Part shown: piece after piece, positions 1-64,000 of the stretch
Layout: every line of letters begins with the position of its first letter
How positions within the stretch are numbered: position 1 is the first letter of the stretch
From: Azospirillum brasilense
GTDB taxonomy: Bacteria; Pseudomonadota; Alphaproteobacteria; Rickettsiales; UBA3002
Assembly (NCBI GenBank): GCA_003241645.1
Contig: QFOX01000001.1
Coordinates: 54,475-118,474 of the forward strand
DNA length: 64,000 nt
Reading direction: 5' to 3'
Program-made: the position numbers and the translations under genes
Notes under the pieces: model-generated
The model's input: the letters and a program-made list of their open reading frames with translations, nothing else
What the model was told of the DNA's origin: nothing
The model's database searches: none

Positions 1-659
<659 letters not shown>

Positions 660-702
660 GCGCTCAATATAGAGCAGAATTCCGGCAGCGCTAGGGGCAG
701 GC

Positions 703-1659
703 CTAACCGCCGGTGACGGCGCCGCCACGGCGGGCGAAGCTGACGATCGCCGGCCCAAGCACGATGAGCATGAACGCGGGCATCAGCAGGAAGATCAGCG
801 GCACGGTGAGCAGCACGGGCAGGCGCGCGGCCTTGCCTTCGGCGATGGACAGGCGCAGCAGGCGGAAATCCTCGGACAGTACACGCAGCGTGTCGGTCAG
901 CGAGGTGCCGAACCGCTCGGACTGGATGAGGGCGGCCACCAGCGAGCGGAACGCCACCATGTCGGTGCGTTCGCCAAGGTTGAGCAGCGCGCGTACGCGG
1001 TCGTTGATGAGGGCCAGTTCAAGGCGGGTGCGGTTCAACTCGCCGGTCATTTCCGGGTAGGCGCGGCCAAGCTCGTTGCACACGCGGTTAAGCGCGGCGT
1101 CCAGCGCCAGGCCGGATTCCACGCAGATCAGCAGCAGGTCGAGCGTGTCCGGGAAGGCGCGCTCGAGCTTTTTCTTGCGATGGTCGATCTTGTTGCGCAG
1201 GTACACGCCGGGGCCAAAGAACGCCGCGAACAGCATGAAGCCGCCGACCGCGTAGCGCAGGATCTTCTGGGTGCCTTCGGCCTCACCGGTCATGTAGACA
1301 ATGGCCAGCAGCACCAGGATGATGGACACCACGCGCTGGAAGAACAGGTAATAGATCGGTCCGTCGGCCGAGAGGATGCCGGCCTGCGCGAATTTGCGTT
1401 CCAGTTTGCGGGTCGCCTCGTCCACATTCACGCCCATGGCGCGCAGCAGGCCCTGCATGGATTTCGCGCGGGGGCTCAGCTCGCCATCCACGCTGTTGGT
1501 CAGGCTGTCATCGGCCATGTCCATGCTGCGCGAGGTACCATCCGGCGAAATGCGCGCGCGCAGCGATTCGCGGCGTTTCGTGTCGCGGCGCTTCTGGTCC
1601 ACGAACATGTAGCCGCAGAAGACGATGATGGCGACGAGAATGGCGAGGGTGAATTGCAT
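703..1659 (-). CDS. tadC: Tad/Flp pilus assembly inner-membrane protein TadC (T2SS-F family), locus 1
   Basis: 318 aa. Contains [25 protein letters not shown] and [34 protein letters not shown], typical of the GspF/TadC family. It is the last gene of a tightly packed cpa/tad operon. Confidence 0.85.
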
Positions 1660-1660
1660 G

Positions 1661-2626
1661 CTAGATATCCACGTTGATCATTTGTTTGACCACGAAGATA
1701 CAGATCACCAGCAGGGTGACCGAGGTGCCGAACAGCGTCATGCCCAGCGGGTCGGTCCAGAAGGCGGAAAGGTAATCCGGCTTCATCACGTAGAGCACGC
1801 AGAACACGAACACCGGCAGCGAGCCGAGGATCCATGCGGTGGCGCGGCCTTCCGAGGTCATGGCGCGGATCTTGTGGCGCAGCTGTTTGCGCTTACGGAT
1901 GATGCTGGAGAGGTTACCAATGATCTCGGCGAGGTTGCCGCCGGTTTCCTGTTGCACGGAAAGCACCACCACGAAGAAGCGGATGTCCGGCTGGTTGATG
2001 CGCAGCGACAGGCGTTGCAGCGCGTCCTGCAGGCTGCGGCCAAGGGCCACATCGTCCACCACTTGGCGGAATTCTTCTTTCACCGGGCTCTCGGCATTCT
2101 CGGCAAGCATTTGCAATGCAACGGAAAGCGGGAAGCCCGAGCGCACCGAACGCACGATCATGTCGAGCGCATCGGGGAACTGGTCGATGAACTGGCGGTT
2201 GCGCTTGCGCACCTTTTTCATGCAATGGCGGTAGGGAATGTAATAGCCCAGAATGAGCGCCAGCAGCAGGCCGGCCGCACCCATGCCAATGGCGGTGAAC
2301 AGGATGGCGCCCACCGTGAAGCCCATGACCATGAGGATGAGCAGCTGTTTCAGGTCGTTCTGGTAGCCCGCCTGCAGCCCGGCCTCGTAGATCGGGCGCA
2401 TGATGGGCGAGCCGAAAATGGTGCGCACCAGCGGCGATTCCTCGCCCAGCTGCTCACGCAGGATGGATTGCTGGTCGTTGTCGGTGCTGCGTGTTTCCTC
2501 GTAAATGCGGTCCAGCGCCTGACGCACATGGTCGCCCGAATCCTCGGGCACGGCTTTCGGGAAAAGGACGACGAATGCCACATAGCTGAGAATGCCGACG
2601 CCCAATGCTGCAAGTAATACGCTCAT
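1661..2626 (-). CDS. tadB: Tad/Flp pilus assembly inner-membrane protein TadB, locus 1
   Basis: 321 aa. Contains FIDQFPDALDMIVRSVRSGFPLSVAL and VQQETGGNLAEIIGNLSSIIRKR, the TadB-type T2SS-F domain. Its stop is 1 nt from the tadC start. Confidence 0.85.
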   Translation of the reverse strand: MSVLLAALGVGILSYVAFVVLFPKAVPEDSGDHVRQALDRIYEETRSTDNDQQSILREQLGEESPLVRTIFGSPIMRPIYEAGLQAGYQNDLKQLLILMVMGFTVGAILFTAIGMGAAGLLLALILGYYIPYRHCMKKVRKRNRQFIDQFPDALDMIVRSVRSGFPLSVALQMLAENAESPVKEEFRQVVDDVALGRSLQDALQRLSLRINQPDIRFFVVVLSVQQETGGNLAEIIGNLSSIIRKRKQLRHKIRAMTSEGRATAWILGSLPVFVFCVLYVMKPDYLSAFWTDPLGMTLFGTSVTLLVICIFVVKQMINVDI

Positions 2627-2636
2627 GGCTTAAGCC

Positions 2637-4049
2637 TTAGGGTTGACGGTTCAAACATGCAAGCATCTCGTTCGCCAGACCGAAATATTCTGCGCGTTGC
2701 AGCGATTCGGGCTGCACCGGATGGCAGACATATTCGCCGCGCAGGCTGCCATCTTCGTTGACGCCGTGGTTCACGTACGAAAACAGGGTCTGGGTGGTGA
2801 TGTTGCCACCATCGAACCCGGTCACTTCTTCGATATGGGTGATGCGGCGCTTGCCGTCGCGCATGCGCTGCACCTGCACGATCAGCTGGATCGCGCTGGA
2901 GATCTGGTAACGCAGCGAGCTGGGCTCCACCTTCACGCCCGACATGGCCACGAGGTTTTCCACGCGGCTCAGGCAGTCTTTCGGGGAGTTGGAGTGGATG
3001 GTCGCCATGGAGCCGTCGTGGCCGGTATTCATGGCCGAGAGTACGTCGATCACCTCGTCGCCGCGGATCTCGCCGAGGATGATGCGGTCCGGGCGCATGC
3101 GCAGGGCGTTCTTCACCAGCTGGCGCTGCGTGATCTCGCCGCGGCCCTCGGTCGAGGAGGGGCGTGTCTCCAGCCGCAGCACGTGCGGCTGGTGCAGTTG
3201 CAGCTCGGCCGCATCCTCGATGGTGATGATGCGTTCGCCCGCGTCGATATGGCCGGAAAGCGCGTTCAACAGCGTGGTTTTACCCGAACCGGTACCGCCG
3301 GAGATGATGATGTTCAGGCGGATGGCCCCGGCGATCGACAGGAATTGCACCATTTGCGGGCTCATCGAGTCGTATTTCAGGTAGTCCGACAGCGGCATTT
3401 TGTTCTTTTTGAACTTACGGATGGACACAAGGCACCCATCCAGCGCCAGCGGCGGGATAATGGCGTTGAAGCGCGAGCCGTCGGGCATGCGCGCATCCAC
3501 CATCGGGTTTGCCTCGTCAATGCGGCGGCCCACACGGCTGACAATGCGTTGGATGATGCCGGTGAGGTGCTGTTCGCTGGCGAATTTGATGTCGCTGAGC
3601 AGGATGCGGCCATGCCGCTCGATGAACACGCGCTGCGCGGTGTTGATCATGATGTCGTTCACATCCGCGTCGCGCAGCAGCGGCTCGATCGGGCCGAAGC
3701 CGAGGATCTCGTCCTGCGCTTGCGATTTGATGAGGTTGATCTGCTGCGTCGTCAGCGGGATCTGGATGCTGGGCAGGATCTTGTCGCTGGCCTCTTCCAC
3801 GCGGCGGCGCTTCCTCTCCATCGGCAGGGCTTCCAGCGCCTGGAAATCGATCAAATCCAGCAGGCCGTTGATGAGGGCCATGCGCGCTTCACGGTAGGAA
3901 GCGGTCTCCAGATTGGCATCGAGGTAGAAGATGTGGCCTTCGGGAGCGCTGGGCGGGTTCGCACTGGTCAGCGAGGCGCCGACCACGGCACCCTGTGGGG
4001 GCAGGCCGTGTTCCTGATGGCCGAAATCAACATGCTTTTTCCCGAACAT
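2637..4049 (-). CDS. cpaF: Tad pilus secretion ATPase CpaF/TadA, locus 1
   Basis: 470 aa. Walker A is IISGGTGSGKTTLLNAL. Also has ITIEDAAELQL, RMRPDRIILGEIRG and NTGHDGSMATIHSN, the T2SS-E/VirB11-like ATPase motifs. Confidence 0.92.
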   Translation of the reverse strand: MFGKKHVDFGHQEHGLPPQGAVVGASLTSANPPSAPEGHIFYLDANLETASYREARMALINGLLDLIDFQALEALPMERKRRRVEEASDKILPSIQIPLTTQQINLIKSQAQDEILGFGPIEPLLRDADVNDIMINTAQRVFIERHGRILLSDIKFASEQHLTGIIQRIVSRVGRRIDEANPMVDARMPDGSRFNAIIPPLALDGCLVSIRKFKKNKMPLSDYLKYDSMSPQMVQFLSIAGAIRLNIIISGGTGSGKTTLLNALSGHIDAGERIITIEDAAELQLHQPHVLRLETRPSSTEGRGEITQRQLVKNALRMRPDRIILGEIRGDEVIDVLSAMNTGHDGSMATIHSNSPKDCLSRVENLVAMSGVKVEPSSLRYQISSAIQLIVQVQRMRDGKRRITHIEEVTGFDGGNITTQTLFSYVNHGVNEDGSLRGEYVCHPVQPESLQRAEYFGLANEMLACLNRQP

Positions 4050-4060
4050 GCGCTGTGCCC

Positions 4061-5281
4061 TTATTTACTGAAACGTGCGAAAAGCCCGGCGCGTGCGGCG
4101 GTGGCTTCCGTGGTTTCCGGGGCGGAAAGGCCGGCCAGGCCACGGGCCATTTTCATGATGTCGCTGGCGAGCGCGCTCGGTTCCATTTCCATCACGGTCT
4201 GGGCGGCGGCTTCGGCGGCCACGATCGTTTTGATGTCGTTGTTCAACGTGTAGCGCACCGGGCTGCCGCAGACGCGCTCGAAATCCTTCTGCTCGATGGC
4301 TTCTTTGAACTTCGCGCCGGAACGGTTGACCACGGTATGCACGCGGTCAAGCGGCACGTTGATCTCGCGGAAGGCGCGCATCATGCGGGCAGCGTGGCTG
4401 ACCGATTTGAGCCAGAGCTGCGCCACCAGCACCAGATGGGTGGATTGCTGGCACGCGGTGGCGACCCACGGCAGCCACACATGCGGCAGGTCGATGATGA
4501 CGTTATCGTAGTTCTGTTTCAGGATATTGACCAGATCGCGCACGGCCTCGGCGCTGACGCTGGGCAGGTAACGCAATTCGGCGGGCGCGGTGATCACGTG
4601 CAGTTTGCCGTAATTCGCCACCATGCGCTTGATCAGCATGGCATCGGTGCCGCGTTCGGGGTGGTCGAACAGGTCGCGGATGCCGTACTGGTTCTGCAGC
4701 GCCAGATGCTTGGCGACCATGCCGAACTGGTAGTCCATATCCACCAGCACGGTGGTGCCGTTGAAAAGTTGGCTCATGGCATAGGCGGTGTTGAGCGCCG
4801 CGGTGGAGGCCCCGTCGCCGGATGCGGCGCTGAGGAAGGTGATGACGCGTTTCTCGGAGCCCAGCGCCATGGTCGGGGCAGGGGCCACGACCGGTGCGGC
4901 GGGCGCGGCCGGGCGGATGGGGGCGCGCAGCGCTTCCACCAGGTCGGCCGGGTTGGCGGGCATGGGCAGGTAATCGATCACGCCGCGGCTGATGAGCCCG
5001 CGATAGAGCTGCACGTCGTTCGCATCGCCCACCGCGATCACGCGGGTGTCCGGCTCGCACTGCTCGGCGAGCACGTCGATCTCCGGCAGGATCTGCTGGC
5101 CGTGGCTGCCGATATCCAGCACGATGTGCGACGGCGAGAAGCCCTGCGCGGCGAGGTGCTGCGCGGCCTGCGACGGCAGGCCGACAAAGATCTGTGCGGA
5201 ACCGGGTGCTGCGATCTGTGCAACGGCCTCGGCCCAGGGTTGGCGGGAAGGATCGGAAAGGATAAAGAATAACGCGCGCAT
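4061..5281 (-). CDS. cpaE: CpaE/TadZ-like pilus localisation protein (receiver-like N-domain plus MinD/ParA-like domain with degenerate P-loop), locus 1
   Basis: 406 aa, between cpaD and cpaF. The MinD/ParA-like core includes LVDMDYQFG. The P-loop position reads SAASGDGAST rather than xxGGxGxT[TS]. Confidence 0.75.
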   Translation of the reverse strand: MRALFFILSDPSRQPWAEAVAQIAAPGSAQIFVGLPSQAAQHLAAQGFSPSHIVLDIGSHGQQILPEIDVLAEQCEPDTRVIAVGDANDVQLYRGLISRGVIDYLPMPANPADLVEALRAPIRPAAPAAPVVAPAPTMALGSEKRVITFLSAASGDGASTAALNTAYAMSQLFNGTTVLVDMDYQFGMVAKHLALQNQYGIRDLFDHPERGTDAMLIKRMVANYGKLHVITAPAELRYLPSVSAEAVRDLVNILKQNYDNVIIDLPHVWLPWVATACQQSTHLVLVAQLWLKSVSHAARMMRAFREINVPLDRVHTVVNRSGAKFKEAIEQKDFERVCGSPVRYTLNNDIKTIVAAEAAAQTVMEMEPSALASDIMKMARGLAGLSAPETTEATAARAGLFARFSK

Positions 5282-5368
5282 GGAGCCCCTAGTGCGATGG
5301 AGTCATGCTGATGTTATAACGGCTTACGCGCCCGCGTGCAACGTAACCCTAAGCAAGAACGAACGATT

Positions 5369-5959
5369 TTAGTCGCTCTGTGCTGATTGGGTCACCGACT
5401 GGTCTACCGAGTAAGCAGGCTTTGCGGCATTCGGGATGTAAGCGCGTGCGCGTGCCTGCACCGCGTTGGTGGCCGGCGGCACATCCGTCAGGTTCGGGCT
5501 GATGAATTGCTGCTTGTTCGACACGTGCTGCACCATGTTGGCGGCAATGGAGCACCCGAACGACGGATGCGGCGCGTTATACGGGTTGCGGCTGTTATCG
5601 ACGAATTGCTGGCGGCAATCACGCGCCAGCAGGCGCTCATACACCAGGGCCACGCTGTATTCGCCCGAGGGGACGGTCATGGTGGGCACGCCGTGCAGGT
5701 CCAGCACTTTCAGGGCTTCGGTGCAGCGCGGGTCGCCTTCGTTGCAATACAGTTCGGCGCGTGTGGGCTGGTCATTCTTGATCCAGGTGGAAAGCTCGGC
5801 AAGGGCGGGCTGGTCGGCCACGCTGAGGTTGACCACCTCGGACGAGACATCGAGCAGCGATTCCGGCGTGCCGCGGTTGTAGAAGGCGGATGCCGGGGGT
5901 TTGGTGCAGGCGGAGAGGGCCAGTGCCGAAACAACGAGAACGGTGGTGATACGACGCAT
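5369..5959 (-). CDS. cpaD: CpaD-like pilus biogenesis lipoprotein, locus 1
   Basis: 196 aa. Lipobox is VSALALSAC. It sits between the secretin and cpaE. The SFGCSIAANM motif resembles NYGCAVNNNL in the locus 2 counterpart. Confidence 0.55.
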   Translation of the reverse strand: MRRITTVLVVSALALSACTKPPASAFYNRGTPESLLDVSSEVVNLSVADQPALAELSTWIKNDQPTRAELYCNEGDPRCTEALKVLDLHGVPTMTVPSGEYSVALVYERLLARDCRQQFVDNSRNPYNAPHPSFGCSIAANMVQHVSNKQQFISPNLTDVPPATNAVQARARAYIPNAAKPAYSVDQSVTQSAQSD

Positions 5960-5967
5960 AACTACTC

Positions 5968-7440
5968 CTAATCCACCATGAAGCCCGAGGGGCCTTCGAC
6001 GCTGGGGTTATTGCCACGCGTGCCGCTCATGGCACCGAAGAAGATGCTCTCCATGAAGCTCGCGGGTTTGAAATCATCGGTCGGAAGCTTCACGTCGCTG
6101 CCTTTGAGCGGATCCACGAGGTACGGGGTGACCGCGATGACCAGTTCGGTCTCGTTGCGTTGGAACGAGGTGGAGCGGAACAGTGCCGAGAGGACGGGAA
6201 TTTCACCCACGCCCGGCAGCTCGTCGATCTGGCTGATCATGTTGTCGCGGATGAGGCCGGCGATCATGAAGCTTTCGCCGGGGGCCAGTTCCACCGTGGT
6301 GGAGGCGCGGCGGGTGACGATGGACGGCGCCGTAAAGCCATCCGACGTTTCGATCACGCGCTCGTTGCTGATCTCGGACACTTCCGGGTTCACCTGAATG
6401 CGCAGGCGGTTCTCGCTGAGCACGTACGGGGTGAATTTCAGCGCCACACCGAAGGGTTTGTATTCGATGGTGGTGGTGCCAAGCTGCTGGGGTACCGGAA
6501 TCGGGAATTCACCGCCCGCGAGGAACTGGGCTTCTTCGCCGGAAAGCGCCACAAGGTTCGGCTCGGCAAGCACTTTCAGGATACCGTCACGCTCCAGCGC
6601 GTCCACCGCGGCGGCAAGGTCAAAGCCGGCAAGTTCACCGGTAACGCGGCTGATGCCGAACGCATCCGAGCTTTCGGAGAAGGAGAACTGGCCGGGGGCA
6701 AAGGTCGGCACGTCGCCGGTCACGTTCCCGAAGCGACCCGCGCCGGTGCCCAGCTGGAAGCCGCTGGTGCCACCGTTGAAGGCGGTCAGGTTCACGCCGA
6801 GATTCTTCAGCGCGCTGCGCTGGATCTCACCGATACGGATGCGCAGCATGACCTGCTGGCCCGCGCTGATCTTCATCAGGTTGATGATGGGCGATACTTC
6901 GCCCGCGGTAACGTCATTGCCTTCTACGAATTTCTTGCGACTGCTCGCCTGCTCGCCAACCAGCTTACCACGTACGAATTCTTCCGCGATCTCAATGGCA
7001 GTTGCGGCGGATTCGGCGCTGGAGATCGTGCCGGTCAGGGCCATACGGGTGTTGATCATGCTCACGCCGATGCGTTCATTGGGCAGGTATTCACGCAGTG
7101 CACGGCGAACGGCCGGCAGGTCGTAGGTCACGGAAACATCCATCGAGCGGATGAGTTTATGGTCGGCATCGAACACGCGCAGGGTCGTCTGGCCCACATT
7201 CTTGCCAATGACCGATACTTTACGCTTCCCGTGCACGAACACGTCGGCCACGTCGGGGTCGGTAATGATGACCTCGCTCATATCGGACGAGGTGGTCACC
7301 AGTTCGGAGCGGTTGATCGGCACGTAGAAGGCCGAAGAAGCAGCGAAGCTCGGCGCGGCGACGAGGCATGCCATGCTCAGCAGGGCGGCGCGGGCGAAAG
7401 GTTTCACGGTCGAAAACAACATGGTGGGGCTCATCGTCAT
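5968..7440 (-). CDS. cpaC: Tad pilus secretin CpaC/RcpA, locus 1
   Basis: 490 aa with a signal peptide. The secretin core reads LKVLAEPNLVALSGEEAQFLAGGEFPIPV...IAGLIRD...PGVGEIPVLSALFRS...ETELVIAVTPYLV. Confidence 0.9.
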   Translation of the reverse strand: MTMSPTMLFSTVKPFARAALLSMACLVAAPSFAASSAFYVPINRSELVTTSSDMSEVIITDPDVADVFVHGKRKVSVIGKNVGQTTLRVFDADHKLIRSMDVSVTYDLPAVRRALREYLPNERIGVSMINTRMALTGTISSAESAATAIEIAEEFVRGKLVGEQASSRKKFVEGNDVTAGEVSPIINLMKISAGQQVMLRIRIGEIQRSALKNLGVNLTAFNGGTSGFQLGTGAGRFGNVTGDVPTFAPGQFSFSESSDAFGISRVTGELAGFDLAAAVDALERDGILKVLAEPNLVALSGEEAQFLAGGEFPIPVPQQLGTTTIEYKPFGVALKFTPYVLSENRLRIQVNPEVSEISNERVIETSDGFTAPSIVTRRASTTVELAPGESFMIAGLIRDNMISQIDELPGVGEIPVLSALFRSTSFQRNETELVIAVTPYLVDPLKGSDVKLPTDDFKPASFMESIFFGAMSGTRGNNPSVEGPSGFMVD

Positions 7441-8387
7441 TGGGCTACAGGGGCGTTGGGCGATTGAAGAAGGGCGGCAGCGGCTGCGGCATCCAGCGGT
7501 GCGGCACTTTCGCTTTCACTTTCGCCGGCTTCGATGCCGCGCACGACAAGCACGCCACCCGTGTTGCCCGAGGCACCACCGGTGGTGCCGAATTCGGGCA
7601 CTTGCGAAATATCCTGATTGCCGGTCACGGTCAGCGGGTCAGCGGTCTCACGATCGGCCAGCGAACGCAGGGCGAGGGTGAGGGTGCCTTTCTGCTGGCC
7701 AAGGCGCAGGCGCTGCGCATCGGCCGGGCTGACCATGAGCGATACCGAGCGCGGTACGATCAGGTTGCCCTGTTCATCGGTTGCGCCGGCGCCGCTTGCG
7801 CGCTGGTCAACCGCCACGACTTTCGCGTTGGTGAGCAGGGTCTCGGTCACCGAATCGGTTTCCTCGCGGCCTTGCGGGCGGCCTTGCTCGTTGCTGGGCG
7901 GGAACACCCATTTTTTAATGTCGTGGGTCAGGATCACGTCCACGAAGTCGCCGGGGAAGACAAAGCCCGCCACGCCTTCGATCTCGTTGGTCTGGATGGT
8001 GATCACGCGCATGCCCTTGGGGATCGAGCCGGCGAGGAAGTTGGGGTCGTTCATGTTGCTGAGCTTCGACAGCAGGATCGGCTCCTGCTGCTGGAAGGGC
8101 GCGCGGCTGATCATGCCTTCGATCTTCTGGTCGCTGTCGGTGGTCACGAAACCGTCGAGCACTAGGTGGCTGGGCCATGCCTGCACGGCAATCATGTCGG
8201 CCGTGACGGTGGTGCCTACCGCGATCGGCTGGGCCGCCACGTAAATATTCGTGGTTTGTACGGGTTGCGCCGCGGCAGTATCGCCGGGCTGGGGCGCCGG
8301 GGCGTCATTGCCGCCCGACATGCGAAGTACGATTACCGCTGCGACAGCAGCCAACACAATCGCCGCAATTAAACCACCGAAACGCAT
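7437..8387 (-). CDS. cpaB: Flp pilus assembly protein CpaB/RcpC, locus 1
   Basis: 316 aa. N-terminal TM anchor is [16 protein letters not shown], followed by a SAF-like region and a CpaB core ([42 protein letters not shown]). It overlaps cpaC by ATGA. Confidence 0.85.
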
Positions 8388-8624
8388 AACCAGCTTACCC
8401 CAAATGATAATACACGTGTTGCGCTGCCTGAAACGGCGACGCGTTTTTATCTTATTGTGCAGTACTTACCCATAGGCCGCCGGGTGCGTCAAGCGAATAT
8501 ACCGCGCTGCAATGCAACTCGGGGTGTTTATTGGCCGATGTGTGGTCTTGCCCAAAAATCCTGTTGCCCGCCCATGAACGCTCGCTATGGTGCCGCATAT
8601 TTTGCACAGGCAGAGGTAATTCCC

Positions 8625-10178
8625 ATGAACGCGCATGAGCGCATCCTTATCTTGGATTTTGGTAGCCAGGTCACCCAACTGATCGCCCGTCGCGTGCGCG
8701 AGGCAGGCGTTTACAGCGAGGTGAAGCCCTGCACCACCCCGCTGCAGGCCATCCGCGATTTCAACCCACAGGGCATTATCCTGTCCGGCGGCCCGGCCTC
8801 GGTGCATCACGGTTCGGCCCCCAAAGTGGACAAAGAGATCTTTGCGCTGGGCGTGCCGGTGTTCGGCATTTGCTACGGCGAACAGCTCATCTGCGACCTG
8901 CTGGGCGGCGAAGTGACCCCCGGGGACACCCGTGAATTCGGCCGTGCCGAAGTGGAAGCTGTGGCGGATAGCGCCCTGTTCAAGGATGTGTGGAAGCCCG
9001 GCCAGAGCTATCAGGTGTGGATGAGCCATGGCGACAAGGTGAACCGCCTGCCGGCCGGCTTCACCACCATTGCCCGCTCGGCCGGTGCCCCGTTCGCGGC
9101 CATTGCCGACGAGGCGCGCCGCATTTACGGCGTGCAGTTCCACCCCGAAGTGGTGCACACGCCCGATGGCGCGGCGCTCATTCGCAATTTTGTGCGGCAT
9201 ATCTGCCAGTGCCATGGCGACTGGAGCATGAAAGCCTTCCGCACCGAGGAAATCGCCCGCATTCGCAAGCAGGTGGGTGCTGGCACGGTCATTTGCGGCC
9301 TCTCCGGCGGGGTGGATTCCAGTGTGGTGGCCAAACTGCTGCACGAGGCCATCGGCAAGCAACTGGTCTGCATTTTCGTGGATACGGGCCTGCTGCGGCT
9401 GAACGAAGGCCCGCAGGTGAAGCAGCGTTTCGAGGAACATTACGGCATTCCGCTGACCTATGTGGATGCCAGCGGCATTTTCATGGGCCGCCTGAAGGGC
9501 GTGAGCGACCCCGAGCGCAAGCGCAAGATCATCGGCGAGACCTTCATCGAGGTGTTCGAGGAAGAGGCCAAGCGCATCGGTGGCGCGGAATTCCTGGCGC
9601 AGGGCACGTTGTATCCGGACGTGATCGAATCCGTCAGTTTCCATGGTGGGCCCAGCGTGACCATCAAATCGCACCACAATGTGGGCGGCCTGCCGGAGCG
9701 CATGAACCTGAAACTGGTGGAGCCGCTGCGCGAGCTGTTCAAGGACGAAGTGCGTGCGCTGGGCCGCGAGCTTGGCATGCCCGACGACCTGGTGGATCGC
9801 CACCCGTTCCCCGGCCCGGGCCTTGCCATCCGCATTCCCGGCGAGGTGAGCGTGGAGAAGGCCGACATCCTGCGTAAGGCGGATGCGATCTACATCGAGG
9901 AACTGCGCAAGAACGACCTGTACGGTAAAATCTGGCAGGCCTTCGCCGTGCTGCTGCCGGTGAAGACCGTGGGCGTGATGGGCGATGCCCGCACCTATGA
10001 GTTCGTGTGCGCGCTGCGTGCGGTGACCAGCACCGACGGCATGACCGCCGAGCCGTTCCATTTCCCCAGCGATGTGCTGTTCCACATTGCCACGCGCATC
10101 GTGAACGAAGTGCGCGGCATCAACCGCGTCTGCTACGATATTACGGGCAAACCCCCCGCGACGATCGAGTGGGAGTAG
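8625..10178 (+). CDS. guaA: GMP synthase (glutamine-hydrolysing)
   Basis: I use the internal ATG at 8625 ([23 protein letters not shown]), which is preceded by GAGG. The track ORF starts 56 codons upstream with non-homologous sequence. Motifs: GATase (ICYGEQL), PP-loop [12 protein letters not shown]-terminal PPATIEWE. Confidence 0.95.
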
Positions 10179-10202
10179 ACGGCAGGCGCGTTTTGCGCCA
10201 GC

Positions 10203-10793
10203 ATGCGCCGCATGAGTCGTTCGTTCAGTCTGTGCGTGATGGCCTCCGGCGGCGGTGGGAATTTCCAATCGCTGATCGACCATGCGCCGCGCATGGGTTA
10301 TCGCATCGCCCAGCTCATCACCGACCGCGTCTGCGGGGCGGTGGATCGCGCGGTCGCGCACGGCATTGCCCACCAGACGCTGGATAAAAAGGCGCTGGGC
10401 GCGCAGTTCTTCCCTGCACTGGCGCAGGCCGTGCCGCCCGATACCGACCTGATCGTGCTGGCGGGGTTCATGCCCATTCTGCCCGAATGGTTCTGCGCGC
10501 AATGGCCGCAAAAAATCATCAACACCCACCCCTCGCTGCTACCGGCGCATGGTGGGCGGGGCATGGTTGGCGTGCGCGTGCAGGAAGCGGTGCTTGCTGC
10601 TGGCGACGCTGAGGCGGGCTGCAGCGTGCATTACGTGAGCCCGGTGATCGACGGGGGCGCGGTGATCGCGCAGGCGCGCATTCCGGTCATTCCCGGCGAA
10701 AGCGCGTGGGCGCTGGGTGGCAGGGTTTTTGCAGAAGAGGTGCAATTGCTGCCGCGCGTGGTGCAGCAACTGATGCAGGAGCGGGGGTTCTAA
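10203..10793 (+). CDS. PurN-like (GAR transformylase family) formyltransferase
   Basis: 196 aa. Contains ASGGGGNFQSLID and IINTHPSLLPAHGG...GCSVHYVSPVIDGGAVIAQ, the N-x-H ... D catalytic pattern of folate-dependent formyltransferases. Its stop is 1 nt before the next gene's ATG. Confidence 0.8.
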   Translation: MRRMSRSFSLCVMASGGGGNFQSLIDHAPRMGYRIAQLITDRVCGAVDRAVAHGIAHQTLDKKALGAQFFPALAQAVPPDTDLIVLAGFMPILPEWFCAQWPQKIINTHPSLLPAHGGRGMVGVRVQEAVLAAGDAEAGCSVHYVSPVIDGGAVIAQARIPVIPGESAWALGGRVFAEEVQLLPRVVQQLMQERGF

Positions 10794-10794
10794 C

Positions 10795-11769
10795 ATGGCA
10801 CCATGGCAGTGGGAAAAACGTGGGCTGGTGTTCGATGTGCAGGCCCTGCCCAATCGGCCAGAATGGTTCGATGCGTTCGCGCAGGCGCCCAACGCCATTG
10901 TGCTGGATGACCGCGTGCGGGTGTATTTCTGTTGCCGCCCGAAGGCGGATGCTACGGGCATGTTCGTCAGCTACGGCGCGTATGTGGATCTCGACCGGCG
11001 CGATTTGACGCGGATTATCGGCATGGCCGAGCAGCCCATTATGGAACTGGGCGGCCTTGGCATGTTCGACGAATTCGGCACCTACCCCATCTCGACCATC
11101 AAGGATGGGACGGATGTATATGCGTATTTCGGTGGGTGGACGCGCGGCACCTCCGTGCCGTTCAACGTCTCCATCGGCGTGGCGAAAAGCAGCGATGGCG
11201 GGGTGCGTTTCGACAAGCTGGGCACCGGCCCCGTGCTGGGCCACGCGCTGGATGAGCCGTTCGTGGTCACCTCGCCCAAGATCCGCAAATACGGCGACAC
11301 ATGGTGGCTGATCTACACCGCGGGCATGCAATGGTTCATGCATGATGGCCGCGCTGAGATCGTGTATAAACTGCGCGCCGCGCATTCGCCCGACGGGCTG
11401 CACTGGACACGGCTGGGCCACAACCTGCTGCCCGACAAGCTCGGGCCCGACGAAGCGCAGGCCTGCGGCGATGTGCTGTTCCATGGCGGGCGCTACCACA
11501 TGTTTTATTGCTACCGCGAGGCGACGAATTTCCGCCACGCGAAAGACCGAACCTACCGCATCGGTTACGCGCATTCGGACGATATGCGCCACTGGACGCG
11601 CGATGACAGCAAGGCGGGCATCGATGTGTCGGCCGAGGGATGGGACAGCGACATGGTCGCCTACCCGCATGTGTTCGCGCTGGATGGTGAAATCTACATG
11701 CTCTATCTCGGCAACGAGGTGGGCCGCGCGGGCTTCGGGCTGGCCCAGTTGAAAGGCACCCTCGCATGA
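10795..11769 (+). CDS. Beta-propeller protein, GH32/43/68/130-like fold, function unknown (paralog 1)
   Basis: 324 aa. Repeated blade-like motifs: VRVYFCCR, IGVAKSSDGGVRFDK, WWLIYTAG, AAHSPDGLHWTR, GGRYHMFYCYR, IGYAHSDDMRHWTRDD, IYMLYLGN. Similar end to end to the next ORF. Confidence 0.6.
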   Translation: MAPWQWEKRGLVFDVQALPNRPEWFDAFAQAPNAIVLDDRVRVYFCCRPKADATGMFVSYGAYVDLDRRDLTRIIGMAEQPIMELGGLGMFDEFGTYPISTIKDGTDVYAYFGGWTRGTSVPFNVSIGVAKSSDGGVRFDKLGTGPVLGHALDEPFVVTSPKIRKYGDTWWLIYTAGMQWFMHDGRAEIVYKLRAAHSPDGLHWTRLGHNLLPDKLGPDEAQACGDVLFHGGRYHMFYCYREATNFRHAKDRTYRIGYAHSDDMRHWTRDDSKAGIDVSAEGWDSDMVAYPHVFALDGEIYMLYLGNEVGRAGFGLAQLKGTLA

Positions 11770-12737
11770 TGCGCTGGCAGCATCTCGGCCAGATCTTCCG
11801 CGTGGGCGAGCATGCGCTGGGCGAGGGCATTGTCAGCCATGCGCAAAGCCCGCAGGCGCTGGTGATGGGTGATCGCGTGCGCATCTATTTTTCGACGCGC
11901 CGCCAATCGGCCGATGGCAAATTCCTCAGCACCGTGCGCTACGCCGAGTTCGACAAAACCTTTGCCGCGCCCCTGCACGTCGCGACGCATGAGGTGATCG
12001 CCCCCGGCGCGCTCGGCACCTTCGACGAGCATGGCATTTTCCCCATGCATGTGCAGCGCGTGGGCGACGCAATGTATGGCTACACCAGCGGCTGGAGCCG
12101 CCGCAAAGCCGTGGACGTGGACATGCAGATCGGCCTCGCCATCAGCCGCGACGGTGGCGTGACGTTCGAGCGTGCAGGTCCGGGCCCCATCCTTGGGCCG
12201 TCGCTGCACGAGCCCTGCATGGTGGGCGACGGATTCGTGCTGCAGCAGCACGGCCAGTTCCACATGTGGTACATCTTCGGCACGGGCTGGCAGCATTACG
12301 CAGGCAGCGCGCATCCCGAGCGCATCTACAAGATCGCGCATGCGCGCTCAGCCGATGGCATCGCGTGGCACAAACCGAACGACGGGCAGGCGATCATTCC
12401 CAATGTGCTGGGCGACGATGAATGCCAGGCCCTGCCCACGGTGCTGCACATTGGCGGGCGCTACCACATGCTGTTCTGCTACCGCTACGCGTCGGATTTC
12501 CGCAGCAACCCGGCGCGCGGCTACCGGCTTGGCTACGCGCATTCCACCGACCTGCTGCACTGGACGCGCGACGACGCGGCGCTTGGCTTCACGCCGAGTG
12601 GGCATGGCTGGGACAGCAGCATGCAGTGCTACCCGCATCTGTTCGCGTGGGACAAGGATGTGTATCTGCTGTATAACGGCAATCATTTCGGGCGCGAGGG
12701 ATTCGGCCTCGCCCGGCTGGAGGGGATCGATGACTAA
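11766..12737 (+). CDS. Beta-propeller protein, GH32/43/68/130-like fold, function unknown (paralog 2)
   Basis: 323 aa. Matching motifs: VRIYFSTR, IGLAISRDGGVTFER, FHMWYIFG, ARSADGIAWHK, GGRYHMLFCYR, LGYAHSTDLLHWTRDD, VYLLYNGN. ATGA overlap with the upstream gene. Confidence 0.6.
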   Translation: MMRWQHLGQIFRVGEHALGEGIVSHAQSPQALVMGDRVRIYFSTRRQSADGKFLSTVRYAEFDKTFAAPLHVATHEVIAPGALGTFDEHGIFPMHVQRVGDAMYGYTSGWSRRKAVDVDMQIGLAISRDGGVTFERAGPGPILGPSLHEPCMVGDGFVLQQHGQFHMWYIFGTGWQHYAGSAHPERIYKIAHARSADGIAWHKPNDGQAIIPNVLGDDECQALPTVLHIGGRYHMLFCYRYASDFRSNPARGYRLGYAHSTDLLHWTRDDAALGFTPSGHGWDSSMQCYPHLFAWDKDVYLLYNGNHFGREGFGLARLEGIDD

Positions 12738-13470
12738 CGCGACGCGCGACTACAACGCCGAACAGCAGGACAATGCGCGGCTCTACCATTATGGCTTCGA
12801 CGTGGACGTGATGCACCCGTTCATGCTGCGCAGCTTCGCGCCGTTCTTCCGGCCCGGCAATTGCCTCGAGCTGGGCTGCCACAAAGGCCAGTTCACGCAG
12901 CGCCTGCGCACGCATTTTGCGCCTGAGCACATCACCTGCGTGGAGGCTTCGTCCGACGCGTTGGCGGAAGCCAAACGCGCACATCCCGAAGTCACGTTCC
13001 ACCACAGCACGTTCGAGCAGGTGACGCTACCCACGCGCTACGACAACATCGTGATGACGCATGTACTCGAACATCTGTCGGACCCCGTTTCGGTGCTGCA
13101 GCGCGTGCGCAACGAATGGCTGGCCGACGATGGCTATTTCTTCCTCGTCTGCCCGAATGCGAACGCGCCGTCGCGGCAGATCGCGGTGAAAATGGGGCTG
13201 ATTTCGCACAACGCTGCCGTTACCCCGGCCGAAGCCGAGCATGGCCATTACGTCACCTACTCGCTGGATACGCTGGAGCGCGACGTGCGCGCCGCCGGCC
13301 TGCAGGTGGTGCAGCGCGGCGGTATCTTCTTCAAGGCACTGGCCAATTTCCAGTGGGACCGCCTGCTGCAGACCGACATCATCTCGAAAGAATACCTCGA
13401 AGGCTGCTACCAGCTTGGCCAGATCTACCCGGATCTGTGCTCAAGTATTTTTCTGCTTTGCAGAAAATAG
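12730..13470 (+). CDS. Class I SAM-dependent methyltransferase
   Basis: I use the ATG at 12730 (MTNATRDYNAEQQ...). Motif I-like CLELGCHKGQFT, then IVMTHVLEHLSDP and GYFFLVCPN. The track ORF start at 12172 lies out of frame inside the previous gene. 8-nt overlap with the upstream gene. Confidence 0.8.
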   Translation: MTNATRDYNAEQQDNARLYHYGFDVDVMHPFMLRSFAPFFRPGNCLELGCHKGQFTQRLRTHFAPEHITCVEASSDALAEAKRAHPEVTFHHSTFEQVTLPTRYDNIVMTHVLEHLSDPVSVLQRVRNEWLADDGYFFLVCPNANAPSRQIAVKMGLISHNAAVTPAEAEHGHYVTYSLDTLERDVRAAGLQVVQRGGIFFKALANFQWDRLLQTDIISKEYLEGCYQLGQIYPDLCSSIFLLCRK

Positions 13471-13493
13471 AGTGAGTGACGCGTTGCCGCGTT

Positions 13494-13594
13494 GAAGGGG
13501 GGCGGTGCCACCCCCTTACGCTCGTTGCACTCGCTATCCCCCCTCGCGCGGCGGCTCGCCCTTCGGGCTACGCACCGACTGCATGAACGCTGAG
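13494..13594 (+). repeat. Family-A GC-rich two-hairpin repeat, half element, intergenic copy
   Basis: GAAGGGGGGcggtgccaCCCCCTTA ... CGGCTCgcccttcgggcTACGCAccgacTGCATgaacgctgag. Same architecture as the copies at 32992, 33450, 51621 and 57546. Confidence 0.8.
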
Positions 13595-13607
13595 TATGCG
13601 TCCAAGT

Positions 13608-13637
13608 CTGTCACCCCGTCGTATGACGGGGTCCATC
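13608..13637. repeat. Family-B small palindrome (GTCAyCCCG ... CGGGrTCCA)
   Basis: ctGTCACCCCGtcgtatgaCGGGGTCCAtc. Related units occur at 30212-30300 and 61401-61445. Confidence 0.65.
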
Positions 13638-13798
13638 TTTGGTTCATGTTAGGTGGATGCCGTCATGAAGACAGCATGACGTTACAAGGAATGCATGGTG
13701 TTCGCCTACGCACCCATCCACCGGCCACAAAACTTCGCTTTTGCTTCGGCGCGCGCTGGCGTATATGCATGGCCAACGGATCATCACGAGAGTGCCTT

Positions 13799-14464
13799 AT
13801 GGTTAAGCAACCCACCCCCATCGCTACCCCCAACGACGCGCTGCTGCGCGAAGTGGATGACGATCTGCGCGCCGAGCGCATGCGCCGCCTGTGGCAGCAA
13901 TACCGCCAGCCTTTCTTCATCGTGGTAGGGTTGCTGGTCGCGTTCGTGGCGGGTACCAGCATCTGGGAACAGCAGCAGGCCAAGAAGGCCGGTGCGGCCC
14001 TGCTGAAGCTGGATGCGGGCATTCTGCTGCTGCAAAAAGATAAACCCAAAGCCGCGGCGGACCAGTTCGCCATGCTGGCGAAGGACGCCACCGGCGAACT
14101 GCGCGACGTGGCGCAGCTCTGGCAGGCACGCGCGCTCGCCAGCGCCGATCAGGCCGAAGCCTCGCTGGATCTGCTGAAAGGCATTGCCGAAAAACCTGCG
14201 GGCAAAGACCTCGTGTGGCGTGACATGGCGTGCCTGCGCCTGCAGGCCGCGAATGCGCAAGCCCCCAAAGCCTGCGCCAGCACCGACGCGTCCCCCCTGC
14301 GCGCCACCCGCCTTGAATGGCAGGCCGCTGTGCTGTGGAAAGACGGCAAGACCGACGAAGCCAAGAAACTGCTCGCCGTGATCGCCGAGGATAAGAACGC
14401 CACCAGCGAGCAGCGTGCCCGCGCCACCAGCCTGCAGCGTGCCCTTGCTGCCGAGGTGAAGTAA
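13799..14464 (+). CDS. YfgM-like membrane-anchored TPR-like protein
   Basis: I use the ATG at 13799 (MVKQPTPIA...DDDLRAERMRRLWQQYRQPFFIVVGLLVAFVAG). It has a single TM and then a helical domain. It lies directly upstream of bamB and der. The track start at 13505 would read through the repeat element. Confidence 0.6.
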   Translation: MVKQPTPIATPNDALLREVDDDLRAERMRRLWQQYRQPFFIVVGLLVAFVAGTSIWEQQQAKKAGAALLKLDAGILLLQKDKPKAAADQFAMLAKDATGELRDVAQLWQARALASADQAEASLDLLKGIAEKPAGKDLVWRDMACLRLQAANAQAPKACASTDASPLRATRLEWQAAVLWKDGKTDEAKKLLAVIAEDKNATSEQRARATSLQRALAAEVK

Positions 14465-15789
14465 TGACGCCGCGCGCCCGCGCCGCGCTGGCCTGTGCCG
14501 CGTTGCTGGCGCTGGCCGCCTGCGACCTGCCCAGCTGGATGGGCGGGCCCCGTGCCCCCATCAAGCGCGCGCCGGGCGAGCGCATGACCGTGATCGTGAC
14601 GCAGCCGAAGCTGGAAGCCGACCCGCTGGTGGCCGAAGAAGCCATCGAGCTGCCGGAACAGGCCGGCAATGCGCAATGGCTGAACCATAACGACGCCATG
14701 CTGACCGGCCATGCGGGCCTCACCGGCATCACGCAGGAAGAATCGACCAGCATCGGCGGTGGCAACGCCTTCACGCGCAACGCCGCCCCCGCGCCTGTGG
14801 TGGCGGATGGGCGCGTGTTCGCGATGGATGCGGCCGGCATCATCAGCGCTGTGCGCACCGATGACATCAGCGAAGAACTCTGGATGAGCGAAGCCGGTGC
14901 CGTGGAGGACGTGGACGACGTGCTCGGTGGCGGCCTGCTGGTGCAGGACGGCGTGCTTTATGCCACCACCGGCTATGGCAGCCTGCTGGCCCTGCGCACG
15001 CAGGACGGCAAACTGCTGTGGAAAAGCAAAGTGGGTGCGCCCGTGCGCGGCGCCCCGGCCTTCAGCGAAGGGCTGGTGATCGTGCTGACGGCGGATAACC
15101 AGACGCTGGCCTTCAACGCCGCGGATGGTACGCCGCGCTGGGAACATCGCGGCATTCGTGAATCGGCGGGCTACTTCGCCACCACGTCGCCGGTCGCCAG
15201 CGATGGCATCGTGGTGTCGGCCTACAGCTCGGGCGAGCTGTTCGCCATGCGCGCCGAAACGGGCAGCGTGCTCTGGGCCGATTCGGTGAGCAGCCAGCTG
15301 AAAACTAAAGCCAGCGCCGTGTTCAGTGGGATTGACGCTGACCCCATCGTGCAGGATGGGGTGGTGGTCGTCGTTAGCGCCGGTGGCGTGATGCAAGCCA
15401 GCGCGCTGCTGAATGGCCGCCCGCTTTGGCAGCAGAAGGTCGCCAGCCACCAGACGCCATGGTCGGCGGGCAACGCCATGTTCGTGATCTCCGATACGCA
15501 TGATCTTGCGGCGGTGCTGAAAAAGAACGGCGCGATCCGCTGGGCCAGCAGCCTCGCGCAGGATGATGGCTACGGCAAGGACATCACCCCGCCGCAATAT
15601 GGGCCGATCCTTGCGGGCAATGCCGTCATGGTGCTGGAGGGCGATGGCAGCCTGCGCGCCTACAAGCCCGAGAACGGCAAAGCGCTGGGCGTGTATGAGC
15701 TGGCCGATGGTATCGTCACCCCGCCGGTGATCGCGGGGGGCGCGCTCTACGTCGTCACCAAGGACGCGCAGCTCTACAAATATTACTAG
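14464..15789 (+). CDS. bamB: Outer-membrane protein assembly factor BamB-like PQQ beta-propeller lipoprotein
   Basis: 441 aa. Lipobox is LLALAAC. Repeated propeller blades (DGRVFAMDAAG, DGVLYATTGYGSLLALRTQDGKLLW, NAADGTPRW). Conserved position before der. Confidence 0.8.
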   Translation: MTPRARAALACAALLALAACDLPSWMGGPRAPIKRAPGERMTVIVTQPKLEADPLVAEEAIELPEQAGNAQWLNHNDAMLTGHAGLTGITQEESTSIGGGNAFTRNAAPAPVVADGRVFAMDAAGIISAVRTDDISEELWMSEAGAVEDVDDVLGGGLLVQDGVLYATTGYGSLLALRTQDGKLLWKSKVGAPVRGAPAFSEGLVIVLTADNQTLAFNAADGTPRWEHRGIRESAGYFATTSPVASDGIVVSAYSSGELFAMRAETGSVLWADSVSSQLKTKASAVFSGIDADPIVQDGVVVVVSAGGVMQASALLNGRPLWQQKVASHQTPWSAGNAMFVISDTHDLAAVLKKNGAIRWASSLAQDDGYGKDITPPQYGPILAGNAVMVLEGDGSLRAYKPENGKALGVYELADGIVTPPVIAGGALYVVTKDAQLYKYY

Positions 15790-15792
15790 CCG

Positions 15793-17034
15793 TTAGAAGC
15801 GGTATTTCAGGCCCGCCCCGGCTTCGAGATGCTGGTTCTCCGGCTCGATGAAGGTATTACCGAGCCCATCGTCTTTCTCGCGGGAATCGTCCACGTCCCA
15901 ATAGCGCACGAACGGCCCGAATTCGAGGCCGCGGCCCTCGCCATCAAGCTGGCCGAACATCACGTCGCCGCGAATGGCGTAGCCAGAGAAGGCTTCCTGC
16001 TCGTTCTCAACATTGTTGAGGGCAAGCCCGGTGCCCGCCAGCCGCGAGCTGACATTGCCCCAGAGCAGCGCGTCGAACTCGAGGTTGTGGCGCAGCGTCC
16101 AGCCTTCCATGGGGCGAACATAAGTGTAGCCGATGGGCAGGTACGCCTGCAGGATGCGGCGATCGTAGCCGCGCGCGCCGGTGTTCGAGTTCTTGCCCTT
16201 CAGGTCCATGCGGTAGTAACGGCTGCCAAGCCCGATATAGCCGTCGAGGTAGCCCGCATCGGTGACGAAGCGGTGGCCCACGCTGGCGCGCAGCTCATGC
16301 TCGTTCTCGGGAATAGCCTTGATGGTGCCGCTGACCGATTCGTAGTCCGACGAACCGTAAGAGGTGCGCAGTTCGCCCAGCAGGAAGAAATCCGGCGTGG
16401 TGAAATATTTGTAGGACCCGGTGAGCGAGAAGAATTCGCCTTCGGTTTCCAGATCGACCGTATCTTCCTGATAGTTATCGTAATAACCCTCGATGCCGAT
16501 GGTGGCTTCATCGCGCGGGGCGGCGCTGGGCACGACATAGCCGTTCTCACGCATCACCGGGGTAACGGCCGCGGGCGGCGGGGTATAAGGATCGACCGGG
16601 GCGGGGTAATACTGCACGGCAGCGGGGGCGGGTGCGGCGGCCATCGCAGGGGCCGGCACCATCACCGGCGGTGGCGGCGGTGGGGTATAAGCGACGGGGG
16701 CCGGGGCCACTACCGCTGCAGCGGGTGCGGGCGCCGCATAGCTCACCGGGGCATGGGCAGGCGCGGGCGCGGGGGTTGCCACAGCGGCCGGGGCCGGGGC
16801 GCTGAAGGCCTGCTGCAGGCTGGGGCGCGCAGCAGGCGCGGCGTGATAGGTCGGGCGGTAGGGGGGGTGCTGCCACGCACGGCTGCTACCCAGCGGGCGC
16901 ACGGTGCCCATGCCCGACGGGCGGTAGCTGGACGGCACCATCGGCTCGGCACCTTCGTTGGGGTCCCACGCATGGCCGAGTGCAGGCAGCAGGCCTGCCG
17001 TGGCGGCAAGCAACAGGGTGCGGTAGGTCTTCAT
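15793..17034 (-). CDS. Outer-membrane beta-barrel protein with long Pro/Ala-rich N-terminal region
   Basis: 413 aa. Signal peptide is MKTYRTLLLAATAGLLPALGHA. About 120 aa of PAPAPA-type low complexity follows, then alternating beta-strand patterns. It ends in GAGLKYRF with the terminal aromatic typical of OMPs. Confidence 0.6.
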   Translation of the reverse strand: MKTYRTLLLAATAGLLPALGHAWDPNEGAEPMVPSSYRPSGMGTVRPLGSSRAWQHPPYRPTYHAAPAARPSLQQAFSAPAPAAVATPAPAPAHAPVSYAAPAPAAAVVAPAPVAYTPPPPPPVMVPAPAMAAAPAPAAVQYYPAPVDPYTPPPAAVTPVMRENGYVVPSAAPRDEATIGIEGYYDNYQEDTVDLETEGEFFSLTGSYKYFTTPDFFLLGELRTSYGSSDYESVSGTIKAIPENEHELRASVGHRFVTDAGYLDGYIGLGSRYYRMDLKGKNSNTGARGYDRRILQAYLPIGYTYVRPMEGWTLRHNLEFDALLWGNVSSRLAGTGLALNNVENEQEAFSGYAIRGDVMFGQLDGEGRGLEFGPFVRYWDVDDSREKDDGLGNTFIEPENQHLEAGAGLKYRF

Positions 17035-17132
17035 GCGGATGTTCCCCTAAAATGTGGGGCCAGATAAAGCATTGCGTGATGCAAAAAGCAATCCTTGCTC
17101 GCCAAGTACGGAATTTGCTGTATAGGGGGCGC

Positions 17133-18503
17133 ATGCAATTCGTACCCACCATTGCCATTCTTGGCCGCCCCAACGTGGGCAAGTCCACCCTGTTCAACCG
17201 GCTGGTGGGCAAAAAACTCGCGCTGGTGGATGACCAGCCGGGGGTCACCCGCGACCGCCGCTATGCCGATGGCCGCCTTGCCGACCTGAAATTCCGCGTC
17301 ATCGACACTGCGGGCATGGACGAGGGCGACGCCGACGACGCGCTGGAATCGCGCATGCTGCTGCAGACCCGCGCGGCCATTGCCGAGGCCGACCTGATGT
17401 TCTTCGTGGTGGATGGGCGCGTGGGCGTGACCCCCATGGACGAATTCTTCGCGCAGGAGATCCGCGCCAGCAACAAGCCCGTCATCGTGCTGGTGAACAA
17501 AGCCGAGGGCAATGCCGGGCTCGCCTTCATTGGCGATGTGTACGCGCTGGGGTTCGAGCGCGTGGTGCCCATTTCCGCCGAACATAACGAAGGCATGGGC
17601 GACCTGTTCGAGGCCATGGTCGAGCTGGGCGTGGGCGCCGAAGAGCCGAACGAGGACGGGCTCGAATTCAACGACGATAAGCCCATCAACCTCGTCATCA
17701 TGGGCCGCCCGAACGCGGGCAAATCCACGCTCATCAACGCGTTGCTGGGCGAGGACCGCCTGCTCACCGGGCCGGAAGCCGGCATCACGCGCGATTCCAT
17801 CGCCGTGCCGTTCGAATACAAGGACCAGCGTTTCCAGCTGTTCGACACCGCGGGCATGCGCAAGCGCACCAACATGAGCGGCAAGCTGGAGAAGCTCGCG
17901 GTGAGCGACACCATCCGCGCGCTGAATTTCGCGGAAGTGGTCGTGCTGCTGATGGATGCGACCATCGCCCTGGAAAAGCAGGATGCGGTGCTGGGCTCGC
18001 TCATCGAGCGTGAGGGCCGTAGTGTGGTCATCGGCCTGAATAAGTGGGACCTCGTGGAAGGCGACAAGAAAGCTTACCTTGAGGATTTCCACCACTACCT
18101 CACCAAGCAATTGCCGCAGCTGGCGGGCGTGCATGTGGTCACGCTGTCGGCGCTGAAGGGCCAGGGCCTCACCAAGGTGCTGGATGCGGTGCTTTCCGCC
18201 CGGCAGGTCTGGAACAAGAAGATCGGCACGGCCGAGCTGAACCGCTGGCTGGAAGGCGTGATCAGCCACCACACGCCGCCGCTCATCCGCGGCCGCCGCC
18301 TGAAGATCAAATACATGACGCAGACCAAGGCGCGCCCGCCCACCTTCCAGCTGTTCACCAACATGGAAAAAGAATTCCCGGATGCGTACCTGCGCTATCT
18401 GGTCAACGGCATTCGCCAGACCTTCGACCTCGCGGGTACGCCCATTCGCGTGATCATCAAGGAAAGCAACAACCCCTTCGCCAAGAAGGCCAAGAAGCGC
18501 TAG
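17133..18503 (+). CDS. der: Ribosome-associated GTPase Der/EngA
   Basis: I use the ATG at 17133 (MQFVPTIAILGRPNVGKSTLFNRL). Two G-domains (GRPNVGKST and GRPNAGKST, DTAG twice, NKAE/NKWD) and a C-terminal KH-like domain. Confidence 0.93.
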   Translation: MQFVPTIAILGRPNVGKSTLFNRLVGKKLALVDDQPGVTRDRRYADGRLADLKFRVIDTAGMDEGDADDALESRMLLQTRAAIAEADLMFFVVDGRVGVTPMDEFFAQEIRASNKPVIVLVNKAEGNAGLAFIGDVYALGFERVVPISAEHNEGMGDLFEAMVELGVGAEEPNEDGLEFNDDKPINLVIMGRPNAGKSTLINALLGEDRLLTGPEAGITRDSIAVPFEYKDQRFQLFDTAGMRKRTNMSGKLEKLAVSDTIRALNFAEVVVLLMDATIALEKQDAVLGSLIEREGRSVVIGLNKWDLVEGDKKAYLEDFHHYLTKQLPQLAGVHVVTLSALKGQGLTKVLDAVLSARQVWNKKIGTAELNRWLEGVISHHTPPLIRGRRLKIKYMTQTKARPPTFQLFTNMEKEFPDAYLRYLVNGIRQTFDLAGTPIRVIIKESNNPFAKKAKKR

Positions 18504-18598
18504 CGGCACATGCCTGCGCCGTAACGGGCGGTATGAAGAAACAGTGAAATATCATGCCGCCACTGGCATTTGCGCACGTACCCCGCTATATGGCCCCC

Positions 18599-19534
18599 AT
18601 GACCGAGCCCGCTATTCGCATCCAGAACCTGCAGAAAACCTACCGCGACCGCAAATCCGGCCAGCAGAAGGTGGCGCTGCACGGCATTGACCTTGAGATC
18701 CCGCGCGGCTCGTTCTTCGGCCTGCTGGGCCCCAACGGGGCGGGCAAATCCACGCTCATCAACATCATGGCGGGCACGGTGGTGAAAACCGCAGGCTCCG
18801 TCGCCATCATGGGCCACGACATCGACACGGCCAGCCGCGCGGCGAAAATGTCCATCGGCATCGTGCCGCAGGAGCTGGTGCTGGATACGTTCTTCACGGT
18901 GCGCCAGGCGCTGGAGATCACCGCTGGGTATTACGGCATTCCCAAGGCCAAGCGCCGCACCGATGAAATTATTGACGCGATGGGCCTGCGCGACAAGGCC
19001 GATTCGCCCAGCCGCCGCCTTTCCGGTGGCATGCGCCGCCGCCTGCTGATCGGCAAGGCGCTGGTGCACACCCCGCCGGTACTCATTCTCGATGAGCCGA
19101 CCGCCGGGGTGGATGTGGAATTGCGCCGCCATCTCTGGGCGTATGTGCGCCAGCTGAACGCGGCGGGCACCACCGTGCTGCTGACCACGCACTATCTGGA
19201 AGAAGCCGAAGAATTGTGCGACGAGATCGCCATCATCAACCATGGGCGCATCATCAAGCGTGACCGCAAGGACGCGCTGATGCGCGGGGTGGACAGCAAG
19301 GAAGTGTTCTTCACGCTTGCCTCGCCCCTGACCGAGGTGCCCGCGTCGCTTTCGGACCTGCAGGCCAGCGTGCGTGAAGGTAAGCTCTGCGTGAAATACC
19401 AGCCCAGCAAGGCCGCCATGGAACAGGTGCTGGCCAGCGTGCGCGCGGCAGGCCTTACGATCCAGGACATCTCCACCCACGAAGTGGAGTTGGAAGATTT
19501 ATTTGTGGCGCTCACCAGCGATCAGGCCGCTTAG
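18599..19534 (+). CDS. ABC transporter ATP-binding protein (ABC-2/DrrA-like)
   Basis: Walker A GPNGAGKST, signature LSGGMRRRL, Walker B LILDEPTAGVD. The start is uncertain (18554, 18590 or 18599). No permease gene is adjacent. Confidence 0.8.
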   Translation: MTEPAIRIQNLQKTYRDRKSGQQKVALHGIDLEIPRGSFFGLLGPNGAGKSTLINIMAGTVVKTAGSVAIMGHDIDTASRAAKMSIGIVPQELVLDTFFTVRQALEITAGYYGIPKAKRRTDEIIDAMGLRDKADSPSRRLSGGMRRRLLIGKALVHTPPVLILDEPTAGVDVELRRHLWAYVRQLNAAGTTVLLTTHYLEEAEELCDEIAIINHGRIIKRDRKDALMRGVDSKEVFFTLASPLTEVPASLSDLQASVREGKLCVKYQPSKAAMEQVLASVRAAGLTIQDISTHEVELEDLFVALTSDQAA

Positions 19535-20163
19535 AATTCCCCATGCTCGATGAAATGCACGGCGGCGCGTTGGACTTCGCGGTTCAGCGGCATGAAACTG
19601 TGCGTGGCGTGCAGCACCGTGTGCGCATGCGGCGTGGCAAGACGCGTATTTTCAATGGCGACCTTGCCGTCGTTCGGCCGGCCGATGATGGCCGAACTGA
19701 GCGGGTCCAGCGTGCGGTCGCCCGCGATGATGCCGACCGTGCCCACGCTGAGTTCGGGGTGGCTGGCGTGCTGGCAAAGCTGTTGGCCCGCCGGGCCCCA
19801 GCCCCAGCGGTAAAGCCGCCAATGCTGCAGGAAATCCGCTACTTCGCTGCCATGGTTGGGCGTGCCGAGCATGACGATGCGCCCCATATCGGTGCGCGGG
19901 TAATGGTGCAGGTAATGCCGCATCAGCAGCCCGCCCATGGAATGCCCCACCATATGCAGCGGGCCGGGCTGGCCGTGCATGAACGCCTCGACGCGTGGGT
20001 GCAGCCAATCGCTCAAACCCCGCAGGTCATGGCGGCGCGATGGGTAGCTAAGGTTCAGGGTGCGGTAGCCGCGCGCTTCCAGCCTGCGTTCGATGCCGCG
20101 CATGCTGCGCGCCGAGCGCAGGATGCCATGCAGCAATAAAACAGAACCCTTGGAGGTACTCAC
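19531..20163 (-). CDS. Alpha/beta-hydrolase (esterase/lipase-like)
   Basis: 210 aa. LLLHGIL, nucleophile elbow GHSMGG, LGTPNHGS. Confidence 0.7.
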   Translation of the reverse strand: MSTSKGSVLLLHGILRSARSMRGIERRLEARGYRTLNLSYPSRRHDLRGLSDWLHPRVEAFMHGQPGPLHMVGHSMGGLLMRHYLHHYPRTDMGRIVMLGTPNHGSEVADFLQHWRLYRWGWGPAGQQLCQHASHPELSVGTVGIIAGDRTLDPLSSAIIGRPNDGKVAIENTRLATPHAHTVLHATHSFMPLNREVQRAAVHFIEHGEF

Positions 20164-20730
20164 CTAGCGCAGCGGGGCGATACGCGGGCGATCATCGGCA
20201 TAGATCACGGCGACGCGGGTGCCCGGCGCGATCACGACCTCATCCTTCTGCACCACGGCAATCGCTTCGGATTGGGTATCCGCCACCTGGATGGCGTCGT
20301 TGATGTCATCAGCAACCGAGCTGCCACGGTTGATCTCGAGGCGCTCTTTGCTGCGGATGGTCTTGGTGCCGGTGGCTTTGGGGCTGTCCAGCTGCACGAT
20401 GTATTCGGTGCCCGTGCTGGTGCCCAGCTCGTCCTGAATGGCGGCACCGGCAACTGCGCCGAGGATCACGCCGCCGACGGTGGCAAGGCTGCGGCCCGTG
20501 CCGCCGCCAATGGCAGAGCCTGCGACCCCACCTGCAACGCCACCTGCAACGCCGCCAAGGGCGTTATCCTGCATGCGTTCGGTGTCCTTCACGGTGACCT
20601 GGCGCGCCGAAATCACGGTGCCGTAGACCACTTTGGCCACCGGGCTGTTGCTGGTGTAGGTGGTGCTGTCCATGTTGCGGCCACAGGCAGCAACGCTGAG
20701 CGCGAGGGCGAGCATCATCATCTTTTTCAT
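20164..20730 (-). CDS. Glycine-zipper lipoprotein (SlyB/Pcp-like)
   Basis: I use the ATG at 20730 (MKKMMMLALALSVAAC, lipobox) with AAGGA upstream. The glycine zipper is GGVAGGVAGGVAGSAIGGGTG...GGVILGAVAGAAIQ. Directly abuts the hydrolase gene. Confidence 0.7.
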   Translation of the reverse strand: MKKMMMLALALSVAACGRNMDSTTYTSNSPVAKVVYGTVISARQVTVKDTERMQDNALGGVAGGVAGGVAGSAIGGGTGRSLATVGGVILGAVAGAAIQDELGTSTGTEYIVQLDSPKATGTKTIRSKERLEINRGSSVADDINDAIQVADTQSEAIAVVQKDEVVIAPGTRVAVIYADDRPRIAPLR

Positions 20731-20797
20731 GGGGTCATTCCTTGAAGGGTGAGGGTATGCCCTATGCATAGCAGAACCATGCGCGAATGCAAGGAAC

Positions 20798-21328
20798 CTA
20801 GCGGCTACGCAGGCTGCGCGTGCCGTAATTGCCGGGGCGGTAGCGCGCGTTGCGGTCGCTGCCGCGCATGCCGTTCACAGTTTCGTTCGCCCCGGCACCC
20901 ACCGCGCTATTGGCGGGGTTGTCGTTCATGTAGCGCCCGTCCCACGGGTTGCGCGGGTCATCGAACCCGCGGCGCACGGCGTCCACATCGCTGCGGTTGC
21001 GGCCATTGGTGTTATCGTAGGGGTAGCGCGCCTCGATGTCGCTGGTGCGACCATCGTTACCGCGGTTGCGCCAGCCGTCGCGGTCGCGCCCACGCGTGCT
21101 GTAGATGCCCGCGGGCACGTTCGTGCTGGTGTTGGTGGTGCTGGTCGTCACCCCGCTCGCATCGGTGGAGCTGGTGGTGGTCGATTGGCTGGTGGTGGTG
21201 TAATAGCCCGGCGTGTAGCCCGGTGTGGCCGTGGTTGCCTGAGCGCAGGCCCCCGCGGGCCATGCAGCAAGGCCCAGCAAGGCCGGGAGCAGGTAATAGC
21301 GTGTACGATCGCCTAGCATGGTACGCAT
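20798..21328 (-). CDS. Secreted Thr/Ser- and Asn/Arg/Asp-rich low-complexity protein, unknown function
   Basis: 176 aa. GGAGGTG lies 5 nt upstream of the ATG. A signal peptide (LLPALLGLAAWPAGACAQA) is followed by TTTSQSTTTSSTDASGVTTSTTNTS and RD/RN-rich repeats. Confidence 0.5.
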   Translation of the reverse strand: MRTMLGDRTRYYLLPALLGLAAWPAGACAQATTATPGYTPGYYTTTSQSTTTSSTDASGVTTSTTNTSTNVPAGIYSTRGRDRDGWRNRGNDGRTSDIEARYPYDNTNGRNRSDVDAVRRGFDDPRNPWDGRYMNDNPANSAVGAGANETVNGMRGSDRNARYRPGNYGTRSLRSR

Positions 21329-21375
21329 AGTTTCACCTCCGCCATCAAGAAGCGATTGGGTTCGCTTTTGAATTC

Positions 21376-21452
21376 TGGTGCACCCGACTGGAGTCGAACC
21401 AGTGACCTTTGCCTTCGGAGGGCAACGCTCTATCCAGCTGAGCTACGAGTGC
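21376..21452 (-). tRNA. tRNA-Arg (anticodon CCG)
   Basis: Reverse complement is GCACTCGTAGCTCAGCTGGATAGAGCGTTGCCCTCCGAAGGCAAAGGTCACTGGTTCGACTCCAGTCGGGTGCACCA. It folds as a cloverleaf with 7-bp acceptor, anticodon loop CTCCGAA, T-loop GGTTCGACTCC and encoded CCA. Confidence 0.93.
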
Positions 21453-21628
21453 ATGGGCGGCTTGATACAGCCGTGATCGCGGCGGGCCAAGTGTTTTATC
21501 AGGTTTTGCGCGAGATGTTCGTATCAGCAAAGAACAGGATGTTGATGCGCATCCCCTGGCGCGCCATCGCAATTTTACGGCCAGACGGGCTATGATGCAG
21601 TCCTGACCCATTAAAAAAGGAGCGTGCC

Positions 21629-21835
21629 ATGGATTTCGATCAGGAACGCCTCGGCATGGCGCAGGAGCAGCCTTCTGCCATGCCCGATTACGCAACCATC
21701 TGGCTTGCCGTGCTTATTGCTGTTGTTGTGGTAAGTGGCGCGGCATTGCTGCTTGGCCAGCCTGCCATGCAGCCGGTGTTCGGCGATCCGTACGAGGCAA
21801 GCGTTGGCATGGCGCAGGAAACCCCCGCGCCGTAA
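21629..21835 (+). CDS. Small membrane protein (68 aa), hypothetical
   Basis: AAGGAG lies 6 nt upstream of the ATG. Central TM is IWLAVLIAVVVVSGAALLL. It is flanked by a repeated GMAQE(Q/T)P motif. Confidence 0.45.
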   Translation: MDFDQERLGMAQEQPSAMPDYATIWLAVLIAVVVVSGAALLLGQPAMQPVFGDPYEASVGMAQETPAP

Positions 21836-21876
21836 CAGATGCAAAGGCGGTTTGAATAGCGATTGCTTATCGGTGG

Positions 21877-23121
21877 GTGGCAGGCCATCATGCGTGCATG
21901 GTTGCTGATGTATCTGCCCATCCACCCATTCTGCCGGTGATCCTTGCCGGAGGCAGTGGGGCGCGTCTTGCGCCCATCTCGACACCCGAATGCCCGAAAC
22001 CGTTCGTTGCGTGGCCCAACGGCCATTGCCTTTACCGTCAGGCCATCGAGCGACTCTCCCGCGGGTGGCTGCCCCCGCTGGTCATTGGCCGGGAGCAGGA
22101 CCGTTTCCGCCTGTTGAACCATGTGCGCGACGCCGGGCGCGCATACGGCGGCATTCTGCTGGAACATCAACCATTTAATACGGGGTTTGCGGTGGCGCTT
22201 GCCGCCGCGTGGCTCGAACGCCATGCCGCGGTGCCGCTCACGCTGGCCCTGCTGCCGGCCGATCATCTCATTCGCCCGGTCGCGCCATGGCAGCAAGCGA
22301 TCCAGCATGCCGCGGAAGTGGCCGCGCGTGCGGGCCAACATTGTTTGCTAAGCGCTCGACCGCGCTGGGACGAAACGGGGTATGGCTACATTGATGCGGA
22401 TTGGCATGCGAAACCAACGGGCAGCGCTTTCCTCATTCGCCGTTTCGTGGAGAAACCGGCGCAGCCGGGTGCATGCATTGCGCAGGGCATGCAATGGAAT
22501 ACCGGGCAAGTTTTAGTGACCATAAGCGTTCTAATTGATCTATTCCAGAAGTATGCGCCGGAATATCTCGCTACGGCGCGGCGCATGGTTGGCCATGCAA
22601 CGCGCAGCTACGAGTTTACGATGCTGGCCTGCGACGCCGCGCGTGACCCCGGCCTTGAGGCCGTGCCATTCGACCGACTTATCCTCGAGAAGGCAGACGG
22701 TTACGTCATTCCGCTGGACGCGGAATGGGGCGATCTGGGTACGGTCGCGCGCTGGCAGGAATATGCGGGGGTGGGGCAGGGCACGTCCCGCACGGATCGG
22801 CCATGGGGCTATTTCGAGATGCTCGCCCACGATGAGCGCCGCGTTTTAAAGAAACTTACGATCTATCCCGGTGCCAGATTGTCGCTCCAGCAGCATCAAT
22901 TCCGGGACGAGCATTGGCAGGTGCTGCAGGGTGTGGCCACCGTGCAAGCGGATGGTGCAACCCATCTTCTTGAAATACATGATGAAATATCCATTCGTGC
23001 GGGCTGCTGGCACCGACTGGAAAATAATGGAACTGAAAATCTTATAATCATTGAAACACAAATTGGTAAATGCTTGGAAAGTGACATCCTCCGAAAGGAA
23101 GATGATTACGGCCGCATATAA
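21877..23121 (+). CDS. manC: Mannose-1-phosphate guanylyltransferase / mannose-6-phosphate isomerase family (type II PMI-GMP)
   Basis: N-terminal NTP-transferase motif ILPVILAGGSGARLAP. C-terminal cupin LSLQQHQFRDEHWQVLQG...HRLEN...LRKEDDYGR. The start is uncertain (21877 or 21898). The last ~57 codons are conspicuously AT-rich. Confidence 0.75.
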   Translation: MAGHHACMVADVSAHPPILPVILAGGSGARLAPISTPECPKPFVAWPNGHCLYRQAIERLSRGWLPPLVIGREQDRFRLLNHVRDAGRAYGGILLEHQPFNTGFAVALAAAWLERHAAVPLTLALLPADHLIRPVAPWQQAIQHAAEVAARAGQHCLLSARPRWDETGYGYIDADWHAKPTGSAFLIRRFVEKPAQPGACIAQGMQWNTGQVLVTISVLIDLFQKYAPEYLATARRMVGHATRSYEFTMLACDAARDPGLEAVPFDRLILEKADGYVIPLDAEWGDLGTVARWQEYAGVGQGTSRTDRPWGYFEMLAHDERRVLKKLTIYPGARLSLQQHQFRDEHWQVLQGVATVQADGATHLLEIHDEISIRAGCWHRLENNGTENLIIIETQIGKCLESDILRKEDDYGRI

Positions 23122-23574
23122 GTTATTTTTGCTATGAATACAAAACTGTATAACATAGCATAAAAATAACATTAATTTAGCTATATAATAGTAGGCAAAA
23201 AATGCCTTATTATTGTATTTAATAACTTATTTTGATGTCTAATAAATACACCAAACTGCTCAAATCATGGGCATGGAATGGCGGCATGGCAGGCCATGAC
23301 TGCCCCCGTCCCGGATCGGCCGACGGCGATGACCGATGTGGCCCTTACCCTTGGGGGGCCATAGTGGGTAAGTCTGTGCATGGGCTGTGAGTAAAAGAAT
23401 TATTTCTTTAAGCCATTGAATTGTAACGTGGAAAGCCATTGCGTAACCCACCGATATTTCCCGATTGATTCGTGCCGGACAGCCGCTAGCGTGGGGCGTG
23501 GTTGGGCATATCGGCGCTAGCGGAAGCAGCGCCCGCACGGATGGGGCAGGCATGCCGCACCATGGCAGCATTGC

Positions 23575-23590
23575 AACACTAGATATAGTA
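23575..23590 (+). promoter_or_regulatory. Candidate NrdR box 1 upstream of nrdA
   Basis: AACACTAGATATAGTA. It contains the near-palindrome ACTAGATATAGT and resembles the reported NrdR-box pattern acaCwAnAtaTwGtgt. Confidence 0.35.
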
Positions 23591-23732
23591 GGTGGCGCAT
23601 GGGTGAGGGAAACCCCCAAAAATGCGAAAATACCGCTCCTAGGTGCGCATCTATACTATTGAAATAAAACAATAAATGCTCCAACAACGAAAATATTTTT
23701 ATGCTCCACTGATTTTCCCGCTGGACAGCTCT

Positions 23733-23754
23733 AACACAAGATGTAGTATCCACC
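23733..23754 (+). promoter_or_regulatory. Candidate NrdR box 2 with adjacent DnaA-box-like TATCCAC
   Basis: AACACAAGATGTAGTA shares 14 of 16 positions with box 1. It is immediately followed by and overlaps gTATCCACc (DnaA box consensus TTATCCACA). It lies about 120 nt upstream of the nrdA ATG. Confidence 0.3.
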
Positions 23755-23866
23755 ATCCCAGCGGCAACCAACCCCAAAAAAGGGCGGAACTGCGGGGCGG
23801 AACGGGTGAAAAACCATCCAATTCGACCTATCTAGAAACTCACGATCAACACGAATGGGGTGTGAC

Positions 23867-25690
23867 ATGCAGACTAATGGTTCCAAGGTCGTCAACGTCG
23901 ATTACGCACGCGATAGTTACCTGACCGACTTTGGCAAGGCGACGCTGGATGATCGCTACCTCCTTCCGGAAGAGAAATATCAGGACCTGTTCGCCCGCGT
24001 GGCGACCTTCTATGCCGACGATGCCGAGCATGCCGGTCGTATTTACGATTACATGTCGAAAATGTGGTTCATGCCCGCCACCCCCATTCTCAGCAATGGC
24101 GGCACCGCAAAAGGCGATAGCAAGGCCCGCGGCCTGCCCATCAGCTGCTTCCTGAACGAAACCGAAGACTCGCTGCAGGGCATCGTGGACCTGTGGAACG
24201 AGAATGTGTGGCTCGCCAGCCGTGGCGGCGGGATCGGTTCCTACTGGGGCAACCTGCGCGCGCTGGGTGAAAAGGTCGGCCGCAATGGCAAGACCTCGGG
24301 CGTGGTACCGTTCGTGCGCGTACAGGATTCGCTGACGCTGGCGATCTCCCAAGGTTCGCTGCGCCGTGGCTCTTCGGCTGTGTACCTCGACATCTCGCAC
24401 CCCGAGATCGAAGAATTCATCGACATTCGCCGCCCGACCGGGGGTGATCCGAACCGCAAAGCACTGAACCTGCACCATGGCGTGGCCGTGACCGACGCGT
24501 TCATGGAAGCCGTGGAGAAGGACGAGAAGTGGGACCTGCTGAGCCCGAAAGACAAACACGTGGTCGAGACCGTGAAGGCGCGCGACCTGTGGGCGAAGCT
24601 GCTGACCACCCGCATCGAAACGGGCGAGCCGTACATCATCTTCATCGACACGGTGAACAAAGCCATTCCGGAACACCACAAGCAGGCGGGCCTGCACGTG
24701 AAAATGAGCAACCTCTGCTCCGAGATCACGCTGCCGACCGGCTACGACCACCATGGCAAAAGCCGCACCGCGGTGTGCTGCCTGAGCTCGCTGAACCTTG
24801 AATATTACGACGAGTGGAAGTCGCAGCCGCAATTCATCGAGGACGTGATGCGTTTCCTCGACAACGTGCTGCAGGATTTCATCGACACCGCGCCGGATTC
24901 GATGGCGCGCGCCAAATACTCGGCCAGCCGCGAGCGCTCGGTGGGCCTTGGCGTCATGGGCTTCCACAGCTACCTGCAACGCAAGATGATCCCGTTCGAA
25001 TCGGTGATGGCGAAGGTCTGGAACAAGAAAATGTTCGAGCATATCCGCAAAGGCGCGGATGCGGCCTCGCTGAAGCTGGGCGAAGAGCGTGGGCCATGCC
25101 CCGACGCGGCCGAGTTCGGCTCGAAAGAGCGTTTCTCGAACAAGATGGCGATCGCCCCGACCGCCAGCATCAGCATCATCACCGGCAATGCCAGCCCGGG
25201 CATCGAGCCCTATGCTGCCAACGTGTTCACGCAGAAGACGCTCTCGGGCAGCTTCCCCGTGCGCAACAAATACCTCAAGCAGCTGCTGGCCGAAAAGGGT
25301 CAGGACACGGCCGAGGTGTGGTCGTCGATCGCGACGCATGAAGGCTCGGTGCAGCAGCTTGATTTCCTCGACGAGAACGAGAAGCTCACCTTCAAGACCG
25401 CGTACGAGATCGACCAGCGCTGGGTGATCGAGCATTCGGGCGACCGTGCGCCGTTCATCTGCCAGGCCTCGAGCATCAACCTGTTCCTGCCGGCCAACGT
25501 GCATAAGCGCGACCTGCACATGCTGCACTACATGGCATGGAAGAAGGGCGTGAAGTCGTTGTATTACTGCCGTTCGGCGTCGCTGCAGCGGGCTGACAAG
25601 GTGAGCAAGAAGGTCGATTCAGGCATCCAGATGGAGATGAGCCTGAAGACCAAGCAGAACGCCTACGAGGAATGCCTCGCGTGCCAGTAA
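23867..25690 (+). CDS. nrdA: Ribonucleoside-diphosphate reductase alpha subunit (class I, short form without an obvious ATP-cone)
   Basis: I use the ATG at 23867 (MQTNGSKVV...). Motifs: FMPATPILSNGG, ISCFL, GGGIGSYW, NLCSEITLP, CCLSSLNL, KSLYYCRS. Confidence 0.92.
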   Translation: MQTNGSKVVNVDYARDSYLTDFGKATLDDRYLLPEEKYQDLFARVATFYADDAEHAGRIYDYMSKMWFMPATPILSNGGTAKGDSKARGLPISCFLNETEDSLQGIVDLWNENVWLASRGGGIGSYWGNLRALGEKVGRNGKTSGVVPFVRVQDSLTLAISQGSLRRGSSAVYLDISHPEIEEFIDIRRPTGGDPNRKALNLHHGVAVTDAFMEAVEKDEKWDLLSPKDKHVVETVKARDLWAKLLTTRIETGEPYIIFIDTVNKAIPEHHKQAGLHVKMSNLCSEITLPTGYDHHGKSRTAVCCLSSLNLEYYDEWKSQPQFIEDVMRFLDNVLQDFIDTAPDSMARAKYSASRERSVGLGVMGFHSYLQRKMIPFESVMAKVWNKKMFEHIRKGADAASLKLGEERGPCPDAAEFGSKERFSNKMAIAPTASISIITGNASPGIEPYAANVFTQKTLSGSFPVRNKYLKQLLAEKGQDTAEVWSSIATHEGSVQQLDFLDENEKLTFKTAYEIDQRWVIEHSGDRAPFICQASSINLFLPANVHKRDLHMLHYMAWKKGVKSLYYCRSASLQRADKVSKKVDSGIQMEMSLKTKQNAYEECLACQ

Positions 25691-26178
25691 TGGCACGCAG
25701 CCTTCTGGCGGGATTGGCGGCGCTGGCCCTGTGGCTGGCCGCCACCCCTGCCGAGGCGGCATCGCCCAAAACGGTGATGAAATTTGTCCTGAAAGAGCGG
25801 GAGGTGATGAAGGCGGAAACGGAGTATGAGGCGGTGAGCCATGCGATGATGATGTACACGCAGTGCCCCAAAGAATACCCGCTGGATGCCCCGAAAAAAG
25901 CCTACATGGATGAGCTGTTCATTCGCCGGTGGAAAGAATTCCGTGAAGCCTTCACCACCGCCCATTACCGCGTTACGCAGAAGCTGCCTTCGGATGAGAT
26001 GTATAGTATGGTGAATGCCTACATCAAAGACCAGCAGACCGCCGCCGCGGTGAAGATGGGCCAGGCGATCCAGGCGAACCGCGTGGGCTGCAAGCAGCTC
26101 TTCCTGAAGCAACTCGACACCTACATAGAACAGATCCGCAAGCAAGATACGACCCCGGCCCCGGCCACCCAAGAATAA
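25690..26178 (+). CDS. Exported protein of unknown function encoded between nrdA and nrdB
   Basis: The ATG at 25690 overlaps the nrdA stop (TAATG). Signal peptide is MARSLLAGLAALALWLAATPAEA followed by ASPK. The roughly 140-aa mature part is helical-looking with 2 Cys. I recognise no family. Confidence 0.55.
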   Translation: MARSLLAGLAALALWLAATPAEAASPKTVMKFVLKEREVMKAETEYEAVSHAMMMYTQCPKEYPLDAPKKAYMDELFIRRWKEFREAFTTAHYRVTQKLPSDEMYSMVNAYIKDQQTAAAVKMGQAIQANRVGCKQLFLKQLDTYIEQIRKQDTTPAPATQE

Positions 26179-26204
26179 CACACGACGTCACTAGGAGTTT
26201 TCCC

Positions 26205-27188
26205 ATGTCCCTGCTCGATGCCAAGCCCATCTACAAACCCTTCAGCTACCCCTGGGCCTACGAAGCCTGGCACATGCAGCAGCGCATTCACTGGCTGCCG
26301 GAAGAAGTGCCGCTGGCCGACGATGTGCGCGACTGGAAAAAGAACCTCACCCCCAGCGAGAAAAACCTGCTGACGCAGATCTTCCGCTTCTTCACGCAGG
26401 CGGATATCGAGGTGAACAACTGCTACATGAAGAACTACAGTCAGGTCTTCAAGCCCACCGAAGTGCAGATGATGCTCAGCGCGTTTTCCAACATGGAGAC
26501 CGTGCACATTGCGGCCTACAGCCACCTGCTGGATACGATCGGCATGCCCGAGAGCGAATACACCGCCTTCATGAAATACAAGGAAATGAAGGACAAGTAC
26601 GACTACATGCAGCAATTCAACGTGGAGTCGAAAGAGGACATCGCCACCACGCTGGCCGTGTTCGGCGCCTTCACCGAAGGCCTGCAGCTGTTCGCCAGCT
26701 TCGCGATCCTGCTGAACTTCCCGCGCTGGGGCAAAATGAAGGGCATGGGCCAGATCGTGACCTGGTCGGTGCGTGACGAGACGCTGCACACCAACAGCAT
26801 CATCCGCCTGTTCAAGACCTTCTGCGACGAGAACCCCGAGATCTGGACGGATGAGCTGCGCAGCAAGCTCTACGTGGCGTGCAACACCATCGTGATGCAT
26901 GAGGATGCGTTCATCGACCTCGCGTTCGGGCTGGGCGAAGTGCAGGGCCTCACCCCGAACGAGGTGAAGAACTACATCCGCTACATCGCCGATCGCCGCC
27001 TCGCGCAGCTCGGCCTGCAGCCCATGTACCAGATCGAGAAGAACCCGCTGCCGTGGCTGGACGAGATCCTCAACGGCGTGGAGCACACCAACTTCTTCGA
27101 AAACCGCGTGACCGAATACGCGAAAGCCGCCACCCAGGGCAACTGGGACGACGCCTTCGCGATCCACGAAGCGGAAGTGGCCGCCTAA
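26205..27188 (+). CDS. nrdB: Ribonucleoside-diphosphate reductase beta subunit
   Basis: 327 aa with AGGAG upstream. Ferritin-like di-iron motifs (FFTQADIEV, ETVHIAAYSHLL, FTEGLQLFASF, RDETLHT). Confidence 0.92.
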   Translation: MSLLDAKPIYKPFSYPWAYEAWHMQQRIHWLPEEVPLADDVRDWKKNLTPSEKNLLTQIFRFFTQADIEVNNCYMKNYSQVFKPTEVQMMLSAFSNMETVHIAAYSHLLDTIGMPESEYTAFMKYKEMKDKYDYMQQFNVESKEDIATTLAVFGAFTEGLQLFASFAILLNFPRWGKMKGMGQIVTWSVRDETLHTNSIIRLFKTFCDENPEIWTDELRSKLYVACNTIVMHEDAFIDLAFGLGEVQGLTPNEVKNYIRYIADRRLAQLGLQPMYQIEKNPLPWLDEILNGVEHTNFFENRVTEYAKAATQGNWDDAFAIHEAEVAA

Positions 27189-27210
27189 GTTACGCGGTTA
27201 CCCCATAAAG

Positions 27211-27245
27211 AACGGGCGGCCACGTGGCCGCCCGTTTTTGTTTTA
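27211..27245 (+). terminator. Rho-independent terminator after nrdB (potentially bidirectional)
   Basis: AACGGGCGGCCACGTGGCCGCCCGTT forms a perfect GC-rich hairpin and is followed by TTTGTTTT. Confidence 0.8.
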
Positions 27246-27425
27246 GTGGGTGGTGTGCAGCACGCGCTCATCCTCCGGGCCCCATTTCAGTACCGGTAGT
27301 TGCCGTGGCAGCAGGGCTGAGGCGAAAAGATCGCCTTGCGCCTGTCCGCCACGGGGCATGCCGAGCGTTACCGGGTGAGGGGTGCTTGCCGAGTATGGAG
27401 CAGTGCTTGCATGGGAATGGTTCAT
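27243..27425 (-). CDS. Possible small protein (60 aa), hypothetical
   Basis: GGAGG lies 5 nt upstream of the ATG (ccaccGGAGGcaaccATG). The ORF ends at the nrdB terminator. I recognise no homology. Confidence 0.3.
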   Translation of the reverse strand: MNHSHASTAPYSASTPHPVTLGMPRGGQAQGDLFASALLPRQLPVLKWGPEDERVLHTTH

Positions 27426-27519
27426 GGTTGCCTCCGGTGGGGATTGCTATTGATACGCGCTACAAGGTCAGTATCCTGCGCGGGTTATTAAAAAACCATT
27501 ACCTATCCACAGGCATTGC

Positions 27520-28083
27520 ATGAGCGCGGAAGAAATGATCGTCCAGGCCGGGGCCCATGCCTTTGGCGATGGGTCGCACCCCACCACGGTGGGCATGCTG
27601 GCTGCGCTCGAAGCCATTGACCCCGCCGCCTTCACCCCCCGCGCTGTGTGCGACATGGGGGCGGGCTCCGGCATCCTCAGTGTGGCCGTGGCACGCCAGT
27701 TCGGCTGCAAGGTGGTGGCTGTGGATATTGAGCGACAAGCTGTTGAAACATTGCGGGAGAACGCCCGCACCAACGCTGTGGATAGCCTGATCCGCGCCGT
27801 GCATTCGGACGGTTTTGCCCACCCAGCCATTCAGGCGGCAGCACCCTTCGATTTGATCCTGATGAATATCCTCGCTGAGCCGCTGCTGCGGCTGGCGACG
27901 CAGGCGGAAGCCTTGCTTGCCCCCGGCGGGGTGCTGGTGCTTTCCGGCATGCTGGCATGGCAGGAGCCGCAGGTGAGCGCGGCCTATCAGGCGATCGGGC
28001 TGGAGCCGGCCCACCGGCTGACCCTGCATGACTGGGTCACGCTGGTGTTCCAGAAGCCGGAAGCGATTGAACTGCAAGGATAG
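27520..28083 (+). CDS. prmA: PrmA-like SAM-dependent methyltransferase (ribosomal protein L11 methyltransferase family, short form)
   Basis: 187 aa. FGDGSHPTT, SAM motif CDMGAGSGILS, DLILMNILA. It lacks the usual PrmA N-terminal domain. Confidence 0.6.
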   Translation: MSAEEMIVQAGAHAFGDGSHPTTVGMLAALEAIDPAAFTPRAVCDMGAGSGILSVAVARQFGCKVVAVDIERQAVETLRENARTNAVDSLIRAVHSDGFAHPAIQAAAPFDLILMNILAEPLLRLATQAEALLAPGGVLVLSGMLAWQEPQVSAAYQAIGLEPAHRLTLHDWVTLVFQKPEAIELQG

Positions 28084-28184
28084 TTCACGCCATAGGCTCG
28101 CTGCGCGACTTTCACCAAACTGTCATACAGCTGGGAGGGCGATTCGGTTAGACTGCAAGGTGAAGAAAACCCTAAGGTTCGGCC

Positions 28185-30179
28185 ATGACGCCAAGCAACG
28201 TGCAAGCATTCTCGCCTGAAGCCGCCCCGGCGGCCGGTTTTGCTGCGCGCCTGAAACCGACCGCCAGCGCCCGCCCCACGCCAGCCAATGCCAAGCCCCG
28301 CCCCGGCAGCGCGGGCGAGGATTTCGTGGCGGCGCATCGTATCCATGTGGAGCATGGCTCGCTGTTCATCGACCCCTATCTGGTGGTGCACCCGCGCGAG
28401 CTGGACCCCGCCAACGAGGCCGCGTTGCGCGCCAAGATGCAGCTGACCTATAGCATCGACAACCCGTCCTTCTTCGAATCGGCGGAACGCACGAACATTG
28501 CGGTGAACCTCGGCAAGCTGGTGCCCATTTCGCTGGGCGCCAAGCGCAGTAAATTGCTGGATGAGGTGAGCCGTTTCAACACGCAGGTCGATTCCGGCGC
28601 GGATGCCGACCTGCAGCGCCAGGCCGCCGACAAGCGCGAGCCGTTCACCGCCATCGTGCGCGACACCATCAACGAGCCGCAGAACGACCCCGTGGGCGTG
28701 GAAGTGCTGAAGAACGGGCTTAGCCTGTATTTGCTGCTGCGCGAAAAGCTGACGCAGAACCATTACCTGAACAAGCTGAGCGACTACGTGACGCGCGCGA
28801 ACACGCCCGATCAGGTGCTGCATGACCTGCAGGACAATACCGGCATCAGCCCGCAGGCGGTGCGCGAAGCGGCGCTGGCTGGCGGCATCGATGGCGTGGG
28901 CAAACTGCTCGGCCTTGATCCCGCCTATGTGGCCGACGTGAAAGCGCTGACCGAAAAAGCCGCGGCGCATGATTTCAGCTACAACATGGTAGAGCATTGG
29001 CACCTTGGCCGCCAACTGCTGGGCGTGCAGGCCCCGCTGGAGCAGAAGCTCACCACCGGCATGGATGCGCGCATCACCGCCAAGATCGGCGAATACCGCG
29101 GCCGCGTGCGCCATTATTACGACGTGCCCGAGCCCACCAAACTGGAAGAGCAGCGCATTGCCCGCGAGGATATGAGCGTGCTCGAGCCCATCCAGCGCCA
29201 GCTGATGTTCGCGCTGGGCTACGAGATCTGCCACACGCCCGAGAACACGGCCGACAACATCGCCTTCCATAAAGGCATTTACGGCTTGCACCGCAAAGCG
29301 GCGAACGACCTGTCGGACATTCGCGGCACCTACCGTATCTATTATTCGGGCCATGGCACGCGTGAGAAATCCGTGGGCACGCTGGCGCATGAAGTGGCGC
29401 ATAATTTCTGGCCGAATTATTTCACCAAGGAAGACACGCAGAAGATCGACCAGCTGGCCGCCAACGACCAGCAGCGTTTTGCTTCGCTGCAGAAACTACT
29501 CAACGAGAAGTTCGACGATTTTGAGCATCTGCTGAAGGCCTATCAGGCAGGCAGCGATAAAGAAAAAGCTGCCGTCATCGCCACCGCGAACGAACAGTTC
29601 GCGAGCTACGGCATCACGGTGGATGGGCTGTTCCCACATCTGGTGGATGCGAAAAGCTTCCGCTTCATGGTGTGGGATGCCAACGACGTGTTGCAGGTGG
29701 AAGGCGCGCGCTACAACCGCAGCGGCTACGACACGCCGCAGGAGCGCTTCCGCGAGGTGATCTCACGCTTTGCGGAGATGAAGCAGGTCAGCCACCGCGA
29801 CAACCCCGCCGTGCTGAAATTCATTGCGCCCGGCCTCACCGAGATCTGGGACCAGCACTACATCCCGCACCTCGAGCGGGTCTATCAGGACGTGGTGAAA
29901 GAGCAGAAAATGCGCCCGGTCGAAGGTATTAACGGACACACCTACCACGTTCCGGATGATGCAGACGTGCAGGTGCGCTCGATGCGCGAAGAACTGCCCA
30001 AGGTGGAAGAGCGCATCACTCCCCTGCCGACCGCGCCCGTAGGCACGCCCATTCATGCGCAGGCCGAGCGGGCGAACGAGCGCCCGAGCACGCAGGTCTT
30101 CCGCGATTCGATGCAGATCGACAGCAATACGCTTGCCGCGGCGAATGCGCTGCACAGCATGGGCGTGAACCCGCGTTAG
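28185..30179 (+). CDS. Large hypothetical protein with a single HExxH zinc-metallopeptidase-like motif
   Basis: 664 aa with no signal peptide. The N-terminus is Ala/Pro/basic-rich. The HExxH motif is in SVGTLAHEVAHNFWPNYF. I recognise no family. Confidence 0.6.
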   Translation: MTPSNVQAFSPEAAPAAGFAARLKPTASARPTPANAKPRPGSAGEDFVAAHRIHVEHGSLFIDPYLVVHPRELDPANEAALRAKMQLTYSIDNPSFFESAERTNIAVNLGKLVPISLGAKRSKLLDEVSRFNTQVDSGADADLQRQAADKREPFTAIVRDTINEPQNDPVGVEVLKNGLSLYLLLREKLTQNHYLNKLSDYVTRANTPDQVLHDLQDNTGISPQAVREAALAGGIDGVGKLLGLDPAYVADVKALTEKAAAHDFSYNMVEHWHLGRQLLGVQAPLEQKLTTGMDARITAKIGEYRGRVRHYYDVPEPTKLEEQRIAREDMSVLEPIQRQLMFALGYEICHTPENTADNIAFHKGIYGLHRKAANDLSDIRGTYRIYYSGHGTREKSVGTLAHEVAHNFWPNYFTKEDTQKIDQLAANDQQRFASLQKLLNEKFDDFEHLLKAYQAGSDKEKAAVIATANEQFASYGITVDGLFPHLVDAKSFRFMVWDANDVLQVEGARYNRSGYDTPQERFREVISRFAEMKQVSHRDNPAVLKFIAPGLTEIWDQHYIPHLERVYQDVVKEQKMRPVEGINGHTYHVPDDADVQVRSMREELPKVEERITPLPTAPVGTPIHAQAERANERPSTQVFRDSMQIDSNTLAAANALHSMGVNPR

Positions 30180-30211
30180 GGAATATATTGTTACTTATAA
30201 TGTAAAAACAT

Positions 30212-30300
30212 CTGTCATCCCGGGTTTATCACGGGATCCATAACTACGATGCTACTTAGGAAAGCGGTGCATGGATCCCGGCACAGGGCCGGGATGACAG
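30212..30300. repeat. Family-B nested palindromic element (89 bp)
   Basis: CTGTCATCCCGGgtttatcaCGGGATCCAT ... ATGGATCCCGgcacaggGCCGGGATGACAG. The outer 12-bp and inner 10-bp arms are perfect reverse complements. Confidence 0.8.
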
Positions 30301-30367
30301 GATTAGAACAGGGTTGAATACAGGTCATCCCATGGTGGATGGCTTCACGCTGTTGCGTCTTATTTCA

Positions 30368-30429
30368 CTTTTGTCATCCTGAGCAAAGCGAAGGATCCAG
30401 ATGCTTCGTTACACTCAGCATGACAAAGC
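30368..30429. repeat. Family-B variant palindromic element (GTCATCCTGAGC...)
   Basis: CTTTTGTCATCCTGAGCaaagcgaaggatccagatgcttcgttacACTCAGCATGACAAAGC. The terminal inverted repeats are imperfect and there is an inner CGAAG/CTTCG stem. Confidence 0.65.
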
Positions 30430-30460
30430 ATGGATGGCATTGCACGGAGATGGGCCTGCG

Positions 30461-30480
30461 ATCCCTTCGGCGCTACGCAG
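30461..30480 (+). repeat. Family-A repeat fragment
   Basis: gatcCCTTCGGCGCTACGCAg. The string CTTCGGCGCTACGCA is identical to the mnmC copy at 33515-33529. Confidence 0.5.
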
Positions 30481-30503
30481 CCCATTACACACATCGATAG
30501 TCC

Positions 30504-32480
30504 TCACACCTTCATGGGCATGATGATGAGGTTATGGCCCTTCTGGTGCAGGCGTTTTTGCAGCATGTAGGCGGTCTGGTTGTGCAGCAGCTGGTGCATG
30601 TAGGTTTCGTTGTCGAAGATCAGCTTGGTGGCGAAGAATACGCTGCGCGGGAAGTCCGAGCCGATGCGGTCGGTCAGCCGGTTGATCGTGTCGATCACGT
30701 CGGTGCCGTAATCATGGTAATAGGTGCTGGGCAGGCCGCGGTTGGTGCAGAAATCCACGTAGCGTTTCAGCATGGTCTTGGTGCCGCTGCGCAGCTGGTG
30801 CCAGCGCGCCTCGTCGGAGAATTCCTCGGTGTCGATCTCGCCGACGCTGGCGAACACGAAATTCTTGAACACGCCGGGGAACAGGCGCTGCACCCACAGG
30901 AAGGTGTGCATGCCGCTGGCCGCCGAACTGCCGACGAGGAAAACCGCCGTGGGCTCGCGCGGGTCCATGCGCGGTTTCTCGGCGGGGGCTTTGCTGCTGC
31001 TGGAGAACATGGCGCTGCCCAGTTCTTCCTCGATGGCGTTCATGCGCGTGCTCACCTGATCGTAATGGCGGCGGATCATCAGCCCGAGGCCGATCACCAG
31101 CCCGGTGATGATGACGGTTTTGTAGCCGCCATGGCTGAATTTCTCGATCAGCGTGGTGGTGAGGATGGTGGCGCAGACGATCATGGCGAGGAACACGATC
31201 AGGAACTTGTGCCAGATGCGCGGGTTGCGCCGCTCGCGCCAGCGGTAGCGCGTGATGGAGGCGAGGGTAAGCGTGAAGGTGAGGAACACGTTGATGGAGT
31301 AGAGGATCACCAGCGTGTGCACCACGCCGCCGGTCATCATCAGCGCACCGATGGCGGCGCCGCCCATCAGCAGCACGCCGTTCTTCGTCACCAACCGGTT
31401 CGACAGCGAGCTGAACATGTGCGGCATCCACCGGTCGGCGGCCATGACGGCCAGCACGTTCGGCCCGGCGATGAACCCGGCATTGCCCGCGGTGAACAGC
31501 AGCCCCGCCGCACAAATGAGCGCAAGGCCGGTGAACTCCGCCGAAATATTGATGCCGAGGATGCTCCAATGCTCGGTGATGAGCTTGAAGGCCGTGGCGT
31601 TGAGGGTTTCGCCATCTACCTTCTGCACGTCCCACAGCAGGTAAAGGGTGATGATGCCGCCCGCGGTGAAAGCCAGCGAGAACGCAATGGCCCACATGGT
31701 GGCCTTGCCGGTGCGCACGCGCGGCTCGGCGAAGCTGCGCATGGAACTGGTGACGGCTTCAAGACCCGTATAGGTACCGCCACCCAGCGAGAAGGCCTTG
31801 AAGAACAGCGCGGCCACCGCGAACCAGCCGAAGTCCGACGCCATGCTGCGCGTTTCACTCACCGCGTTGGGCACAATGTCGGCCACGCCTTCGGAATGGC
31901 TGACGATGCCATAAATGATGAGCAGCGCATGGGTGAGCACGAAGCCGAGGAAGATCGGCATGAGGAAGCGGATGGATTCTTTCATGCCGCGCAGGTTCAT
32001 GTACGACATGAAACACACCATGAGAATGGCCACGTACAGCTTATAGGGCTGGTATTCGAACGGCAGCATGGAGAAGATCGCATCCACCCCCGCCGCCACG
32101 GAGATGGCGATGGTCAGCACGTAATCGACAAGCAGCGCGCCGCCGGAGATAAGCCCCACTTTTTCGCCCAGCAGGGTGCTGGCCACGCGGTAGCCGCCGC
32201 CGCCGTTGGGGAACAGCTCGATCACCTGCGTGTAGGCCGCGGCCAGCAGGAACACGGTGAAGGCCGTGGCCATGGCCAGGAAAATCGCAAGGTGGGTGTG
32301 CGCGCCCAGCGCAAGGAAGGCTTCTTCCGGGCCGTAGTTGGCGGAAGAAATTGCATCCGCGCCGATGCCGACCCACGCGAAGAAGGTAATGAGCGCGAGG
32401 TGGTGGCGCGTGTCGGCGCGGAACGGGTCGAGCGGTGCACCCATGAGGGTGCGCTTGATGGATGAAAGTTTCAACGCCAT
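30504..32480 (-). CDS. APC-superfamily permease with large C-terminal cytoplasmic domain (KimA-like architecture)
   Basis: I use the ATG at 32480 (MALKLSSIKRTLMGAPLDPF). About 12 TM segments (FPNGGGGYRVAS, LLVDYVLTIAISVAAG) are followed by a soluble domain of about 200 aa. Confidence 0.7.
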   Translation of the reverse strand: MALKLSSIKRTLMGAPLDPFRADTRHHLALITFFAWVGIGADAISSANYGPEEAFLALGAHTHLAIFLAMATAFTVFLLAAAYTQVIELFPNGGGGYRVASTLLGEKVGLISGGALLVDYVLTIAISVAAGVDAIFSMLPFEYQPYKLYVAILMVCFMSYMNLRGMKESIRFLMPIFLGFVLTHALLIIYGIVSHSEGVADIVPNAVSETRSMASDFGWFAVAALFFKAFSLGGGTYTGLEAVTSSMRSFAEPRVRTGKATMWAIAFSLAFTAGGIITLYLLWDVQKVDGETLNATAFKLITEHWSILGINISAEFTGLALICAAGLLFTAGNAGFIAGPNVLAVMAADRWMPHMFSSLSNRLVTKNGVLLMGGAAIGALMMTGGVVHTLVILYSINVFLTFTLTLASITRYRWRERRNPRIWHKFLIVFLAMIVCATILTTTLIEKFSHGGYKTVIITGLVIGLGLMIRRHYDQVSTRMNAIEEELGSAMFSSSSKAPAEKPRMDPREPTAVFLVGSSAASGMHTFLWVQRLFPGVFKNFVFASVGEIDTEEFSDEARWHQLRSGTKTMLKRYVDFCTNRGLPSTYYHDYGTDVIDTINRLTDRIGSDFPRSVFFATKLIFDNETYMHQLLHNQTAYMLQKRLHQKGHNLIIMPMKV

Positions 32481-32654
32481 ACCATTCCTCGTGAACGCGC
32501 GCTGCGCGACGGCCCGGCACATGCCGGAAAAGCAGGGAAATTTGCCGTTGGGTAGTCCCGTTTATTGCATTGCGCAACAGGAACATGGCTTTTTCAATGT
32601 TTTCAGACCATTACATTGCTGGAGTGTGGCCCCCATTCGCGCTATGAGGGGCGC

Positions 32655-34718
32655 ATGCAGCACGCAACCGCCCATGTTCCGCATCCGCAGATCACCGTCG
32701 ATGCCGACGGCACCGCGCGCTCGCTGGCGTTCGACGATGTGTATTTCTCGGCGCGTGGCGGCGTGGCGGAAACCGAGCATGTATTCCTTGCCGGAAACGG
32801 CTTGCCCGAGCGTTGGCAGGGCTGTGGGCGTTTCACCATCGGTGAGTTGGGCTTTGGCACGGGCCTGAATTTTTTGGTGGCAGCGGATGCGTTCCTGCGC
32901 ACCAACCCCACCGGCACGCTGCATTTCCTGTCGGTCGAGAAATACCCGCTGACGCCTGCGCAATTGCGCGAGGCGTACGCTGTTCTATCTCAAGGGGGGC
33001 TTGCCCCCCCTTCGCCTGCTGCGCAGGCTACCCCTGCCGCTTCGCGGCTCGCGCCACTCGACGGCGCTACGCAGGCAGATACGAACCTTGTTACGCTGGC
33101 TGAAGCGCTATGTGCCGCCTATCCGCTGCGCTTGCCGGGCTGGCACCGGGTGAAGCTGGGCCGTGTGCAGCTGACGCTTGGCTTCGGCGATGTGGCCGAA
33201 CTGCTGCCGCAAATGGATGCGCGCGTGGATGCATGGTTCCTCGATGGGTTCGCCCCCGCGAAGAACGACGCGATGTGGAGCGCCGCCGTGCTTTCCGAGC
33301 TGGCGCGCCTGAGCGCGCCGGGCGCGCGCTTCGCCACGTTCACGGCGGCCGGTGCGGTGAAACGTGGCCTGCAGGAAGTGGGTTTCGATGTGCAGAAAAC
33401 CCGCGGTTTCGCGTATAAGCGCGACATGCTGGTGGGGAGATATATTTCCGAAGGGGGGCTTGCCCCCCCTTCGCCTGCTGCGCAGGCTACCCCCGCCGCC
33501 AGCGGCTCGCGCCACTTCGGCGCTACGCATCGACTGCATCAGCGCTGCGAGGATACTGTGCGAGGGCAGCAGCCCGAGCCAGCCATGAGCCAGCGGAGCT
33601 GCGCGGAGGCATCGCACAGCACGTGCGATCTGCCGGAGCAAGCGAAAGAAATCCTCATCATCGGCGCGGGCATTGCGGGGGCGACCACGGCGCGCGCGCT
33701 GGCCGAGCGTGGCTACCGCGTGCAGCTGTTCGAGGCGGCCACCATCGCCAGCGGTGCTTCGGGCAATCCGGCGGCGGTGCTCTACCCGCAACTGACCAAA
33801 TATTATGGGCCCGCCACCGCGTGGCATTTGCAGGCGTACAGCTTTACATTGCAGCAACTGGCGCATTGGAAGCAGGCGGGGCTGGCGTTCGCGTGCGAAC
33901 AGCCGGGCATGCTGAAGCTGGCGACCGACGCGGCGGATGCGGAAAAACTGCGCGGCTTGCAACACAGCCTGCAGCTGGACCCGGCCATTGCCCGCTGGGT
34001 GGAAGCGGATGAAGCCAGCGCCATGCTGGGCCATGCCGTGCCACATGGTGGTTATTATTTTGCGCAGGGCACGTGGCTGAACCCCGCGCAGCTATGCAAC
34101 GCCTTGCTGCAGCATGCGCACATTACAGTGAGGGAAAACTGCGCCGTGCAGCATATCGCGCGGGGCGATGCGGGGTGGCAGCTGACGCTGGCAGATGGCA
34201 CCACGCACCATGCCGCGCAGCTGGTGGTGGCGAATGCGAACGATGCGCGGCGCCTGCTGGACAGCGATGCGCTGGATATTCGCCCCTCTGCCGGGCAGGT
34301 GAGCCTGCTGGAGCCGACGGCGCTTGCACCTTCGTTGCCGCATATCCTCTGCCATAAAGGCTATGCGATCCATACGCCGCAAGCGCTGCTGCTGGGCGCG
34401 ACCTATGACCGCGCGGATCTCTCGTGCGCGGTGACGGAAGCGAACCATGCGCACAATATCAATGAGTTACAGCGTGCATTGCCGCAGGCAGTGCTGCGTG
34501 GGCAGGCCACGGGCGGCCGCACGTCGCTGCGCGCGACCACGCCGCACCGCCTGCCGTATGTGGGGCAAGTGCAGCCGGGGCTGTATGTGAATGTGGGGCA
34601 TGGCTCGCGCGGCATGATCTCCGCGCCGCTTGCGGCCGAGATCCTCGCCAGCGAGATGGCGGGCGAACCGCTGCCGATCAGCCGTGCGCTGCGTGCGGCG
34701 CTTCAGCCGCCACGCTGA
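32655..34718 (+). CDS. mnmC: Bifunctional tRNA mnm5s2U34 methyltransferase / FAD-dependent cmnm5s2U34 oxidoreductase, carrying two in-frame repeat insertions
   Basis: I use the ATG at 32655. The MnmD part has GELGFGTGLNF and VDAWFLDGFAPAKNDAMW. The DAO part has ILIIGAGIAGATTARAL and GASGNPAAVLYP. The peptide GGLAPPSPAAQATPAAS is duplicated. Confidence 0.88.
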   Translation: MQHATAHVPHPQITVDADGTARSLAFDDVYFSARGGVAETEHVFLAGNGLPERWQGCGRFTIGELGFGTGLNFLVAADAFLRTNPTGTLHFLSVEKYPLTPAQLREAYAVLSQGGLAPPSPAAQATPAASRLAPLDGATQADTNLVTLAEALCAAYPLRLPGWHRVKLGRVQLTLGFGDVAELLPQMDARVDAWFLDGFAPAKNDAMWSAAVLSELARLSAPGARFATFTAAGAVKRGLQEVGFDVQKTRGFAYKRDMLVGRYISEGGLAPPSPAAQATPAASGSRHFGATHRLHQRCEDTVRGQQPEPAMSQRSCAEASHSTCDLPEQAKEILIIGAGIAGATTARALAERGYRVQLFEAATIASGASGNPAAVLYPQLTKYYGPATAWHLQAYSFTLQQLAHWKQAGLAFACEQPGMLKLATDAADAEKLRGLQHSLQLDPAIARWVEADEASAMLGHAVPHGGYYFAQGTWLNPAQLCNALLQHAHITVRENCAVQHIARGDAGWQLTLADGTTHHAAQLVVANANDARRLLDSDALDIRPSAGQVSLLEPTALAPSLPHILCHKGYAIHTPQALLLGATYDRADLSCAVTEANHAHNINELQRALPQAVLRGQATGGRTSLRATTPHRLPYVGQVQPGLYVNVGHGSRGMISAPLAAEILASEMAGEPLPISRALRAALQPPR
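32992..33073 (+). repeat. Family-A repeat, in-frame copy 1 inside mnmC
   Basis: AAGGGGGGcttgCCCCCCCTTCgcctgctgcgcaggctacccctgccgcttcgCGGCTCgcgccactcgacggcgcTACGCA. Translated as GGLAPPSPAAQATPAASRLAPLDGATQ. Confidence 0.85.
33450..33551 (+). repeat. Family-A repeat, in-frame copy 2 inside mnmC (interdomain linker)
   Basis: The first 43 nt (from 33451) are identical to copy 1. It then reads ...CGGCTCgcgccacttcggcgcTACGCAtcgacTGCATcagcgctgcgag. Translated as EGGLAPPSPAAQATPAASGSRHFGATHRLHQRCE. Confidence 0.85.
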
Positions 34719-35514
34719 GCGCGGCCGTGTCGGCGAAGCCTTCCTTTAGGAAAAGGCCTGCATAGCGGGCGATGTCTTCCGCATCCGTCACGTAGGCGAG
34801 GGGTGGCTGCGTGGTCGTGTGCAGTGGTGGTTTCAGGGCTTGGCGGGCAATGGCCATGCTGGAATCGATCCACGTGACGGGCCATGGCGCATGGCGGGCC
34901 AGCAGGTCGGCCACCAGCGGGTAATGCGTGCAGCCGAGAATGACCTGATCGGTGCGGCCCTTTGCATCGTCGTGGAAGCAGGGCGCGATCTCGGCCTGCC
35001 ACACGGCGTCGTCCACCCGCTCGCCGCGCAGGTGGGCTTCGGCCATGCGCGCAAGGTTGGGCGCGCCGTAGCAATCCACCACGCAATCGCTGGCGAATTG
35101 GGCGATGAGCTCGCGCGTGTAGCGGCTATGGGCGGTGTTGGGCGTGGCAAGCAGCGTGAAGCGTCCGGTCTGCGACTGGCTGGCCGCCACCTTCACGGCG
35201 GGCACCGTGCCCACGAAGGTAATCGCCGGAAACGCACTGCGCAACGCGGCCAGCGCCAGCGTTGAGAGCGTATTGCAGGCGACCACCACTTGCGCGACAC
35301 TATGCTTTTCCTGCAACGCTGCGATCAAAGAAATGCCGCGCGCGATGATGCTTTCAGCCGAACGATTCCCATAAGGAAATGCTGCCGTATCAGCCACATA
35401 AAGCGCCGGATGCTGCGGCGAAAGCTGGCGCATGGCGCGCACCACCGACAGGCCGCCCAGCCCGGAATCGATCACTACCATGCATGGAGTGTTATGTTGC
35501 GTTGCACTTGCCAT
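34678..35514 (-). CDS. murI: Glutamate racemase
   Basis: VIDSGLGGLSV, VVACNTLST and ILGCTHYPL carry the two catalytic Cys motifs. The start is uncertain (35514 or 35562). Its 3' end overlaps the mnmC 3' end by 41 nt. Confidence 0.88.
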   Translation of the reverse strand: MASATQHNTPCMVVIDSGLGGLSVVRAMRQLSPQHPALYVADTAAFPYGNRSAESIIARGISLIAALQEKHSVAQVVVACNTLSTLALAALRSAFPAITFVGTVPAVKVAASQSQTGRFTLLATPNTAHSRYTRELIAQFASDCVVDCYGAPNLARMAEAHLRGERVDDAVWQAEIAPCFHDDAKGRTDQVILGCTHYPLVADLLARHAPWPVTWIDSSMAIARQALKPPLHTTTQPPLAYVTDAEDIARYAGLFLKEGFADTAALSVAAEAPHAAHG

Positions 35515-35578
35515 TTCGCTTTCATTTTTGCATGATAGAGGCTCATACGTTGAATCGCACAAAAAGGAAAGGGCTGCC

Positions 35579-36634
35579 GTGGTTGCCGAACGTGCATTTT
35601 CCTCTCCCTGGACGCTGTCTTCGCCTTATTGGATCGTGATCGCGGGCATGCCCAGCGCGGCGCAGGGCTGGAAGAATGCCGCCACCAAAGCAGGGTTGAA
35701 GCCGCTGGCCGACCACCCCGATTACTACGCCATGCAGACCTCGCCGGAATGGGCGACCGAATGGGAACGGATTCTGGCTGCGCTCAACAGCGTGGCCGAC
35801 GAGAGCGGCCTGAAAGCGGCCATCATCGCGGCTGATAAGCCACCCAGCAGTAAAGAGATCAGCTTCAACCTGCGCCCGCTGCAAGCGGTGCAGGAGGTGG
35901 TGGAGCATCTGTGGCTGCTGGACCACCTGAGCGAGGACCGGCTGGTCTGCTATTTCCAGCGCGTGATCGACCGGCGCAGCAAGCAGGTGGGGTTCGAGGC
36001 CTTCGCGCGCATCGCGCAGGGCGACGGCAATATTATTGGCGGTGCGGCGATCATGCGCGCCAGTCATGCGCTGAAGGTGGAATACCAGGTCGATCGCCGC
36101 ATGCACAAACAGGCGATCGACACGTTCGCCGCCTGCGACCTTGACGGCTACATCTTCGTCAACTTCCTCACCGGCTTCATCCATCGCCCGGAAGTGTATC
36201 TCGAGGGGCTGAGCCAGGCGGTGGAACGCCACCACCTGATGCCGCGCAGCATCGCGCTGGATGTGCCGCTGACCGATTACGTGCGCGACATTGCCAAGCT
36301 GCGCTCCATTGCGGGTTATTGCCACGCGCGCGGGTTCTCGCTGTCGCTGGATGATGTGATGACGCCCGAAGGGCTCGGCAACCTGCTGTCGGATATTCGC
36401 CCCTCCATCGTCAAGCTGGATGGCAAGCTCGGCCCCGCGTTCATGGACGTGAAGCGGCAGGGGCCCGTGCTGGAGATCATCCGCTTAGCCCACAATGCCG
36501 GGGCGCTGGTGCTGGCCGAAGGCGTGGAGAACGAAGCGCTGTTCCAGGCCTATGTGCAGGCCGGGGTGGATATGTTCCAGGGCTACCATATCGGCGCGCC
36601 CGAGCTGTTCACGGCCAAAGACTGCAGCAAGTGA
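35579..36634 (+). CDS. EAL-domain protein (variant motifs) directly upstream of Tad locus 2
   Basis: EAL-fold motifs are FQRVIDRRSKQVGFEAFARI (EAF in place of EAL), SLDDVMT (in place of DDFGTG), VKLD, AEGVENE and FQGYHIG. I chose the GTG at 35579 because AGGAAAGG lies upstream. An alternative ATG is at 35648. Confidence 0.65.
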   Translation: MVAERAFSSPWTLSSPYWIVIAGMPSAAQGWKNAATKAGLKPLADHPDYYAMQTSPEWATEWERILAALNSVADESGLKAAIIAADKPPSSKEISFNLRPLQAVQEVVEHLWLLDHLSEDRLVCYFQRVIDRRSKQVGFEAFARIAQGDGNIIGGAAIMRASHALKVEYQVDRRMHKQAIDTFAACDLDGYIFVNFLTGFIHRPEVYLEGLSQAVERHHLMPRSIALDVPLTDYVRDIAKLRSIAGYCHARGFSLSLDDVMTPEGLGNLLSDIRPSIVKLDGKLGPAFMDVKRQGPVLEIIRLAHNAGALVLAEGVENEALFQAYVQAGVDMFQGYHIGAPELFTAKDCSK

Positions 36635-36767
36635 TGCAGTTCGCCCACGGTTTGTGGGAATCGGCGGTTTTTTCGTAATATGTAGCTAAAACTCAACGCG
36701 ATTGCTGGTGCAAGCGCGTGCCGGATATGGTAGCGTCGGCCCCGTCATAAAAAAGCAAGAAACACCC

Positions 36768-37658
36768 ATGCCCGCACGCTCCATTGCTATTCTCATCCTT
36801 GGTCTTGTCATTGCTGTTGGCACGGCCGTTTCGCTTAAAAGCCGTATGGGCCAGCAGGCCGCGGCACCGAAGTCGCAGGTGCTGGTCGCCGCGGCGGATA
36901 TTCCGGCCGGCAGCTTCGTGCGCGCCGAATACCACCTGAAGCTGGCCGACTGGCCGCAGGACAACATCACCCCCGCCATGCTGACCAGCGAAGCCGTGCA
37001 GCCGGTGGATTACGAAGGCGCGGTCGCGCGCCGCGCCATCAGCACGGGCGAGGCCATTACCAACAGCATGCTGGTGAAATCGAACGAGGGCGGCTTCATG
37101 TCGGCCGTGCTGGAGCCGGGCAAGCGCGCGGTTTCCATTCCGGTGGACCCTACATCGGGCAATGCGGGCTTCATCTTCCCCGGCGACCGGGTGGATTTGA
37201 TCCTGACCCACAAGATCGACCTGAATGGCGGCGAAGAGCGCGCCTCGGAAACCTTCATCGAGGACGTGCGCGTGCTGGCGGTGGACCAGATGCTGGACAA
37301 CCCCGAGAACAAGGCCATGCTCGCCAAGACCGTGACGCTGGAAGTCACGCCCAAGCAGGCTGAGGAGATCAACGTGGCGAAGGACTTAGGCAAGATCAGC
37401 CTGTCGCTGCGCAGCTTAGCGACCAAGAAAGATGCCGCGGGCGACACGGACGGGCCCACCACGTTCGACGAAGTACTGCAGCAGGAAGTGCCCACCGACC
37501 TGCCGCCGCAGAACCTGACGCGCGACACCGACGTGAGCAAGATCATTACCCCGCGTGACGCGGCGGGCACACGCGTGCGCGTGCTGCGCCCGGGTGCTGA
37601 GCCGCAGGAGATCGAATTCAACCCCGAAGGCGCGTCGCGCGCGCAGGAGATCCGCTGA
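36768..37658 (+). CDS. cpaB: Flp pilus assembly protein CpaB/RcpC, locus 2
   Basis: I use the ATG at 36768 (MPARSIAILILGLVIAVGTAV). Contains GFIFPGDRVDLILTH and VTLEVTPKQAEEINVAKDLGKISLSLRS. Confidence 0.85.
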   Translation: MPARSIAILILGLVIAVGTAVSLKSRMGQQAAAPKSQVLVAAADIPAGSFVRAEYHLKLADWPQDNITPAMLTSEAVQPVDYEGAVARRAISTGEAITNSMLVKSNEGGFMSAVLEPGKRAVSIPVDPTSGNAGFIFPGDRVDLILTHKIDLNGGEERASETFIEDVRVLAVDQMLDNPENKAMLAKTVTLEVTPKQAEEINVAKDLGKISLSLRSLATKKDAAGDTDGPTTFDEVLQQEVPTDLPPQNLTRDTDVSKIITPRDAAGTRVRVLRPGAEPQEIEFNPEGASRAQEIR

Positions 37659-37659
37659 T

Positions 37660-39102
37660 ATGCGCTCGTTCCTTGCCCGAATCGCTGCCCTGTTCGCTGC
37701 CTACACGCTGGCCATGCAGCCGGTCTATGCGCAGCAATCCACCAATTTCTATGAAGCGCTTGGCTATCAGGGCGCGGCCCCCGGCGTGATCGATGTGGAG
37801 ATCAACAAGGGTGCACCGCTGCGCCTGCCGTCGGCGGCGGCCTCGGTGGCCGTGGCCGACCCCGAGATCGCGGATGTGCAGGTGATCTCGCCGAAAATGC
37901 TCTACGTGAATGGCCGCGGCATTGGTGAAACCAGCGTCATCGCGGTGGATGCCAGCGACAACATCATCCTCGAATCCACCGTGAACGTGACCCACAACCT
38001 GTCGCGCCTGAAACGCGCGGCGGAGGAGCTTTCGCCGAATAACGACGTGGTCGCCACCAGCACCGACAATGCCATTATCCTGAAGGGCAAGGTGGAATCA
38101 CCCGTCGCCGCCGAGAAGATCCAGCGCATGGCGACCAGCTTCCTGCAGGGCGAAGGCCAGCAGGTCATCAACATGCTCGACACCTCGGCCACCGATCAGG
38201 TGATGCTGAAAGTGAAGATCGTGGAAGTGGCACGCAACGAGCTGAAGCGTTTCGGTATTAACTGGGAAAGCCTCATCAACGCGGGCAGCGGCTTTGTGTT
38301 CGGCGTGGGGCAGGGGCGTGACTTCGTGAATGACACGAACGGTTACGTGCGCGGCACCAATGGCGATAACAGCCTGTTCGCGGGCTATCGCGGGTCGGAT
38401 GCGAACATCAACGCTGCCATTGACGCGCTGGAGCAGGACGGGCTCATCAGCGTGCTGGCCGAGCCGAACCTGACGACGCGTTCGGGCACCGCGGCGAACT
38501 TCCTCGCAGGCGGGGAATACCCCATTCCCGTTCCGGGGCAGAATGGCACCGTGACCATCGAATACCGCCAGTTCGGCGTGAGCCTGCAATTCACCCCGGT
38601 GGTGCTGTCGCCGGAGAAGATCAGCCTCAGCGTGCTGCCTGAGGTGAGCGCGCTTTCCATGGCGAATGCGGTGACGCTGAATGGCACGACCGTGCCGGGC
38701 CTGACCACGCGCCGTGCTTCCACCACGGTGGATCTGGGCACGGGCCAGAGCTTCGCCATTGCCGGGCTGCTGCGCAACGACCAGGGCACCTCGGTGGATA
38801 AATTCCCGTTCCTTGGTGATGTGCCGGTGCTGGGTGCGCTGTTCCGCTCCAGCGAATTCCAGAACAACCAGACCGAGCTGGTCATTCTGGTGACGCCGTA
38901 CATCGTGAAACCCGTGGATAAGCCGGAGCTGCTCGCCACCCCGCTGGATGGGCACAAGCCCGCGACGGATGGCGAACGCATCCTGCTGGGGCGGTTGCAC
39001 AACGAAACACCGAAATACAAGAACTCTGCCAAGCCAGAGGTCACCACGCCTGCGAGCGCGTTCGACGGCATTGGTGGTCAGGCTGGCTTCCTCATTCGAT
39101 AG
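37660..39102 (+). CDS. cpaC: Tad pilus secretin CpaC/RcpA, locus 2
   Basis: I use the ATG at 37660, 1 nt after the cpaB stop. Signal peptide is ...LAMQPVYAQ. The secretin core is ISVLAEPNLTTRSGTAANFLAGGEYPIPV...IAGLLRND...PFLGDVPVLGALFRS...TELVILVTPYIV. Confidence 0.9.
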   Translation: MRSFLARIAALFAAYTLAMQPVYAQQSTNFYEALGYQGAAPGVIDVEINKGAPLRLPSAAASVAVADPEIADVQVISPKMLYVNGRGIGETSVIAVDASDNIILESTVNVTHNLSRLKRAAEELSPNNDVVATSTDNAIILKGKVESPVAAEKIQRMATSFLQGEGQQVINMLDTSATDQVMLKVKIVEVARNELKRFGINWESLINAGSGFVFGVGQGRDFVNDTNGYVRGTNGDNSLFAGYRGSDANINAAIDALEQDGLISVLAEPNLTTRSGTAANFLAGGEYPIPVPGQNGTVTIEYRQFGVSLQFTPVVLSPEKISLSVLPEVSALSMANAVTLNGTTVPGLTTRRASTTVDLGTGQSFAIAGLLRNDQGTSVDKFPFLGDVPVLGALFRSSEFQNNQTELVILVTPYIVKPVDKPELLATPLDGHKPATDGERILLGRLHNETPKYKNSAKPEVTTPASAFDGIGGQAGFLIR

Positions 39103-39111
39103 GAGAGGCCC

Positions 39112-39462
39112 ATGCGCCATGTGATGCTGCTGATCGCCTGCCTTGGCCTTGCGGCGTGCAGTGATTTCGAGCCACGCGAAAAAGTTGCCGACGTGGACCC
39201 GGACACGGGCTGGGTCGTGCCGCCCTATCCCTGCCCGGACTGGAGCCAGGACGCCACCGTGAATTACGACAACAGCCTGCACAGCAATTATGGCTGCGCG
39301 GTGAACAATAACCTCGCTGTGCAGCTGGCCGATCCGTGGGACCTGAAAGAGGGCCGCGGCAGCGACACCGGCAACACCGATATGGGGGTGCTGACCATCG
39401 AGCGTTACCGCGCCGGGGAGATCCCCGTTCCACTCACCCCCATGCAGGATAACGGCCAATAA
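39112..39462 (+). CDS. cpaD: CpaD-like small lipoprotein, locus 2
   Basis: 116 aa. Lipobox is LIACLGLAAC. The NYGCAVNNNLAVQLADP motif lies between the secretin and cpaE. Confidence 0.55.
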   Translation: MRHVMLLIACLGLAACSDFEPREKVADVDPDTGWVVPPYPCPDWSQDATVNYDNSLHSNYGCAVNNNLAVQLADPWDLKEGRGSDTGNTDMGVLTIERYRAGEIPVPLTPMQDNGQ

Positions 39463-39463
39463 C

Positions 39464-40681
39464 ATGACCAGTCCCTCCGGCAGCCTTGGCACCACGCACC
39501 TGCTTGCCTATGTCAGCAACGGCGAATCTGCGGCCAGCATCCGCGCGCTGATGAACCGCCAGAATATCACCGATTTCGCCGTGGAGCCGGGCACCGCCAC
39601 GGAAGCCACTGAATACCTGAAGACCCATGCCAGCCCGCAGATCCTGATCGTGGAAGTCCCCTCGTCGGACGCGGCACCGAAAATGCTGGATGCACTGGCC
39701 GACGTGGTGCACCCGGCGACGCGTGTGATCGTCACCGGCACGGTGGACACGTTCAGCTTCTACCACTGGCTGATGGGCCTTGGCATCCACGACTATTTGC
39801 TGTCGCCGTTCAACGAGCAGCAGCTTGCCTCGGCGCTCAGCAAGGGGGCGGCCGGCAGCAGCGCGCCGGCGAACGATGCACCGTCGCCCGAGGCGCGCAA
39901 GATCGTCGCCTTCGTGGGCACGCGCGGCGGGGTGGGCACCACCAGCCTTGCGACCGCTTCGGCCTGCATGCTGGCCGAGGAATTCGGCAGACAGACCGCG
40001 CTGATCGACCTTGATCCGCAATTCGGCAGTGCCGCGCTGGCACTGGACCTTGAGCCCAGCCGCGGCATGCGCGACGCGCTGGAGAAGCCCGATCGCATCG
40101 ACACGCTGTTCCTTGAGCGCGTGATGATGAAGCCCTACCCCAAACTTTCGGTGCTGGGCGCCGAAGAGCCCTTCGCCGACAGCGTGAACATCCACCCCGA
40201 GGCGGGCGCGTTATTGTTCGGCGCGCTGCGCGAGAAATTCCCCCTCTGCGTGGTGGATGTGCCGCGCCAGCTCACCCCGCTCACGCGCTATGTGCTGGCC
40301 CATGCCGACCATGTGGTGCTGGTGACCGAGCCGGGCATTCTTGGCCTGCGTGACGCGCTGCGCCTGCGCGACTTGCTGGTGCAAACGCTGAAACGCCCGG
40401 CACCCACGGTGCTCATCAACCGCGACGGCATGGCCAGCAAGCAGCAACCCTCGCGCACGGAATATGCGAAACATCTCGGCGCGACACCGGCGGCGTATGT
40501 TCCGTTCCATGAAGAAATCATCGGCGCCACTGCCCGTGGTGAAACGCTGCACGACCACGCCAAGCTGCAGCCGGTGGTAACGCCGCTGCGCCAGTTCCTG
40601 CAAACGCTGCTGGGCGATGCGCCGGATGCTGCCGACGCGAAACCTGCTTCGAAACGTGGTTTCCTGAAAGGGCGCAAGTGA
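39464..40681 (+). CDS. cpaE: CpaE/TadZ-like pilus localisation ATPase-like protein, locus 2
   Basis: 405 aa. Receiver-like N-domain followed by a MinD/ParA-like domain with VAFVGTRGGVGTTSLA and LIDLDPQFG. Confidence 0.8.
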   Translation: MTSPSGSLGTTHLLAYVSNGESAASIRALMNRQNITDFAVEPGTATEATEYLKTHASPQILIVEVPSSDAAPKMLDALADVVHPATRVIVTGTVDTFSFYHWLMGLGIHDYLLSPFNEQQLASALSKGAAGSSAPANDAPSPEARKIVAFVGTRGGVGTTSLATASACMLAEEFGRQTALIDLDPQFGSAALALDLEPSRGMRDALEKPDRIDTLFLERVMMKPYPKLSVLGAEEPFADSVNIHPEAGALLFGALREKFPLCVVDVPRQLTPLTRYVLAHADHVVLVTEPGILGLRDALRLRDLLVQTLKRPAPTVLINRDGMASKQQPSRTEYAKHLGATPAAYVPFHEEIIGATARGETLHDHAKLQPVVTPLRQFLQTLLGDAPDAADAKPASKRGFLKGRK

Positions 40682-42081
40682 TGTTCGGCCGCCGCCAGGA
40701 CCAACCCGGTGCCCCGGCGCCCAGCCCTGAAAGCACCGCCACCAGCGCGGCCGCTCCTGCGCCTGCTGCGGCCCCGGTGGCCGAGCCCGGCGAACCCGCC
40801 ACCACGGCGTTCGCGCCGCCGGTGAGCGACGCGATGCGCCAGACCAAGGAGCATATCTACAACCGGCTGATGGAACAGATCGACCTGCAGACCGCCAGTC
40901 GCCTGCCGGAAGAGGAACTGCGCCGCCAGATCGTGGACGTGATCGGTGAGATCGTGATCGAGGAGAAACTCGCGATCAACCAACTGGAGCAGCAAATGCT
41001 CGCCGGCCAGATCGTGGACGACATGATCGGCCTCGGCCCGCTGGAGCCGCTGCTGAAGGACGAGGCCGTGACCGACATCATGGTCAATGGCCCGTTCCAG
41101 ATCTATGTGGAGCGCAAAGGCAAACTCACGCTCACCGACATCCAGTTCCGCAACAATGAACATGTGATGAACATTGCCCAGCGCATTGTGACCGCCGTGG
41201 GCCGCCGGGTGGATGAATCCAGCCCCATCTGCGATGCGCGCCTGAAAGACGGCAGCCGCGTGAACGTGATCGCGCCGCCGCTGTCGCTGAAAGGCTGCAG
41301 CATTTCCATTCGTAAATTCTCGAAGAAAAAGATCACGCTGGACGTGATGGCCGCGCAAGGCAACATCTCCGAGCCGGTGTGCAAACTGTTGAAGATCGCG
41401 GGTGCCTGCCGCCTCAACATCATCGTCTCAGGTGGTACCGGTTCGGGCAAGACCACGCTGCTGAACGCGCTGTCGCGCATGATCGACCATGGCGAACGCG
41501 TGGTGACGATTGAGGATGCGGCCGAGCTGCAATTGCAGCAGCCGCACGTGGTGCCGCTCGAGACCCGGCCGAAGAACCTTGAGGGTGACGGCGAGATCAC
41601 CATGCGCGATTTGGTGAAGAACGCGCTGCGCATGCGGCCGGACCGTATCATCCTTGGTGAGGTGCGCGGCGGCGAGGCGATCGACCTGCTGCAGGCCATG
41701 AACACCGGCCACGATGGTTCGCTCGGCACGCTGCACGCCAACAACCCGCGCGAGGCGCTCACCCGCCTTGAGAACATGGTGAACATGAGTGGGCTGAAGC
41801 TGCCCAGCCACGCCATTCGCCACCAGATCTCGAGCGCGGTGCAGCTGATCGTGCAGATCCAGCGCATGCGCGACGGCATGCGCCGCATCACCCACGTCAC
41901 GGAAGTGATGGGCATGGAAGGCGACGTGATCATTACGCAGGACCTGTTCACCTTCCAGTTCCAGGGCGAGGACGAACACGGCAAACTGATTGGTGAATTC
42001 AAATCCTCGGGCCTGCGCCCCAACTTCACGCCGCAGGCGGCCTATTTCGGGCTGGATAAAGCCTTGCTGGAAATCATCTGA
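40678..42081 (+). CDS. cpaF: Tad pilus secretion ATPase CpaF/TadA, locus 2
   Basis: 467 aa. Pro/Ala-rich N-terminus, Walker A VSGGTGSGKTTLLNAL, then VTIEDAAELQL, RMRPDRIILGEVRG and NTGHDGSLGTLHAN. Confidence 0.92.
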   Translation: MMFGRRQDQPGAPAPSPESTATSAAAPAPAAAPVAEPGEPATTAFAPPVSDAMRQTKEHIYNRLMEQIDLQTASRLPEEELRRQIVDVIGEIVIEEKLAINQLEQQMLAGQIVDDMIGLGPLEPLLKDEAVTDIMVNGPFQIYVERKGKLTLTDIQFRNNEHVMNIAQRIVTAVGRRVDESSPICDARLKDGSRVNVIAPPLSLKGCSISIRKFSKKKITLDVMAAQGNISEPVCKLLKIAGACRLNIIVSGGTGSGKTTLLNALSRMIDHGERVVTIEDAAELQLQQPHVVPLETRPKNLEGDGEITMRDLVKNALRMRPDRIILGEVRGGEAIDLLQAMNTGHDGSLGTLHANNPREALTRLENMVNMSGLKLPSHAIRHQISSAVQLIVQIQRMRDGMRRITHVTEVMGMEGDVIITQDLFTFQFQGEDEHGKLIGEFKSSGLRPNFTPQAAYFGLDKALLEII

Positions 42082-43055
42082 TGCCGGCGTTGCTACAGTC
42101 GGTGGAACTGTGGATCGGCCTTGCCGTGCTGCTCATGCTGGCGCTGCTGCTGGGCAGTGGGCGCGGCGAGAAGAAGAAACAAGCCGCGCGGCTGGCCCGC
42201 ATTACCCGCAGCACCAGCGCGGCTAAGGTCACGGACCCCGCGCAGACCCTGCGCAAACGCGACCCGAATGCCGACAGCAAATTCGGGCAGGCCATTGCGC
42301 ATATCTCGTTCGTGGAGCGCTTGCAGGCGCGGCTGGAAGCGGGGGGCATGGTGCTCACGCCGCAGCAATTCCTTGTGCGTTGCGGCTTCATTGGGCTGGG
42401 TGGCATGGTGTTCCTGCTGGTGCTTGGCAAGCCCGCGCTGCTGGCGCTGCTGGTCGGCATCATCCTTGGGCTGGGGCTGCCGCATCTGTACGTGAAGCGG
42501 CGCATCCGCAAGCGCCAATTGCAGTTCCTCAAACTGTTCCCGGAAGCGATCGACCTCATTGTGCGTGGCCTGCGCGCGGGCCTGCCCGTGGCGGAGTCGT
42601 TCATTGTGGTGAGTCGTGAAATTCCTGACCCCGTGGGCCGGGTGTTCTTCACCCTCAGCCAGCAGACCGGGCTGGGCGTACCCATGGAAAAAGCACTGGC
42701 CGACACCGCCGCCAAGCTGGACATGACCGAGTTCAATTTCTTCGTGACGACCATTATTTTGCAGCGCGAAACGGGTGGCAACCTTGGTGAGATCCTCAGC
42801 AACCTCAGTCAGGTGCTGCGCGACCGGCAGATGATGAAGCTGAAGATCGGTGCGCTCTCGTCGGAAGCGCGGGCGAGTGGCTACATCGTAGGCTCGCTGC
42901 CCATTTTCGTGTTCAGCATCCTGTCCGTCATTTCGCCGGAGTACCTGAACCCGCTCTATGATGATTTCCGCGGCAATATCTCGCTTGCCGTGGCCATTGG
43001 CATGATGGTGTTCGGCGCGTTCGTGATGAAACGCATGACACAGATGGAAATCTAG
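42081..43055 (+). CDS. tadB: TadB, locus 2
   Basis: 324 aa. Contains FLKLFPEAIDLIVRGLRAGLPVAESF and LQRETGGNLGEILSNLSQVLRDR. TGATG overlap with cpaF. Confidence 0.85.
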   Translation: MPALLQSVELWIGLAVLLMLALLLGSGRGEKKKQAARLARITRSTSAAKVTDPAQTLRKRDPNADSKFGQAIAHISFVERLQARLEAGGMVLTPQQFLVRCGFIGLGGMVFLLVLGKPALLALLVGIILGLGLPHLYVKRRIRKRQLQFLKLFPEAIDLIVRGLRAGLPVAESFIVVSREIPDPVGRVFFTLSQQTGLGVPMEKALADTAAKLDMTEFNFFVTTIILQRETGGNLGEILSNLSQVLRDRQMMKLKIGALSSEARASGYIVGSLPIFVFSILSVISPEYLNPLYDDFRGNISLAVAIGMMVFGAFVMKRMTQMEI

Positions 43056-43064
43056 GGAGGGCGC

Positions 43065-44060
43065 ATGCAGAAAGGCCAAGCACTGCGCCTGGAAGACCTG
43101 CTGCCCGCCGGCATGGGGCTGGACGAGCTGCTGATCCTGCTCGCCGCGGTGGCGGTGTTCATGATCATCTGGTCCATCGGCCAGATCTTCTTTGTGCGCG
43201 ATCCGTTCGGTGCCCGGCTGAAAGCCGTGGCCGCACGCCGTGCCGAGCTGAAAGGCGAGATGCTGGGGCCGAAACGCCGCCGCCGTTCGAACAATGACGA
43301 GACCATGCATTTCGTGCGGCGGGTGGTGCTGCGCCTGAAATTGCTGCAGCAGCACCAGGGCGGCGTGCTGCAAAAAAAACTCACGCAGGCGGGCTACCGC
43401 AGCAAAGACGCCATCATTGTGTTCGCGTTCGCCAAGCTGGTGATGCCGTTTGCCGGGCTCGCCACCGGCATCCTGCTATGCGGCATCGACTGGGCGCATC
43501 CGTTCGAACTGAAGCAGGGCAAGGGCTGGCTCATTTTGTTGGGCTGCGGTTATTTCGGCGCGCGCCTGCCGGAGATCATCGTGGCGAACCAGAAGGGCAA
43601 GCGCCACGCATCCATTCGCAAGGCATTGCCGGATGCGCTGGATTTGATGATGATCTGCGCCGAGGCAGGCCTGTCGCTCGCCGCGGCGCTGGACCGCGTG
43701 GCGCGTGAGCTGGGCCGGGTGAGCCCCGAACTGGCCGAGGAATTCACCCTGACCTCGGTGGAGCTTGGCTTCCTGCCCGACCGCGCGACCGCGCTGAAGA
43801 ATCTCGGCGAACGCTGCGACGTGAAAGAGGTGCGTGGCTTCGTGAACGTGATCGCGCAGACCGAGAAATACGGCACGCCCATTGCGCAGGCGCTGCGCGT
43901 GCTGAGTCAGGAATTCCGCATGGAGCGCATGCTGCGCGCCGAGCAGAAAGCGGCGCGCCTGCCCGCGCTGATGACGGTGCCGATGATCGTGTTCATCCTG
44001 CCCACGCTGTTCATCGTGGTGATGGCGCCGGCGGTCATTCAGGTGCTGGATAATTTCTAG
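43065..44060 (+). CDS. tadC: TadC, locus 2
   Basis: 331 aa. Contains LPDALDLMMICAEAGLSLAAALDRV and EQKAARLPALMTVPMIVFILPTLFIVVMAPAVIQ. Confidence 0.85.
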   Translation: MQKGQALRLEDLLPAGMGLDELLILLAAVAVFMIIWSIGQIFFVRDPFGARLKAVAARRAELKGEMLGPKRRRRSNNDETMHFVRRVVLRLKLLQQHQGGVLQKKLTQAGYRSKDAIIVFAFAKLVMPFAGLATGILLCGIDWAHPFELKQGKGWLILLGCGYFGARLPEIIVANQKGKRHASIRKALPDALDLMMICAEAGLSLAAALDRVARELGRVSPELAEEFTLTSVELGFLPDRATALKNLGERCDVKEVRGFVNVIAQTEKYGTPIAQALRVLSQEFRMERMLRAEQKAARLPALMTVPMIVFILPTLFIVVMAPAVIQVLDNF

Positions 44061-44063
44061 CGG

Positions 44064-44891
44064 TTAGTTCGCCTGCCGCACCGGCACGGGGGCCACCGGC
44101 GCAAGCACGGCCTTGCCGCTGTCGTCGCGCCCGGCAATGTATTGCGCAAGGCGTTTCAGGCTGGCCTGGCGTTCTTCCTCGCTCATCTCACCGGCTACCA
44201 GCTCTTTCGCTTCGGTGTGGCGGCCCAGCATGCCATAGGCAAGCGCAAGGTTGTGGCGCGTCACCGGTGAGGCTCCTTCGGCCAGCGCTTCCGTCTTCAG
44301 CAGTTCCGCAGCCTTGTCGGGCTTGTTATCCAGCAGGTAGGACATGGCAAGGTTGGTGCGCACGGGCGCAAGATCCGCATCCGGATTCAGGCTGAGCGCG
44401 CGCAGGTAGGCCACTTGCGCCGCGGCATGCTGGCGCAGCATGTCATGCGCGATGCCCTTGCCCGAGAGCAGGTCGAGGCTTTGCGGCTGGGTGTCCAGCC
44501 CGCGCTCGAACACGCGCAGCGCATCCGCCGGGCGGTTCTCGTTCAGGTAGAGCTTGCCCAGCGAGTAATTCACCGCCACATGGCCGGGCTGGAAGATCGC
44601 CGCGCGCTCCAGCACGTCGCGCGCTTTGGCGGGCTGGTTCTGTTTCAGGTACAGATCGGCCAGCGCCAGATGCGCATCCACATGGCCTTTGCTGGCGGCC
44701 ACCGCATTCATGTAGCTTTGTTCGGCCTGCGCGAATTCGTTGCGCGACGCGGCGGCCTGACCGGTTGTCATCAGCGCCTGTTCGCGGCCGCTCATGGGCC
44801 CGAGCGTGCTCACATCCACCGCGCCGGGTGCATCGCCCATGCTGCAGGCAGCGAGGCTGATGGCAAATAGTGCGAGGGCGATATGGCGCAT
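44064..44891 (-). CDS. tadD: TPR lipoprotein TadD-like
   Basis: I use the ATG at 44891 (MRHIALALFAISLAAC, lipobox). Multiple TPR-like repeats (ALADLYLKQNQPAKARDVLERA, YSLGKLYLNENRPADALRVFERGL). The track ORF carries an 82-codon non-homologous extension. Confidence 0.7.
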   Translation of the reverse strand: MRHIALALFAISLAACSMGDAPGAVDVSTLGPMSGREQALMTTGQAAASRNEFAQAEQSYMNAVAASKGHVDAHLALADLYLKQNQPAKARDVLERAAIFQPGHVAVNYSLGKLYLNENRPADALRVFERGLDTQPQSLDLLSGKGIAHDMLRQHAAAQVAYLRALSLNPDADLAPVRTNLAMSYLLDNKPDKAAELLKTEALAEGASPVTRHNLALAYGMLGRHTEAKELVAGEMSEEERQASLKRLAQYIAGRDDSGKAVLAPVAPVPVRQAN

Positions 44892-45055
44892 AGGTCTCTC
44901 CCGGATGTTGCGGTAATGTAGCGCGATTGCCCCGCCGTGACAATGGTGAAACATGCGTGGCGTTTGTCTAAAATTGTAGCGTAAAACAGCGTGTTGCGCG
45001 CGCAATAACGCTGACTTGCCCGCGGCGTTGTGGTATAAGGTAGCCGGGGGTTCGC

Positions 45056-45634
45056 GTGCGGACATGCAAGGGGATAGGCTGGCGGTTACTGCGCGCGCGC
45101 GATGGCGTGAGCGCGATGGAGTTCGCCATGCTGGCACCGGTGCTGCTGCTGCTGATCTTCGGCGTCATTGAATTTTCGCTCATCATGCTGGTGTCGAACA
45201 TCCTTGAGAACGCGACGAGCATTTCCTCGCGCCTCGGCAAGACCGGCTACGCGCAAAGCGGCCTCAGCCGCGAAGACACCATCCGTCAATCCATCGAGCA
45301 GCGGGCCGGTGGGCTGGTCGATCCACAGAAGCTCAGCATCACCTCGAAATATTACGCGCAGTTCGACCAGATCGGCGACGCCGAGCCGTGGAACGACAGC
45401 AACGGCAACGGCGTGGCCGAGGTCGGTGAGTACAACGACATCAACGGCAACGGCCAGTACGATGCGGATATGGGCCTCGCCGGCTATGGCGACGCCGAGG
45501 ATATCGTGGTCTACACCGTGCATTACCCGTGGAATGTGCTCACCCCGTTCATGCGCGAACTCATTGGCGATGCGCAGGGGAATTTCCCCATCGAAACGCA
45601 CGCCGTGGTAAAGAACGAGCCCTACGATGGTTAG
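45056..45634 (+). CDS. tadE: TadE-like pseudopilin
   Basis: 192 aa with a GTG start. The TadE N-terminal motif is GVSAMEFAMLAPVLLLLIFGVIEFSLIM. An Asp/Asn/Gly-rich segment reads NDSNGNGVAEVGEYNDINGNGQYDADMG. Confidence 0.75.
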   Translation: MRTCKGIGWRLLRARDGVSAMEFAMLAPVLLLLIFGVIEFSLIMLVSNILENATSISSRLGKTGYAQSGLSREDTIRQSIEQRAGGLVDPQKLSITSKYYAQFDQIGDAEPWNDSNGNGVAEVGEYNDINGNGQYDADMGLAGYGDAEDIVVYTVHYPWNVLTPFMRELIGDAQGNFPIETHAVVKNEPYDG

Positions 45635-46187
45635 GTGGATCAAACAGTTCGCCCGCGCGCAGCACGGCATGGCCGTGGTGGAATTCGCGCTGGTGCTGCC
45701 CATGCTGATGACCATGTTCTATGGCTGCATCGAGATCACGCGCTACATCCTGGTGGTGCAGAAGGTCGAGAAGCTCGCGCACACGGTATCCGACGTGACG
45801 GCACAGTCGCGCGTGGTGACCACCGCCAGCCTCAACCAGCTGCTGGATGCGACCAGCGACATCATGAACCCGTTCGGCACCGGGGCGAACAGCCGCGTCA
45901 TCATCAGCTCGTTGTATCGCCCGCCGGGCACCACCAGCACCGCCAGCGTGAACTGGCGGCATTTCGGCGGCGGCACGCTCACCGCCACCAGCCAACTGGG
46001 CGATGTGGGCACCACGCCCACCATGCCCGGCGGCTTCACCTTCAACGAGCGTGAGAACGTCATCGCGGCGGAGGTGTATTTCCAATTCTCGCCGCTGGTG
46101 AGCAACCGCTTCTTCGGCACCACCACGGTGTACCGGAGTGCGTTCTACAAACCGCGCCTTGGCGCGCTCACTGCCACCCCGTCATAG
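45627..46187 (+). CDS. tadF: TadE/TadF-like pseudopilin
   Basis: 186 aa. TadE-like N-terminus GMAVVEFALVLPMLMTMFYGCIEITRY. 8-nt overlap with tadE. Confidence 0.65.
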   Translation: MVRWIKQFARAQHGMAVVEFALVLPMLMTMFYGCIEITRYILVVQKVEKLAHTVSDVTAQSRVVTTASLNQLLDATSDIMNPFGTGANSRVIISSLYRPPGTTSTASVNWRHFGGGTLTATSQLGDVGTTPTMPGGFTFNERENVIAAEVYFQFSPLVSNRFFGTTTVYRSAFYKPRLGALTATPS

Positions 46188-46196
46188 GAGGGGACC

Positions 46197-47768
46197 ATGC
46201 TGCAACGGTTCGTGGATGATACGCGCGGTTCGGTGTTCGTGATGGTCGGCGCCGCCATCATCATGCTGGTGGGCGTGGTGGGCGTGGCGGTGGATGTGGG
46301 GCGCGGCCAGATGGCGCAGACCAAGCTGCAGAACGCGCTGGATGCCGCGGGGCTGGCCGCGGGCGCCAGCATCAACAGCCAGGACCTCGAAGCCGAGGTG
46401 ATGAAATACATGAACGTGAATTTCACCGAGGGCACGCTGGGCGCCACGGTGACCAACGTGGACCCCGTGCTAAACGAGGAGGGCACGCTGCTGACCGTCA
46501 CGGCGGATGCCACCATGCCAACCACCTTCATGAATATCTTCGGCCACACCACCATGAACCTGCAGGCGCACACCGAAGTAACGCGCACGCAGAAGGGCAT
46601 GGAGCTGGCCGTGGTGCTGGATACCACCGGCTCCATGGCGGGCAGCAAATTGACGGCGCTTAAAACTGCCTCGAACGATTTGATGGATATTCTGTTTGGG
46701 GAAACCGCCAGCACGGCGGATAATCTGTGGGTCGGCATCGTGCCGTTCTCCATGGCGGTGAATGTGGGGCCGAGCCACACCGATTGGCTGGATGCCGGGC
46801 AGTATGCTGCGCTCGACTGGGGCACCACCAGCTGGCGCGGCTGCACCGAAGCGCGCTGGGTGGACGGCAACGACCTGACGGATGCAACGCCGAGCGATGA
46901 GCCGTTCCTTGCCTATTACTGGCAGGACGACACGAACAACGACTGGCGGCAGGTGGACACGCAGGACGTGACCACCACCACGCTGTGCGGCCCCACCAGC
47001 AGCACCAGCTGCCGCTGCACCACCGCCACGGGCGGCTACAGTGGTGGCACGCGCGTGTGCGGCACCACCACCAGCGGCACCACCAGCACGCGCATTTATT
47101 GCACCAACCAGACCAGCAGCAGCAACAAGCGCTGCTATCAGGAAGTGACCACGCAGCACGCGCCCATCTACAGCTACGATATTACCAGCAGCAAAGGCCC
47201 CAACACCTATTGCCCCACCACGCCGATCACGCCGCTGACCAACCAGCGCAGCACGCTGGATACGGCCATTACCAACCTCACCGCAGTAGGCGGCACGCAT
47301 ATTCCCACCGGCGCAGCATGGGGCTGGCGGCTGATCAGCCCGAACTGGCGCGGGCTGTGGGGCGGCAGCATGAACACCAACGACCTGCCGCTGGATTACA
47401 ATACCGACCTGATGGTCAAGGCCATGATCCTGATGACGGACGGTGAGAACACCATGTACACGAATGCCGATGGTGCGTATGGCTACACCCCGCAGAACCA
47501 CACCGGCATGACCAGCACGCCCTATACCGACACCAAGGCCGCGCAACGGCTGAACGTGAAGCTGGAGCAGATCTGCACCAACATGAAGGCGCAGGGCATC
47601 ATTGTGTATACGGTGGTGTTCGACCTGAACAGCACCACGGTGGACGACATGATGCGCAACTGCGCCACCCAGCCCGATTACTATTTCAATTCGCCGGATG
47701 AAGCCGCGCTGCGGCAGGCCTTCCGCACCATTGGCGACAGCCTGTCGAACCTGCGCATCAGTCGGTAA
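46197..47768 (+). CDS. tadG: TadG-like protein with vWA domain
   Basis: 523 aa. The TadG N-terminal TM is GSVFVMVGAAIIMLVGVVGVAVDVGR. vWA/MIDAS-like elements are VVLDTTGSMAG, GGTHIPTG and LMTDGEN. A Thr/Ser/Cys-rich insert reads TTTLCGPTSSTSCRCTTATGG...YCTNQTSSSNKRCY. Confidence 0.75.
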   Translation: MLQRFVDDTRGSVFVMVGAAIIMLVGVVGVAVDVGRGQMAQTKLQNALDAAGLAAGASINSQDLEAEVMKYMNVNFTEGTLGATVTNVDPVLNEEGTLLTVTADATMPTTFMNIFGHTTMNLQAHTEVTRTQKGMELAVVLDTTGSMAGSKLTALKTASNDLMDILFGETASTADNLWVGIVPFSMAVNVGPSHTDWLDAGQYAALDWGTTSWRGCTEARWVDGNDLTDATPSDEPFLAYYWQDDTNNDWRQVDTQDVTTTTLCGPTSSTSCRCTTATGGYSGGTRVCGTTTSGTTSTRIYCTNQTSSSNKRCYQEVTTQHAPIYSYDITSSKGPNTYCPTTPITPLTNQRSTLDTAITNLTAVGGTHIPTGAAWGWRLISPNWRGLWGGSMNTNDLPLDYNTDLMVKAMILMTDGENTMYTNADGAYGYTPQNHTGMTSTPYTDTKAAQRLNVKLEQICTNMKAQGIIVYTVVFDLNSTTVDDMMRNCATQPDYYFNSPDEAALRQAFRTIGDSLSNLRISR

Positions 47769-47807
47769 TAGGAAATGCGTTGGGCATGTGCGCCTAAGCC
47801 GTGCGGC

Positions 47808-47840
47808 GGCTGCGCGGCGCGCAGCCTTGCGCGGCAAGGC
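47808..47840. repeat. Two overlapping GC hairpins after tadG
   Basis: GGCTGCGCggcGCGCAGCC has an 8-bp stem and GCCTTGCgcgGCAAGGC has a 7-bp stem. Neither has a T-run. Confidence 0.6.
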
Positions 47841-47847
47841 TTCCATG

Positions 47848-47892
47848 ATTCTCCCTACCAAACGATCCACTGGATCGTTTGGTAGGGAGAAT
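47848..47892. repeat. Perfect 45-nt palindrome (21-bp arms, 3-nt loop) abutting the 3' end of tRNA-Thr
   Basis: ATTCTCCCTACCAAACGATCCactGGATCGTTTGGTAGGGAGAAT. Its last base coincides with the base encoding the terminal A of the tRNA CCA. Confidence 0.85.
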
Positions 47893-47966
47893 GGTGCCGG
47901 TTGCAGGATTTGAACCCGCGACCTTCGGTTTACAAAACCGCTGCTCTACCCCTGAGCTAAACCGGC
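47892..47966 (-). tRNA. tRNA-Thr (anticodon UGU)
   Basis: Reverse complement is GCCGGTTTAGCTCAGGGGTAGAGCAGCGGTTTTGTAAACCGAAGGTCGCGGGTTCAAATCCTGCAACCGGCACCA. Features: 7-bp acceptor, anticodon loop TTTGTAA, T-loop GGTTCAAATCC, encoded CCA. Confidence 0.93.
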
Positions 47967-48137
47967 ACGCGCATGCGGGCCGGGTGTACCGGATTTCGCG
48001 CAGGCCTGCAAGTAGCCTTCCTTTATGCAAAACCGATCCTTCGGGCCACTGCGGCATATGGATAGGCCACGGCGCGCCGCGTAGCTTTCACGGTATCAAT
48101 CAAAACAAGTATCACTCAAAACAAAATGGAGAGACCC

Positions 48138-48686
48138 ATGTTAGATTTCCTGAAGCCCGAGAACGATGCCATCCTCATCCTCAAGAAAGACCACGATGTA
48201 GTGGATGCACTGTTCGATGATTTCAAAAAAGCCGAATCGCGTGACGAAAAATGCCGCATCGCACTGGAAGCCATTAACGAGCTGCGCATGCACGCGCTGG
48301 TGGAAGAAGAAATTTTCTACCCCGCCATGCGTGCCCAAGGCGTGGACAAGGACATGCTGAACGAAGCCGATGAAGAGCACCATGTTGCCAAACTGCTGAT
48401 CGCGGAGCTAGCGACGATGGACGGTTCCGAGCAGCATTTCGATGCGAAATTCACTGTGCTGGCCGAGAATATCCGCCACCATGTGAAGGAAGAAGAGCAT
48501 GATCTCTTCCCGAAATGCCGCGATACCGAGGTGGATATGGTCGCCCTTGGCGAGCGTATGCTCGCGCGCAAGGACGAGCTGAAGACCAAAGGCATTCCTG
48601 CCAACGCGGAAGAGCTGCTCATGGCCCGTCAGGGTGTGCATGATTCCTCGGCAGAAGCGGCGATGCGCAAACCGCGCGCGGCCTAG
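48138..48686 (+). CDS. Hemerythrin-like (HHE cation-binding) domain protein
   Basis: I use the ATG at 48138, preceded by GGAGAG. Contains LKKDHDVVDALF, HALVEEEIFYPA, EEHHVAKLLI and HHVKEEEHDLFP. Confidence 0.8.
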   Translation: MLDFLKPENDAILILKKDHDVVDALFDDFKKAESRDEKCRIALEAINELRMHALVEEEIFYPAMRAQGVDKDMLNEADEEHHVAKLLIAELATMDGSEQHFDAKFTVLAENIRHHVKEEEHDLFPKCRDTEVDMVALGERMLARKDELKTKGIPANAEELLMARQGVHDSSAEAAMRKPRAA

Positions 48687-49966
48687 TTGCCGTATTCGCC
48701 GTCCTTCAGCCAGGGGCGGTGGTTCATCGGCTTGCCGAAATAATACCCCTGAAGCTGGTCGACCCCGAGCTCCATGAGCATTTTGGCGATCTCGCCATTC
48801 TCAACGAACTCGGCGACCGACTTCAGGCCGAAGCCGCGCGTGAAATCGAGCAGCATTTTCACGAAGAAACGCGAATCGGCATTGTCGGTCAGGTCACGAA
48901 TGAAGCTGCCGTCGATCTTCACCATGTCGAGCGAGAGCATTTTCAGCTGGCGGAAGCTGGTGTAGCCCGAGCCGAAATCATCCAGCGCGATGAGTGCGCC
49001 CGTCATTTGCACTTCGGCGCAGAAGAACGCCATGTGCTTCAGGTCGCGGTGCATCGCGGTCTCGGTGATTTCCACGATCAGGCGCGGGCCGATCTCGGGC
49101 GTTTCATCGGTCGCCTGCTTCAGCATGGCCAGCCAGCTGGGGTCCTGCGTGGTCAGGTTCGACACGTTCAATGCCAGCTGCACGTGCTTGTCGTTGCGCA
49201 GTTCGGCGACCACTTTTTCCAGCACTATCTTGTCGATCATCGGCATCAGCCCCATGCGCTCGGCCACGGGAATGAGCATGCCGGCGGAGCTGATCTTGCC
49301 CTCATCCGAATAGAGGCGCAGCAGGGCCTCGTAATGCGCGACCTCGCCGGATTTGCTGTCGATCACCGGCTGGTAGGCAAGGCGCAGGCGGTTTTCTTTC
49401 ATGGCCTGCCCAAGAATGTTGGCGATGCCCATTTCCTCGCGCTGTTCCACGCCGGAAATATCCTGCCGCAGGCGGTTTTCGTCCTTCTCTTCGGTCAGCG
49501 CCACCAGTGTGCGCGCCAGTAATTCTTCGGCGGTGCCGTGCGCGTCGGGCAGCATCTGGTACGCGTAGCGGCTCAGGCAATGCAGCTCGCCATAGCGCGA
49601 ATCGTAGCTGTAGGTGCGGATCGCGTCCTGCACGTCGTGGCACCATTGCTGCACCTGCCGCTCCAGCATGCCATGCAGCAAAATGCCGAACTGGTCGCGC
49701 TGCACGCGGGCGAGCTGCCCGTTCTCCAGCTTGCTGCCGATCACTTCCTCGATCTCTTTCATCACGGCTTCGGCCACCGCCATGGAATAACCGCTCATGA
49801 TCATGGGCAGGTTATCGATGGAGAAAAGGATGATGGTGGCGGGCAGTTGTTTCGTGCGCGCGTCGGATTCCAGCTGCGCCAGCGCTTCCACAAAGCGCTG
49901 CGGGTAGCCGCAGCTGCCAAGGGCAGGGGTGCTCGTTGCGGGGTCGGATTGCGAACGCCAGAACAT
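48683..49966 (-). CDS. Degenerate-GGDEF / EAL domain protein (putative c-di-GMP phosphodiesterase)
   Basis: EAL motifs are intact (YQPVIDSKSGEVAHYEALLRL, IALDDFGSGYTSF, VKIDGSFI, LQGYYFGKP). The GGDEF position reads RVQRDQFGILL. The start is uncertain (49966, 50029 or 50050). Confidence 0.8.
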   Translation of the reverse strand: MFWRSQSDPATSTPALGSCGYPQRFVEALAQLESDARTKQLPATIILFSIDNLPMIMSGYSMAVAEAVMKEIEEVIGSKLENGQLARVQRDQFGILLHGMLERQVQQWCHDVQDAIRTYSYDSRYGELHCLSRYAYQMLPDAHGTAEELLARTLVALTEEKDENRLRQDISGVEQREEMGIANILGQAMKENRLRLAYQPVIDSKSGEVAHYEALLRLYSDEGKISSAGMLIPVAERMGLMPMIDKIVLEKVVAELRNDKHVQLALNVSNLTTQDPSWLAMLKQATDETPEIGPRLIVEITETAMHRDLKHMAFFCAEVQMTGALIALDDFGSGYTSFRQLKMLSLDMVKIDGSFIRDLTDNADSRFFVKMLLDFTRGFGLKSVAEFVENGEIAKMLMELGVDQLQGYYFGKPMNHRPWLKDGEYGN

Positions 49967-50134
49967 AGGGGTGGGGTTGAATCGGTTGCGGGTGTTTTGT
50001 TTTATATGGCAAATTGCCGGAACAGGCATCTTGCCACACTTCTCACCCACTGTGAAGCAGCACGGTGATTTTGCCAGCCGCGCGGCACAAAAGACCCATG
50101 AAATTGCATGAAAAATTGCCGACCTGCGGCAGGA

Positions 50135-51010
50135 TTACGACAAATTAGGAAATGCTGCAGTAACCAGCAGCGCGACGAACAGGCAAAGCCCGAGCCACTG
50201 GTTGCTGCGAAACAGCTGGCCGCCACGCATGCTTCCCGGCAACAATGCGTTCGCCTGGCTGGCCTGCCAGCCCATATGCACCGCCACGGCGATCAACGCC
50301 AGCTGCACCGGCCATGCATAGCGCTCGGCAAGGATGCAGGCGGCAAGCCAGAACAGCAACGCCGCCCCATAGCAGGCGAGGGTGAACCACTGCAGGCGCG
50401 CGCCCGTGCCAACCCGCCGCGCGGTGGATTTGATGCCCACGCTGGCATCGTCGGGCATGTCCTGCACGGCGTAGAGCGTGTCGTAGCCCAGCGTCCAGAA
50501 GAAGCAGCCCGCATAGAGTAGCAGCGGGGCGAGGGCGAGGGGCTGGCCCGTCGCCGCCCAGCCGATGAGGGCACCGAAATTGAAAGTCAGGCCAAGGAAG
50601 GCCTGCGGCCAGAAGGTGAGCCGCTTCATCCACGGGTAGGCGGCGATCAGCGGCACAGCGCACAGCGCCAGCCACACCACCTGCATGGGCAGCACCAGCG
50701 CCAGCAGCAGCGCATTGAAGGCCAGCACGAACAGCAGCACGCCCGCATCGCGCACGGAAATCTCACCACTGGCAAGCGGGCGGGTGCGTGTGCGTTCCAC
50801 CTGCGCGTCAAGCCTGCGGTCGGTGAGGTCGTTGATGATGCAACCCGCCGCGCGGGTAATGGTCGCGCCCAGCAGCATCAGCGCCAGAAGGTCCCACCGC
50901 AGCGGGGCGGGGGCCAGCAGCATGCCCCACGCCGCCGGGAAAAACAGCAGCCAGATGCCGATGGGCTTGTCCATGCGCATCAGGCGCAGATAGGGGCGAA
51001 CGCGTTGCAT
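50135..51010 (-). CDS. ubiA: 4-hydroxybenzoate polyprenyltransferase
   Basis: 291 aa. Contains MRMDKPIGIWLLFFPAAWG, the Asp-rich motif GCIINDLTDRRLD, and YDTLYAVQDMPDD. Confidence 0.9.
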   Translation of the reverse strand: MQRVRPYLRLMRMDKPIGIWLLFFPAAWGMLLAPAPLRWDLLALMLLGATITRAAGCIINDLTDRRLDAQVERTRTRPLASGEISVRDAGVLLFVLAFNALLLALVLPMQVVWLALCAVPLIAAYPWMKRLTFWPQAFLGLTFNFGALIGWAATGQPLALAPLLLYAGCFFWTLGYDTLYAVQDMPDDASVGIKSTARRVGTGARLQWFTLACYGAALLFWLAACILAERYAWPVQLALIAVAVHMGWQASQANALLPGSMRGGQLFRSNQWLGLCLFVALLVTAAFPNLS

Positions 51011-51055
51011 AAAACGCTACTAGCATGAATCCCACGCGGGCGGTAAAGAGAAACG

Positions 51056-52036
51056 ATGCACCCAAAACCCCGCCAGCGCCTCGCCATCGACCATGCCCTG
51101 CAACCGGGCGCTGCCCTGCAGCTGGAGGGCAACCACGCGCATTACCTTGGGCATGTGCTACGTGCCCAGCCCGGCGAGCATGTGGCGCTGTTCAACCGCA
51201 CCGACGGCGAATGGCTGGCGCAGATCACCGAGGTGAAGAAAAAATCCATTGCCCTGCAACTGGTGGCGCAGACCAAGGCGGCGCAGGTCGGGGTGGATAT
51301 GTGGGTCGCGTTCGCGCCCATCAAGGGCGGCAGGCTGGAGACGATCATCGAGAAAGCGACCGAACTGGGCGCGGCGCAACTGCACCCGGTGCTGACGCAG
51401 CGCACCATCGTGGACAAGGTGAATGCGGAACGCGCCGAATCCATCGCCCGTGAAGCCGCCGAGCAATGCGAACGCACCGACTGGCCGCTGATCCACGCGC
51501 CGCAGAAACTGGCGCAATGGCTGGGCAGCTTCCCCACCGACCGCGTGCTGATCTATGGCGATGAAACGGGGGGCGGCGTAGCCCTTCAAGATGTATTACG
51601 TGGGCACCTGCGGTGCCTTGAAGGGGCTGCGTCCCCTTCGCCCGCCAATGGCGGGCTGACCCCTCCCGCAAGCGGCTCGGCCTTACGGCCTACGCAAGAA
51701 ATGCATCAACCCCGAGAGGATACGGCGCGTAGCGCGGAAGCGCGAGCCGCCGCGCGAGGGGGGTCAGCGACCGAAGGAAGCGAAGGGGGTGGGCTTGCGC
51801 CCCCCTTCATGCCCGAAGGGCAACCTATAAAATGGGCCATTCTCGCGGGGCCGGAAGGCGGCTTCACGCCGGACGAACTGGCCATGCTGCGCCATTGCAA
51901 ACAGGCGCGCGGCGTTTCTTTGGGGCCGCGCATCTTGCGGGCAGACACCGCCATCATTACATTGGCGGCCATGACATTGGCGGCGTGGGGTGATTGGCAC
52001 CGTGCACCACGCTTTGAAGGGGGCATTCCATCATGA
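51056..52036 (+). CDS. rsmE: 16S rRNA (uracil1498-N3)-methyltransferase RsmE carrying an in-frame repeat insertion
   Basis: 326 aa. The N-terminal PUA-like part has HAHYLGHVLRAQPGEHVALFN and the SPOUT part has FAPIKGGRLETIIEKATELGA and WAILAGPEGGFTPDE. About 65-80 extra residues lie between DETGGG and WAILAGPEGG. Confidence 0.85.
   Translation: MHPKPRQRLAIDHALQPGAALQLEGNHAHYLGHVLRAQPGEHVALFNRTDGEWLAQITEVKKKSIALQLVAQTKAAQVGVDMWVAFAPIKGGRLETIIEKATELGAAQLHPVLTQRTIVDKVNAERAESIAREAAEQCERTDWPLIHAPQKLAQWLGSFPTDRVLIYGDETGGGVALQDVLRGHLRCLEGAASPSPANGGLTPPASGSALRPTQEMHQPREDTARSAEARAAARGGSATEGSEGGGLAPPFMPEGQPIKWAILAGPEGGFTPDELAMLRHCKQARGVSLGPRILRADTAIITLAAMTLAAWGDWHRAPRFEGGIPS
51621..51809. repeat. Family-A repeat, complete two-armed palindromic copy, in frame inside rsmE
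   Basis: Left arm is GAAGGGGctgcgtCCCCTTC...CGGCTCggccttacggccTACGC. The centre contains ATGCAT. Right arm is GCGTAgcgcggaagcgcGAGCCG...GAAGGGGGtgggcttgcgCCCCCCTTC. Confidence 0.85.
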
Positions 52037-53304
52037 ACCAACCGGCACTCCAGCCTGCGGCCACGCCGCCGGCCATTCTTGACCGCCTGCGCGACCTGCT
52101 GGCCAGCCGCAGCGATGAGATCACCGCATGGATGGATGCGCGGCGCATGGAATCCGGCGCGCCGTTCTATTCGTCGGTCGATCTGCGGCATGCGGGCTAT
52201 AAACTCGCTCCCGTGGACACCAACCTGTTCCCGGCAGGGTTCAACAAACTCAGCGCTGCAGCCCGCCAGCGCGCGGCCCTGCATGCGCGCGCCCGCTTCA
52301 CGCGCTGCAACCAGCCGATCACGCGCGTGCTGCTGATCCCCGAGAATCATACGCGCAACCAGGGCTATCTGGATAATCTCGGCGCGCTGAAATCGGTGCT
52401 GGAAGCGGGCGGGGCGGAAGTGGTGATTGGTAGCCTTGCGGCGCAGCCGGGCCAGCCCATTGCCTTGCAGACCAGCACCGGCGAAGATTTGCTGCAGCAA
52501 CCGCTGGTGCGTGAGCGCAGCATGCTGGCCACCGAATCGGGCTTCGTACCGCAGATGATCGTGCTGAACAACGACCTCACCTCGGGCCTGCCGGATGTGT
52601 TGCGTGGCGTGAGCCAGCCTATCCAGCCGCGGCCCAGTCAGGGTTGGCACCGCCGCCGCAAATCCATCCATTTCGATGCGTACGCCAAGCTGGTGCGCGA
52701 ATTCGCCGATGCGTTCGCGCTTGATCCGTGGCTGCTCGACAGCGTGTCGCACAAATGCGGCCGCGTGAATTTTGGCGAACGGCAGGGCCTCGAATGCGTG
52801 GCCATGGGCGTGGAAAAAGTGCTGCACAATGTGCGCAGCAAATACGCCGAATACGGCATTACCGATGAGCCGTATGTGTACGTGAAATCTGACGCGGGCA
52901 CCTATGGCATGGGCATCATGACGGTGAAATCCGGCGACGAGATGCTGGAGCTGAACAAGAAGCTGCGCAACAAAATGAACGTCATCAAGGAAGGCGTGCA
53001 ATCCACCGAAGTGGTGATCCAGGAAGGCATTCCCACCATTGATGTGGTGGATGGCGCACCGGCCGAGCCGATGCTGTATCTGATGGATGGGCACGCCGTG
53101 GGCGGAGCCTACCGCGTGAACCGCGAGCGCGATGCGCAGGGCAATTTGAACGCCACCGGCATGGAATTCGTCGGCATGTGCGACGAGGGCGAAGACGGCA
53201 AAGCCAAAATGCCCAGCTGCCATTTCGGCGCGCTGGGGCTTATTGCCGAGCTGGCCTCACTCGCCGCCCCGCGCGAAGAATACGGCGAGAGCTATTCCAT
53301 TTAG
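52033..53304 (+). CDS. gshA: Glutamate--cysteine ligase (GshA-type family)
   Basis: 423 aa. Contains FYSSVDLRHAGYKLAPVDTNLFPAGFN, PENHTRNQGY and YVYVKSDAGTYGMGIMTV, which I recall as the GshA-type glutamate-cysteine ligase family. ATGA overlap with rsmE. Confidence 0.7.
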   Translation: MNQPALQPAATPPAILDRLRDLLASRSDEITAWMDARRMESGAPFYSSVDLRHAGYKLAPVDTNLFPAGFNKLSAAARQRAALHARARFTRCNQPITRVLLIPENHTRNQGYLDNLGALKSVLEAGGAEVVIGSLAAQPGQPIALQTSTGEDLLQQPLVRERSMLATESGFVPQMIVLNNDLTSGLPDVLRGVSQPIQPRPSQGWHRRRKSIHFDAYAKLVREFADAFALDPWLLDSVSHKCGRVNFGERQGLECVAMGVEKVLHNVRSKYAEYGITDEPYVYVKSDAGTYGMGIMTVKSGDEMLELNKKLRNKMNVIKEGVQSTEVVIQEGIPTIDVVDGAPAEPMLYLMDGHAVGGAYRVNRERDAQGNLNATGMEFVGMCDEGEDGKAKMPSCHFGALGLIAELASLAAPREEYGESYSI

Positions 53305-53339
53305 TGACGGGTGAGGCGTGAGGTGTGAGGTGTGAGGTG
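53305..53339 (+). repeat. Tandem heptamer repeat GTGAGGY x5
   Basis: gtgacgg gtgaggc gtgaggt gtgaggt gtgaggt, starting 1 nt after the gshA stop. Degenerate inverse copies (..cctcac..) follow after an AT-rich spacer. Confidence 0.8.
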
Positions 53340-53395
53340 TCGGATTTCATCTGACTAAATTACCACTCACTATTCACGCATCACCACGCACTTCC

Positions 53396-54907
53396 TCACG
53401 CCGCGTCGAGCCACTTGCCCTGCGGCTGCTGGCGATACGAAAGCGCTTCGGACAAATGCAGTTTGCTCACCGCAGCGCTGCCTTCAAGGTCGGCAATGGT
53501 GCGCGCCATGCGCAGCACGCGCGTGAGCCCACGCATGGAGAGATGGAGCTGTTTCGTGGCGCCCTCAAGCAAGCTATGCGCCGCCCCATCCAGCTGCGTG
53601 CGCTGTTGCAGTGCCTCGCCGCTCAGCGTGGCGTTGATGCAGCCTTGCCGCACCTGCTGCGCCTGCCGTGCGGCCGCCACACGCTTGGCCACCACGGCGC
53701 TCGGCTCGGCCGATTCGCGGCTCAGCATGGCCAGCGTATCCATCGCGGGGACTTCGACATGCAGGTCGATGCGATCCAGCAGCGGGCCGGATATTTTGCT
53801 CTGGTAGTCGCCCGCGCAGCGCGGCGCTTTGCTGCAGGCGCGCTCGGCGTCGCTCAGGTAACCGCAGCGGCAGGGGTTCATCGCCGCGATCAGCTGGAAC
53901 CGTGCCGGGTAGGTGACATGCATGGCCACGCGCGCCACGCTGATGGTGCCGGTCTCCAGCGGCTGGCGCAGCGATTCCAGCACCGCGCGGGGGTATTCGG
54001 GCAGCTCATCCAGAAACAGCACGCCGTGATGCGCCAGCGAAATTTCACCGGGCACGGCGCGTTTGCCGCCGCCCACCATGGCGGCCATGGAGCTGGAATG
54101 GTGCGGGTCGCGGAAGGGCCGCGCGCCGCTGAATTCGCCCTTCACCAGTTTGCCCGCGACCGAGGCAATGAGGTTCGCCTCCAGCATTTCTTCGGCGCTC
54201 ATGGGCGGCAGAATGCCCGGCAGACACGCCGCCAGCATGGATTTGCCCGAGCCGGGCGGCCCGATCATCAGCAAATTATGGCCACCGGCCGCGGCAATTT
54301 CCAACGCGCGCTTGGCCATGGCCTGCCCGCGCACTTCGGCCAAGTCCGGCCCACGATGCGCCACCGCCATGCTGCGGATCTCCGGCGGGCTTAGCACCTG
54401 CTGGCCTTTCACATGGTTGATAATGGCCAGCAGCGAGCTTGCGGCCCACACATCCAGCTCACCGGCGAAGGCGGCCTCGGCACCGTTGCCTGCCGGGCAG
54501 ATGAGCCCGCGGCCTTGCGCACTGGCGGCAAGCGCGGCGGGCAGCACGCCGGCCACTTCCTGCAACCGCCCGTCGAGCGCCAGTTCGCCCAGCGCCAGCA
54601 TGCGCTCGGTCGCATCTTCCGGCAGCATCTGCATGGCAACCAGCAGGCCCAGCGCGATGGGCACGTCGAAATGCGAGCCTTCCTTGGCCACATCCGCCGG
54701 GGCGAGGTTGACGAGGATTTTCTTTGCAGGCAGCTGCACGCCCATGGAGGCGAGCGCCGCGCGCACCCGTTCGCGCGATTCGCGCACGGTGTTGTCCGGC
54801 AGGCCGACGATGGTGAAGGCGGGAAGGCCCGCACCCAGATGCACCTGCACCTCGACCGGGATGGTTTCAATGCCCTGGAAGGCAACGGTGTGGATGCGCG
54901 TGACCAT
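53396..54907 (-). CDS. comM: YifB/ComM family Mg-chelatase-like AAA+ ATPase
   Basis: 503 aa. Lon-like N-domain, Walker A LLMIGPPGSGKSMLA, Walker B HHGVLFLDELPE, then ARFQLIAAMNPCRCGY. Confidence 0.9.
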   Translation of the reverse strand: MVTRIHTVAFQGIETIPVEVQVHLGAGLPAFTIVGLPDNTVRESRERVRAALASMGVQLPAKKILVNLAPADVAKEGSHFDVPIALGLLVAMQMLPEDATERMLALGELALDGRLQEVAGVLPAALAASAQGRGLICPAGNGAEAAFAGELDVWAASSLLAIINHVKGQQVLSPPEIRSMAVAHRGPDLAEVRGQAMAKRALEIAAAGGHNLLMIGPPGSGKSMLAACLPGILPPMSAEEMLEANLIASVAGKLVKGEFSGARPFRDPHHSSSMAAMVGGGKRAVPGEISLAHHGVLFLDELPEYPRAVLESLRQPLETGTISVARVAMHVTYPARFQLIAAMNPCRCGYLSDAERACSKAPRCAGDYQSKISGPLLDRIDLHVEVPAMDTLAMLSRESAEPSAVVAKRVAAARQAQQVRQGCINATLSGEALQQRTQLDGAAHSLLEGATKQLHLSMRGLTRVLRMARTIADLEGSAAVSKLHLSEALSYRQQPQGKWLDAA

Positions 54908-55011
54908 CGTAACTCGCGGCTGGATCTATGGACGATGGCGGCGCTAAAAACGTGATCGCCGCATATAAAGCGAACCTTACGTGCCGCAGGATTATTTGCA
55001 ATGGCTTAAAT

Positions 55012-55051
55012 AAAAAGGGAGTCCGATTCCCCGAAGGAAAAAGGACTCCCC
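55012..55051 (-). terminator. Rho-independent terminator of the small secreted-protein gene
   Basis: The minus strand reads GGGAGTCCtttttccttcggggaatcGGACTCCC followed by TTTTTATTT. A second hairpin, AACGGTTA...TAACCGTT, lies at 55053-55079. Confidence 0.7.
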
Positions 55052-55093
55052 CAACGGTTAACCCGAAAGGCTAACCGTTGTGTGGTTCAGCAG

Positions 55094-55420
55094 TCAGGCC
55101 GCGGCGATGGCGAGAGCAGGCGTGCTCTGCCGACGAAGCGACGTGAATGCGGCGGCAGCGTTGCGGGCATAGGCGATGGCGCGCGCGGCAGCGACCCCGA
55201 GGAGGCCGATGGTCGTGTGCGGATCGTTCTGCGTGCGCAAAGCGGTGCCTTCGATGCCGATGAGCTGCTGCGAGCCGGAAGCGGTGCGCATATCATTCAG
55301 CGGTTCGATCGCGCCGGAGCCGGGCATGGGGTTGCTGGCATCGCGGTTCAGTTCCTTGTTCGCCGACATAGCGAGCGCGGGCGTGGACATAGCGAGAGCA
55401 GCCAACAGTACTTTCCTCAT
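55094..55420 (-). CDS. Small secreted protein (108 aa), unknown function
   Basis: I use the ATG at 55420 with GGAG 9 nt upstream. Signal peptide is MRKVLLAALAMSTPALA. The C-terminus RRQSTPALAIAAA echoes the signal-peptide string STPALA. Followed by a good terminator. Confidence 0.55.
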   Translation of the reverse strand: MRKVLLAALAMSTPALAMSANKELNRDASNPMPGSGAIEPLNDMRTASGSQQLIGIEGTALRTQNDPHTTIGLLGVAAARAIAYARNAAAAFTSLRRQSTPALAIAAA

Positions 55421-55737
55421 GGTAGTCACTCCAAATAAGGGAACGGAAAAAACCGAACCCGAAACACTGCCCCGTACGCATTCCGAATGAATGGGTGCGG
55501 AAAGATTTTTTCGAACCTCTGAAAATGAGTTCACGTTCTAAAAATCAAAACAGCGGGCGCAGGCTAGCCAGCCGGTTCATAAGCATCACGTGAAGATTTG
55601 GTGACGGTGGCGCCCTGATAAAATCAATGGCTTAGCGGTGCCATGGGCCGGATTTTGCTGAAAAATGTGCATAAAAAGCCAAATCCTAACGTTTCTTCAA
55701 AGCTTTGTTCATGGTTCCTTAACCGCCAGCGGCGATA

Positions 55738-57522
<1,785 letters not shown>

Positions 57523-57545
57523 TTCGCGATTGGCCTGCGGCACGA

Positions 57546-57631
57546 GAAGGGATCTGCTATCCCTTCGTCGCCTCCGGCTCCTTACCCTTTCCGTTCACTT
57601 CGTTCACGGCTCGCGCCATAAAGCGCTACGC
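57546..57631 (+). repeat. Family-A repeat, half element, intergenic copy
   Basis: GAAGGGAtctgctaTCCCTTCgtcgcctccggctccttaccctttccgttcacttcgttcaCGGCTCgcgccataaagcgcTACGC. Confidence 0.75.
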
Positions 57632-57690
57632 GTTATGTAAAACCTGTGTATAGGGCGTAGGTTTAGTTGCAGTGACCCCCCAGATTTAGT

Positions 57691-58392
57691 ATGCGAAATA
57701 CATCCAAACACCACGGATGGGGTCTTATGCAGCATTCTCCCTTTTCGCCCGCGAACCTGAACGCGCAAGCCCACCGCCAGCTCATGACCTATTGGCGCGT
57801 GCGGATCCACAAAACCCTTGAGCAGCTGGAAACCGAAATGCGCCGCATGTTGCGCGTGGAATCCGGACTGGAACGTTTCGCGCTGGATATGGTGGCGCGC
57901 CTGCAGCCCTTCGCGGCCATGCTGGCGCATGTGCCCGCCGCGGTGGCCGAGCCGGTGGCCCTGCCGAAAGCGCCGTTCGAATGGGTGCAGCAGGCCGTGG
58001 GCGATGCGCGCGCGCGCGAGCTGAAGGCCCGCTTCCGCCAGTTGGCGAAAGAACTCCACCCGGATGCGACCGTAAGCGAAGCCGGGCGCCCCACCATGGC
58101 GCAAGTGAACCACGCCTATGCCACCAGCGACCTGGCCGCCCTTGTGCGGCTGGAGGCGCAATTGCTCGCCCCGGCGGAAGATGCGCCCGTGCAGGCCTTC
58201 GAGGAGTTTGTGCGGCAGGTGGAGCAAGCCACCCAGACCTACCGTCAGGCTTACACCAAGCTGCTGAATTCACCGCTCTATGCGCTGTATGCCCGCGCGG
58301 CCAGTGCGCAGGAAGACGGCTGGGATTTCGTGGAATCGCTCACCCGCCGCATCAAGCGCGTGGCGGAAAGCACCGCCCCACTCGCGGCGTAG
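57691..58392 (+). CDS. J-domain-like protein (HPD motif in the middle of the protein)
   Basis: 233 aa. LKARFRQLAKELHPDATVSEAGRPTMAQVNHAYATSDLAAL matches the J-domain helix II / HPD / helix III pattern. The rest is unrecognised. Confidence 0.55.
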   Translation: MRNTSKHHGWGLMQHSPFSPANLNAQAHRQLMTYWRVRIHKTLEQLETEMRRMLRVESGLERFALDMVARLQPFAAMLAHVPAAVAEPVALPKAPFEWVQQAVGDARARELKARFRQLAKELHPDATVSEAGRPTMAQVNHAYATSDLAALVRLEAQLLAPAEDAPVQAFEEFVRQVEQATQTYRQAYTKLLNSPLYALYARAASAQEDGWDFVESLTRRIKRVAESTAPLAA

Positions 58393-58395
58393 CTA

Positions 58396-59208
58396 CTAGA
58401 ACGCGTTCAGGAAATAGAGCGAGCAGCCAATGGTCGAGCTGCTTAGCAGGTACGTGGCGCTGGTGTCCGTAGCGCTGGCGGCCGTACTGCAGAGATTGGT
58501 GGAGTTCTGATAGAGCGGGATGATCTTGCCCGAGACGGGCCGCCCATCATCCATCTTCGTGTCGATGTTCCATGCTTCTTCCGGCTTTAGCACATTGCCA
58601 CCCGGAACATTACCACCCCCAGCCCACTGACGACCGAACATGAAATAAGGGGGATACCCGTTGGCGATATGCATGGTGGTAAAACACCCGCCGCCATAAC
58701 CACAATTGGTTTGGGCCGCGCCCCAGCCCGCATTCGAAAGTTTTGCGCGCGGCGAGTTCGTGCCCGGCACGACATCCGCCGAATTGTTCGTGGGCCCGGC
58801 AAGCCCGGTGTACGTACCTTCGATAAGCCCTGCCAATGCCAAGTGCCGCCAGAATTGATGCATTTCACGCGATGTGCTTACGGCACCGCTATTGTCCCAC
58901 AGGATGGTGCCATCGCCATTGCCATCGCACGCGCCAGCACTGTTCACAGTGGCGCCACTATTGGTGGTGCAGTTGCTGCCATTCACCTGCCAGCCCCAAA
59001 ACTTGGTCGCGTCGCGGAAATCACCCGGCACGGCGAAGTATTTGTCGCGGAAGGTCATGGCCGCGGCGGCATAGCGGCTATATTCCGTGCTCACGGCCCG
59101 CAACTCAGCCGCGCGAATGAGCGCCTGCCCCCCAAGGATACCGCCGGTAAGCAGCCCGAGAATGACCAGAACGATCGAGAGTTCAACCAGCGAAAATGCG
59201 TGCTTCAT
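58396..59208 (-). CDS. Type IV pilin-like / pseudopilin protein with prepilin-type N-terminal methylation motif
   Basis: 270 aa. The N-terminus MKHA-FSLVELSIVLVILGLLTGGILGG is a class III signal peptide with E at +5 and Ala at -1. The C-terminal globular part has 6 Cys. Confidence 0.7.
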   Translation of the reverse strand: MKHAFSLVELSIVLVILGLLTGGILGGQALIRAAELRAVSTEYSRYAAAAMTFRDKYFAVPGDFRDATKFWGWQVNGSNCTTNSGATVNSAGACDGNGDGTILWDNSGAVSTSREMHQFWRHLALAGLIEGTYTGLAGPTNNSADVVPGTNSPRAKLSNAGWGAAQTNCGYGGGCFTTMHIANGYPPYFMFGRQWAGGGNVPGGNVLKPEEAWNIDTKMDDGRPVSGKIIPLYQNSTNLCSTAASATDTSATYLLSSSTIGCSLYFLNAF

Positions 59209-59217
59209 ATGTCCATG

Positions 59218-59246
59218 ATTATAAGGGTAAATGCATGCCCTATCTA
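59218..59246 (-). promoter_or_regulatory. Candidate sigma70-type promoter of the pilin-like gene
   Basis: The minus strand reads TAGATA-17 nt-TATAAT, with TATAAT ending 9 nt before the ATG. This predicts a leaderless or near-leaderless mRNA. No clear Shine-Dalgarno sequence is present. Confidence 0.3.
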
Positions 59247-59279
59247 GAAAAAACAGCCTCCCGCGAGGGAAGCTGTTTT
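59246..59279 (-). terminator. Rho-independent terminator after rpoH
   Basis: The minus strand reads AACAGCTTCCCtcgcGGGAGGCTGTT followed by TTTTT. Confidence 0.75.
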
Positions 59280-59332
59280 GAGATGGTTCACTGGTATCGT
59301 TCAGGAATGAAAACGAGAGGTACTGTGCTGCG

Positions 59333-60241
59333 TTACGCTGCGGCTGCTTTCGGCAGTAGCGGCTTGCCAGCGGCGGCCAGCACGAACTTGGTCATTTTGT
59401 CCATGGCGCGGGCCTCGATCTGGCGCACGCGTTCGCGGCTGATGTTGTAGCGCTGCGAAAGCTCCTCCAGCGTGATCTGGTCCTCGCTGAGGCGGCGATG
59501 CAGGATGATGTCGCGCTCACGCGCGTTCAGCGTTTCCATGGCCTGCACCATCAGTTCGCGCTTCTGGGCGTATTCTTCGTGGTCGCCCAGCGTGGTTTCC
59601 TGATTGTCGCGCGTATCGGCCAGCATGTCCATCCACGCGCCGGAATCGCCGTCCTGCGTCATGGGTGCGTCCAGCCGCTGGTCATTGGCGCTCATGCGGC
59701 TGTCCATGTCGATCACGTCCTGCTCGTTCACGTTAAGCTCGGCAGCGATCAGGCGGATCTCCTCCGGCGTCAGCACGGCGGATTCATCGATGCGCTGCAG
59801 GCGTTTTTTCATTTTCTTCAGATTGAAGAACAGGCGTTTCTGTGCCGCCGAGCTACCCATTTTCACGAGGCTCCAGCTGCGCAGCACGAATTCCTGAATG
59901 CTCGCTTTGATCCACCACATGGCGTAGGTGGAAAGGCGGAAGCCTTTTTCCGGCTCGAACTTTTTCACCGCCTGCATCAGGCCGATATTGCCTTCGGCGA
60001 TCAGCTCGGCCATGGGCAGGCCGTAGCCGCGGTATCCGCTGGCGATCTTGGCGACAAGGCGCAGGTGCGAGGTGACCAGCTGGTGCGCGGCCTCGTAGTC
60101 CATGTCCTCGGTCCAGCGTTTGGCGAGGGCGTATTCCTCGTCGGCGGTGAGGATGGGGAATTTCTGGATCTCCTGCATGTAGCTCCGCAGCCCGCCATCG
60201 GGCGAAATTGCAGGAACAGCCATTGTTTTAACGTTTGCCAT
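59333..60241 (-). CDS. rpoH: RNA polymerase sigma-32 (heat-shock sigma factor)
   Basis: I use the ATG at 60241 with GGAAAGG 8 nt upstream. Contains HLRLVAKIA, IAEGNIGLMQAVKKFEP, YAMWWIKASIQEF and the RpoH box QKRLFFNLKK. Confidence 0.92.
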   Translation of the reverse strand: MANVKTMAVPAISPDGGLRSYMQEIQKFPILTADEEYALAKRWTEDMDYEAAHQLVTSHLRLVAKIASGYRGYGLPMAELIAEGNIGLMQAVKKFEPEKGFRLSTYAMWWIKASIQEFVLRSWSLVKMGSSAAQKRLFFNLKKMKKRLQRIDESAVLTPEEIRLIAAELNVNEQDVIDMDSRMSANDQRLDAPMTQDGDSGAWMDMLADTRDNQETTLGDHEEYAQKRELMVQAMETLNARERDIILHRRLSEDQITLEELSQRYNISRERVRQIEARAMDKMTKFVLAAAGKPLLPKAAAA

Positions 60242-60380
60242 GGTCACAACCTTTCCGTTGTTGCCGTGTATTGTTTCTTAACTGAATCAAATCACATATA
60301 AATGCGCCATAAGGCGCAGAAACATTCGCTCGGGAAGGCGCGAAGCGCGCATCGATAGCGATTGGCTGATATGTACCGGA

Positions 60381-61388
60381 CTAGGCCCGGTTTGTCAAGG
60401 AAAGCAGGGTGCGCTCAAGGGCCTCGAGATCCGCAGGAATCGGGCATGAAAACAGCATTTCCTCGCCCGAAAAAGGATGGATTAGCGCCAGTTCCAGCGC
60501 GTGTAACGCCTGACGATGAAATCCGGTTAATGAAAGCAGTGTTTCCTGCGGGATGACACTGTGCGAACTGCGCATGCGATTGAAGCGCGTACCCGGCGCT
60601 GTGCCGTACAGCGCATCGCCGATCAGCTGGCATTTGCGGTGCGCCATGTGCACGCGGATCTGGTGCGTGCGGCCGGTGTCGAGCTGGCACATCACCTTGC
60701 TGGCCACCGGGTTGATGGAGGATTTGGGAATGTACTGGTCCATCGTTTCGTAGAAGGTCAGCGCGTGCTTGCCGCCTTCCACCACCGCCATTTGCTTGCG
60801 CATGCGGGGATTGCGCGCGATCGGCGCATCGATCTCGCCCTCGCGCGGGGTCAATGCGCCCCACACGTAGCAGATATAGGTACGGCTCAGCGTGCGGTCC
60901 TTCAGCTGCGCGGAAAGCGACTGGTGCGCCGCGTCGTTCTTTGCCACCACCAGCAGGCCCGAGGTGTCTTTGTCGATGCGGTGGACGATGCCGGGGCGCG
61001 CCACGCCACCAATGCCGGAAAGCGTGTCACCGCAATGCGCCAGCAGCGCATGCACCAACGTGCCCGACTGCGCGCCGGGGGCGGGGTGCACGGTCATGCC
61101 CGGCGCTTTGTTGATGACGAGCAGGTGCTCATCCTCGAACACCACATCCAGCGCGATCTTCTCAGGCGTGAGTTGCAGGGCCTTCACCTCCGGCACGGTG
61201 ATGGTATAGGTCTCGCCTTCCTTCACTTTGTAGCTGGCGTTGCGCGATGGGCTGACCTGCCCCTCATCCAGCAATTGCTGCACGCGCGCGCGGCTGGTGC
61301 CTTCCAGCTGGTCGCTGATGAATTTGTCCAGCCGGGTGCTGGCATCGTATTCGCCGACGGTGAGGGTATGGGTTTGTGTGGTGCTCAT
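60381..61388 (-). CDS. rluD: 23S rRNA pseudouridine synthase RluD family
   Basis: 335 aa. S4 domain (RLDKFISDQL) and catalytic motif VHRIDKDTSGLLVVAKN, then GRTHQIRVH. Confidence 0.9.
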   Translation of the reverse strand: MSTTQTHTLTVGEYDASTRLDKFISDQLEGTSRARVQQLLDEGQVSPSRNASYKVKEGETYTITVPEVKALQLTPEKIALDVVFEDEHLLVINKAPGMTVHPAPGAQSGTLVHALLAHCGDTLSGIGGVARPGIVHRIDKDTSGLLVVAKNDAAHQSLSAQLKDRTLSRTYICYVWGALTPREGEIDAPIARNPRMRKQMAVVEGGKHALTFYETMDQYIPKSSINPVASKVMCQLDTGRTHQIRVHMAHRKCQLIGDALYGTAPGTRFNRMRSSHSVIPQETLLSLTGFHRQALHALELALIHPFSGEEMLFSCPIPADLEALERTLLSLTNRA

Positions 61389-61400
61389 GCTCTATTCCTT

Positions 61401-61549
61401 GTCATCCCGTACACGCTGCCAGTAGGCAGCATGTTACGGGATCCAGACATTTCCAAAAGCCAGTAGGCTTTTGGAAATAACGCAAAACTCCTACTTGAGT
61501 TTTGCTGCGATGGATACCGGATAAAATTTTCTCCTGAAAATTTTTCCGG
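61401..61549. repeat. Array of four consecutive stem-loops in the M16-rluD intergenic region
   Basis: Hairpin 1 is GTCATCCCGTAcacGCTGCCagtaGGCAGCatgTTACGGGATCC. Hairpin 2 is ATTTCCAAAAGCCagtaGGCTTTTGGAAAT with a perfect 13-bp stem. Hairpin 3 is GCAAAACTCctacttGAGTTTTGC. Hairpin 4 is CCGGAtaaaattttctcctgaaaattttTCCGG. Confidence 0.75.
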
Positions 61550-61565
61550 CATGACGGCGTTTGGT

Positions 61566-62825
61566 TTATGCGGCCAGCGCCCAAACGAAATCCACCTCCG
61601 CCACGCTGCCTTGCGGGCCCAGTGCGGCGACCGCGGGGGTGGTGGCGAACATGCGCGACGCGACGCGGCGAATGTCCGCCTCGGTGATGGATTCGATCTG
61701 CTCCAGAATTTCATCGGCCGTTTTGTAGCGGCCATACACATGCAAATGCCGCGCGATCCATTCAGCAATGGCGCCGCTGGATTCGCGCGTCATCACGATG
61801 CCGGCTTTCAGCTGGTTCTTGGCGCGCAGCAATTCGGCGGCGCTTACGCCCAGTGCGCTGGTGCCCAGCACGCGCTTCAGGCCTTCCAGCAATTCGGGCA
61901 CTTTCTCGGCGCTGGTGCCCGCATAGATGCCGACCACGCCCACATCCTGATAGGCACTGGCGAAGGCCGATACCGAATAGGCGAGCCCGCGCTCCTCGCG
62001 GATTTCCTGGAACAGGCGTGAGCTCATGCCGCCACCCAGAATGGTGCCGAACACCTGCAGCGCGTAGTAATCCTCGTGGCTGCTGGGCATGCCGGGGTAG
62101 CCGAGCAGCAATTGCACCTGCTCGAGATCTTTCTCCTGCGTGCGGCGGCCGGTGTGGAAGGTGGCAGGCGCCGGTGGCAGCACCACGCCCTGCGTGTGCC
62201 GTGCGCCGAAGAATTCGCCCGCAATGGCGGTGACTTCCGCATGGTTCACCGCCCCCGCGGCGCTGATGACCATGCGCGTGGGCTGGTAATGTTTGTCGGT
62301 ATAGGCGATGAGATCATCGCGGCTGTAGGCCGACACTTGCGCTTCCGGGCCAAGAATGCTGCGGCCCAGCGGCTGGCCTTCGAACACGGCTTCCTGGAAC
62401 AGGTCGAACACCACGTCGTCGGGCGAATCCTGATGCATGGCGATCTCCTGCAGGATCACCTCGCGCTCGCGCTCCAGCTCGGTGGCGTCGAACACCGAAT
62501 CGGCGACGATCTCGCACAGCAGGGTCAGCGCCTGCGTGCCGTATTCTTTCAGTACTTTCGCGTAATAGACTGTGTGTTCATGGCTGGTGTAGGCGTTCAC
62601 GTTGCCGCCCATCAGGTCGAACGCTTCGGCGATGCGGCGCGCGTTCAGTTTGCTGGTGCCCTTGAAGGCCATGTGTTCCAGCAGGTGCGACAGGCCGTTC
62701 TCGGCCAGTTCCTCGTGGCGGGCGCCCACATCCACCGCAATGGCGAAGGCGGCCGAATGGGTGTTGTCCAGCATTTCGCTGGCCACGCGCAGGCCATTGG
62801 GCAGGGTGCTTAGCTGATAGCTCAT
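61566..62825 (-). CDS. M16 (pitrilysin) family zinc peptidase
   Basis: 419 aa. The inverted zinc motif HxxEH occurs in GLSHLLEHMAFKGT. ATGA overlap with the thrC stop. Confidence 0.88.
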   Translation of the reverse strand: MSYQLSTLPNGLRVASEMLDNTHSAAFAIAVDVGARHEELAENGLSHLLEHMAFKGTSKLNARRIAEAFDLMGGNVNAYTSHEHTVYYAKVLKEYGTQALTLLCEIVADSVFDATELEREREVILQEIAMHQDSPDDVVFDLFQEAVFEGQPLGRSILGPEAQVSAYSRDDLIAYTDKHYQPTRMVISAAGAVNHAEVTAIAGEFFGARHTQGVVLPPAPATFHTGRRTQEKDLEQVQLLLGYPGMPSSHEDYYALQVFGTILGGGMSSRLFQEIREERGLAYSVSAFASAYQDVGVVGIYAGTSAEKVPELLEGLKRVLGTSALGVSAAELLRAKNQLKAGIVMTRESSGAIAEWIARHLHVYGRYKTADEILEQIESITEADIRRVASRMFATTPAVAALGPQGSVAEVDFVWALAA

Positions 62826-64000
62826 AGGCTACGGATATAGTGCACCAACGCCGCGGCGTCATTGGCCAGCGGGGTGATTTTTTCCGCGCGATCGAACAGA
62901 TCGGCCATGTGCGACGGCAGGGCCGGGTGCTGGCCGGTGGCTTGCACCACCGCTTCGGGGAATTTGGCCGGGTGCGCGGTCGCCAGCGTGACGGTGATGC
63001 CCGGCGCAGCAATGGCCTGCGCGGCGGCCACGCCCACGGCGGTGTGCGGGTCCAGCACGTAGCCGCTGTCGGCATGGGTTTTGGCGATGGTGGCCAGCGT
63101 CGTCGCGTCATCCACCGCGTGGGCGGCGAACATGGCGGTGAAGCTTGCATGCGCATCAGCGCTGAGCGTGAGCGATTTGGTCGCGCGGAAATCGGCGATC
63201 AGTTGGCTCAACCGTGCGCCGTCGCGGCCATAGAGGTCGAACAGCAGGCGTTCGAAGTTGCTGGCGATCTGGATGTCCATGCTGGGGCTGAGCGTCGCAT
63301 CCACCCCGGTGATGGCGTATTCGCCGCTGTGCACGGCGCGGCTTAGAATGTCGTTCTTGTTGGTGGCGATCATCAGCTTGCCCATGGGCAGGCCCATCTG
63401 CCGCGCAATGTAGCCCGCGAAAATATCGCCAAAATTGCCGGTCGGCACGCAGAAATTCAATGGGTTAGCGGGAGCACCCAAACGCAGCGCCGCGTAGAAA
63501 TAATACACTACCTGCGCCAGCACCCGCACCCAGTTGATGGAGTTAACCGCCAGCAATGTGGTGCCCGCGCGCAGCTGCGCATCGGCGAACAGGGCTTTCA
63601 CCAGGTCCTGGCAATCGTCGAACGTGCCGTCCACTTCCATGGCGTGCACGTTGGCCTCGCCGGTGGTGGTCATCTGGCGGCGCTGTACGGCGCTGGTGCG
63701 CCCGCGCGGATACAGGATCACGATATCGAGGTTTGCACGACCCCGGCAGCCTGCAATGGCGGCCGAACCCGTATCGCCCGAGGTGGCGCCCAGCACCACC
63801 GCGCGATCGGCGGAGTCTTTCAGGGCTTCGTCCATCAAATGGCCAACGAGTTGCAGCGCAAAGTCCTTGAAGGCCAGCGTGGGGCCGTGGAAAAGCTCCA
63901 GTACGAAATGCTGCGGGCCAAGCTGCACCAGCGGCGCAATCGCGCTGTGGCGGAAGCTGGCATAGGCCTTGTCGATGCAGGCGCGCAGCTGCGCGTCGGT
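62822..64000 (-). CDS. thrC: Threonine synthase, C-terminal ~392 aa (5' end beyond the right edge)
   Basis: The frame is open to the window edge. My translation upstream of the track start reads TDAQLRACIDKAYASFRHSAIAPLVQLGPQHFVLELFHGPTLAFKDFALQ, where the PLP lysine motif is FKD. Also contains GATSGDTGSAA. Confidence 0.88.
   Translation of the reverse strand, partial: TDAQLRACIDKAYASFRHSAIAPLVQLGPQHFVLELFHGPTLAFKDFALQLVGHLMDEALKDSADRAVVLGATSGDTGSAAIAGCRGRANLDIVILYPRGRTSAVQRRQMTTTGEANVHAMEVDGTFDDCQDLVKALFADAQLRAGTTLLAVNSINWVRVLAQVVYYFYAALRLGAPANPLNFCVPTGNFGDIFAGYIARQMGLPMGKLMIATNKNDILSRAVHSGEYAITGVDATLSPSMDIQIASNFERLLFDLYGRDGARLSQLIADFRATKSLTLSADAHASFTAMFAAHAVDDATTLATIAKTHADSGYVLDPHTAVGVAAAQAIAAPGITVTLATAHPAKFPEAVVQATGQHPALPSHMADLFDRAEKITPLANDAAALVHYIRSL

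Follow-up and report, generated by a model that had tools for sequence, protein, structure and literature searches.

A GTAG-tagged family of multi-hairpin repeats with covarying stems, within and between genes of an uncultured alphaproteobacterial clade

A 64,000-nt stretch of an alphaproteobacterial genome (assembly GCA_003241645.1, contig QFOX01000001.1, positions 54,475 to 118,474; hereafter the window, with positions counted from its first letter) contains an intergenic repeat in which conserved flanks enclose hairpins whose stems differ from copy to copy. The question raised by this locus is whether the folded structure itself is recognized, as an initial annotation made from the sequence had proposed, and what kind of element would then carry it. 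The host MAG has a GC content of approximately 62%, is not a Rickettsia and encodes genes of a free-living type (two Tad pilus loci, c-di-GMP and two-component signaling). The flagged feature was confirmed as real. All six copies or arms named beforehand were found, at 13494, 32991, 33450, 51620 and 57546 on the plus strand and at 51808 on the minus strand, and every stem and loop listed for the second hairpin proved correct. The pattern CGGCTC-N10-22-TACGC matches six times in the window at an expectation of 0.70, and AAGGG..CCCTT seven times at an expectation of 0.59, with the match at 54114 being unrelated. A covariance model applied with filters off detects exactly six full copies, i.e., six units in 64 kb.

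A unit of this family, called family A in the following, is approximately 85–115 nt long. It begins with an optional (G)TAG and a T-rich or hairpin leader, followed by the first hairpin (HP1, GAAGGGG..CCCCTTC), a hypervariable perfect mini-palindrome, CTGACCCC, GCCGC-N-GCGGC, GGCTC, the variable second hairpin (HP2) and TACGC. HP1 had been described as GAAGGG...CCCTTC throughout, which holds for most copies but not for the one at 13494, which ends in CCCTTA, nor for the one at 32991, which starts with CAAGGG. Between HP1 and HP2 lie two further hairpins, the hypervariable middle one and a nearly invariant one (GCCGC-N2-3-GCGGC); these, together with the leader and the coding location of four of the six units, had been missed by the initial annotation. 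The middle hairpin is a GC-N-loop-N-GC palindrome, for instance GCCTGC-TGC-GCAGGC at 33013–33027 or GCCCGCC-AAT-GGCGGGC at 51640–51656, while the stem of HP2 measures only 2–5 bp. Read on the opposite strand, the conserved end is GCGTAG, directly beside the HP2 hairpin. Its complement CTACGC is invariant in the seed alignment of 53 sequences, in which GGCTC/TACGC and CTGACCCC vary little or not at all. TACGC also follows the hairpin in 46 pattern matches, all from related MAGs, for which it had not been required. Leader hairpins precede several units (13479–13492, 51603–51617, and 57533–57541), the upstream flanks are T-rich with a T-run before HP1, and a TAG is found at most 30 nt upstream of HP1 in 34 of 76 copies, against a background of 15%. 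Single units lacking a spacer make up the majority of copies. Where two units point toward each other, separated by a conserved spacer of 31–37 nt, they form an inverted doublet of approximately 190 nt, as found in the window at 51620–51808 and also at the loci L013, L028, L034, L060, L070, L100, and L112.

The flagged copy itself (unit 1, 13494–13573, plus strand, 45.5 bits in the covariance model) is intergenic. The upstream SAM-methyltransferase gene (12778–13470) ends with a TAG stop codon at 13468–13470 on the plus strand, 23 nt before HP1, and a leader hairpin read from the sequence (ACGCG-TTGC-CGCGT, 13479–13492, plus strand) lies ahead of the unit. HP1 (13494–13518) is followed by a degenerate middle hairpin, GGCTC (13553–13557), HP2 with GCCC-TTC-GGGC (13558–13568) and the TACGC flank (13569–13573). 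The adjacent positions 13574–13604 (plus strand) hold the conserved doublet spacer ACCGACTGCATGAACGCTGAGTATGCGT and then a right arm ending inside GCGTAG. Aligned with the copies at 33450 and 51620 and with the relative L105, this segment can be recognized as what is left of an inverted doublet. Relatives also carry the repeat at the orthologous site; in L112, both inverted arms are complete and enclose the same spacer. The idea of half elements sharing a TGCAT centre was therefore well founded, as the units at 13494, 33450 and 51620 have the doublet spacer in common. The upstream TAG was considered as the element's own end and rejected as a rule, given that the methyltransferase stop codon is TAG in the window and TGA in L112, with an identical C-terminus. 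The L112 doublet, too, has a TAG at its outer end, a position at which no gene terminates.

Coding sequence holds four of the six units, all in frame, two each in MnmC and RsmE. Unit 2 (32991–33072, plus strand, 61.7 bits) lies in the methyltransferase domain of mnmC and encodes approximately 31 amino acids, QGGLAPPSPAAQATPAASRLAPLDGATQA. Unit 3 (33450–33528, plus strand, 67.8 bits) occupies the linker between the methyltransferase and FAD-oxidase domains of the same gene and is continued by the spacer and a diverged “B-type” right arm (33529–33650, plus strand; GCGAGG-GCAGCAGCC-CGAGCC...), which includes the hairpin ATCGCAC-GTGCT-GTGCGAT and is translated within MnmC. In rsmE, a leader hairpin (GGCACC-TGC-GGTGCC, 51603–51617, plus strand), which is also conserved in L105, precedes the doublet. 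The latter consists of unit 4 as the left arm (51620–51695, plus strand, 67.3 bits, HP2 GGCC-TTAC-GGCC), the 31-nt spacer AAGAAATGCATCAACCCCGAGAGGATACGGC (51696–51726, plus strand), which recurs in reverse complement between the arms of the L112 doublet, and unit 5 as the inverted right arm (51727–51808, minus strand, 57.6 bits, HP2 GCGC-TTCC-GCGC).

To collect copies, a pattern scan was combined with a covariance model using a hand-specified structure and model-based realignment. This replaced plain MAFFT alignment with RNAalifold, which, owing to misalignment of the hairpins of variable length, recovered no pairing beyond HP1 and an invariant GCG/CGC. Among 76 distinct copies, 92% of the cells are paired in the model-based alignment, and 131 double-sided changes were counted compared to 44.4±4.5 in shuffles (0/500). 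When the pairing partners were slid by 1–3 columns, only 1–27 double-sided changes were obtained. Covariation affects HP1, HP2 and the hypervariable middle hairpin; pair 2 of HP2, for example, is CG in 66 copies and GC in 9, and pair 3 is CG in 35, GC in 29 and unpaired in 1. An anchor-only test, which is independent of the model alignment, gave the same picture: 32 of 39 distinct HP2 interiors form stems of at least 3 bp (1.4 in shuffled interiors, 13 in left/right chimeras), and an anchor-based test of the middle hairpin gave stems of at least 4 bp in 22 of 34 (0.2 in shuffled sequences and 1.8 in chimeras). Hence, invariant GGCTC/TACGC flanks around stems that covary beyond what GC-rich sequence gives by chance, the central proposal for this locus, were corroborated.

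The folding energies of single copies tell less. As DNA, the flagged copy has a z-score of −0.9, the other copies range from −1.7 to −3.1 with one arm at 0.08, and the whole rsmE doublet reaches −4.05. Since the folding energy of the flagged copy is unexceptional, the evidence for structure is comparative, not thermodynamic. Single-copy energies near those of shuffled sequences are what a chance resemblance among GC-rich, hairpin-prone sequences would show, but the excess of pattern matches in the window and the recurrence of the same architecture elsewhere leave this explanation with next to no probability: the family is not restricted to the window, as 77 copies were collected from at least 16 MAGs of related alphaproteobacteria, with model matches down to an E-value of 3e-17. 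Searches of plasmid and phage collections gave no match.

Variants of HP1 and HP2 recur across genomes in differing combinations, and pairs of copies with identical HP1 make up 6.0% within genomes versus 1.4% between genomes. Much of the “compensatory variation” is a recurring repertoire of hairpin variants reshuffled between copies, rather than many independent point compensations. A direct case of reshuffling was found in L105, whose RsmE insert matches the window at 97.6% identity as far as GGCTCG; beyond this point, it is only 61% identical to the RsmE copy of the window, in contrast to 89% identity with the MnmC copy (33529–33650). Copies exchange modules at the GGCTCG junction.

Such exchange also allows a largely mutational account of the covariation, in which quasi-palindromes are perfected by intrastrand template switching and copies are homogenized by gene conversion, the resulting structure being read by no protein and serving no RNA function. 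The middle hairpin, almost always perfect despite its very variable sequence and length and with few mismatched intermediates, would fit this account, as would the limited HP1 and HP2 repertoire recurring as mosaics, the observed exchange between different loci and the equal pairing of intragenic and intergenic copies (18.2 and 18.1 of 22 pairs, respectively). However, the invariant unpaired GGCTC/TACGC and CTGACCCC would be left unexplained, and so would the origin and spread of the family and its insertion into a new site, so that we regard a mere by-product as very unlikely. Template switching and gene conversion are compatible with a mobile element and do not exclude it.

Insertion was observed at one clean pair of filled and empty sites. 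Downstream of the histidine-kinase gene of the window, 118 nt are present (57522–57639, plus strand, 51 bits) which are absent from the close relative L105. They comprise a leader with the hairpin GCC-TGC-GGC (57533–57541), unit 6 (57546–57631) and GTT, and end in ATGTA, a 5-nt direct repeat found at both junctions, with its first copy just ahead of the insertion (57517–57521) and its second inside it (57635–57639). This apparent duplication is one argument for a MITE, that is, a doublet of approximately 190 nt with terminal inverted repeats, moved in trans by an insertion sequence with a DDE transposase and leaving a short target duplication, of which the single units would be decayed halves. 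The full rsmE palindrome and the L112 doublet indeed have long terminal inverted repeats, and the copy at 13494 resembles a decayed doublet. Yet the unit inserted at the clean site is single, single units without a spacer predominate in general, and terminal inverted repeats exist only in the doublets. A few other copies have flanking repeats of 7–9 nt, but across 75 copies such repeats have no fixed length and match the control distribution (7 copies with at least 7 nt versus 3.1 expected). Further, no insertion sequence or transposase with ends matching family A was found in the window or the sampled loci, and recognition of terminal repeats as duplex DNA would not be expected to go along with covarying stems beside invariant unpaired bases. 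A MITE is, accordingly, quite unlikely. A TACGCTG repeat around the first MnmC copy was rejected as a target duplication, as its excision would delete 116 nt, which disrupts the reading frame.

Well-defined terminal inverted repeats and a target duplication of fixed length (TA for Correia) characterize MITEs, and composite mosaics and MITEs are known as BIMEs in E. coli, ERIC in enterobacteria, Correia in Neisseria and RIMEs in rhizobia. Family A resembles them in its modular stem-loops, the occurrence of full palindromes as well as partial units, putative co-transcription with neighbors and some in-frame intragenic copies, but it differs from MITEs in that a consistent duplication is missing and single asymmetric units predominate. 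Several copies occupy orthologous sites in different species; a large part of the family may therefore date far back and owe its distribution to vertical inheritance instead of current mobility.

Approximately 33 of the 77 copies (about 40%) are located in ORFs and 44 are intergenic. In addition to the window genes, ten host ORFs were checked, namely CarB (three), LeuS (two), an inositol-monophosphatase-family protein, RlmN, PurH and PriA (two). Intragenic copies use only frames free of stop codons and encode disordered Pro/Ala/Ser/Gly loops missing from orthologues. Both MnmC inserts are absent from orthologues (eight orthologues in the case of unit 2), and MnmC has 687 amino acids here versus approximately 580 in orthologues. 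RsmE orthologues either have no insert or carry inserts of differing length; the two doublet arms and the spacer add approximately 63 amino acids, resulting in a protein of 326 amino acids compared to approximately 255 in orthologues without the insert. In the AF2 model, the RsmE insert has a pLDDT below 50 within a confidently predicted core. Both orientations occur inside genes, with roughly 14 copies in the same and 20 in the opposite direction to the ORF.

Intergenic copies behave differently with respect to orientation. Near gene 3′ ends they are co-oriented with the gene in a ratio of about 17–19 to 2, a count which is approximate because the gene calls are crude. Of 39 intergenic copies that could be scored, 19 have the end of a co-oriented ORF 2–25 nt (in one case 38 nt) upstream of HP1, and only about two copies have a gene converging on their TACGC side. 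By local GC skew, 48 of the 77 copies lie on the G-rich strand (p approximately 0.04), a value to be read with the non-independence of the copies and the dominance of gene orientation in the 8-kb skew in mind. The position behind genes points to a structured RNA element, whose hairpins would act in transcripts as a 3′-UTR stabilizer, processing site or attenuator under selection on RNA folding. Some tolerated G-U pairs, e.g., 13 U-G at one pair of HP3, agree with this, and REPs are reported mostly downstream of genes, where they are plausibly transcribed (PMC3733652). On the other hand, Rfam 15 gave no family match for the repeats: at gathering score, only two tRNAs are found in the window, at E ≤ 1 nothing is found over 13400–13700, and the single match over 51550–51860 is at chance level (15.6 bits versus a gathering score of 58.6). 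No hairpin is followed by a U-run. An intrinsic terminator on either strand was consequently rejected, because the T-run precedes HP1 instead of following it. The many copies inside ORFs in both orientations and the inverted doublets, which present both strands, likewise speak against an RNA function, and presence or absence in close relatives along with module swapping are properties of a DNA element. An RNA element is, thus, an unlikely explanation of the family.

We favor the interpretation that family A is a non-autonomous, GTAG-tagged DNA repeat of the REP/REPIN class which has spread within one uncultured alphaproteobacterial clade, and assign it a probability of approximately 0.6. HUH/Y1 transposases of the RAYT or IS200-IS605 type recognize the shape of a DNA hairpin and adjacent unpaired bases. 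By analogy, a strand-specific enzyme would recognize the family-A hairpin by its shape and by invariant unpaired bases (GCGTAG/CGAGCC on the other strand), and the sequence of the stem would therefore be free to change as long as it remains paired. Insertions would land in AT-rich spots; those in genes would persist only if read in one of the three frames (out of six) without a stop codon and only in loops or linkers, where they would become disordered, Pro/Ala/Ser/Gly-rich peptide inserts. The type of enzyme and its action on single-stranded DNA as an intermediate are what we infer from this pattern. In integron attC sites, short invariant motifs likewise flank a variable self-complementary stem, which is recognized as folded single-stranded DNA. 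Family A is similar to attC in that structure rather than sequence is conserved, but it has no integrase, no cassette array and no R″/R′ motifs (RYYYAAC/GTTRRRY), and its copies are dispersed and often intragenic.

Several observations count against the REP-class interpretation, among them the very short HP2 stems, three or four additional hairpins not typical of REPs and the copies at orthologous sites of different species. HUH transposition normally proceeds without a flanking target duplication, so the ATGTA repeat at both junctions of the clean insertion disagrees with an HUH-type enzyme. Further, the co-orientation with upstream genes is not predicted; it fits an RNA-level role or a strand-specific target. 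The window had been described as free of transposases, and a Pfam scan of its approximately 56 ORFs agrees, finding no transposase, insertion sequence or RAYT gene. tblastn searches for RAYT and IS200 (Y1/HUH) proteins gave no match at E ≤ 0.5 in approximately 0.9 Mb of fetched loci, a result limited to three approximate queries and a small genome sample. Clustering of ORFs across the repeat-bearing loci revealed no recurrent small gene beside the elements and recovered only syntenic housekeeping neighborhoods (CarB, PriA, the IMPase region, and XerC/D).

The system for comparison is that of GTAG-tagged REPs and REPINs with their RAYTs in E. coli, Pseudomonas, Stenotrophomonas and Thauera (Di Nocera et al., 2013, PMC3733652; Bertels & Rainey, 2011, PMC3116915), in which REPs are the proposed RAYT substrates. 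The REP superfamily linked to RAYTs is defined by a GTAG tag beside a hairpin (PMC3733652). The parallel to REPs drawn at the outset was apt and gains strength from this tag, which had gone unnoticed, as the short family-A hairpin adjoins an invariant GTAG (GCGTAG, minus strand) and has a conserved short tail, CGAGCC, on the opposite side. REPs are described as having short stems, with subfamilies that differ in their complementary bases, as forming head-to-head dimers and as occurring also within genes, and their termini can supply TAG stop codons (PMC3733652). Family A shares the stem subfamilies with alternative complementary bases, and its inverted doublets with a spacer correspond to REPINs. 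Its copies are preferentially located just downstream of genes, a terminus can coincide with a TAG stop codon, intragenic units occur, and abundance varies between related genomes. However, the HP2 stems have 2–5 bp compared to 5–13 bp in published REPs, the GTAG hairpin is joined to an extension of approximately 55 nt with three more hairpins and the leader, approximately 40% of copies are intragenic compared to a small fraction in the REP families published so far, no cognate RAYT was seen in the loci searched, and one insertion has a 5-nt flanking repeat.

In their intragenic behavior, the repeats recall the Rickettsia palindromic elements RPE-1 to RPE-10 (Ogata et al., 2000), palindromic sequences of approximately 100–150 nt in these alphaproteobacteria (described in PMC10969869, PMC3733652). 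Nearly half of the RPE copies lie in frame in unrelated housekeeping genes, encoding peptides compatible with the protein fold, and an associated transposase is not known (PMC10969869, PMC3733652). Family A, too, is often found in frame in unrelated housekeeping genes, where it adds segments tolerated by the fold. No sequence relationship between the two is apparent, and they are set apart by tag and host: family A has GTAG/CTAC, whereas the RPE tag is CGTC (PMC3733652), and the family-A host has approximately 62% GC and is apparently free-living, whereas Rickettsia is AT-rich and obligately intracellular. Instead of being an ordinary REP, family A might represent an undescribed class of multi-hairpin elements recognized as single strands. 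A dedicated enzyme, perhaps other than a RAYT, would then cleave and religate the DNA at the invariant junctions GGCTC|G and GCGT|AG, thereby swapping hairpin cassettes between copies, and the element would colonize the coding sequences of essential genes at RPE-like frequency. We consider this unlikely. If true, “selfish DNA in protein-coding genes” would have arisen independently a second time, in a free-living, GC-rich clade, and this case would be more tractable experimentally.

The Rickettsia phenomenon of in-frame palindromic repeats in essential genes is hereby extended to a GC-rich, apparently free-living alphaproteobacterial clade, and RPE-like intragenic behavior would be tied to GTAG-tagged repeats of the REP type. 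Family A offers a second natural system for asking how elements enter genes harmlessly and whether they supply new protein loops or linkers. Its invariant unpaired flanks, hypervariable perfect stems and junction breakpoints are useful for finding what recognizes the hairpin. In practical terms, the repeats inflate annotated protein lengths and interrupt metagenome assembly; in the closest relative, contigs terminate within a copy, as expected of a dispersed repeat.

At 13494-13594 and at five other sites, the initial annotation had described repeat copies with conserved flanks and covarying stems; all noted contents are present there, and the structural observation is right both in its six units and in their covariation. 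The units lie at 13494(+), 32991(+), 33450(+), 51620(+), 51808(−) and 57546(+). In the window, CGGCTC-N10-22-TACGC gives 6 matches (0.70 expected) and AAGGG-N-CCCTT 7 (0.59 expected), one of the latter, at 54114, being unrelated. Every stem and loop reported for hairpin 2 (HP2) was correct; hairpin 1 (HP1), said to be always GAAGGG...CCCTTC, has this form in general, apart from minor slips (copy 13494 ends CCCTTA, copy 32991 starts CAAGGG). A covariance model run with filters off recovers precisely the six full units, which score 45-68 bits, with everything else in the window at noise level. Single-sequence folding is unremarkable in this DNA of ~62% GC (z = −0.9 for the flagged copy 13494, 0.08 to −3.1 for the others); the rsmE palindrome folded whole reaches z = −4.05.

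The consensus unit of this family, here called family A, consists of a T-rich stretch of ~9 nt, HP1 (G-AAGGGG..CCCCTT-C, 8-9 bp), a middle hairpin (GC-N(0-5)-loop-N(0-5)-GC, minimally GCTTCGC), CTGACCCC, a further hairpin HP3 (GCCGC-N2-3-GCGGC), TC, HP2 (G-stem-loop-stem-C, 2-5 bp) and TACGC(A). Extra small leader hairpins occur in this genome at 13479-13492, 51603-17 and 57533-41. The complementary strand has GCGTAG as its conserved end, right beside the hairpin. Two facing units can also form a doublet, their TACGC ends pointing to a conserved spacer between them. The spacer measures 31 nt in the window and close relatives, where TGCATCAAC...GAGGATAC is part of it; in other genomes it has ~25-37 nt and a central palindrome close to TCAAACGTTTGA.

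One genome per GTDB species was scanned with a pattern anchored on HP1 and GCGGCTCG, leaving HP2 and TACGC unconstrained. At least 104 loci matched, and among the matches listed 46 continue with a hairpin followed by CTACGC, although the pattern left that part free. All 46 come from MAGs labeled ‘Rickettsiales bacterium’, ‘uncultured Azospirillum sp.’ or ‘Alphaproteobacteria bacterium’; the other listed matches are chance hits in unrelated phyla. A GenBank MAG with the label ‘Azospirillum brasilense DI582’ matches the window at 100% identity, and the nearest named relatives of the window's proteins are likewise ‘Rickettsiales bacterium’ MAGs. As MAG labels are inconsistent, we name the hosts only as an uncultured alphaproteobacterial clade. 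Far from being restricted to the window, family A yields at least 77 copies in 48 sources with covariance model R1 (E ≤ 0.001, among the loci listed), which represent at least 16 species-level genomes. Abundance is unequal between relatives, and pairs of copies with identical HP1 are commoner within genomes (6.0%) than between them (1.4%). No match was found in Rfam, plasmid or phage sequences. As a repeat family, family A is real and well supported.

The model alignment used to test covariation had 76 distinct rows and 22 pairs. Paired cells reach 92.1% compared with 82.4% in shuffles, and double-sided changes 131 cells compared with 44.4±4.5 (0/500); sliding the partners by 1-3 columns leaves merely 1-27 double-sided cells. 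In HP2, pair 2 is CG 66 / GC 9 and pair 3 CG 35 / GC 29 with one unpaired cell; the middle hairpin covaries at all five pairs, and HP1 varies only at inner pairs (GC 47 / AU 19 / CG 6 / UA 1). HP3 hardly varies, several of its pairs have 11-22 unpaired cells, and it is, therefore, unsupported by covariation; an invariant GCG/CGC pairing seen by RNAalifold competes with it. Since the model alignment is fitted to the structure, the test was repeated with sequence anchors only and without this alignment, using shuffled interiors and left/right chimeras of different copies as controls. A terminal HP2 stem of at least 3 bp is present in 32 of 39 distinct interiors (1.4 shuffled, 13 chimeras), and a middle hairpin of at least 4 bp in 22 of 34 distinct versions (0.2 shuffled, 1.8 chimeras). 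The stems thus covary beyond GC-rich chance. However, the variants form a repertoire, in which members such as GCGCCATAAAGCGC (six genomes, including window copy 57546) recur and are recombined with different HP1 variants, and independent compensatory events are consequently far fewer than the cells counted. The middle palindrome is hypervariable yet near-perfect, which suggests that the covariation arises not only from selection but also from templated quasi-palindrome correction or cassette exchange.

The most noteworthy property, absent from the initial annotation, is the frequent in-frame residence in essential genes. An ORF open for at least 150 nt on each side spans 33 of the 77 copies. 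Ten such ORFs (13 copies) were checked against Pfam and represent CarB (three), LeuS (two), an inositol-monophosphatase-family protein, RlmN, PurH and PriA (two). One PriA helicase (L034 4389-7358, minus strand) with two family-A units also carries an embedded DUF559 / REase_MTES_1575 endonuclease-like domain (residues 652-756). In the window, units 32991 and 33450 lie inside mnmC, a bifunctional tRNA-modification gene, and units 51620 and 51808 inside the 16S rRNA methyltransferase gene rsmE. MnmC has 687 aa compared with 559-620 aa (most ~560-590) in eight aligned orthologs, which have neither the 31-aa segment in the methyltransferase domain nor the ~57-aa segment in the interdomain linker. 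In RsmE, the insert splits the Pfam domain in two; some orthologs (253-257 aa) have no insert, and others have inserts of differing length in the same loop. The AlphaFold2 model of RsmE is confident in its core (pLDDT 85-95), and residues 198-253, within the repeat-encoded segment at ~190-255, have pLDDT <50 and no secondary structure. Intragenic copies in gene orientation invariably use the frame GAA-GGG (E-G-G-L-x-P-P...), and those in opposite orientation are confined to the two frames without the TAG of GCGTAG, which yields ...EPLAAGVSEAKG..PPS; none of the intragenic copies is read in the frame with the TGA of CTGACCCC. The same surface loops were struck more than once, at times in opposite orientations; in CarB, for instance, the loop flanked by QFAVK and IYIIEVNPR carries copies of one orientation in L074 and L029 and of the other in L004. 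Hairpins are kept up equally well inside and between genes (18.2 and 18.1 of 22 pairs).

Beside gene 3′ ends, intergenic copies point the same way as the gene at ~17-19 to 2, a bias which intragenic copies do not have. TAG is the stop codon in 15 of 19 co-oriented cases, against a background of TAA 85 / TAG 81 / TGA 46. Of 76 copies, 34 have a TAG in the 30 nt preceding HP1 (15% background), most often at a distance of 9-10 nt. The L112 doublet likewise has a TAG at its outer end, in a place without a gene end. Across the repeat-bearing loci, TAG is unusually common as a stop for genomes of ~62% GC (81 of 212 long GC3-supported ORFs; TGA 46). TAG donated by repeats might contribute to this excess in the clade.

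A filled/empty pair, module exchange and unequal abundance are evidence for family A being, or having been, mobile DNA. After a histidine-kinase gene, the window carries 118 nt (leader, unit 57546 and GTT, with ATGTA at both junctions) which are absent in the close relative L105 (84% aa identity in RsmE, ~90% in the DNA flanking this site); the insert supplies the G that turns the stop codon from TAA into TAG. This lone clean insertion has a 5-nt flanking repeat, but no signal of a general target duplication was found across copies. The left rsmE arms of window and L105 are 97.6% identical, compared with 85-94% for flanking coding DNA. From the GGCTCG junction on, the L105 insert shares 89% identity with the tail of the window's second mnmC copy and only 61% with the window's rsmE tail, which points to module exchange between copies. 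A ‘B-type’ arm (window 33529-33650, L105 ~2930-3065) has its own 7-bp hairpin ATCGCAC-GTGCT-GTGCGAT and a degenerate tag GCGAGG; with 89% identity between its copies in mnmC of the window and rsmE of the relative, it is itself a dispersed module pairing with family-A arms.

Relatives also have a copy at the site of 13494: in the closest one, HP2 and spacer are the same and the contigs start inside the repeat, and in a more distant one the doublet is complete, with its spacer inverted. The right arm of the window copy breaks off within GCGTAG. These findings support, for this copy, the suggestion of half elements derived from a full palindrome. An unrelated second hairpin family, TCACCCC-N(4-24)-GGGGTCCA, follows 38 nt past the unit (13611-13635, TCACCCCGTCGTATGACGGGGTCCA); the segment with it is missing from the orthologous site in L110, the closest relative, and further copies occur in L009, L034, L055, L074 (three), L096, L103 and L107. 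Several family-A copies are orthologously placed in different species (CarB, PriA and IMPase neighborhoods), so that part of the family is old. Family-A repeats fragment short-read assemblies of the clade: metagenome contigs of the closest relative start in a copy or end a few tens of bases away (L110 and L111, position 1; L109).

Family A is most likely a repeat of the REP/REPIN kind: its traits in combination match the superfamily of GTAG-tagged REPs in Di Nocera et al. (PMC3733652) and the REPIN concept (PMC3116915, PMC3337134). The REP analogy drawn initially is apt. Both have GTAG adjoining a short hairpin whose other side carries a conserved tail; both form inverted doublets and subfamilies in which the stem bases are replaced by other complementary ones, and both lie just past genes, with termini coinciding with TAG stops. 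Tandem clustering as in REP/BIME arrays is also seen: L033 284-534 holds three head-to-tail units separated by the 14-nt repeat ATGCCTATGTCTTG, and L097 7289-7462 two head-to-tail units inside one ORF. However, HP2 stems are very short, the unit has three or four extra hairpins, and the 5-nt flanking repeat and the co-orientation beside gene 3′ ends do not fit the REP picture neatly. GTAG-tagged REPs, too, have occasional intragenic units. In-frame residence is shared with Rickettsia palindromic elements, nearly half of whose copies lie in-frame in ORFs (PMC10969869), but these are CGTC-tagged (PMC3733652) and family A is, therefore, not one of them. In REP/REPIN systems, the proposed role of a RAYT (Y1 HUH transposase) is to bind the single strand in its folded form and to cut at the tag; such recognition would fix the flanks and leave the stem sequence free, as in family A. 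No transposase was found among ~56 ORFs scanned in the window, as initially stated, and tblastn with three Y1 sequences gave no match in 0.9 Mb of loci. A RAYT link of family A is plausible but unproven.

Other features of the window include tandem paralogous genes at 10795-11769 and 11766-12737 (~324 aa each, ~78-85% identical DNA in conserved blocks), which have no Pfam match at E ≤ 1e-6 and are kept beside the methyltransferase in relatives L112-L114. A 330-nt gene-free gap without an Rfam match (27189-27519) separates the ribonucleotide-reductase small subunit gene from a short PrmA-like methyltransferase, whose 187 aa match only profile positions 138-295 of 296. Finally, two inverted paralogous Tad/Flp pilus clusters (703-8387, minus strand; 36702-47768, plus strand) encode CpaB, the CpaC secretin, the CpaF ATPase and TadB/TadC, and their paralogy accounts for the long inverted repeats I1-I5 and I7 (72-83%) of the repeat scan.

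What the first reader, a model, noticed from the sequence alone, without database searches (positions are those of the whole stretch)
32992..33551. Two in-frame copies of the same repeat inside mnmC, one in a loop and one in the interdomain linker
MnmC contains the peptide GGLAPPSPAAQATPAAS twice. The underlying DNA (from 32992 and from 33451) is identical for 43 consecutive nt: AAGGGGGGCTTGCCCCCCCTTCGCCTGCTGCGCAGGCTACCCC. It then continues as diverged versions of the CGGCTC-hairpin-TACGCA module.

- Copy 1 lies within the MnmD methyltransferase half, between LREAYAVLS and LVTLAEALCAAYPLRLPGWHRV. That region is short in E. coli MnmC as I recall it.
- Copy 2 expands the linker between the methyltransferase half (...KRDMLVGRY) and the FAD-binding GxGxxG (ILIIGAGIAG) to about 70 aa.

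Both copies are read in the same frame at the first hairpin (xGG..PPSP), which is also the frame used in rsmE (EGAASPSP). After the first hairpin an indel shifts copy 1 relative to copy 2, yet both stay open. Two independent insertions in one essential-pathway gene suggest an active or recently active element and selection for open, tolerated insertions.
Basis: partly seen in the sequence, partly recalled or inferred. Interest (0 to 1): 0.68.

Follow-up and report, generated by a model that had tools for sequence, protein, structure and literature searches.

The report
Hairpin repeat element inserted inside genes
The tRNA-modification gene mnmC of this uncultured alphaproteobacterium carries two in-frame copies of a hairpin-rich selfish DNA repeat that also sits in other housekeeping genes, a new family of a phenomenon already known from Rickettsia palindromic elements and intragenic REP sequences.

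Summary
A 43-nt exact direct repeat lies at 32992 and 33451 inside an intact MnmC gene.

It belongs to a mosaic repeat family. Each arm is about 80 nt and has four or five hairpins, ending in CTACGCA. Arms occur singly, as inverted doublets, or joined to a second module that I call R2.

- **Copy 1:** a solo arm giving a 31-aa insertion in a methyltransferase-domain loop.
- **Copy 2:** a complete ~191-nt element (arm + centre + R2) that makes up nearly the whole expanded interdomain linker.
- **Orthologs:** 12 of 13 MnmC orthologs lack both insertions.
- **Structure:** AlphaFold predicts only the two inserts as disordered.

The window holds three more loci: a full palindromic element in rsmE and two intergenic arms 22 nt past stop codons. 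Related metagenome-assembled genomes (MAGs) carry arms in frame in carB, priA, rsmE, mnmC and other genes. Hairpin stems covary.

A ~90%-identical relative lacks one intergenic arm. Its rsmE element is a chimera whose right half matches mnmC copy 2. The family has therefore moved or recombined recently.

The frame used is not the only open one, yet sense arms are always read as E/Q-G-G.

Verdict: a new family of a known kind (RPE / intragenic REP). The mobilising enzyme was not found.

The parts
32655..34718 (+). mnmC gene (bifunctional tRNA mnm5s2U34 methyltransferase / FAD oxidoreductase), host of both copies. It is intact.
   Evidence: ORF. It is 100% identical to NCBI MAG protein DI582_00415, with Pfam PF05430 + PF01266. 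PDB MnmC 3pvc/3awi match at E 1e-86. AF2 gives pTM 0.83.
32990..33073 (+). Copy 1: a solo arm (hp1, hp2, hpX, hp3, CTACGCA), read in frame as QGGLAPPSPAAQATPAASRLAPLDGAT. A probable remnant of the centre module (GGCAGATACGAAC) follows to about 33086. Together they give a 31-aa insertion in a loop of the methyltransferase domain.
   Evidence: Covariance model (CM) R1 scores 84.8 bits, E 7.5e-15. Absent from all 13 orthologs. Lies between 3pvc residues 115 and 120. AF2 block-mean pLDDT is 57, 46 and 45 for residues 111-140. Centre similarity seen.
33449..33529 (+). Copy 2, left arm (EGGLAPPSPAAQATPAASGSRHFGAT).
   Evidence: CM R1 scores 85.6 bits, E 5e-15. It is 89% identical to copy 1 and 88% identical to an arm in carB of another MAG.
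33530..33556 (+). Copy 2, centre module (TCGACTGCATCAGCGCTGCGAGGATAC).
   Evidence: The same module follows the arms at 13575 and 51697 and follows the arm in the relative's rsmE element.
33557..33639 (+). Copy 2, R2 module: a GCG-AG hairpin followed by GAGCC, then CCATGAGCCAGCGGAGCTGCGCGGAG, then the hairpin ATCGCAC-agcac-GTGCGAT. Together with the arm and the centre it forms a ~191-nt element, which is almost the whole extra linker.
   Evidence: Window 33455-33639 (arm, centre and R2) is 88% identical to the rsmE element of the relative, L124 2878-3064. The R2 motif also occurs in L120 with a compensatory hairpin variant, and in P0241 of the same MAG. AF2 pLDDT<50 at residues 268-329 corresponds to nt 33456-33641.
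51603..51822 (+). Full palindromic element inside rsmE (gene 51056..52036). Modules: hp0 51603-51617, left arm 51619-51696, centre 51697-51725, inverted right arm 51726-51809, hp0' 51810-51822. It adds about 70 aa in one loop.
   Evidence: CM hits of 63.7 and 60.4 bits. The insertion lies between PDB 4j3c residues 196 and 211. Ortholog alignment. The single-strand fold has z -4.66. The right boundary comes from the relative.
13479..13594 (+). Intergenic copy: hp0 (ACGCG-ttgc-CGCGT), arm 13493-13574 and centre. The arm starts 22 nt after the stop codon of a methyltransferase ORF, on the same strand.
   Evidence: CM R1 scores 51.4 bits. Sequence and ORFs.
57523..57631 (+). Intergenic solo arm with a leader, about 109 nt (arm 57545-57632). 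It lies directly after the stop codon of a histidine-kinase ORF and is flanked by the direct repeats GTGATGTAG (57514-57522) and GTTATGTAA (57632-57640). The ~90%-identical relative lacks it.
   Evidence: CM R1 scores 37.3 bits, E 1e-5. Empty site in L117. ORFs.

Best explanation
The two mnmC repeats are copies of a non-autonomous, hairpin-rich mosaic repeat element. It is REP/BIME-like in architecture and placement, and RPE-like in being translated inside genes. It populates the genomes of an uncultured alphaproteobacterial clade.

**Anatomy**
- The unit is an ~80-nt arm of four hairpins separated by conserved single-stranded linkers:
  - hp1: GAAGGGG-loop-CCCCTTC
  - hp2: optional
  - hpX: GCCGC-loop-GCGGC
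  - hp3: a variable hairpin between CTCGC and GCTACGCA
- An extra hairpin, hp0, often lies upstream.
- A centre module follows the arm. After it comes either an inverted arm, giving a cruciform doublet, or a second module, R2.

**How it most likely works (inferred steps)**
1. Copies are made at the DNA level and land both between genes and inside genes.
2. Genic copies survive only if they keep the reading frame, fall in surface loops or interdomain linkers, and are read in a frame that gives a Gly/Pro/Ala/Ser-rich flexible peptide.
3. Copies at different loci also exchange sequence by recombination or gene conversion.

**In mnmC**
- Copy 1 is a solo arm in a methyltransferase-domain loop.
- Copy 2 is a complete arm-centre-R2 element that forms the long interdomain linker.
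- The enzyme's two domains are untouched.

**Mobilising activity**
It was not found. I consider a structure-specific single-strand DNA enzyme acting in trans (RAYT / IS200-605-like HUH transposase) the most likely, because of the GTAG-tagged hairpin, the covarying stems and the REP-like organisation. This step is inference.
For: **Shown**
- *Family membership.* CM R1 finds 6 arms in the window and 46 more in related loci: 31 in 19 genome loci, 1 in L113 and 14 in 10 metagenome loci; window hits are.
- *Hairpins covary.* On alignment A5, 88.6% of cells pair, against 44-51% when partners are slid. 19 of 25 pairs have double changes, and 0 of 500 shuffles reach the observed values. That alignment was fitted to the model.
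- *The CTACGC tag is conserved.* 22 of 27 arms that were not selected for it still carry it.
- *Organisation.* Arms occur as singlets, as inverted doublets with 23-29-nt spacers (coordinates; sequences), and as a tandem triplet in L100. They also sit at all three gene junctions of an ABC transporter operon.
- *Insertion status in mnmC and rsmE.* The inserts are absent from 12 of 13 MnmC orthologs. RsmE orthologs range from 251 to 326 aa, with full, left-only, right-only or no element in the same loop.
- *In-frame copies in relatives, confirmed by Pfam:* CarB in two MAGs at the same loop, PriA in two MAGs (one with two arms), a pyridine-nucleotide oxidoreductase, RsmE, an inositol monophosphatase, and an ABC permease tail.
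- *Tolerance.* AF2 gives pLDDT<50 only at residues 1-4, 124-137 and 268-329; pTM is 0.83.
- *Frame bias without stop-codon constraint.* Five of six frames are open across the arm. Yet 8 of 8 verified sense arms read hp1 as E/Q-G-G, and 6 of 8 antisense arms begin RS[AV].
- *Recent dynamics against a ~90%-identical syntenic relative.* The arm at 57545 is missing there and the site is flanked by a 9-nt direct repeat matching 7 of 9. The relative's rsmE element keeps the window's left arm but carries the R2 half seen in mnmC copy 2.
- *Another copy in the same MAG* is annotated as an 80-aa hypothetical protein.
- *Not a described RNA family.* Rfam gives nothing at the gathering or E-value thresholds.

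**From the literature**
- RPEs insert in frame in Rickettsia genes (PMC10969869).
- GTAG- and CGTC-tagged REPs occur inside genes, sometimes twice in one gene, and usually lie less than 20 bp after ORF ends (PMC3733652).
Against: - No transposase of any kind was found. tblastn with recalled IS200 TnpA and E. coli RayT sequences gave nothing in the window or the family loci. That is a weak test on under 300 kb.
- The single filled/empty pair shows a TSD-like 9-nt direct repeat. This fits a DDE transposase, or slippage between repeats, better than a Y1/HUH enzyme, which makes no duplication.
- In doublets the GTAG tags face the centre. The most conserved parts (hp1, hpX and the linkers) are not the GTAG hairpin.
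- Elements recur at the same loops in different species (rsmE, carB, the mnmC linker). This could mean old vertically inherited insertions rather than frequent transposition.
- The left arm in rsmE differs at 1 of about 80 nt between genomes that differ by about 10% overall. That hints at selection or gene conversion rather than neutral junk.
Confidence: 0.8

Rival explanations
1. Classical MITE. The arms are the long terminal inverted repeats of a deletion derivative of a DDE-type insertion sequence. That IS's transposase moves them by cut-and-paste or copy-and-paste and leaves a target-site duplication of about 9 bp.
For: Doublets have ~80-nt inverted arms around a short centre. The one filled/empty comparison shows a 9-nt direct repeat, 7 of 9 identical, flanking the insert.
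Against: - The polymorphic insert is a solo arm, not a unit bounded by inverted repeats.
- No duplication is visible around the genic doublets.
- Solo arms, tandem arrays and arm+R2 forms are common.
- Stems vary with compensation while the linkers stay fixed, which is unusual for transposase-binding inverted repeats.
- No parent IS was seen in about 300 kb of held sequence.
Confidence: 0.2
2. Host-beneficial or domesticated element. The hairpins are kept because they act in the mRNA (stability, processing, or translational pausing at domain boundaries), or because the encoded flexible peptides serve as linkers. Copies would then be maintained by selection rather than merely tolerated.
For: - Hairpins covary even inside coding sequence.
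- The rsmE left arm is far more conserved than its flanks between relatives.
- The same loops are occupied across many species.
- Intergenic copies sit 22 nt after stop codons, like mRNA-stabilising REPs (PMC3733652).
- Copy 2 lies exactly at the MnmC domain boundary.
Against: - Most orthologs do without the inserts.
- The insertion state is highly variable in the same loop: full, half or none.
- Host proteins are unrelated to one another.
- One copy is missing in a close relative with no visible consequence.
- Conservation can be explained by gene conversion among copies, which is seen directly.
Confidence: 0.12
3. No mobile element. The duplicated peptide arose by local duplication or slippage of a low-complexity coding segment within mnmC, or it is an assembly artefact.
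For: The two copies are only 459 nt apart and on the same strand. They are more alike (89%) than any other pair of arms in the window.
Against: - Homologous arms occur in other genes, between genes and on both strands, in this window and in at least 7 other MAGs and in metagenome contigs.
- An arm in carB of another MAG is as similar (88%) to the mnmC copies as they are to each other.
- DNA conservation exceeds peptide conservation.
- The DNA between the copies is collinear, conserved MnmC sequence.
Confidence: 0.02

Closest known systems
Rickettsia palindromic elements (RPE-1 to RPE-10; Ogata et al. 2000, as summarised in PMC10969869)
   Same: Both are palindromic repeats of about 100-200 nt in an alphaproteobacterium. 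Both insert in frame into unrelated housekeeping genes and are translated as extra peptides in positions compatible with the fold. Both are also found between genes.
   Different: This family is GC-rich (60-77%) and its hosts have 52-63% GC. It is built of four or five short covarying hairpins plus the alternative R2 module. Sequence similarity to RPE consensus sequences was not tested. The hosts are not the genus Rickettsia, although NCBI labels several of the MAGs 'Rickettsiales bacterium'.
GTAG-tagged REPs / REPINs mobilised by RAYTs, and E. coli BIMEs (PMC3733652; PMC3116915)
   Same: - A short hairpin is tagged by GTAG (on the minus strand: GCGTAG-stem-loop-stem).
- Stems vary with compensating changes.
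- Units occur as singlets, inverted dimers (TT type here) and tandem groups.
- Placement is just after ORF 3' ends and at operon junctions.
- Intragenic copies occur, including double insertions in one gene and insertions in replication genes (priA here).
- Different hairpin motifs are combined into mosaics.
   Different: - The unit is about 80-110 nt with several hairpins, not one 20-40-nt palindrome.
- The GTAG hairpin is not the best conserved part.
- No RAYT gene was found.
- One insertion site shows a 9-nt direct repeat.
- The genic fraction looks unusually high: 3 of 5 loci in this window.
CGTC-tagged REPs of Alphaproteobacteria (CGTC-1 and CGTC-4 correspond to RPE-6 and RPE-4; PMC3733652)
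   Same: The hp1 body fits the CGTC body plan. Its stem is about 8 bp, the first two pairs are A-T, and the loop is often 4-5 nt. The host class and the intragenic occurrence also match.
   Different: The defining CGTC tag and the CCA tail are absent. Here the flanks are TG/CG on the 5' side and CGC on the 3' side.

Membership tests
Rickettsia palindromic elements (RPE) | Palindromic repeat of about 100-150 bp present in many copies | tested here: met
   The rsmE element is a 220-nt inverted doublet whose fold has z -4.66. The CM finds 6 arms in 64 kb and 46 more in related loci.
Rickettsia palindromic elements (RPE) | Inserted in frame in protein-coding genes and read through as extra peptide | tested here: met
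   mnmC (twice) and rsmE in the window. carB, priA, rsmE and others in relatives. Translation itself is inferred from the intact ORFs and was not measured.
Rickettsia palindromic elements (RPE) | Insertion sites compatible with the protein fold (surface loops or linkers) | tested here: met
   AF2 confidence is low only in the two inserts. The gaps fall in loops of PDB homologs.
Rickettsia palindromic elements (RPE) | Sequence homology to an RPE family consensus | not tested
   No RPE consensus sequence was available in the tools. The GC content (60-77%) makes homology unlikely, but that is inference.
GTAG REP / REPIN-RAYT system | Short imperfect palindrome with a terminal GTAG tag | tested here: met
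   The minus strand of hp3 reads GCGTAG followed by a 4-6-bp stem. 22 of 27 arms not selected for the tag carry TACGC. The hairpin is only one module of a larger unit.
GTAG REP / REPIN-RAYT system | Singlets, inverted dimers and clusters, mostly just downstream of ORFs | tested here: met
   Two window copies start 22 nt after stop codons. However, 3 of the 5 window loci are intragenic.
GTAG REP / REPIN-RAYT system | Cognate single-copy RAYT (Y1/HUH transposase) gene flanked by the repeats | tested here: inconclusive
   tblastn with recalled RayT and IS200 TnpA sequences gave no hit in the window or the family loci. The whole genome was not available.
GTAG REP / REPIN-RAYT system | Insertion without target-site duplication | tested here: inconclusive
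   The one filled/empty pair shows a 9-nt direct repeat, 7 of 9 identical. The genic doublets show none.
CGTC REP | Terminal CGTC (or TGTC/CCTC) tag and a CCA tail around an 8-9-bp stem that begins with A-T pairs | tested here: not met
   The hp1 stem fits, but its flanks are TG/CG and CGC, not CGTC and CCA (definition from PMC3733652).
MITE derived from a DDE insertion sequence | Terminal inverted repeats, a target-site duplication, and a related autonomous IS | tested here: inconclusive
   Inverted arms are present in the doublets. There is one TSD-like repeat. No parent IS was seen. Solo arms and R2 forms do not fit this model.
Intein or self-splicing intron | Intein splicing motifs, or a group I/II intron RNA structure | tested here: not met
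   The inserts are 28-65 aa of low-complexity peptide. Rfam finds no intron family above noise.

The most novel reading that the evidence does not exclude
The hairpins may be under selection in their own right inside coding sequence. The arm would then be the substrate of an undescribed structure-specific enzyme, or a functional mRNA element, that recognises a multi-hairpin unit. The family would be kept uniform across species by gene conversion. It might also be an evolutionary bridge between REPs and the in-frame RPEs of Rickettsiales, and would act as a clade-wide generator of linkers and loops in housekeeping proteins.
Probability: 0.12. Interest if true: 0.7.

Novelty: new member of a known kind. 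Interest (0 to 1): 0.5.

Why it matters
**Scope.** In-frame colonisation of housekeeping genes by palindromic repeats is not confined to Rickettsia or to a few REP-rich species. It also occurs, at apparently high density, in a GC-rich uncultured alphaproteobacterial clade.

**Practical consequences.**
- It explains unusually long loops and linkers in that clade's proteins.
- It explains spurious "hypothetical proteins" such as DI582_02635.
- It warns against reading such inserts as lineage-specific functional domains.

**A usable test system.** The pairing with a ~90%-identical relative gives a natural setting to measure gain, loss and gene conversion of such elements. It could also test whether selection acts on the peptide, on the DNA or RNA structure, or on neither.

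Tried and rejected
- **Rfam** at gathering and permissive thresholds: only two tRNAs and noise. ARAGORN found no tRNA-like gene at the repeats.
- **Early idea that the 3' half of copy 2 is a decayed inverted arm: rejected.** The CM finds no antisense arm there. The same sequence recurs as a conserved module, R2, in the relative's rsmE, in L120 and in P0241.
- **Protein-level census with element peptides: failed.** The word-indexed search found only one more copy in the same MAG. The exhaustive phmmer search gave two spurious low-complexity hits.
About 80% of the returned loci were chance coding matches, for example a conserved DPFAGGG methylase motif. The source genome itself was not among them.
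- **Viral contigs:** one pattern hit with no CM support, so a chance match.
- **Transposase search** with recalled Y1 sequences: nothing.
- **Further filled/empty pairs** (L115/L070 and L120/L088) were too diverged to define boundaries.
- **GC3 heuristic** for calling genic copies was too strict for the lower-GC hosts. I replaced it with Pfam checks.
- **Terminator and promoter scan** around the 13.5-kb copy: nothing.
Full report
**1. The observation**

The 43-mer AAGGGGGGCTTGCCCCCCCTTCGCCTGCTGCGCAGGCTACCCC occurs exactly twice in the window, at 32992 and 33451 on the + strand. None of 100 dinucleotide-preserving shuffles gave any match. Identity extends to 49 nt with one mismatch.

A gapped alignment carries the similarity about 82 nt, to a shared ...GCGGCTCGCGCCACT..CGGCGCTACGCA. 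Two indels, of 1 nt and then 2 nt, shift and then restore the reading frame.

Both copies lie in one long ORF.
- It is identical to NCBI protein DI582_00415 of a MAG labelled "Azospirillum brasilense".
- It carries the Pfam domains of MnmC.
- It matches solved MnmC structures at E 1e-86.

**2. The copies are insertions**

I aligned the protein with 13 orthologs of 53-63% identity.
- Copy 1 is a 31-residue insertion absent from all 13.
- Copy 2 lies in an interdomain linker that is about 55-60 residues longer than in 12 of them.

Against PDB 3pvc the gaps fall between residues 115 and 120 and between residues 254 and 264.

An AlphaFold2 model built from that alignment has pTM 0.83. It has pLDDT below 50 only at residues 1-4, 124-137 and 268-329. 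These correspond to the N-terminus and the two inserts. Both catalytic domains are predicted confidently.

**3. What the repeat is**

A search for the CGGCTC-hairpin-CTACGCA module found more copies at 13552 and 51673.

I aligned five window arms with 15 arms from other genomes. The alignment shows conserved single-stranded linkers between hairpins whose stems differ from copy to copy.
- hp1: GAAGGGG-loop-CCCCTTC
- hp2: an optional hairpin
- hpX: GCCGC-loop-GCGGC
- hp3: a variable hairpin between CTCGC and GCTACGCA

I built a covariance model (R1) from this alignment. Run over the window with filters off, it finds six arms.
- The two arms in mnmC.
- Two arms in inverted orientation inside rsmE (51619-51696 on +, 51726-51809 on -).
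- Two intergenic arms at 13493 and 57545. Each starts 22 nt after the stop codon of the upstream gene, on the same strand.

Evidence on the hairpins:
- On 31 further arms from related loci, 88.6% of cells pair, against 44-51% when the 3' partners are slid.
- 19 of 25 pairs show changes on both sides, and no shuffle reaches the observed values. This alignment was fitted to the model.
- Of 27 arms that were not selected for CTACGC, 22 still end in TACGC. On the other strand this reads as a GTAG tag next to a hairpin.
- Rfam has no matching family.

**4. Copy 2 is a whole element**

After CTACGCA, copy 2 continues with a centre module (TCGACTGCATCAGCGCTGCGAGGATAC). The same module follows the arms at 13575 and 51697.

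I first took the next ~80 nt for a decayed inverted arm. That was wrong. A metagenome contig (JGI Ga0075012_10002574; loci L117 and L124) is about 90% identical to, and collinear with, window 48747-63994.

Its rsmE carries an element with two distinct halves.
- The left arm is identical to the window's rsmE left arm apart from one base.
- From hp3 onward it follows mnmC copy 2. Window 33455-33639 is 88% identical to L124 2878-3064, and the match is closest from hp3 onward.

The same module, which I call R2, recurs elsewhere.
- In L120, where its hairpin carries compensatory changes.
- In an 80-aa "hypothetical protein" (DI582_02635) on another contig of the same MAG.

Copy 2 is therefore a complete arm-centre-R2 element, 33449-33639. 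The AlphaFold low-confidence segment corresponds to nt 33456-33641.

In rsmE the element is the palindromic form: hp0, left arm, centre, right arm and hp0', spanning 51603-51822. It folds as a long cruciform with z -4.66 and adds about 70 residues between 4j3c residues 196 and 211.

**5. Distribution**

It returned true family members only from MAGs that NCBI labels "Rickettsiales bacterium" or "Azospirillum sp.". These comprise seven assemblies with 52-63% GC. All other returned loci were chance matches in coding DNA.

Ten metagenome contigs added 14 more arms. Arms occur as singlets, as inverted doublets with 23-29-nt spacers (coordinates), and as a tandem triplet. They also occupy all three gene junctions of an oligopeptide ABC operon.

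Pfam confirms in-frame copies in several genes of relatives.
- CarB in two MAGs, at the same loop but with arms of opposite orientation.
- PriA in two MAGs, one with two arms.
- A pyridine-nucleotide oxidoreductase.
- RsmE, a full element in the same loop as in the window.
- An inositol monophosphatase.
- The C-terminal tail of an ABC permease.

RsmE orthologs range from 251 to 326 residues. In that one loop they carry a full element, a left arm only, a right arm only, or nothing.

A syntenic relative (P0027, L113) has a single degenerate arm in the MnmC linker, read in the same frame.

**6. Reading frames**

Across the arm, all three sense frames and two of three antisense frames are free of stop codons. 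The third antisense frame holds the TAG of GCGTAG. The frame used is therefore not forced by stop codons.

Even so, the usage is biased.
- All eight verified sense arms read hp1 as E/Q-G-G.
- Six of eight verified antisense arms begin RS[AV].
- Internal indels sometimes shift the frame and then restore it.

The preferred frames encode Gly/Pro/Ala/Ser-rich peptides. The other frames encode Arg/Cys/Leu-rich ones. I infer selection on which peptide is tolerated.

**7. Recent dynamics**

Compared with the ~90%-identical relative, two differences bear on this family.
- The window has a 109-nt insert (leader plus the arm at 57545) that the relative lacks. It is flanked by GTGATGTAG and GTTATGTAA, where the relative has a single GTCATGTAA.
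- The rsmE element has exchanged its right half.

The two mnmC arms are 89% identical to each other and 88% identical to an arm in carB of a different MAG. Their likeness therefore reflects a conserved subfamily. Whether they arose by two transpositions or by local copying or conversion cannot be decided.

**8. Comparison with what is known**

Rickettsia palindromic elements are the classic in-frame palindromic insertions (PMC10969869). Di Nocera et al. (PMC3733652) described GTAG- and CGTC-tagged REPs with these properties:
- They lie mostly less than 20 bp after ORF ends.
- They form dimers and clusters.
- They show compensatory stem variants.
- They occur inside genes, including double insertions in one gene and insertions in replication and repair genes.

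The present family shares these properties and has a GTAG-tagged hairpin. It differs in that its unit is a larger mosaic of several hairpins. It lacks the CGTC tag, and no RAYT or other transposase was found (a weak test). I file it as a new family of a known kind. Its mobilisation mechanism is unresolved.

**9. Limits**

- The source genome could not be searched as a whole, so copy number and genic fraction are extrapolated from 64 kb.
- Translation of the inserts is inferred from the intact ORFs.
- The target-duplication evidence rests on one site.
- Homology to RPE consensus sequences was not tested.

Noticed in passing
window 53305-53399: A ~95-nt palindrome made of GTGAGG repeats and their complement lies between convergent gshA-like and Mg-chelatase-like genes. 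It is absent from the ~90%-identical relative (L117 1360/1361). It belongs to a different repeat family from the mnmC element.
   Followed up: partly
window ~61380-61560: About 180 nt of four consecutive hairpins, two of them with AGTA loops (for example TTTCCAAAAGCC-AGTA-GGCTTTTGGAAA). The segment is present here but replaced by about 40 nt in the relative (L117 9230-9270). It looks like another hairpin-rich intergenic insertion.
   Followed up: partly
L110 4389-7358 (-), residues 652-756 of the PriA ORF: The PriA of a related MAG carries two arms of the element. It also has an inserted DUF559 / REase_MTES_1575 endonuclease-like domain (Pfam E 4e-38).
   Followed up: no
P0241 (DI582_02635, on another contig of the same MAG): This annotated 80-aa hypothetical protein is simply a translated copy of the element (arm in a different frame, then centre, then R2). 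It is probably a false gene call.
   Followed up: partly
L007 3762-7301 (-), CarB of 'Rickettsiales bacterium P.bin.123': Besides the arm, this CarB has other unexplained extra segments, for example 'gggswvvsgedksrptthhtphtakmp'. These suggest further insertion families in housekeeping genes of the clade.
   Followed up: no
window 13595-13640: Downstream of the 13.5-kb copy lies a perfect 8-bp hairpin, ACCCCGTC-gtat-GACGGGGT. It contains a CGTC motif, was not matched by the model and has no T-run after it. Its relation to the element is unknown.
   Followed up: no
window 30504-36634 and L113: The gene order amino-acid permease(-), mnmC(+), glutamate racemase(-), EAL-domain gene(+) is conserved in the distant relative GCA_049317085.1.
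   Followed up: partly

Follow-up and report, generated by a model that had tools for sequence, protein, structure and literature searches.

Two inverted units of a dispersed GC-rich hairpin repeat lie in frame within rsmE of an uncultured alphaproteobacterium

The extra DNA found in rsmE of the 64-kb stretch analysed here (the window) consists of two diverged repeat units of ~80 nt each, inverted tail-to-tail with their GTAG ends facing inward. Very probably, this block is a heterodimer drawn from a dispersed, non-coding and mobile-looking repeat family. The gene and the parts of the block are as follows:

51056..52036 (+), rsmE coding sequence, intact, 326 aa (ORF list; Pfam PF20260 and PF04452; orthologs; PDB 4J3C alignment)
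51603..51617 (+), accessory hairpin immediately 5' of the left unit, GGCACC-TGC-GGTGCC (sequence; rsmE DNA comparisons)
51619..51696 (+), left repeat unit of four hairpins, running from TGAAGGGG to CTACGCA (nhmmer E = 2.1e-9; unit alignment)
51697..51725 (+), spacer between the two GTAG-type tails, containing ATGCAT (sequence)
51726..51809 (-), right repeat unit, inverted and thus forming the tail-to-tail dimer (nhmmer, minus strand, E = 3.7e-9)
51811..51821 (+), small accessory hairpin GCCC-GAA-GGGC adjoining the right unit (rsmE site in relatives)

Results

RsmE is intact apart from one excess block

The rsmE product, a 16S rRNA U1498 N3-methyltransferase, comprises an N-terminal PUA domain (PUA_4) and a C-terminal SPOUT domain (Methyltrans_RNA) with its conserved SAM-binding motifs, the SPOUT match being broken into two stretches. 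All SPOUT motifs are kept, and GPEGGF and LGPRILRADTA are invariant in the ortholog alignment. The protein matches solved RsmE structures (best E = 7e-39), the closest of which, 4J3C, aligns with query residues 6-173 and 259-314; 85 residues separate these segments in the query vs 14 in 4J3C. The excess of ~68 residues is located between YGDETG and WAILAGPEGG. Insert-free orthologs are 251-257 aa long, and the ETG-to-W distance is 19 aa in the empty-site ortholog of locus L233 vs 87 in the window. The original prediction of a single excess block in an oversized RsmE is thus borne out. Between the rsmE flanks of the window and those of locus L001, mismatches number 14, 9 and 69 at codon positions 1, 2 and 3, respectively (251 each). 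Judging from this concentration of divergence at third positions, rsmE outside the block is under purifying selection.

Structure prediction had been proposed as a check on whether the insert forms a surface loop. The AlphaFold2 model renders it as a disordered excursion, with pLDDT <50 exactly over residues 189-253 (nt 51620-51814), which are modelled without secondary structure between confidently predicted core elements. The insert follows helix 177-188 and precedes strand 259-264, a place immediately ahead of the SAM-binding knot, and in this model it appears to be a disordered surface loop of ~65 residues at a permissive position. We infer that the insert is translated in vivo and that RsmE remains active. 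Peptides predicted from the insert region include GGLTPPASGSALRPTQ and GGSATEGSEGGGLAPPF. An intein or intron was rejected as the insert has no domain match.

Architecture of the inserted block

In the rsmE frame, the left unit reads EGAASPSPANGGLTPPASGSALRPTQ (unit frame +0); it is identical at 81/84 nt to the copy in the rsmE gene of L001. The right unit reads ARSAEARAAARGGSATEGSEGGGLAPPF (unit frame -2) and is 79.5% identical to an intergenic copy at 13493-13577. The two arms belong to different subfamilies, with 54/84 aligned positions identical. As a tail-to-tail dimer, they are separated by 29-31 nt and show long-range pairing, complementarity being 79% over 24 nt and 87% over 15 nt. The spacer resembles the linker which joins a unit to a second repeat, module X, elsewhere (alignment of post-unit sequences), and blastn matches 51702-51782 with 33535-33614. 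The RNA fold of the block has a z-score of -4.05, and none of 200 shuffles folded equally well.

The palindrome initially described here is consequently more than chance, given this z-score and the profile matches of its arms in opposite orientation (E = 2e-9 and 4e-9), but it is an imperfect one. Every motif quoted for it was recovered, namely GAAGGGGctgcgtCCCCTTC at 51620-51640 and CGGCTCggccttacggccTACGC ending at 51695 on the left, ATGCAT in the centre, and GCGTAgcgcggaagcgcGAGCCG starting at 51727 and GAAGGGGGtgggcttgcgCCCCCCTTC ending at 51808 on the right. The block does lie at the proposed span of 51621-51809, although that span starts one base late and the block is somewhat larger, with a hairpin flanking it on either side. 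The upstream hairpin belongs to the inserted block; it is present in L001 and P0005, absent in L003, L231, L233 and L235, and appears in the protein alignment as the motif GHLRC. The downstream hairpin has covarying counterparts, GCGCC-GAA-GGCG in L231 and GGCGC-GCCA-GCGCC in L235.

A family of four-hairpin units

A profile search with nhmmer, cleared of coincidental matches in a conserved DNA-methylase gene (motif DPFAGGG...LEAQRLG...YASD), yielded 45 distinct units in ~0.6 Mb of related DNA. About half of 108 metagenome-contig loci were such methylase matches and were left out of the family. Matches of genome contigs to the pattern AAGGGGN{4,14}CCCCTTN{20,45}CGGCTCG were mostly chance hairpins, L082 being the only true member among the matches listed. 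The repeat matches no Rfam family, whether gathering scores or an E-value of up to 10 is taken as the limit.

A unit spans ~66-90 nt, starts with (T)GAAGGGG, ends with GCTACGC(A) and contains four consecutive GC-rich hairpins; the units align from TGAAGGGG to CTACGC(A) and their flanks are unrelated. Read on the opposite strand, the GCTACGC(A) end gives GTAG directly before a stem, the signature of GTAG-type REP elements. This holds for 44/45 distinct units, which end in a stem followed by CTACGC(A/G), i.e., GCGTAG and a stem on the opposite strand, whereas the remaining one has TTACGC. The G+C content of the family is ~70%, that of the host genomes 55-63%. The four-hairpin fold is recurrent (mean z -1.97; z < -2 in 23/45 units) and its stems vary in a compensatory manner, in hairpin 2 (GCCTGC/GCAGGC, GCGGC/GCCGC, GCAAC/GTTGC, GCACGGC/GCCGTGC) as in hairpin 4 (CGCC/GGCG, GCC/GGC, CCC/GGG, GGG/CCC); GGAGGG/CCCTCC exemplifies hairpin 1. 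Covariation was read from individual stems, the variable hairpins being out of register in the MAFFT alignment. Partial copies retaining only the 3' half also occur. Five of the six reading frames are open in most units, so the lack of a stop in the rsmE block, to which attention had been drawn, is real but unremarkable.

Spread of the family through unrelated genes

Six family units lie within the window, two of them those of rsmE. The four other sites at which copies had been announced were confirmed, and module X follows one of them:

13493..13574 (+), family unit in apparently intergenic DNA, with no spanning ORF >61 aa; closest relative of the right rsmE arm
32990..33073 (+), in-frame family unit of mnmC, 5' of the part encoding the methyltransferase domain
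33449..33529 (+), second in-frame family unit of mnmC, located in the Methyltransf_30-DAO inter-domain linker
33560..33640 (+), module X, which represents another family of repeats and follows the mnmC unit (blastn; rsmE alignment)
57543..57632 (+), family unit ~20 nt downstream of a histidine-kinase gene

The first mnmC unit is 95.6% identical to a unit inside mutY of another organism (locus L175), which points to recent copying, as does the 88% identity between the composite of unit and module X in mnmC of the window and the one in rsmE of L001. Altogether, in-frame units were found in Pfam-confirmed MnmC, CarB, PriA, LeuS, MutY, UvrC, IMPase, HemF and an SBP. KdsB was added by searching 1.84 billion representative proteins with a profile; of the four matches returned, two or three were low-complexity proteins and were dismissed. 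In all, at least 12 host proteins are known, from related uncultured alphaproteobacteria. A 65-aa peptide query gave a single match, a spurious 80-aa ORF (P0121). Because the same DNA is found between genes and in frame inside unrelated proteins, the repeat is not a protein module. Such inserts inflate protein lengths, split domain matches and yield spurious "hypothetical proteins", of which P0121 is an example.

These data leave a negligible probability that the RsmE insert is a native, lineage-specific disordered linker whose resemblance to other loci is compositional. An insert at the same loop does occur in many orthologs (264-326 aa), but profile matches with E = 1e-9 to 1e-15 fall in intergenic DNA and unrelated genes on both strands, the units are used in both orientations and in three reading frames, nucleotide identity reaches 96% between different genes, and orthologs with an empty site exist. 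Together these observations refute it. The initial view of rsmE as a coding sequence colonised by a selfish dispersed repeat without being destroyed is upheld, with copies both intergenic and in other genes and rsmE intact and under purifying selection.

Single units are the rule

No full units other than those of rsmE form an inverted pair among the ~45 in the ~0.6 Mb of related DNA. The "complete two-armed" form, initially taken as the canonical element, is consequently the exception; single units are the rule, and the putative mobile unit is the single arm. Single units start with TGAAGGGG and end with GCTACGCA.

A rival reading takes the whole block of ~190 nt for a MITE whose terminal inverted repeats are long and which a DDE transposase moves, the single units being its decayed halves. 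Three separate places share a composite of about this length (unit, linker and module X) at 79-88% identity, and that of the window mnmC is 88% identical to the filling of the L001 rsmE site. The first part of X aligns weakly with an inverted unit (70% over 84 nt, E = 3.6e-4), and REP singletons of Pseudomonas are mostly remnants of dimers (PMC3733652). At 57.5 kb, where the copy is absent from the orthologous site of L001, comparison with the empty site points to an imperfect duplication of ~11-15 nt of the target (GCRCGSGTSATGTAR), in this one comparison. We nevertheless consider such a MITE unlikely, since a full inverted partner accompanies only one of the ~45 full units, single units are sharp-ended on both sides with unrelated flanks, the two ends of a unit do not form an inverted repeat, the rsmE arms come from different subfamilies sharing 54/84 positions, and no IS with matching ends was seen. 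At rsmE, no target-site duplication was evident when the site was compared among relatives.

The rsmE site turns over rapidly

The ortholog alignment suggested as a check showed the block to be missing, or replaced by another filling, in close orthologs. The site is empty in L233 and filled differently in L001, L003, L231 and L235, so that close relatives display a unit plus an inverted unit, a unit plus module X (the composite, in L001), an inverted unit alone, or nothing. Three different fillings occur among the window, L001 and L003 even though their neighbouring GshA proteins are 97% identical. The inverted unit occupies the same place in L003, L231 and L235, its reading frame differing between orthologs. 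The rsmE loop is thus a hotspot of fast turnover, to which gene conversion among copies probably contributes. These four states of one RsmE loop in closely related genomes amount to a well-resolved natural experiment on the entry of selfish hairpin repeats into essential genes and on their tolerance there.

A chimeric join through a repeat in the metagenome assembly is a very improbable source of the block. The window does come from a MAG, short-read assemblers are misled by repeats, and the exact plus/minus pairing of units was seen in this assembly only. Yet the frame is kept through 191 nt of repeat with flanks colinear with orthologs, the left unit together with its accessory hairpin is found at this position in L001 (JGI) and L002 (ENA), which are independent assemblies, as well as in P0005, and the inverted unit was recovered at this place in the three loci named above.

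In the left unit, 1/28 third positions changed between the window and L001, vs 69/251 in the flanks (Fisher p = 0.005), and in rsmE orthologs whose neighbouring GshA is only ~72-77% identical the inverted unit retains the consensus features of the family. Conservation of the left unit above that of synonymous sites in the flanks is not what a purely neutral passenger would show. It weighs against the favoured explanation and calls for nucleotide-level constraint, gene conversion or recent re-insertion. Any constraint on the units appears to act at nucleotide level, not at protein level.

Both observations, as well as the compensatory stem changes and the RNA-element role proposed for REPs (PMC3733652), would fit units kept for the benefit of the host, whether for mRNA stabilisation, as a translational pause before folding of the SPOUT knot, or as a site for a nucleoid protein or topoisomerase. 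This is nonetheless improbable, as L233 and many orthologs of 251-257 aa have nothing at the site, fillings differ at 97% GshA identity, the frame of the inverted unit differs between orthologs, and host genes and positions are heterogeneous; transposase recognition or gene conversion among copies could explain the conservation equally well.

Discussion

Proposed origin of the insert

We favour a dispersed repeat family as the source of the rsmE block. Units land at, or are copied to, many sites of the genome, and those in permissive parts of a protein (surface loops and inter-domain linkers) survive if they add a whole number of codons and an open frame continues through them. They might be mobilised in trans by a REP-associated tyrosine (HUH/Y1) transposase acting on single-stranded hairpin DNA. 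No RAYT or other transposase was seen in the ~0.56 Mb of related loci and the window, where a tblastn search with an approximate E. coli RayT query, a weak test, gave nothing at E < 0.8. The imperfect duplication of ~11-15 nt at one site counts against this mode of mobilisation, IS200/IS605-type enzymes making none. Additionally, the unit is 2-3 times the classical REP length of 20-40 nt and has three extra hairpins, and hence might not strictly qualify as a REP.

Occupancy of the loop in organisms whose neighbouring GshA is only ~72-77% identical, fillings exchanged among near-identical genomes, switched frames and conservation above synonymous sites also lead to a more speculative reading, which we think improbable, namely that intragenic units are maintained at, or re-targeted to, specific loops by a site-preferring, hairpin-recognising enzyme or by selection on nucleic-acid structure. 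If true, it would represent a GC-rich multi-hairpin system systematically remodelling the loops of housekeeping proteins.

Comparison with known systems

MITEs that fuse in frame with host genes include QMITE of Coxiella, intragenic ERIC and MITEs of Anabaena (PMC10969869, PMC5896051). Like these, the present units are small, structured, non-autonomous repeats occasionally read through in host proteins. MITEs, however, are defined by terminal inverted repeats matching those of an IS and by target-site duplications; inverted repeats of this kind (15-30 bp) are missing from single units, the rsmE dimer alone is two-armed, and the one duplication observed here is ambiguous.

Rickettsia palindromic elements (RPE), reportedly described by Ogata et al. 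in 2000, were the precedent invoked at the outset, and the analogy is apt. RPE are palindromic repeats of ~100-150 nt, found both between genes and, in frame, within numerous unrelated housekeeping genes, where they are predicted to occupy permissive surface positions (PMC10969869, PMC3733652). The family likewise has in-frame copies in at least 12 host proteins besides intergenic ones (13493, 57543), tRNA and rRNA modification enzyme genes are among its hosts, and its position in RsmE is a permissive surface one in the AlphaFold2 prediction. In contrast, RPE belong to AT-rich, obligately intracellular Rickettsia, some with a CGTC tag, whereas the present units have ~70% G+C and a GTAG tag. 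Compared by description, homology to the RPE-1 to RPE-10 families is implausible given base composition and host lineage.

It had also been supposed that no GC-rich counterpart was described. This does not hold, as GTAG- and CGTC-tagged REPs inside coding regions were published by Di Nocera, De Gregorio and Rocco (2013, BMC Genomics 14:522; PMC3733652), from which we take the REP analogy and the tail-to-tail dimer terminology. Those intragenic REPs, found in Opitutus terrae, Thauera, Xanthomonas, Stenotrophomonas, Sphingopyxis and others, are single units and dimers encoding 20-82 aa, many of them in replication, repair and RNA-modification genes (PMC3733652). The present family resembles GTAG REPs (PMC3733652), by features, in its GC-rich hairpin, one end of which has an unpaired GTAG beside the stem, in its division into subfamilies whose stems vary in a compensatory manner, in singletons alongside a tail-to-tail dimer (dimer spacers of 20-100 bp in GTAG REPs), copies just downstream of genes, and in-frame copies in DNA repair, tRNA synthetase and RNA modification genes of GC-rich bacteria. 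It differs in size, with four hairpins over 66-90 nt instead of one hairpin of 20-40 nt, in the predominance of singletons, and in having no associated RAYT gene in the ~0.56 Mb of loci and the window. The 24 published GTAG families, compared by description, are mainly from Gammaproteobacteria, unlike the uncultured Alphaproteobacteria studied here. Consequently, this is a new family showing a phenomenon already known from Rickettsia and from REPs of other GC-rich bacteria rather than a new kind of system, and it widens the known range of RPE-like and intragenic-REP insertions to include an uncultured clade of alphaproteobacteria and a longer unit of four hairpins.

The rsmE gene and its insert

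The rsmE product (326 aa) contains an N-terminal PUA_4 domain followed by a Methyltrans_RNA (SPOUT) domain, which HMMER matches as two separate stretches. An identical sequence is on record, annotated as a hypothetical protein (DI582_00505), in an NCBI MAG that bears the name 'Azospirillum brasilense'. Since several relatives carry the label 'Rickettsiales bacterium', the source is an uncultured alphaproteobacterium and the species label is not to be taken literally. The features discussed here are the following.

Features of the window (family units detected by blastn and nhmmer)
51056-52036, plus strand, rsmE ORF
13493-13574, plus strand, family unit
32990-33073, plus strand, family unit
33449-33529, plus strand, family unit
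51619-51696, plus strand, family unit, left rsmE arm
51726-51809, minus strand, family unit, right rsmE arm
57543-57632, plus strand, family unit
51603-17, accessory hairpin outside the left arm, with covarying counterparts in relatives
51811-21, accessory hairpin outside the right arm, with covarying counterparts in relatives
33560-33640, module X, second interspersed repeat family

The closest solved RsmE structure, 4J3C from Sinorhizobium meliloti, aligns with residues 6-173 and 259-314; the connection between these stretches spans 85 residues in the query versus 14 in 4J3C. Ortholog lengths span 251-326 aa and, N-terminus aside, all length variation lies in one connection, YGDE(T/S)G to W-A-I-L-(A/T/I/V)-GPEGGF. 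The excess over the empty-site ortholog at related locus L233 amounts to ~68 codons. An AlphaFold2 model built from the ortholog alignment shows a confident core, while residues 189-253, encoded exactly by the two units (nt 51620-51814), form a disordered excursion (pLDDT < 50, no secondary structure) between helix 177-188 and strand 259-264, directly ahead of the SPOUT knot's GPEGGF loop. The insert-bearing protein keeps every family-invariant residue. Differences from the related locus L001 in the rsmE flanks pile up at third codon positions (14, 9 and 69 of 251 at positions 1, 2 and 3), indicating purifying selection on the gene. We infer that the insert is translated and the enzyme active.

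The original prediction of a palindromic repeat in frame inside rsmE, at 51621-51809, is confirmed: all the motifs it quoted are present, albeit with a start one base late, the first hairpin beginning at 51620. The block is significantly palindromic, with inverted arms of 24 nt (79%) and 15 nt (87%) and a fold z of -4.05 (0 of 200 shuffles equally stable). It consists of a plus-strand unit and a minus-strand unit separated by a ~29-nt spacer that includes ATGCAT, the GTAG-type ends of the two units pointing toward each other, a geometry that corresponds to the tail-to-tail dimer of Di Nocera et al. (PMC3733652). The arms share only 54 of 84 aligned positions and represent different subfamilies. 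The left belongs with L159, L194, L212 and similar units (loop of hairpin 1, CTGCGT; CCCCTCCCGC), while the right is nearest to the intergenic 13493 copy (79.5% identity).

The repeat unit

A pattern scan of metagenome contigs, together with loci reached via RsmE orthologs, yielded 45 distinct full-length units. About 48 of the loci from the metagenome scan (L123-L228) were removed as coincidental matches to a conserved stretch of a DNA methyltransferase gene unrelated to the repeat; this match is a trap when iterating the repeat profile. The 45 units can be aligned from (T)GAAGGGG to GCTACGC(A/G) with unrelated flanks. Consequently, the repeated entity is the single arm rather than the pair, and the "complete two-armed" element first proposed is not supported: among about 45 full units, rsmE holds the sole inverted pair.

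Units usually fold into four hairpins in a row (e.g., L175:646-729). Compared with dinucleotide shuffles, they have a mean folding z of -1.97, with 23 of 45 below -2. Their stems vary among copies yet remain complementary.

Stem variants among units
Hairpin 1: GGGGAC/GTCCCC, GGGGCC/GGCCCC, GGGGAT/ATCCCC, GGAGGG/CCCTCC
Hairpin 2: GCCTGC/GCAGGC, GCGGC/GCCGC, GCAAC/GTTGC, GCGCC/GGCGC, GCACGGC/GCCGTGC, or reduced GC-TTC-GC
Hairpin 4: CGCC/GGCG, CGC/GCG, GCC/GGC, CCC/GGG, GGG/CCC

On the opposite strand, the 3' end of the unit reads GCGTAG, followed at once by the hairpin 4 stem; GTAG directly before a stem is what characterises GTAG-tagged REPs as a superfamily (PMC3733652). No Rfam family matches the unit. 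Short AT-richer hairpins lie on either side of the 13493 unit, upstream at 13440-13492 (TTTCTGC-TT-GCAGAAA) and downstream at 13600-13640 (GTCACCCCGTC-GTAT-GACGGGGTC), and could represent terminators or additional small repeats.

Host genes and reading frames

The units at 13493 and 57543 have no spanning ORF longer than 61 aa. Besides rsmE, Pfam-confirmed in-frame hosts encode MnmC (two units in the window and two in opposite orientation in L226), CarB (L082), PriA (L134, two units and a solitary module X), LeuS (L159), MutY (L175), UvrC (L145), inositol monophosphatase (L163), HemF (L127) and an SBP_bac_5 protein (L196). KdsB, with two unit peptides in tandem, emerged as a further host when a profile was searched against 1.84 billion representative proteins. 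Family repeats occupy the MnmC linker between Methyltransf_30 and DAO in both the window (mnmC 32565-34718) and L226:8936-11071; this linker appears to be a second hotspot or a permissive site. The CarB gene at L082:3762-7301 (minus strand; 'MAG: Rickettsiales bacterium P.bin.123') carries odd extra segments besides its unit, e.g., GGGSWVVSGEDKSRPTTHHTPHTAKMPASFEP and RGQENSLNPESRIPNPPSYETIM, which may derive from further repeat families.

Units are read in three frames, giving the peptides EGGLTPPSPAAQATPAASGSRHFGAT (forward, +0), RVASHGEPLAEGVSGEAAKG..PPS (reverse, -0) and VRSAEAARAAKREGSAS... (reverse, -2); the repeat is an element of nucleic acid rather than a protein module. Forward intragenic units all use +0 (EGGL...), namely those of window rsmE and mnmC, L082, L134, L175 and the proteins P0124 and P0005. 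The unused forward frames are often open (+1 in 24 and +2 in 32 of 44 units), and reverse-oriented intragenic units are read in both frames open to them. The rsmE insert is open in frame, as had been noted. Most units, though, are open in five of six frames, and the only one closed in every unit is that in which the TAG within GTAG is read as a codon, so the absence of stops calls for no special explanation.

Module X

Module X (~85 nt; peptide RGQQPEPAMSxRSCAEASHSTCDLPE) also occurs at L001:2985-3075, L134:4529-4629 and 5988-6069, L196:11776-11859 and L212:7445-7496, and in L127 and L188. It often comes after the CTACGC end of a unit, with a ~30-nt linker between, and is also found alone, in frame within PriA. 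The composite of unit, linker and X recurs in window mnmC, L001 rsmE and L134 (79-88% identity over ~190-205 nt). X may be an old, degenerate partner arm, as its first part shows a weak alignment to an inverted unit. P0121 (NCBI DI582_02635, 80 aa), annotated as a hypothetical protein on another contig of the same MAG, is essentially a unit and module X read through, and is probably a spurious gene call produced by the repeats.

Signs of mobility and turnover

L001 lacks the intergenic unit that follows the histidine-kinase gene in the window (57505-57650 vs L001:8700-8740; flanks ~92% identical). Flanking the 118-nt insertion is an imperfect ~11-15-nt duplication (GCACGGGTGATGTAG ... GCGTTATGTAA) covering the last histidine-kinase codons and stop; the upstream copy encodes the same C-terminal peptide, ARVM*, with other codons. 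The rsmE loop shows six different states across six relatives.

States of the rsmE loop
Window: plus unit and minus unit
L001 and L002 (two independent assemblies): the window's plus unit and X
L003: minus unit alone
L231: minus unit, 23-24 nt from the conserved TGG codon
L235: minus unit, same distance from TGG as L231, different reading frame
L233: empty

The window, L001 and L003 have 97% identical GshA, the product of the neighbouring gene, which places three architectures together in one tight clade; GshA identity to and among L231, L233 and L235 is 72-77%. Between the window and L003, the minus units share only 48 of 78 positions while their coding flanks are 83-94% identical. The plus units of the window and L001 share 81 of 84, with third-position changes at 1 of 28 sites versus 69 of 251 in the flanks (Fisher p = 0.005). 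Units thus evolve out of step with their host gene, which calls for replacement, re-insertion, gene conversion or constraint at the nucleotide level. The excess conservation would also fit a less likely reading in which units serve a host function. Copies from different genes of different organisms reach 95.6% identity. The unit is a dispersed structured repeat: its ends are sharp, it is polymorphic for presence/absence, near-identical copies sit at unrelated sites, and copies survive where loops and linkers are permissive.

A REP-associated tyrosine transposase (RAYT) may mobilise the unit as single-stranded hairpin DNA, because the unit ends in GTAG plus a stem and the E. coli RAYT cuts single-stranded REP DNA at the GTAG motif (PMC3733652). 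A search of 0.56 Mb of related DNA with an approximate query sequence found no RAYT-type gene. A MITE-type mechanism is a live, though less likely, rival in view of the length of the unit and the one duplication-like junction, that of the 57.5 kb copy.

Relation to known repeats

Palindromic repeats in frame within genes are classical for Rickettsia (RPEs; PMC10969869). The original interpretation was essentially right, apart from its two-armed reading and its claim that no GC-rich counterpart had been described: GTAG-/CGTC-tagged REPs within coding regions were catalogued by Di Nocera et al. in 2013 in Opitutus terrae, Thauera, Xanthomonas, Stenotrophomonas, Sphingopyxis, Erythrobacter and others (PMC3733652). 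Those REPs occur as single units or dimers coding for 20-30 aa (up to 82 aa), show enrichment in genes for repair, tRNA synthetases and RNA modification, and sometimes occupy identical sites in orthologs (PMC3733652). Of most interest here are the turnover hotspot in rsmE and the nucleotide-level conservation of intragenic units. The present units share with intragenic REPs the GTAG tag, the dimer geometry of the rsmE pair, subfamily covariation and types of host gene, but they are longer and more complex (four hairpins, 66-90 nt), mainly solitary and found in another host clade. Under a strict definition of REP as a single short palindrome they fall outside the class; in behaviour they resemble intragenic REPs/RPEs, and they form a new family of a known kind.
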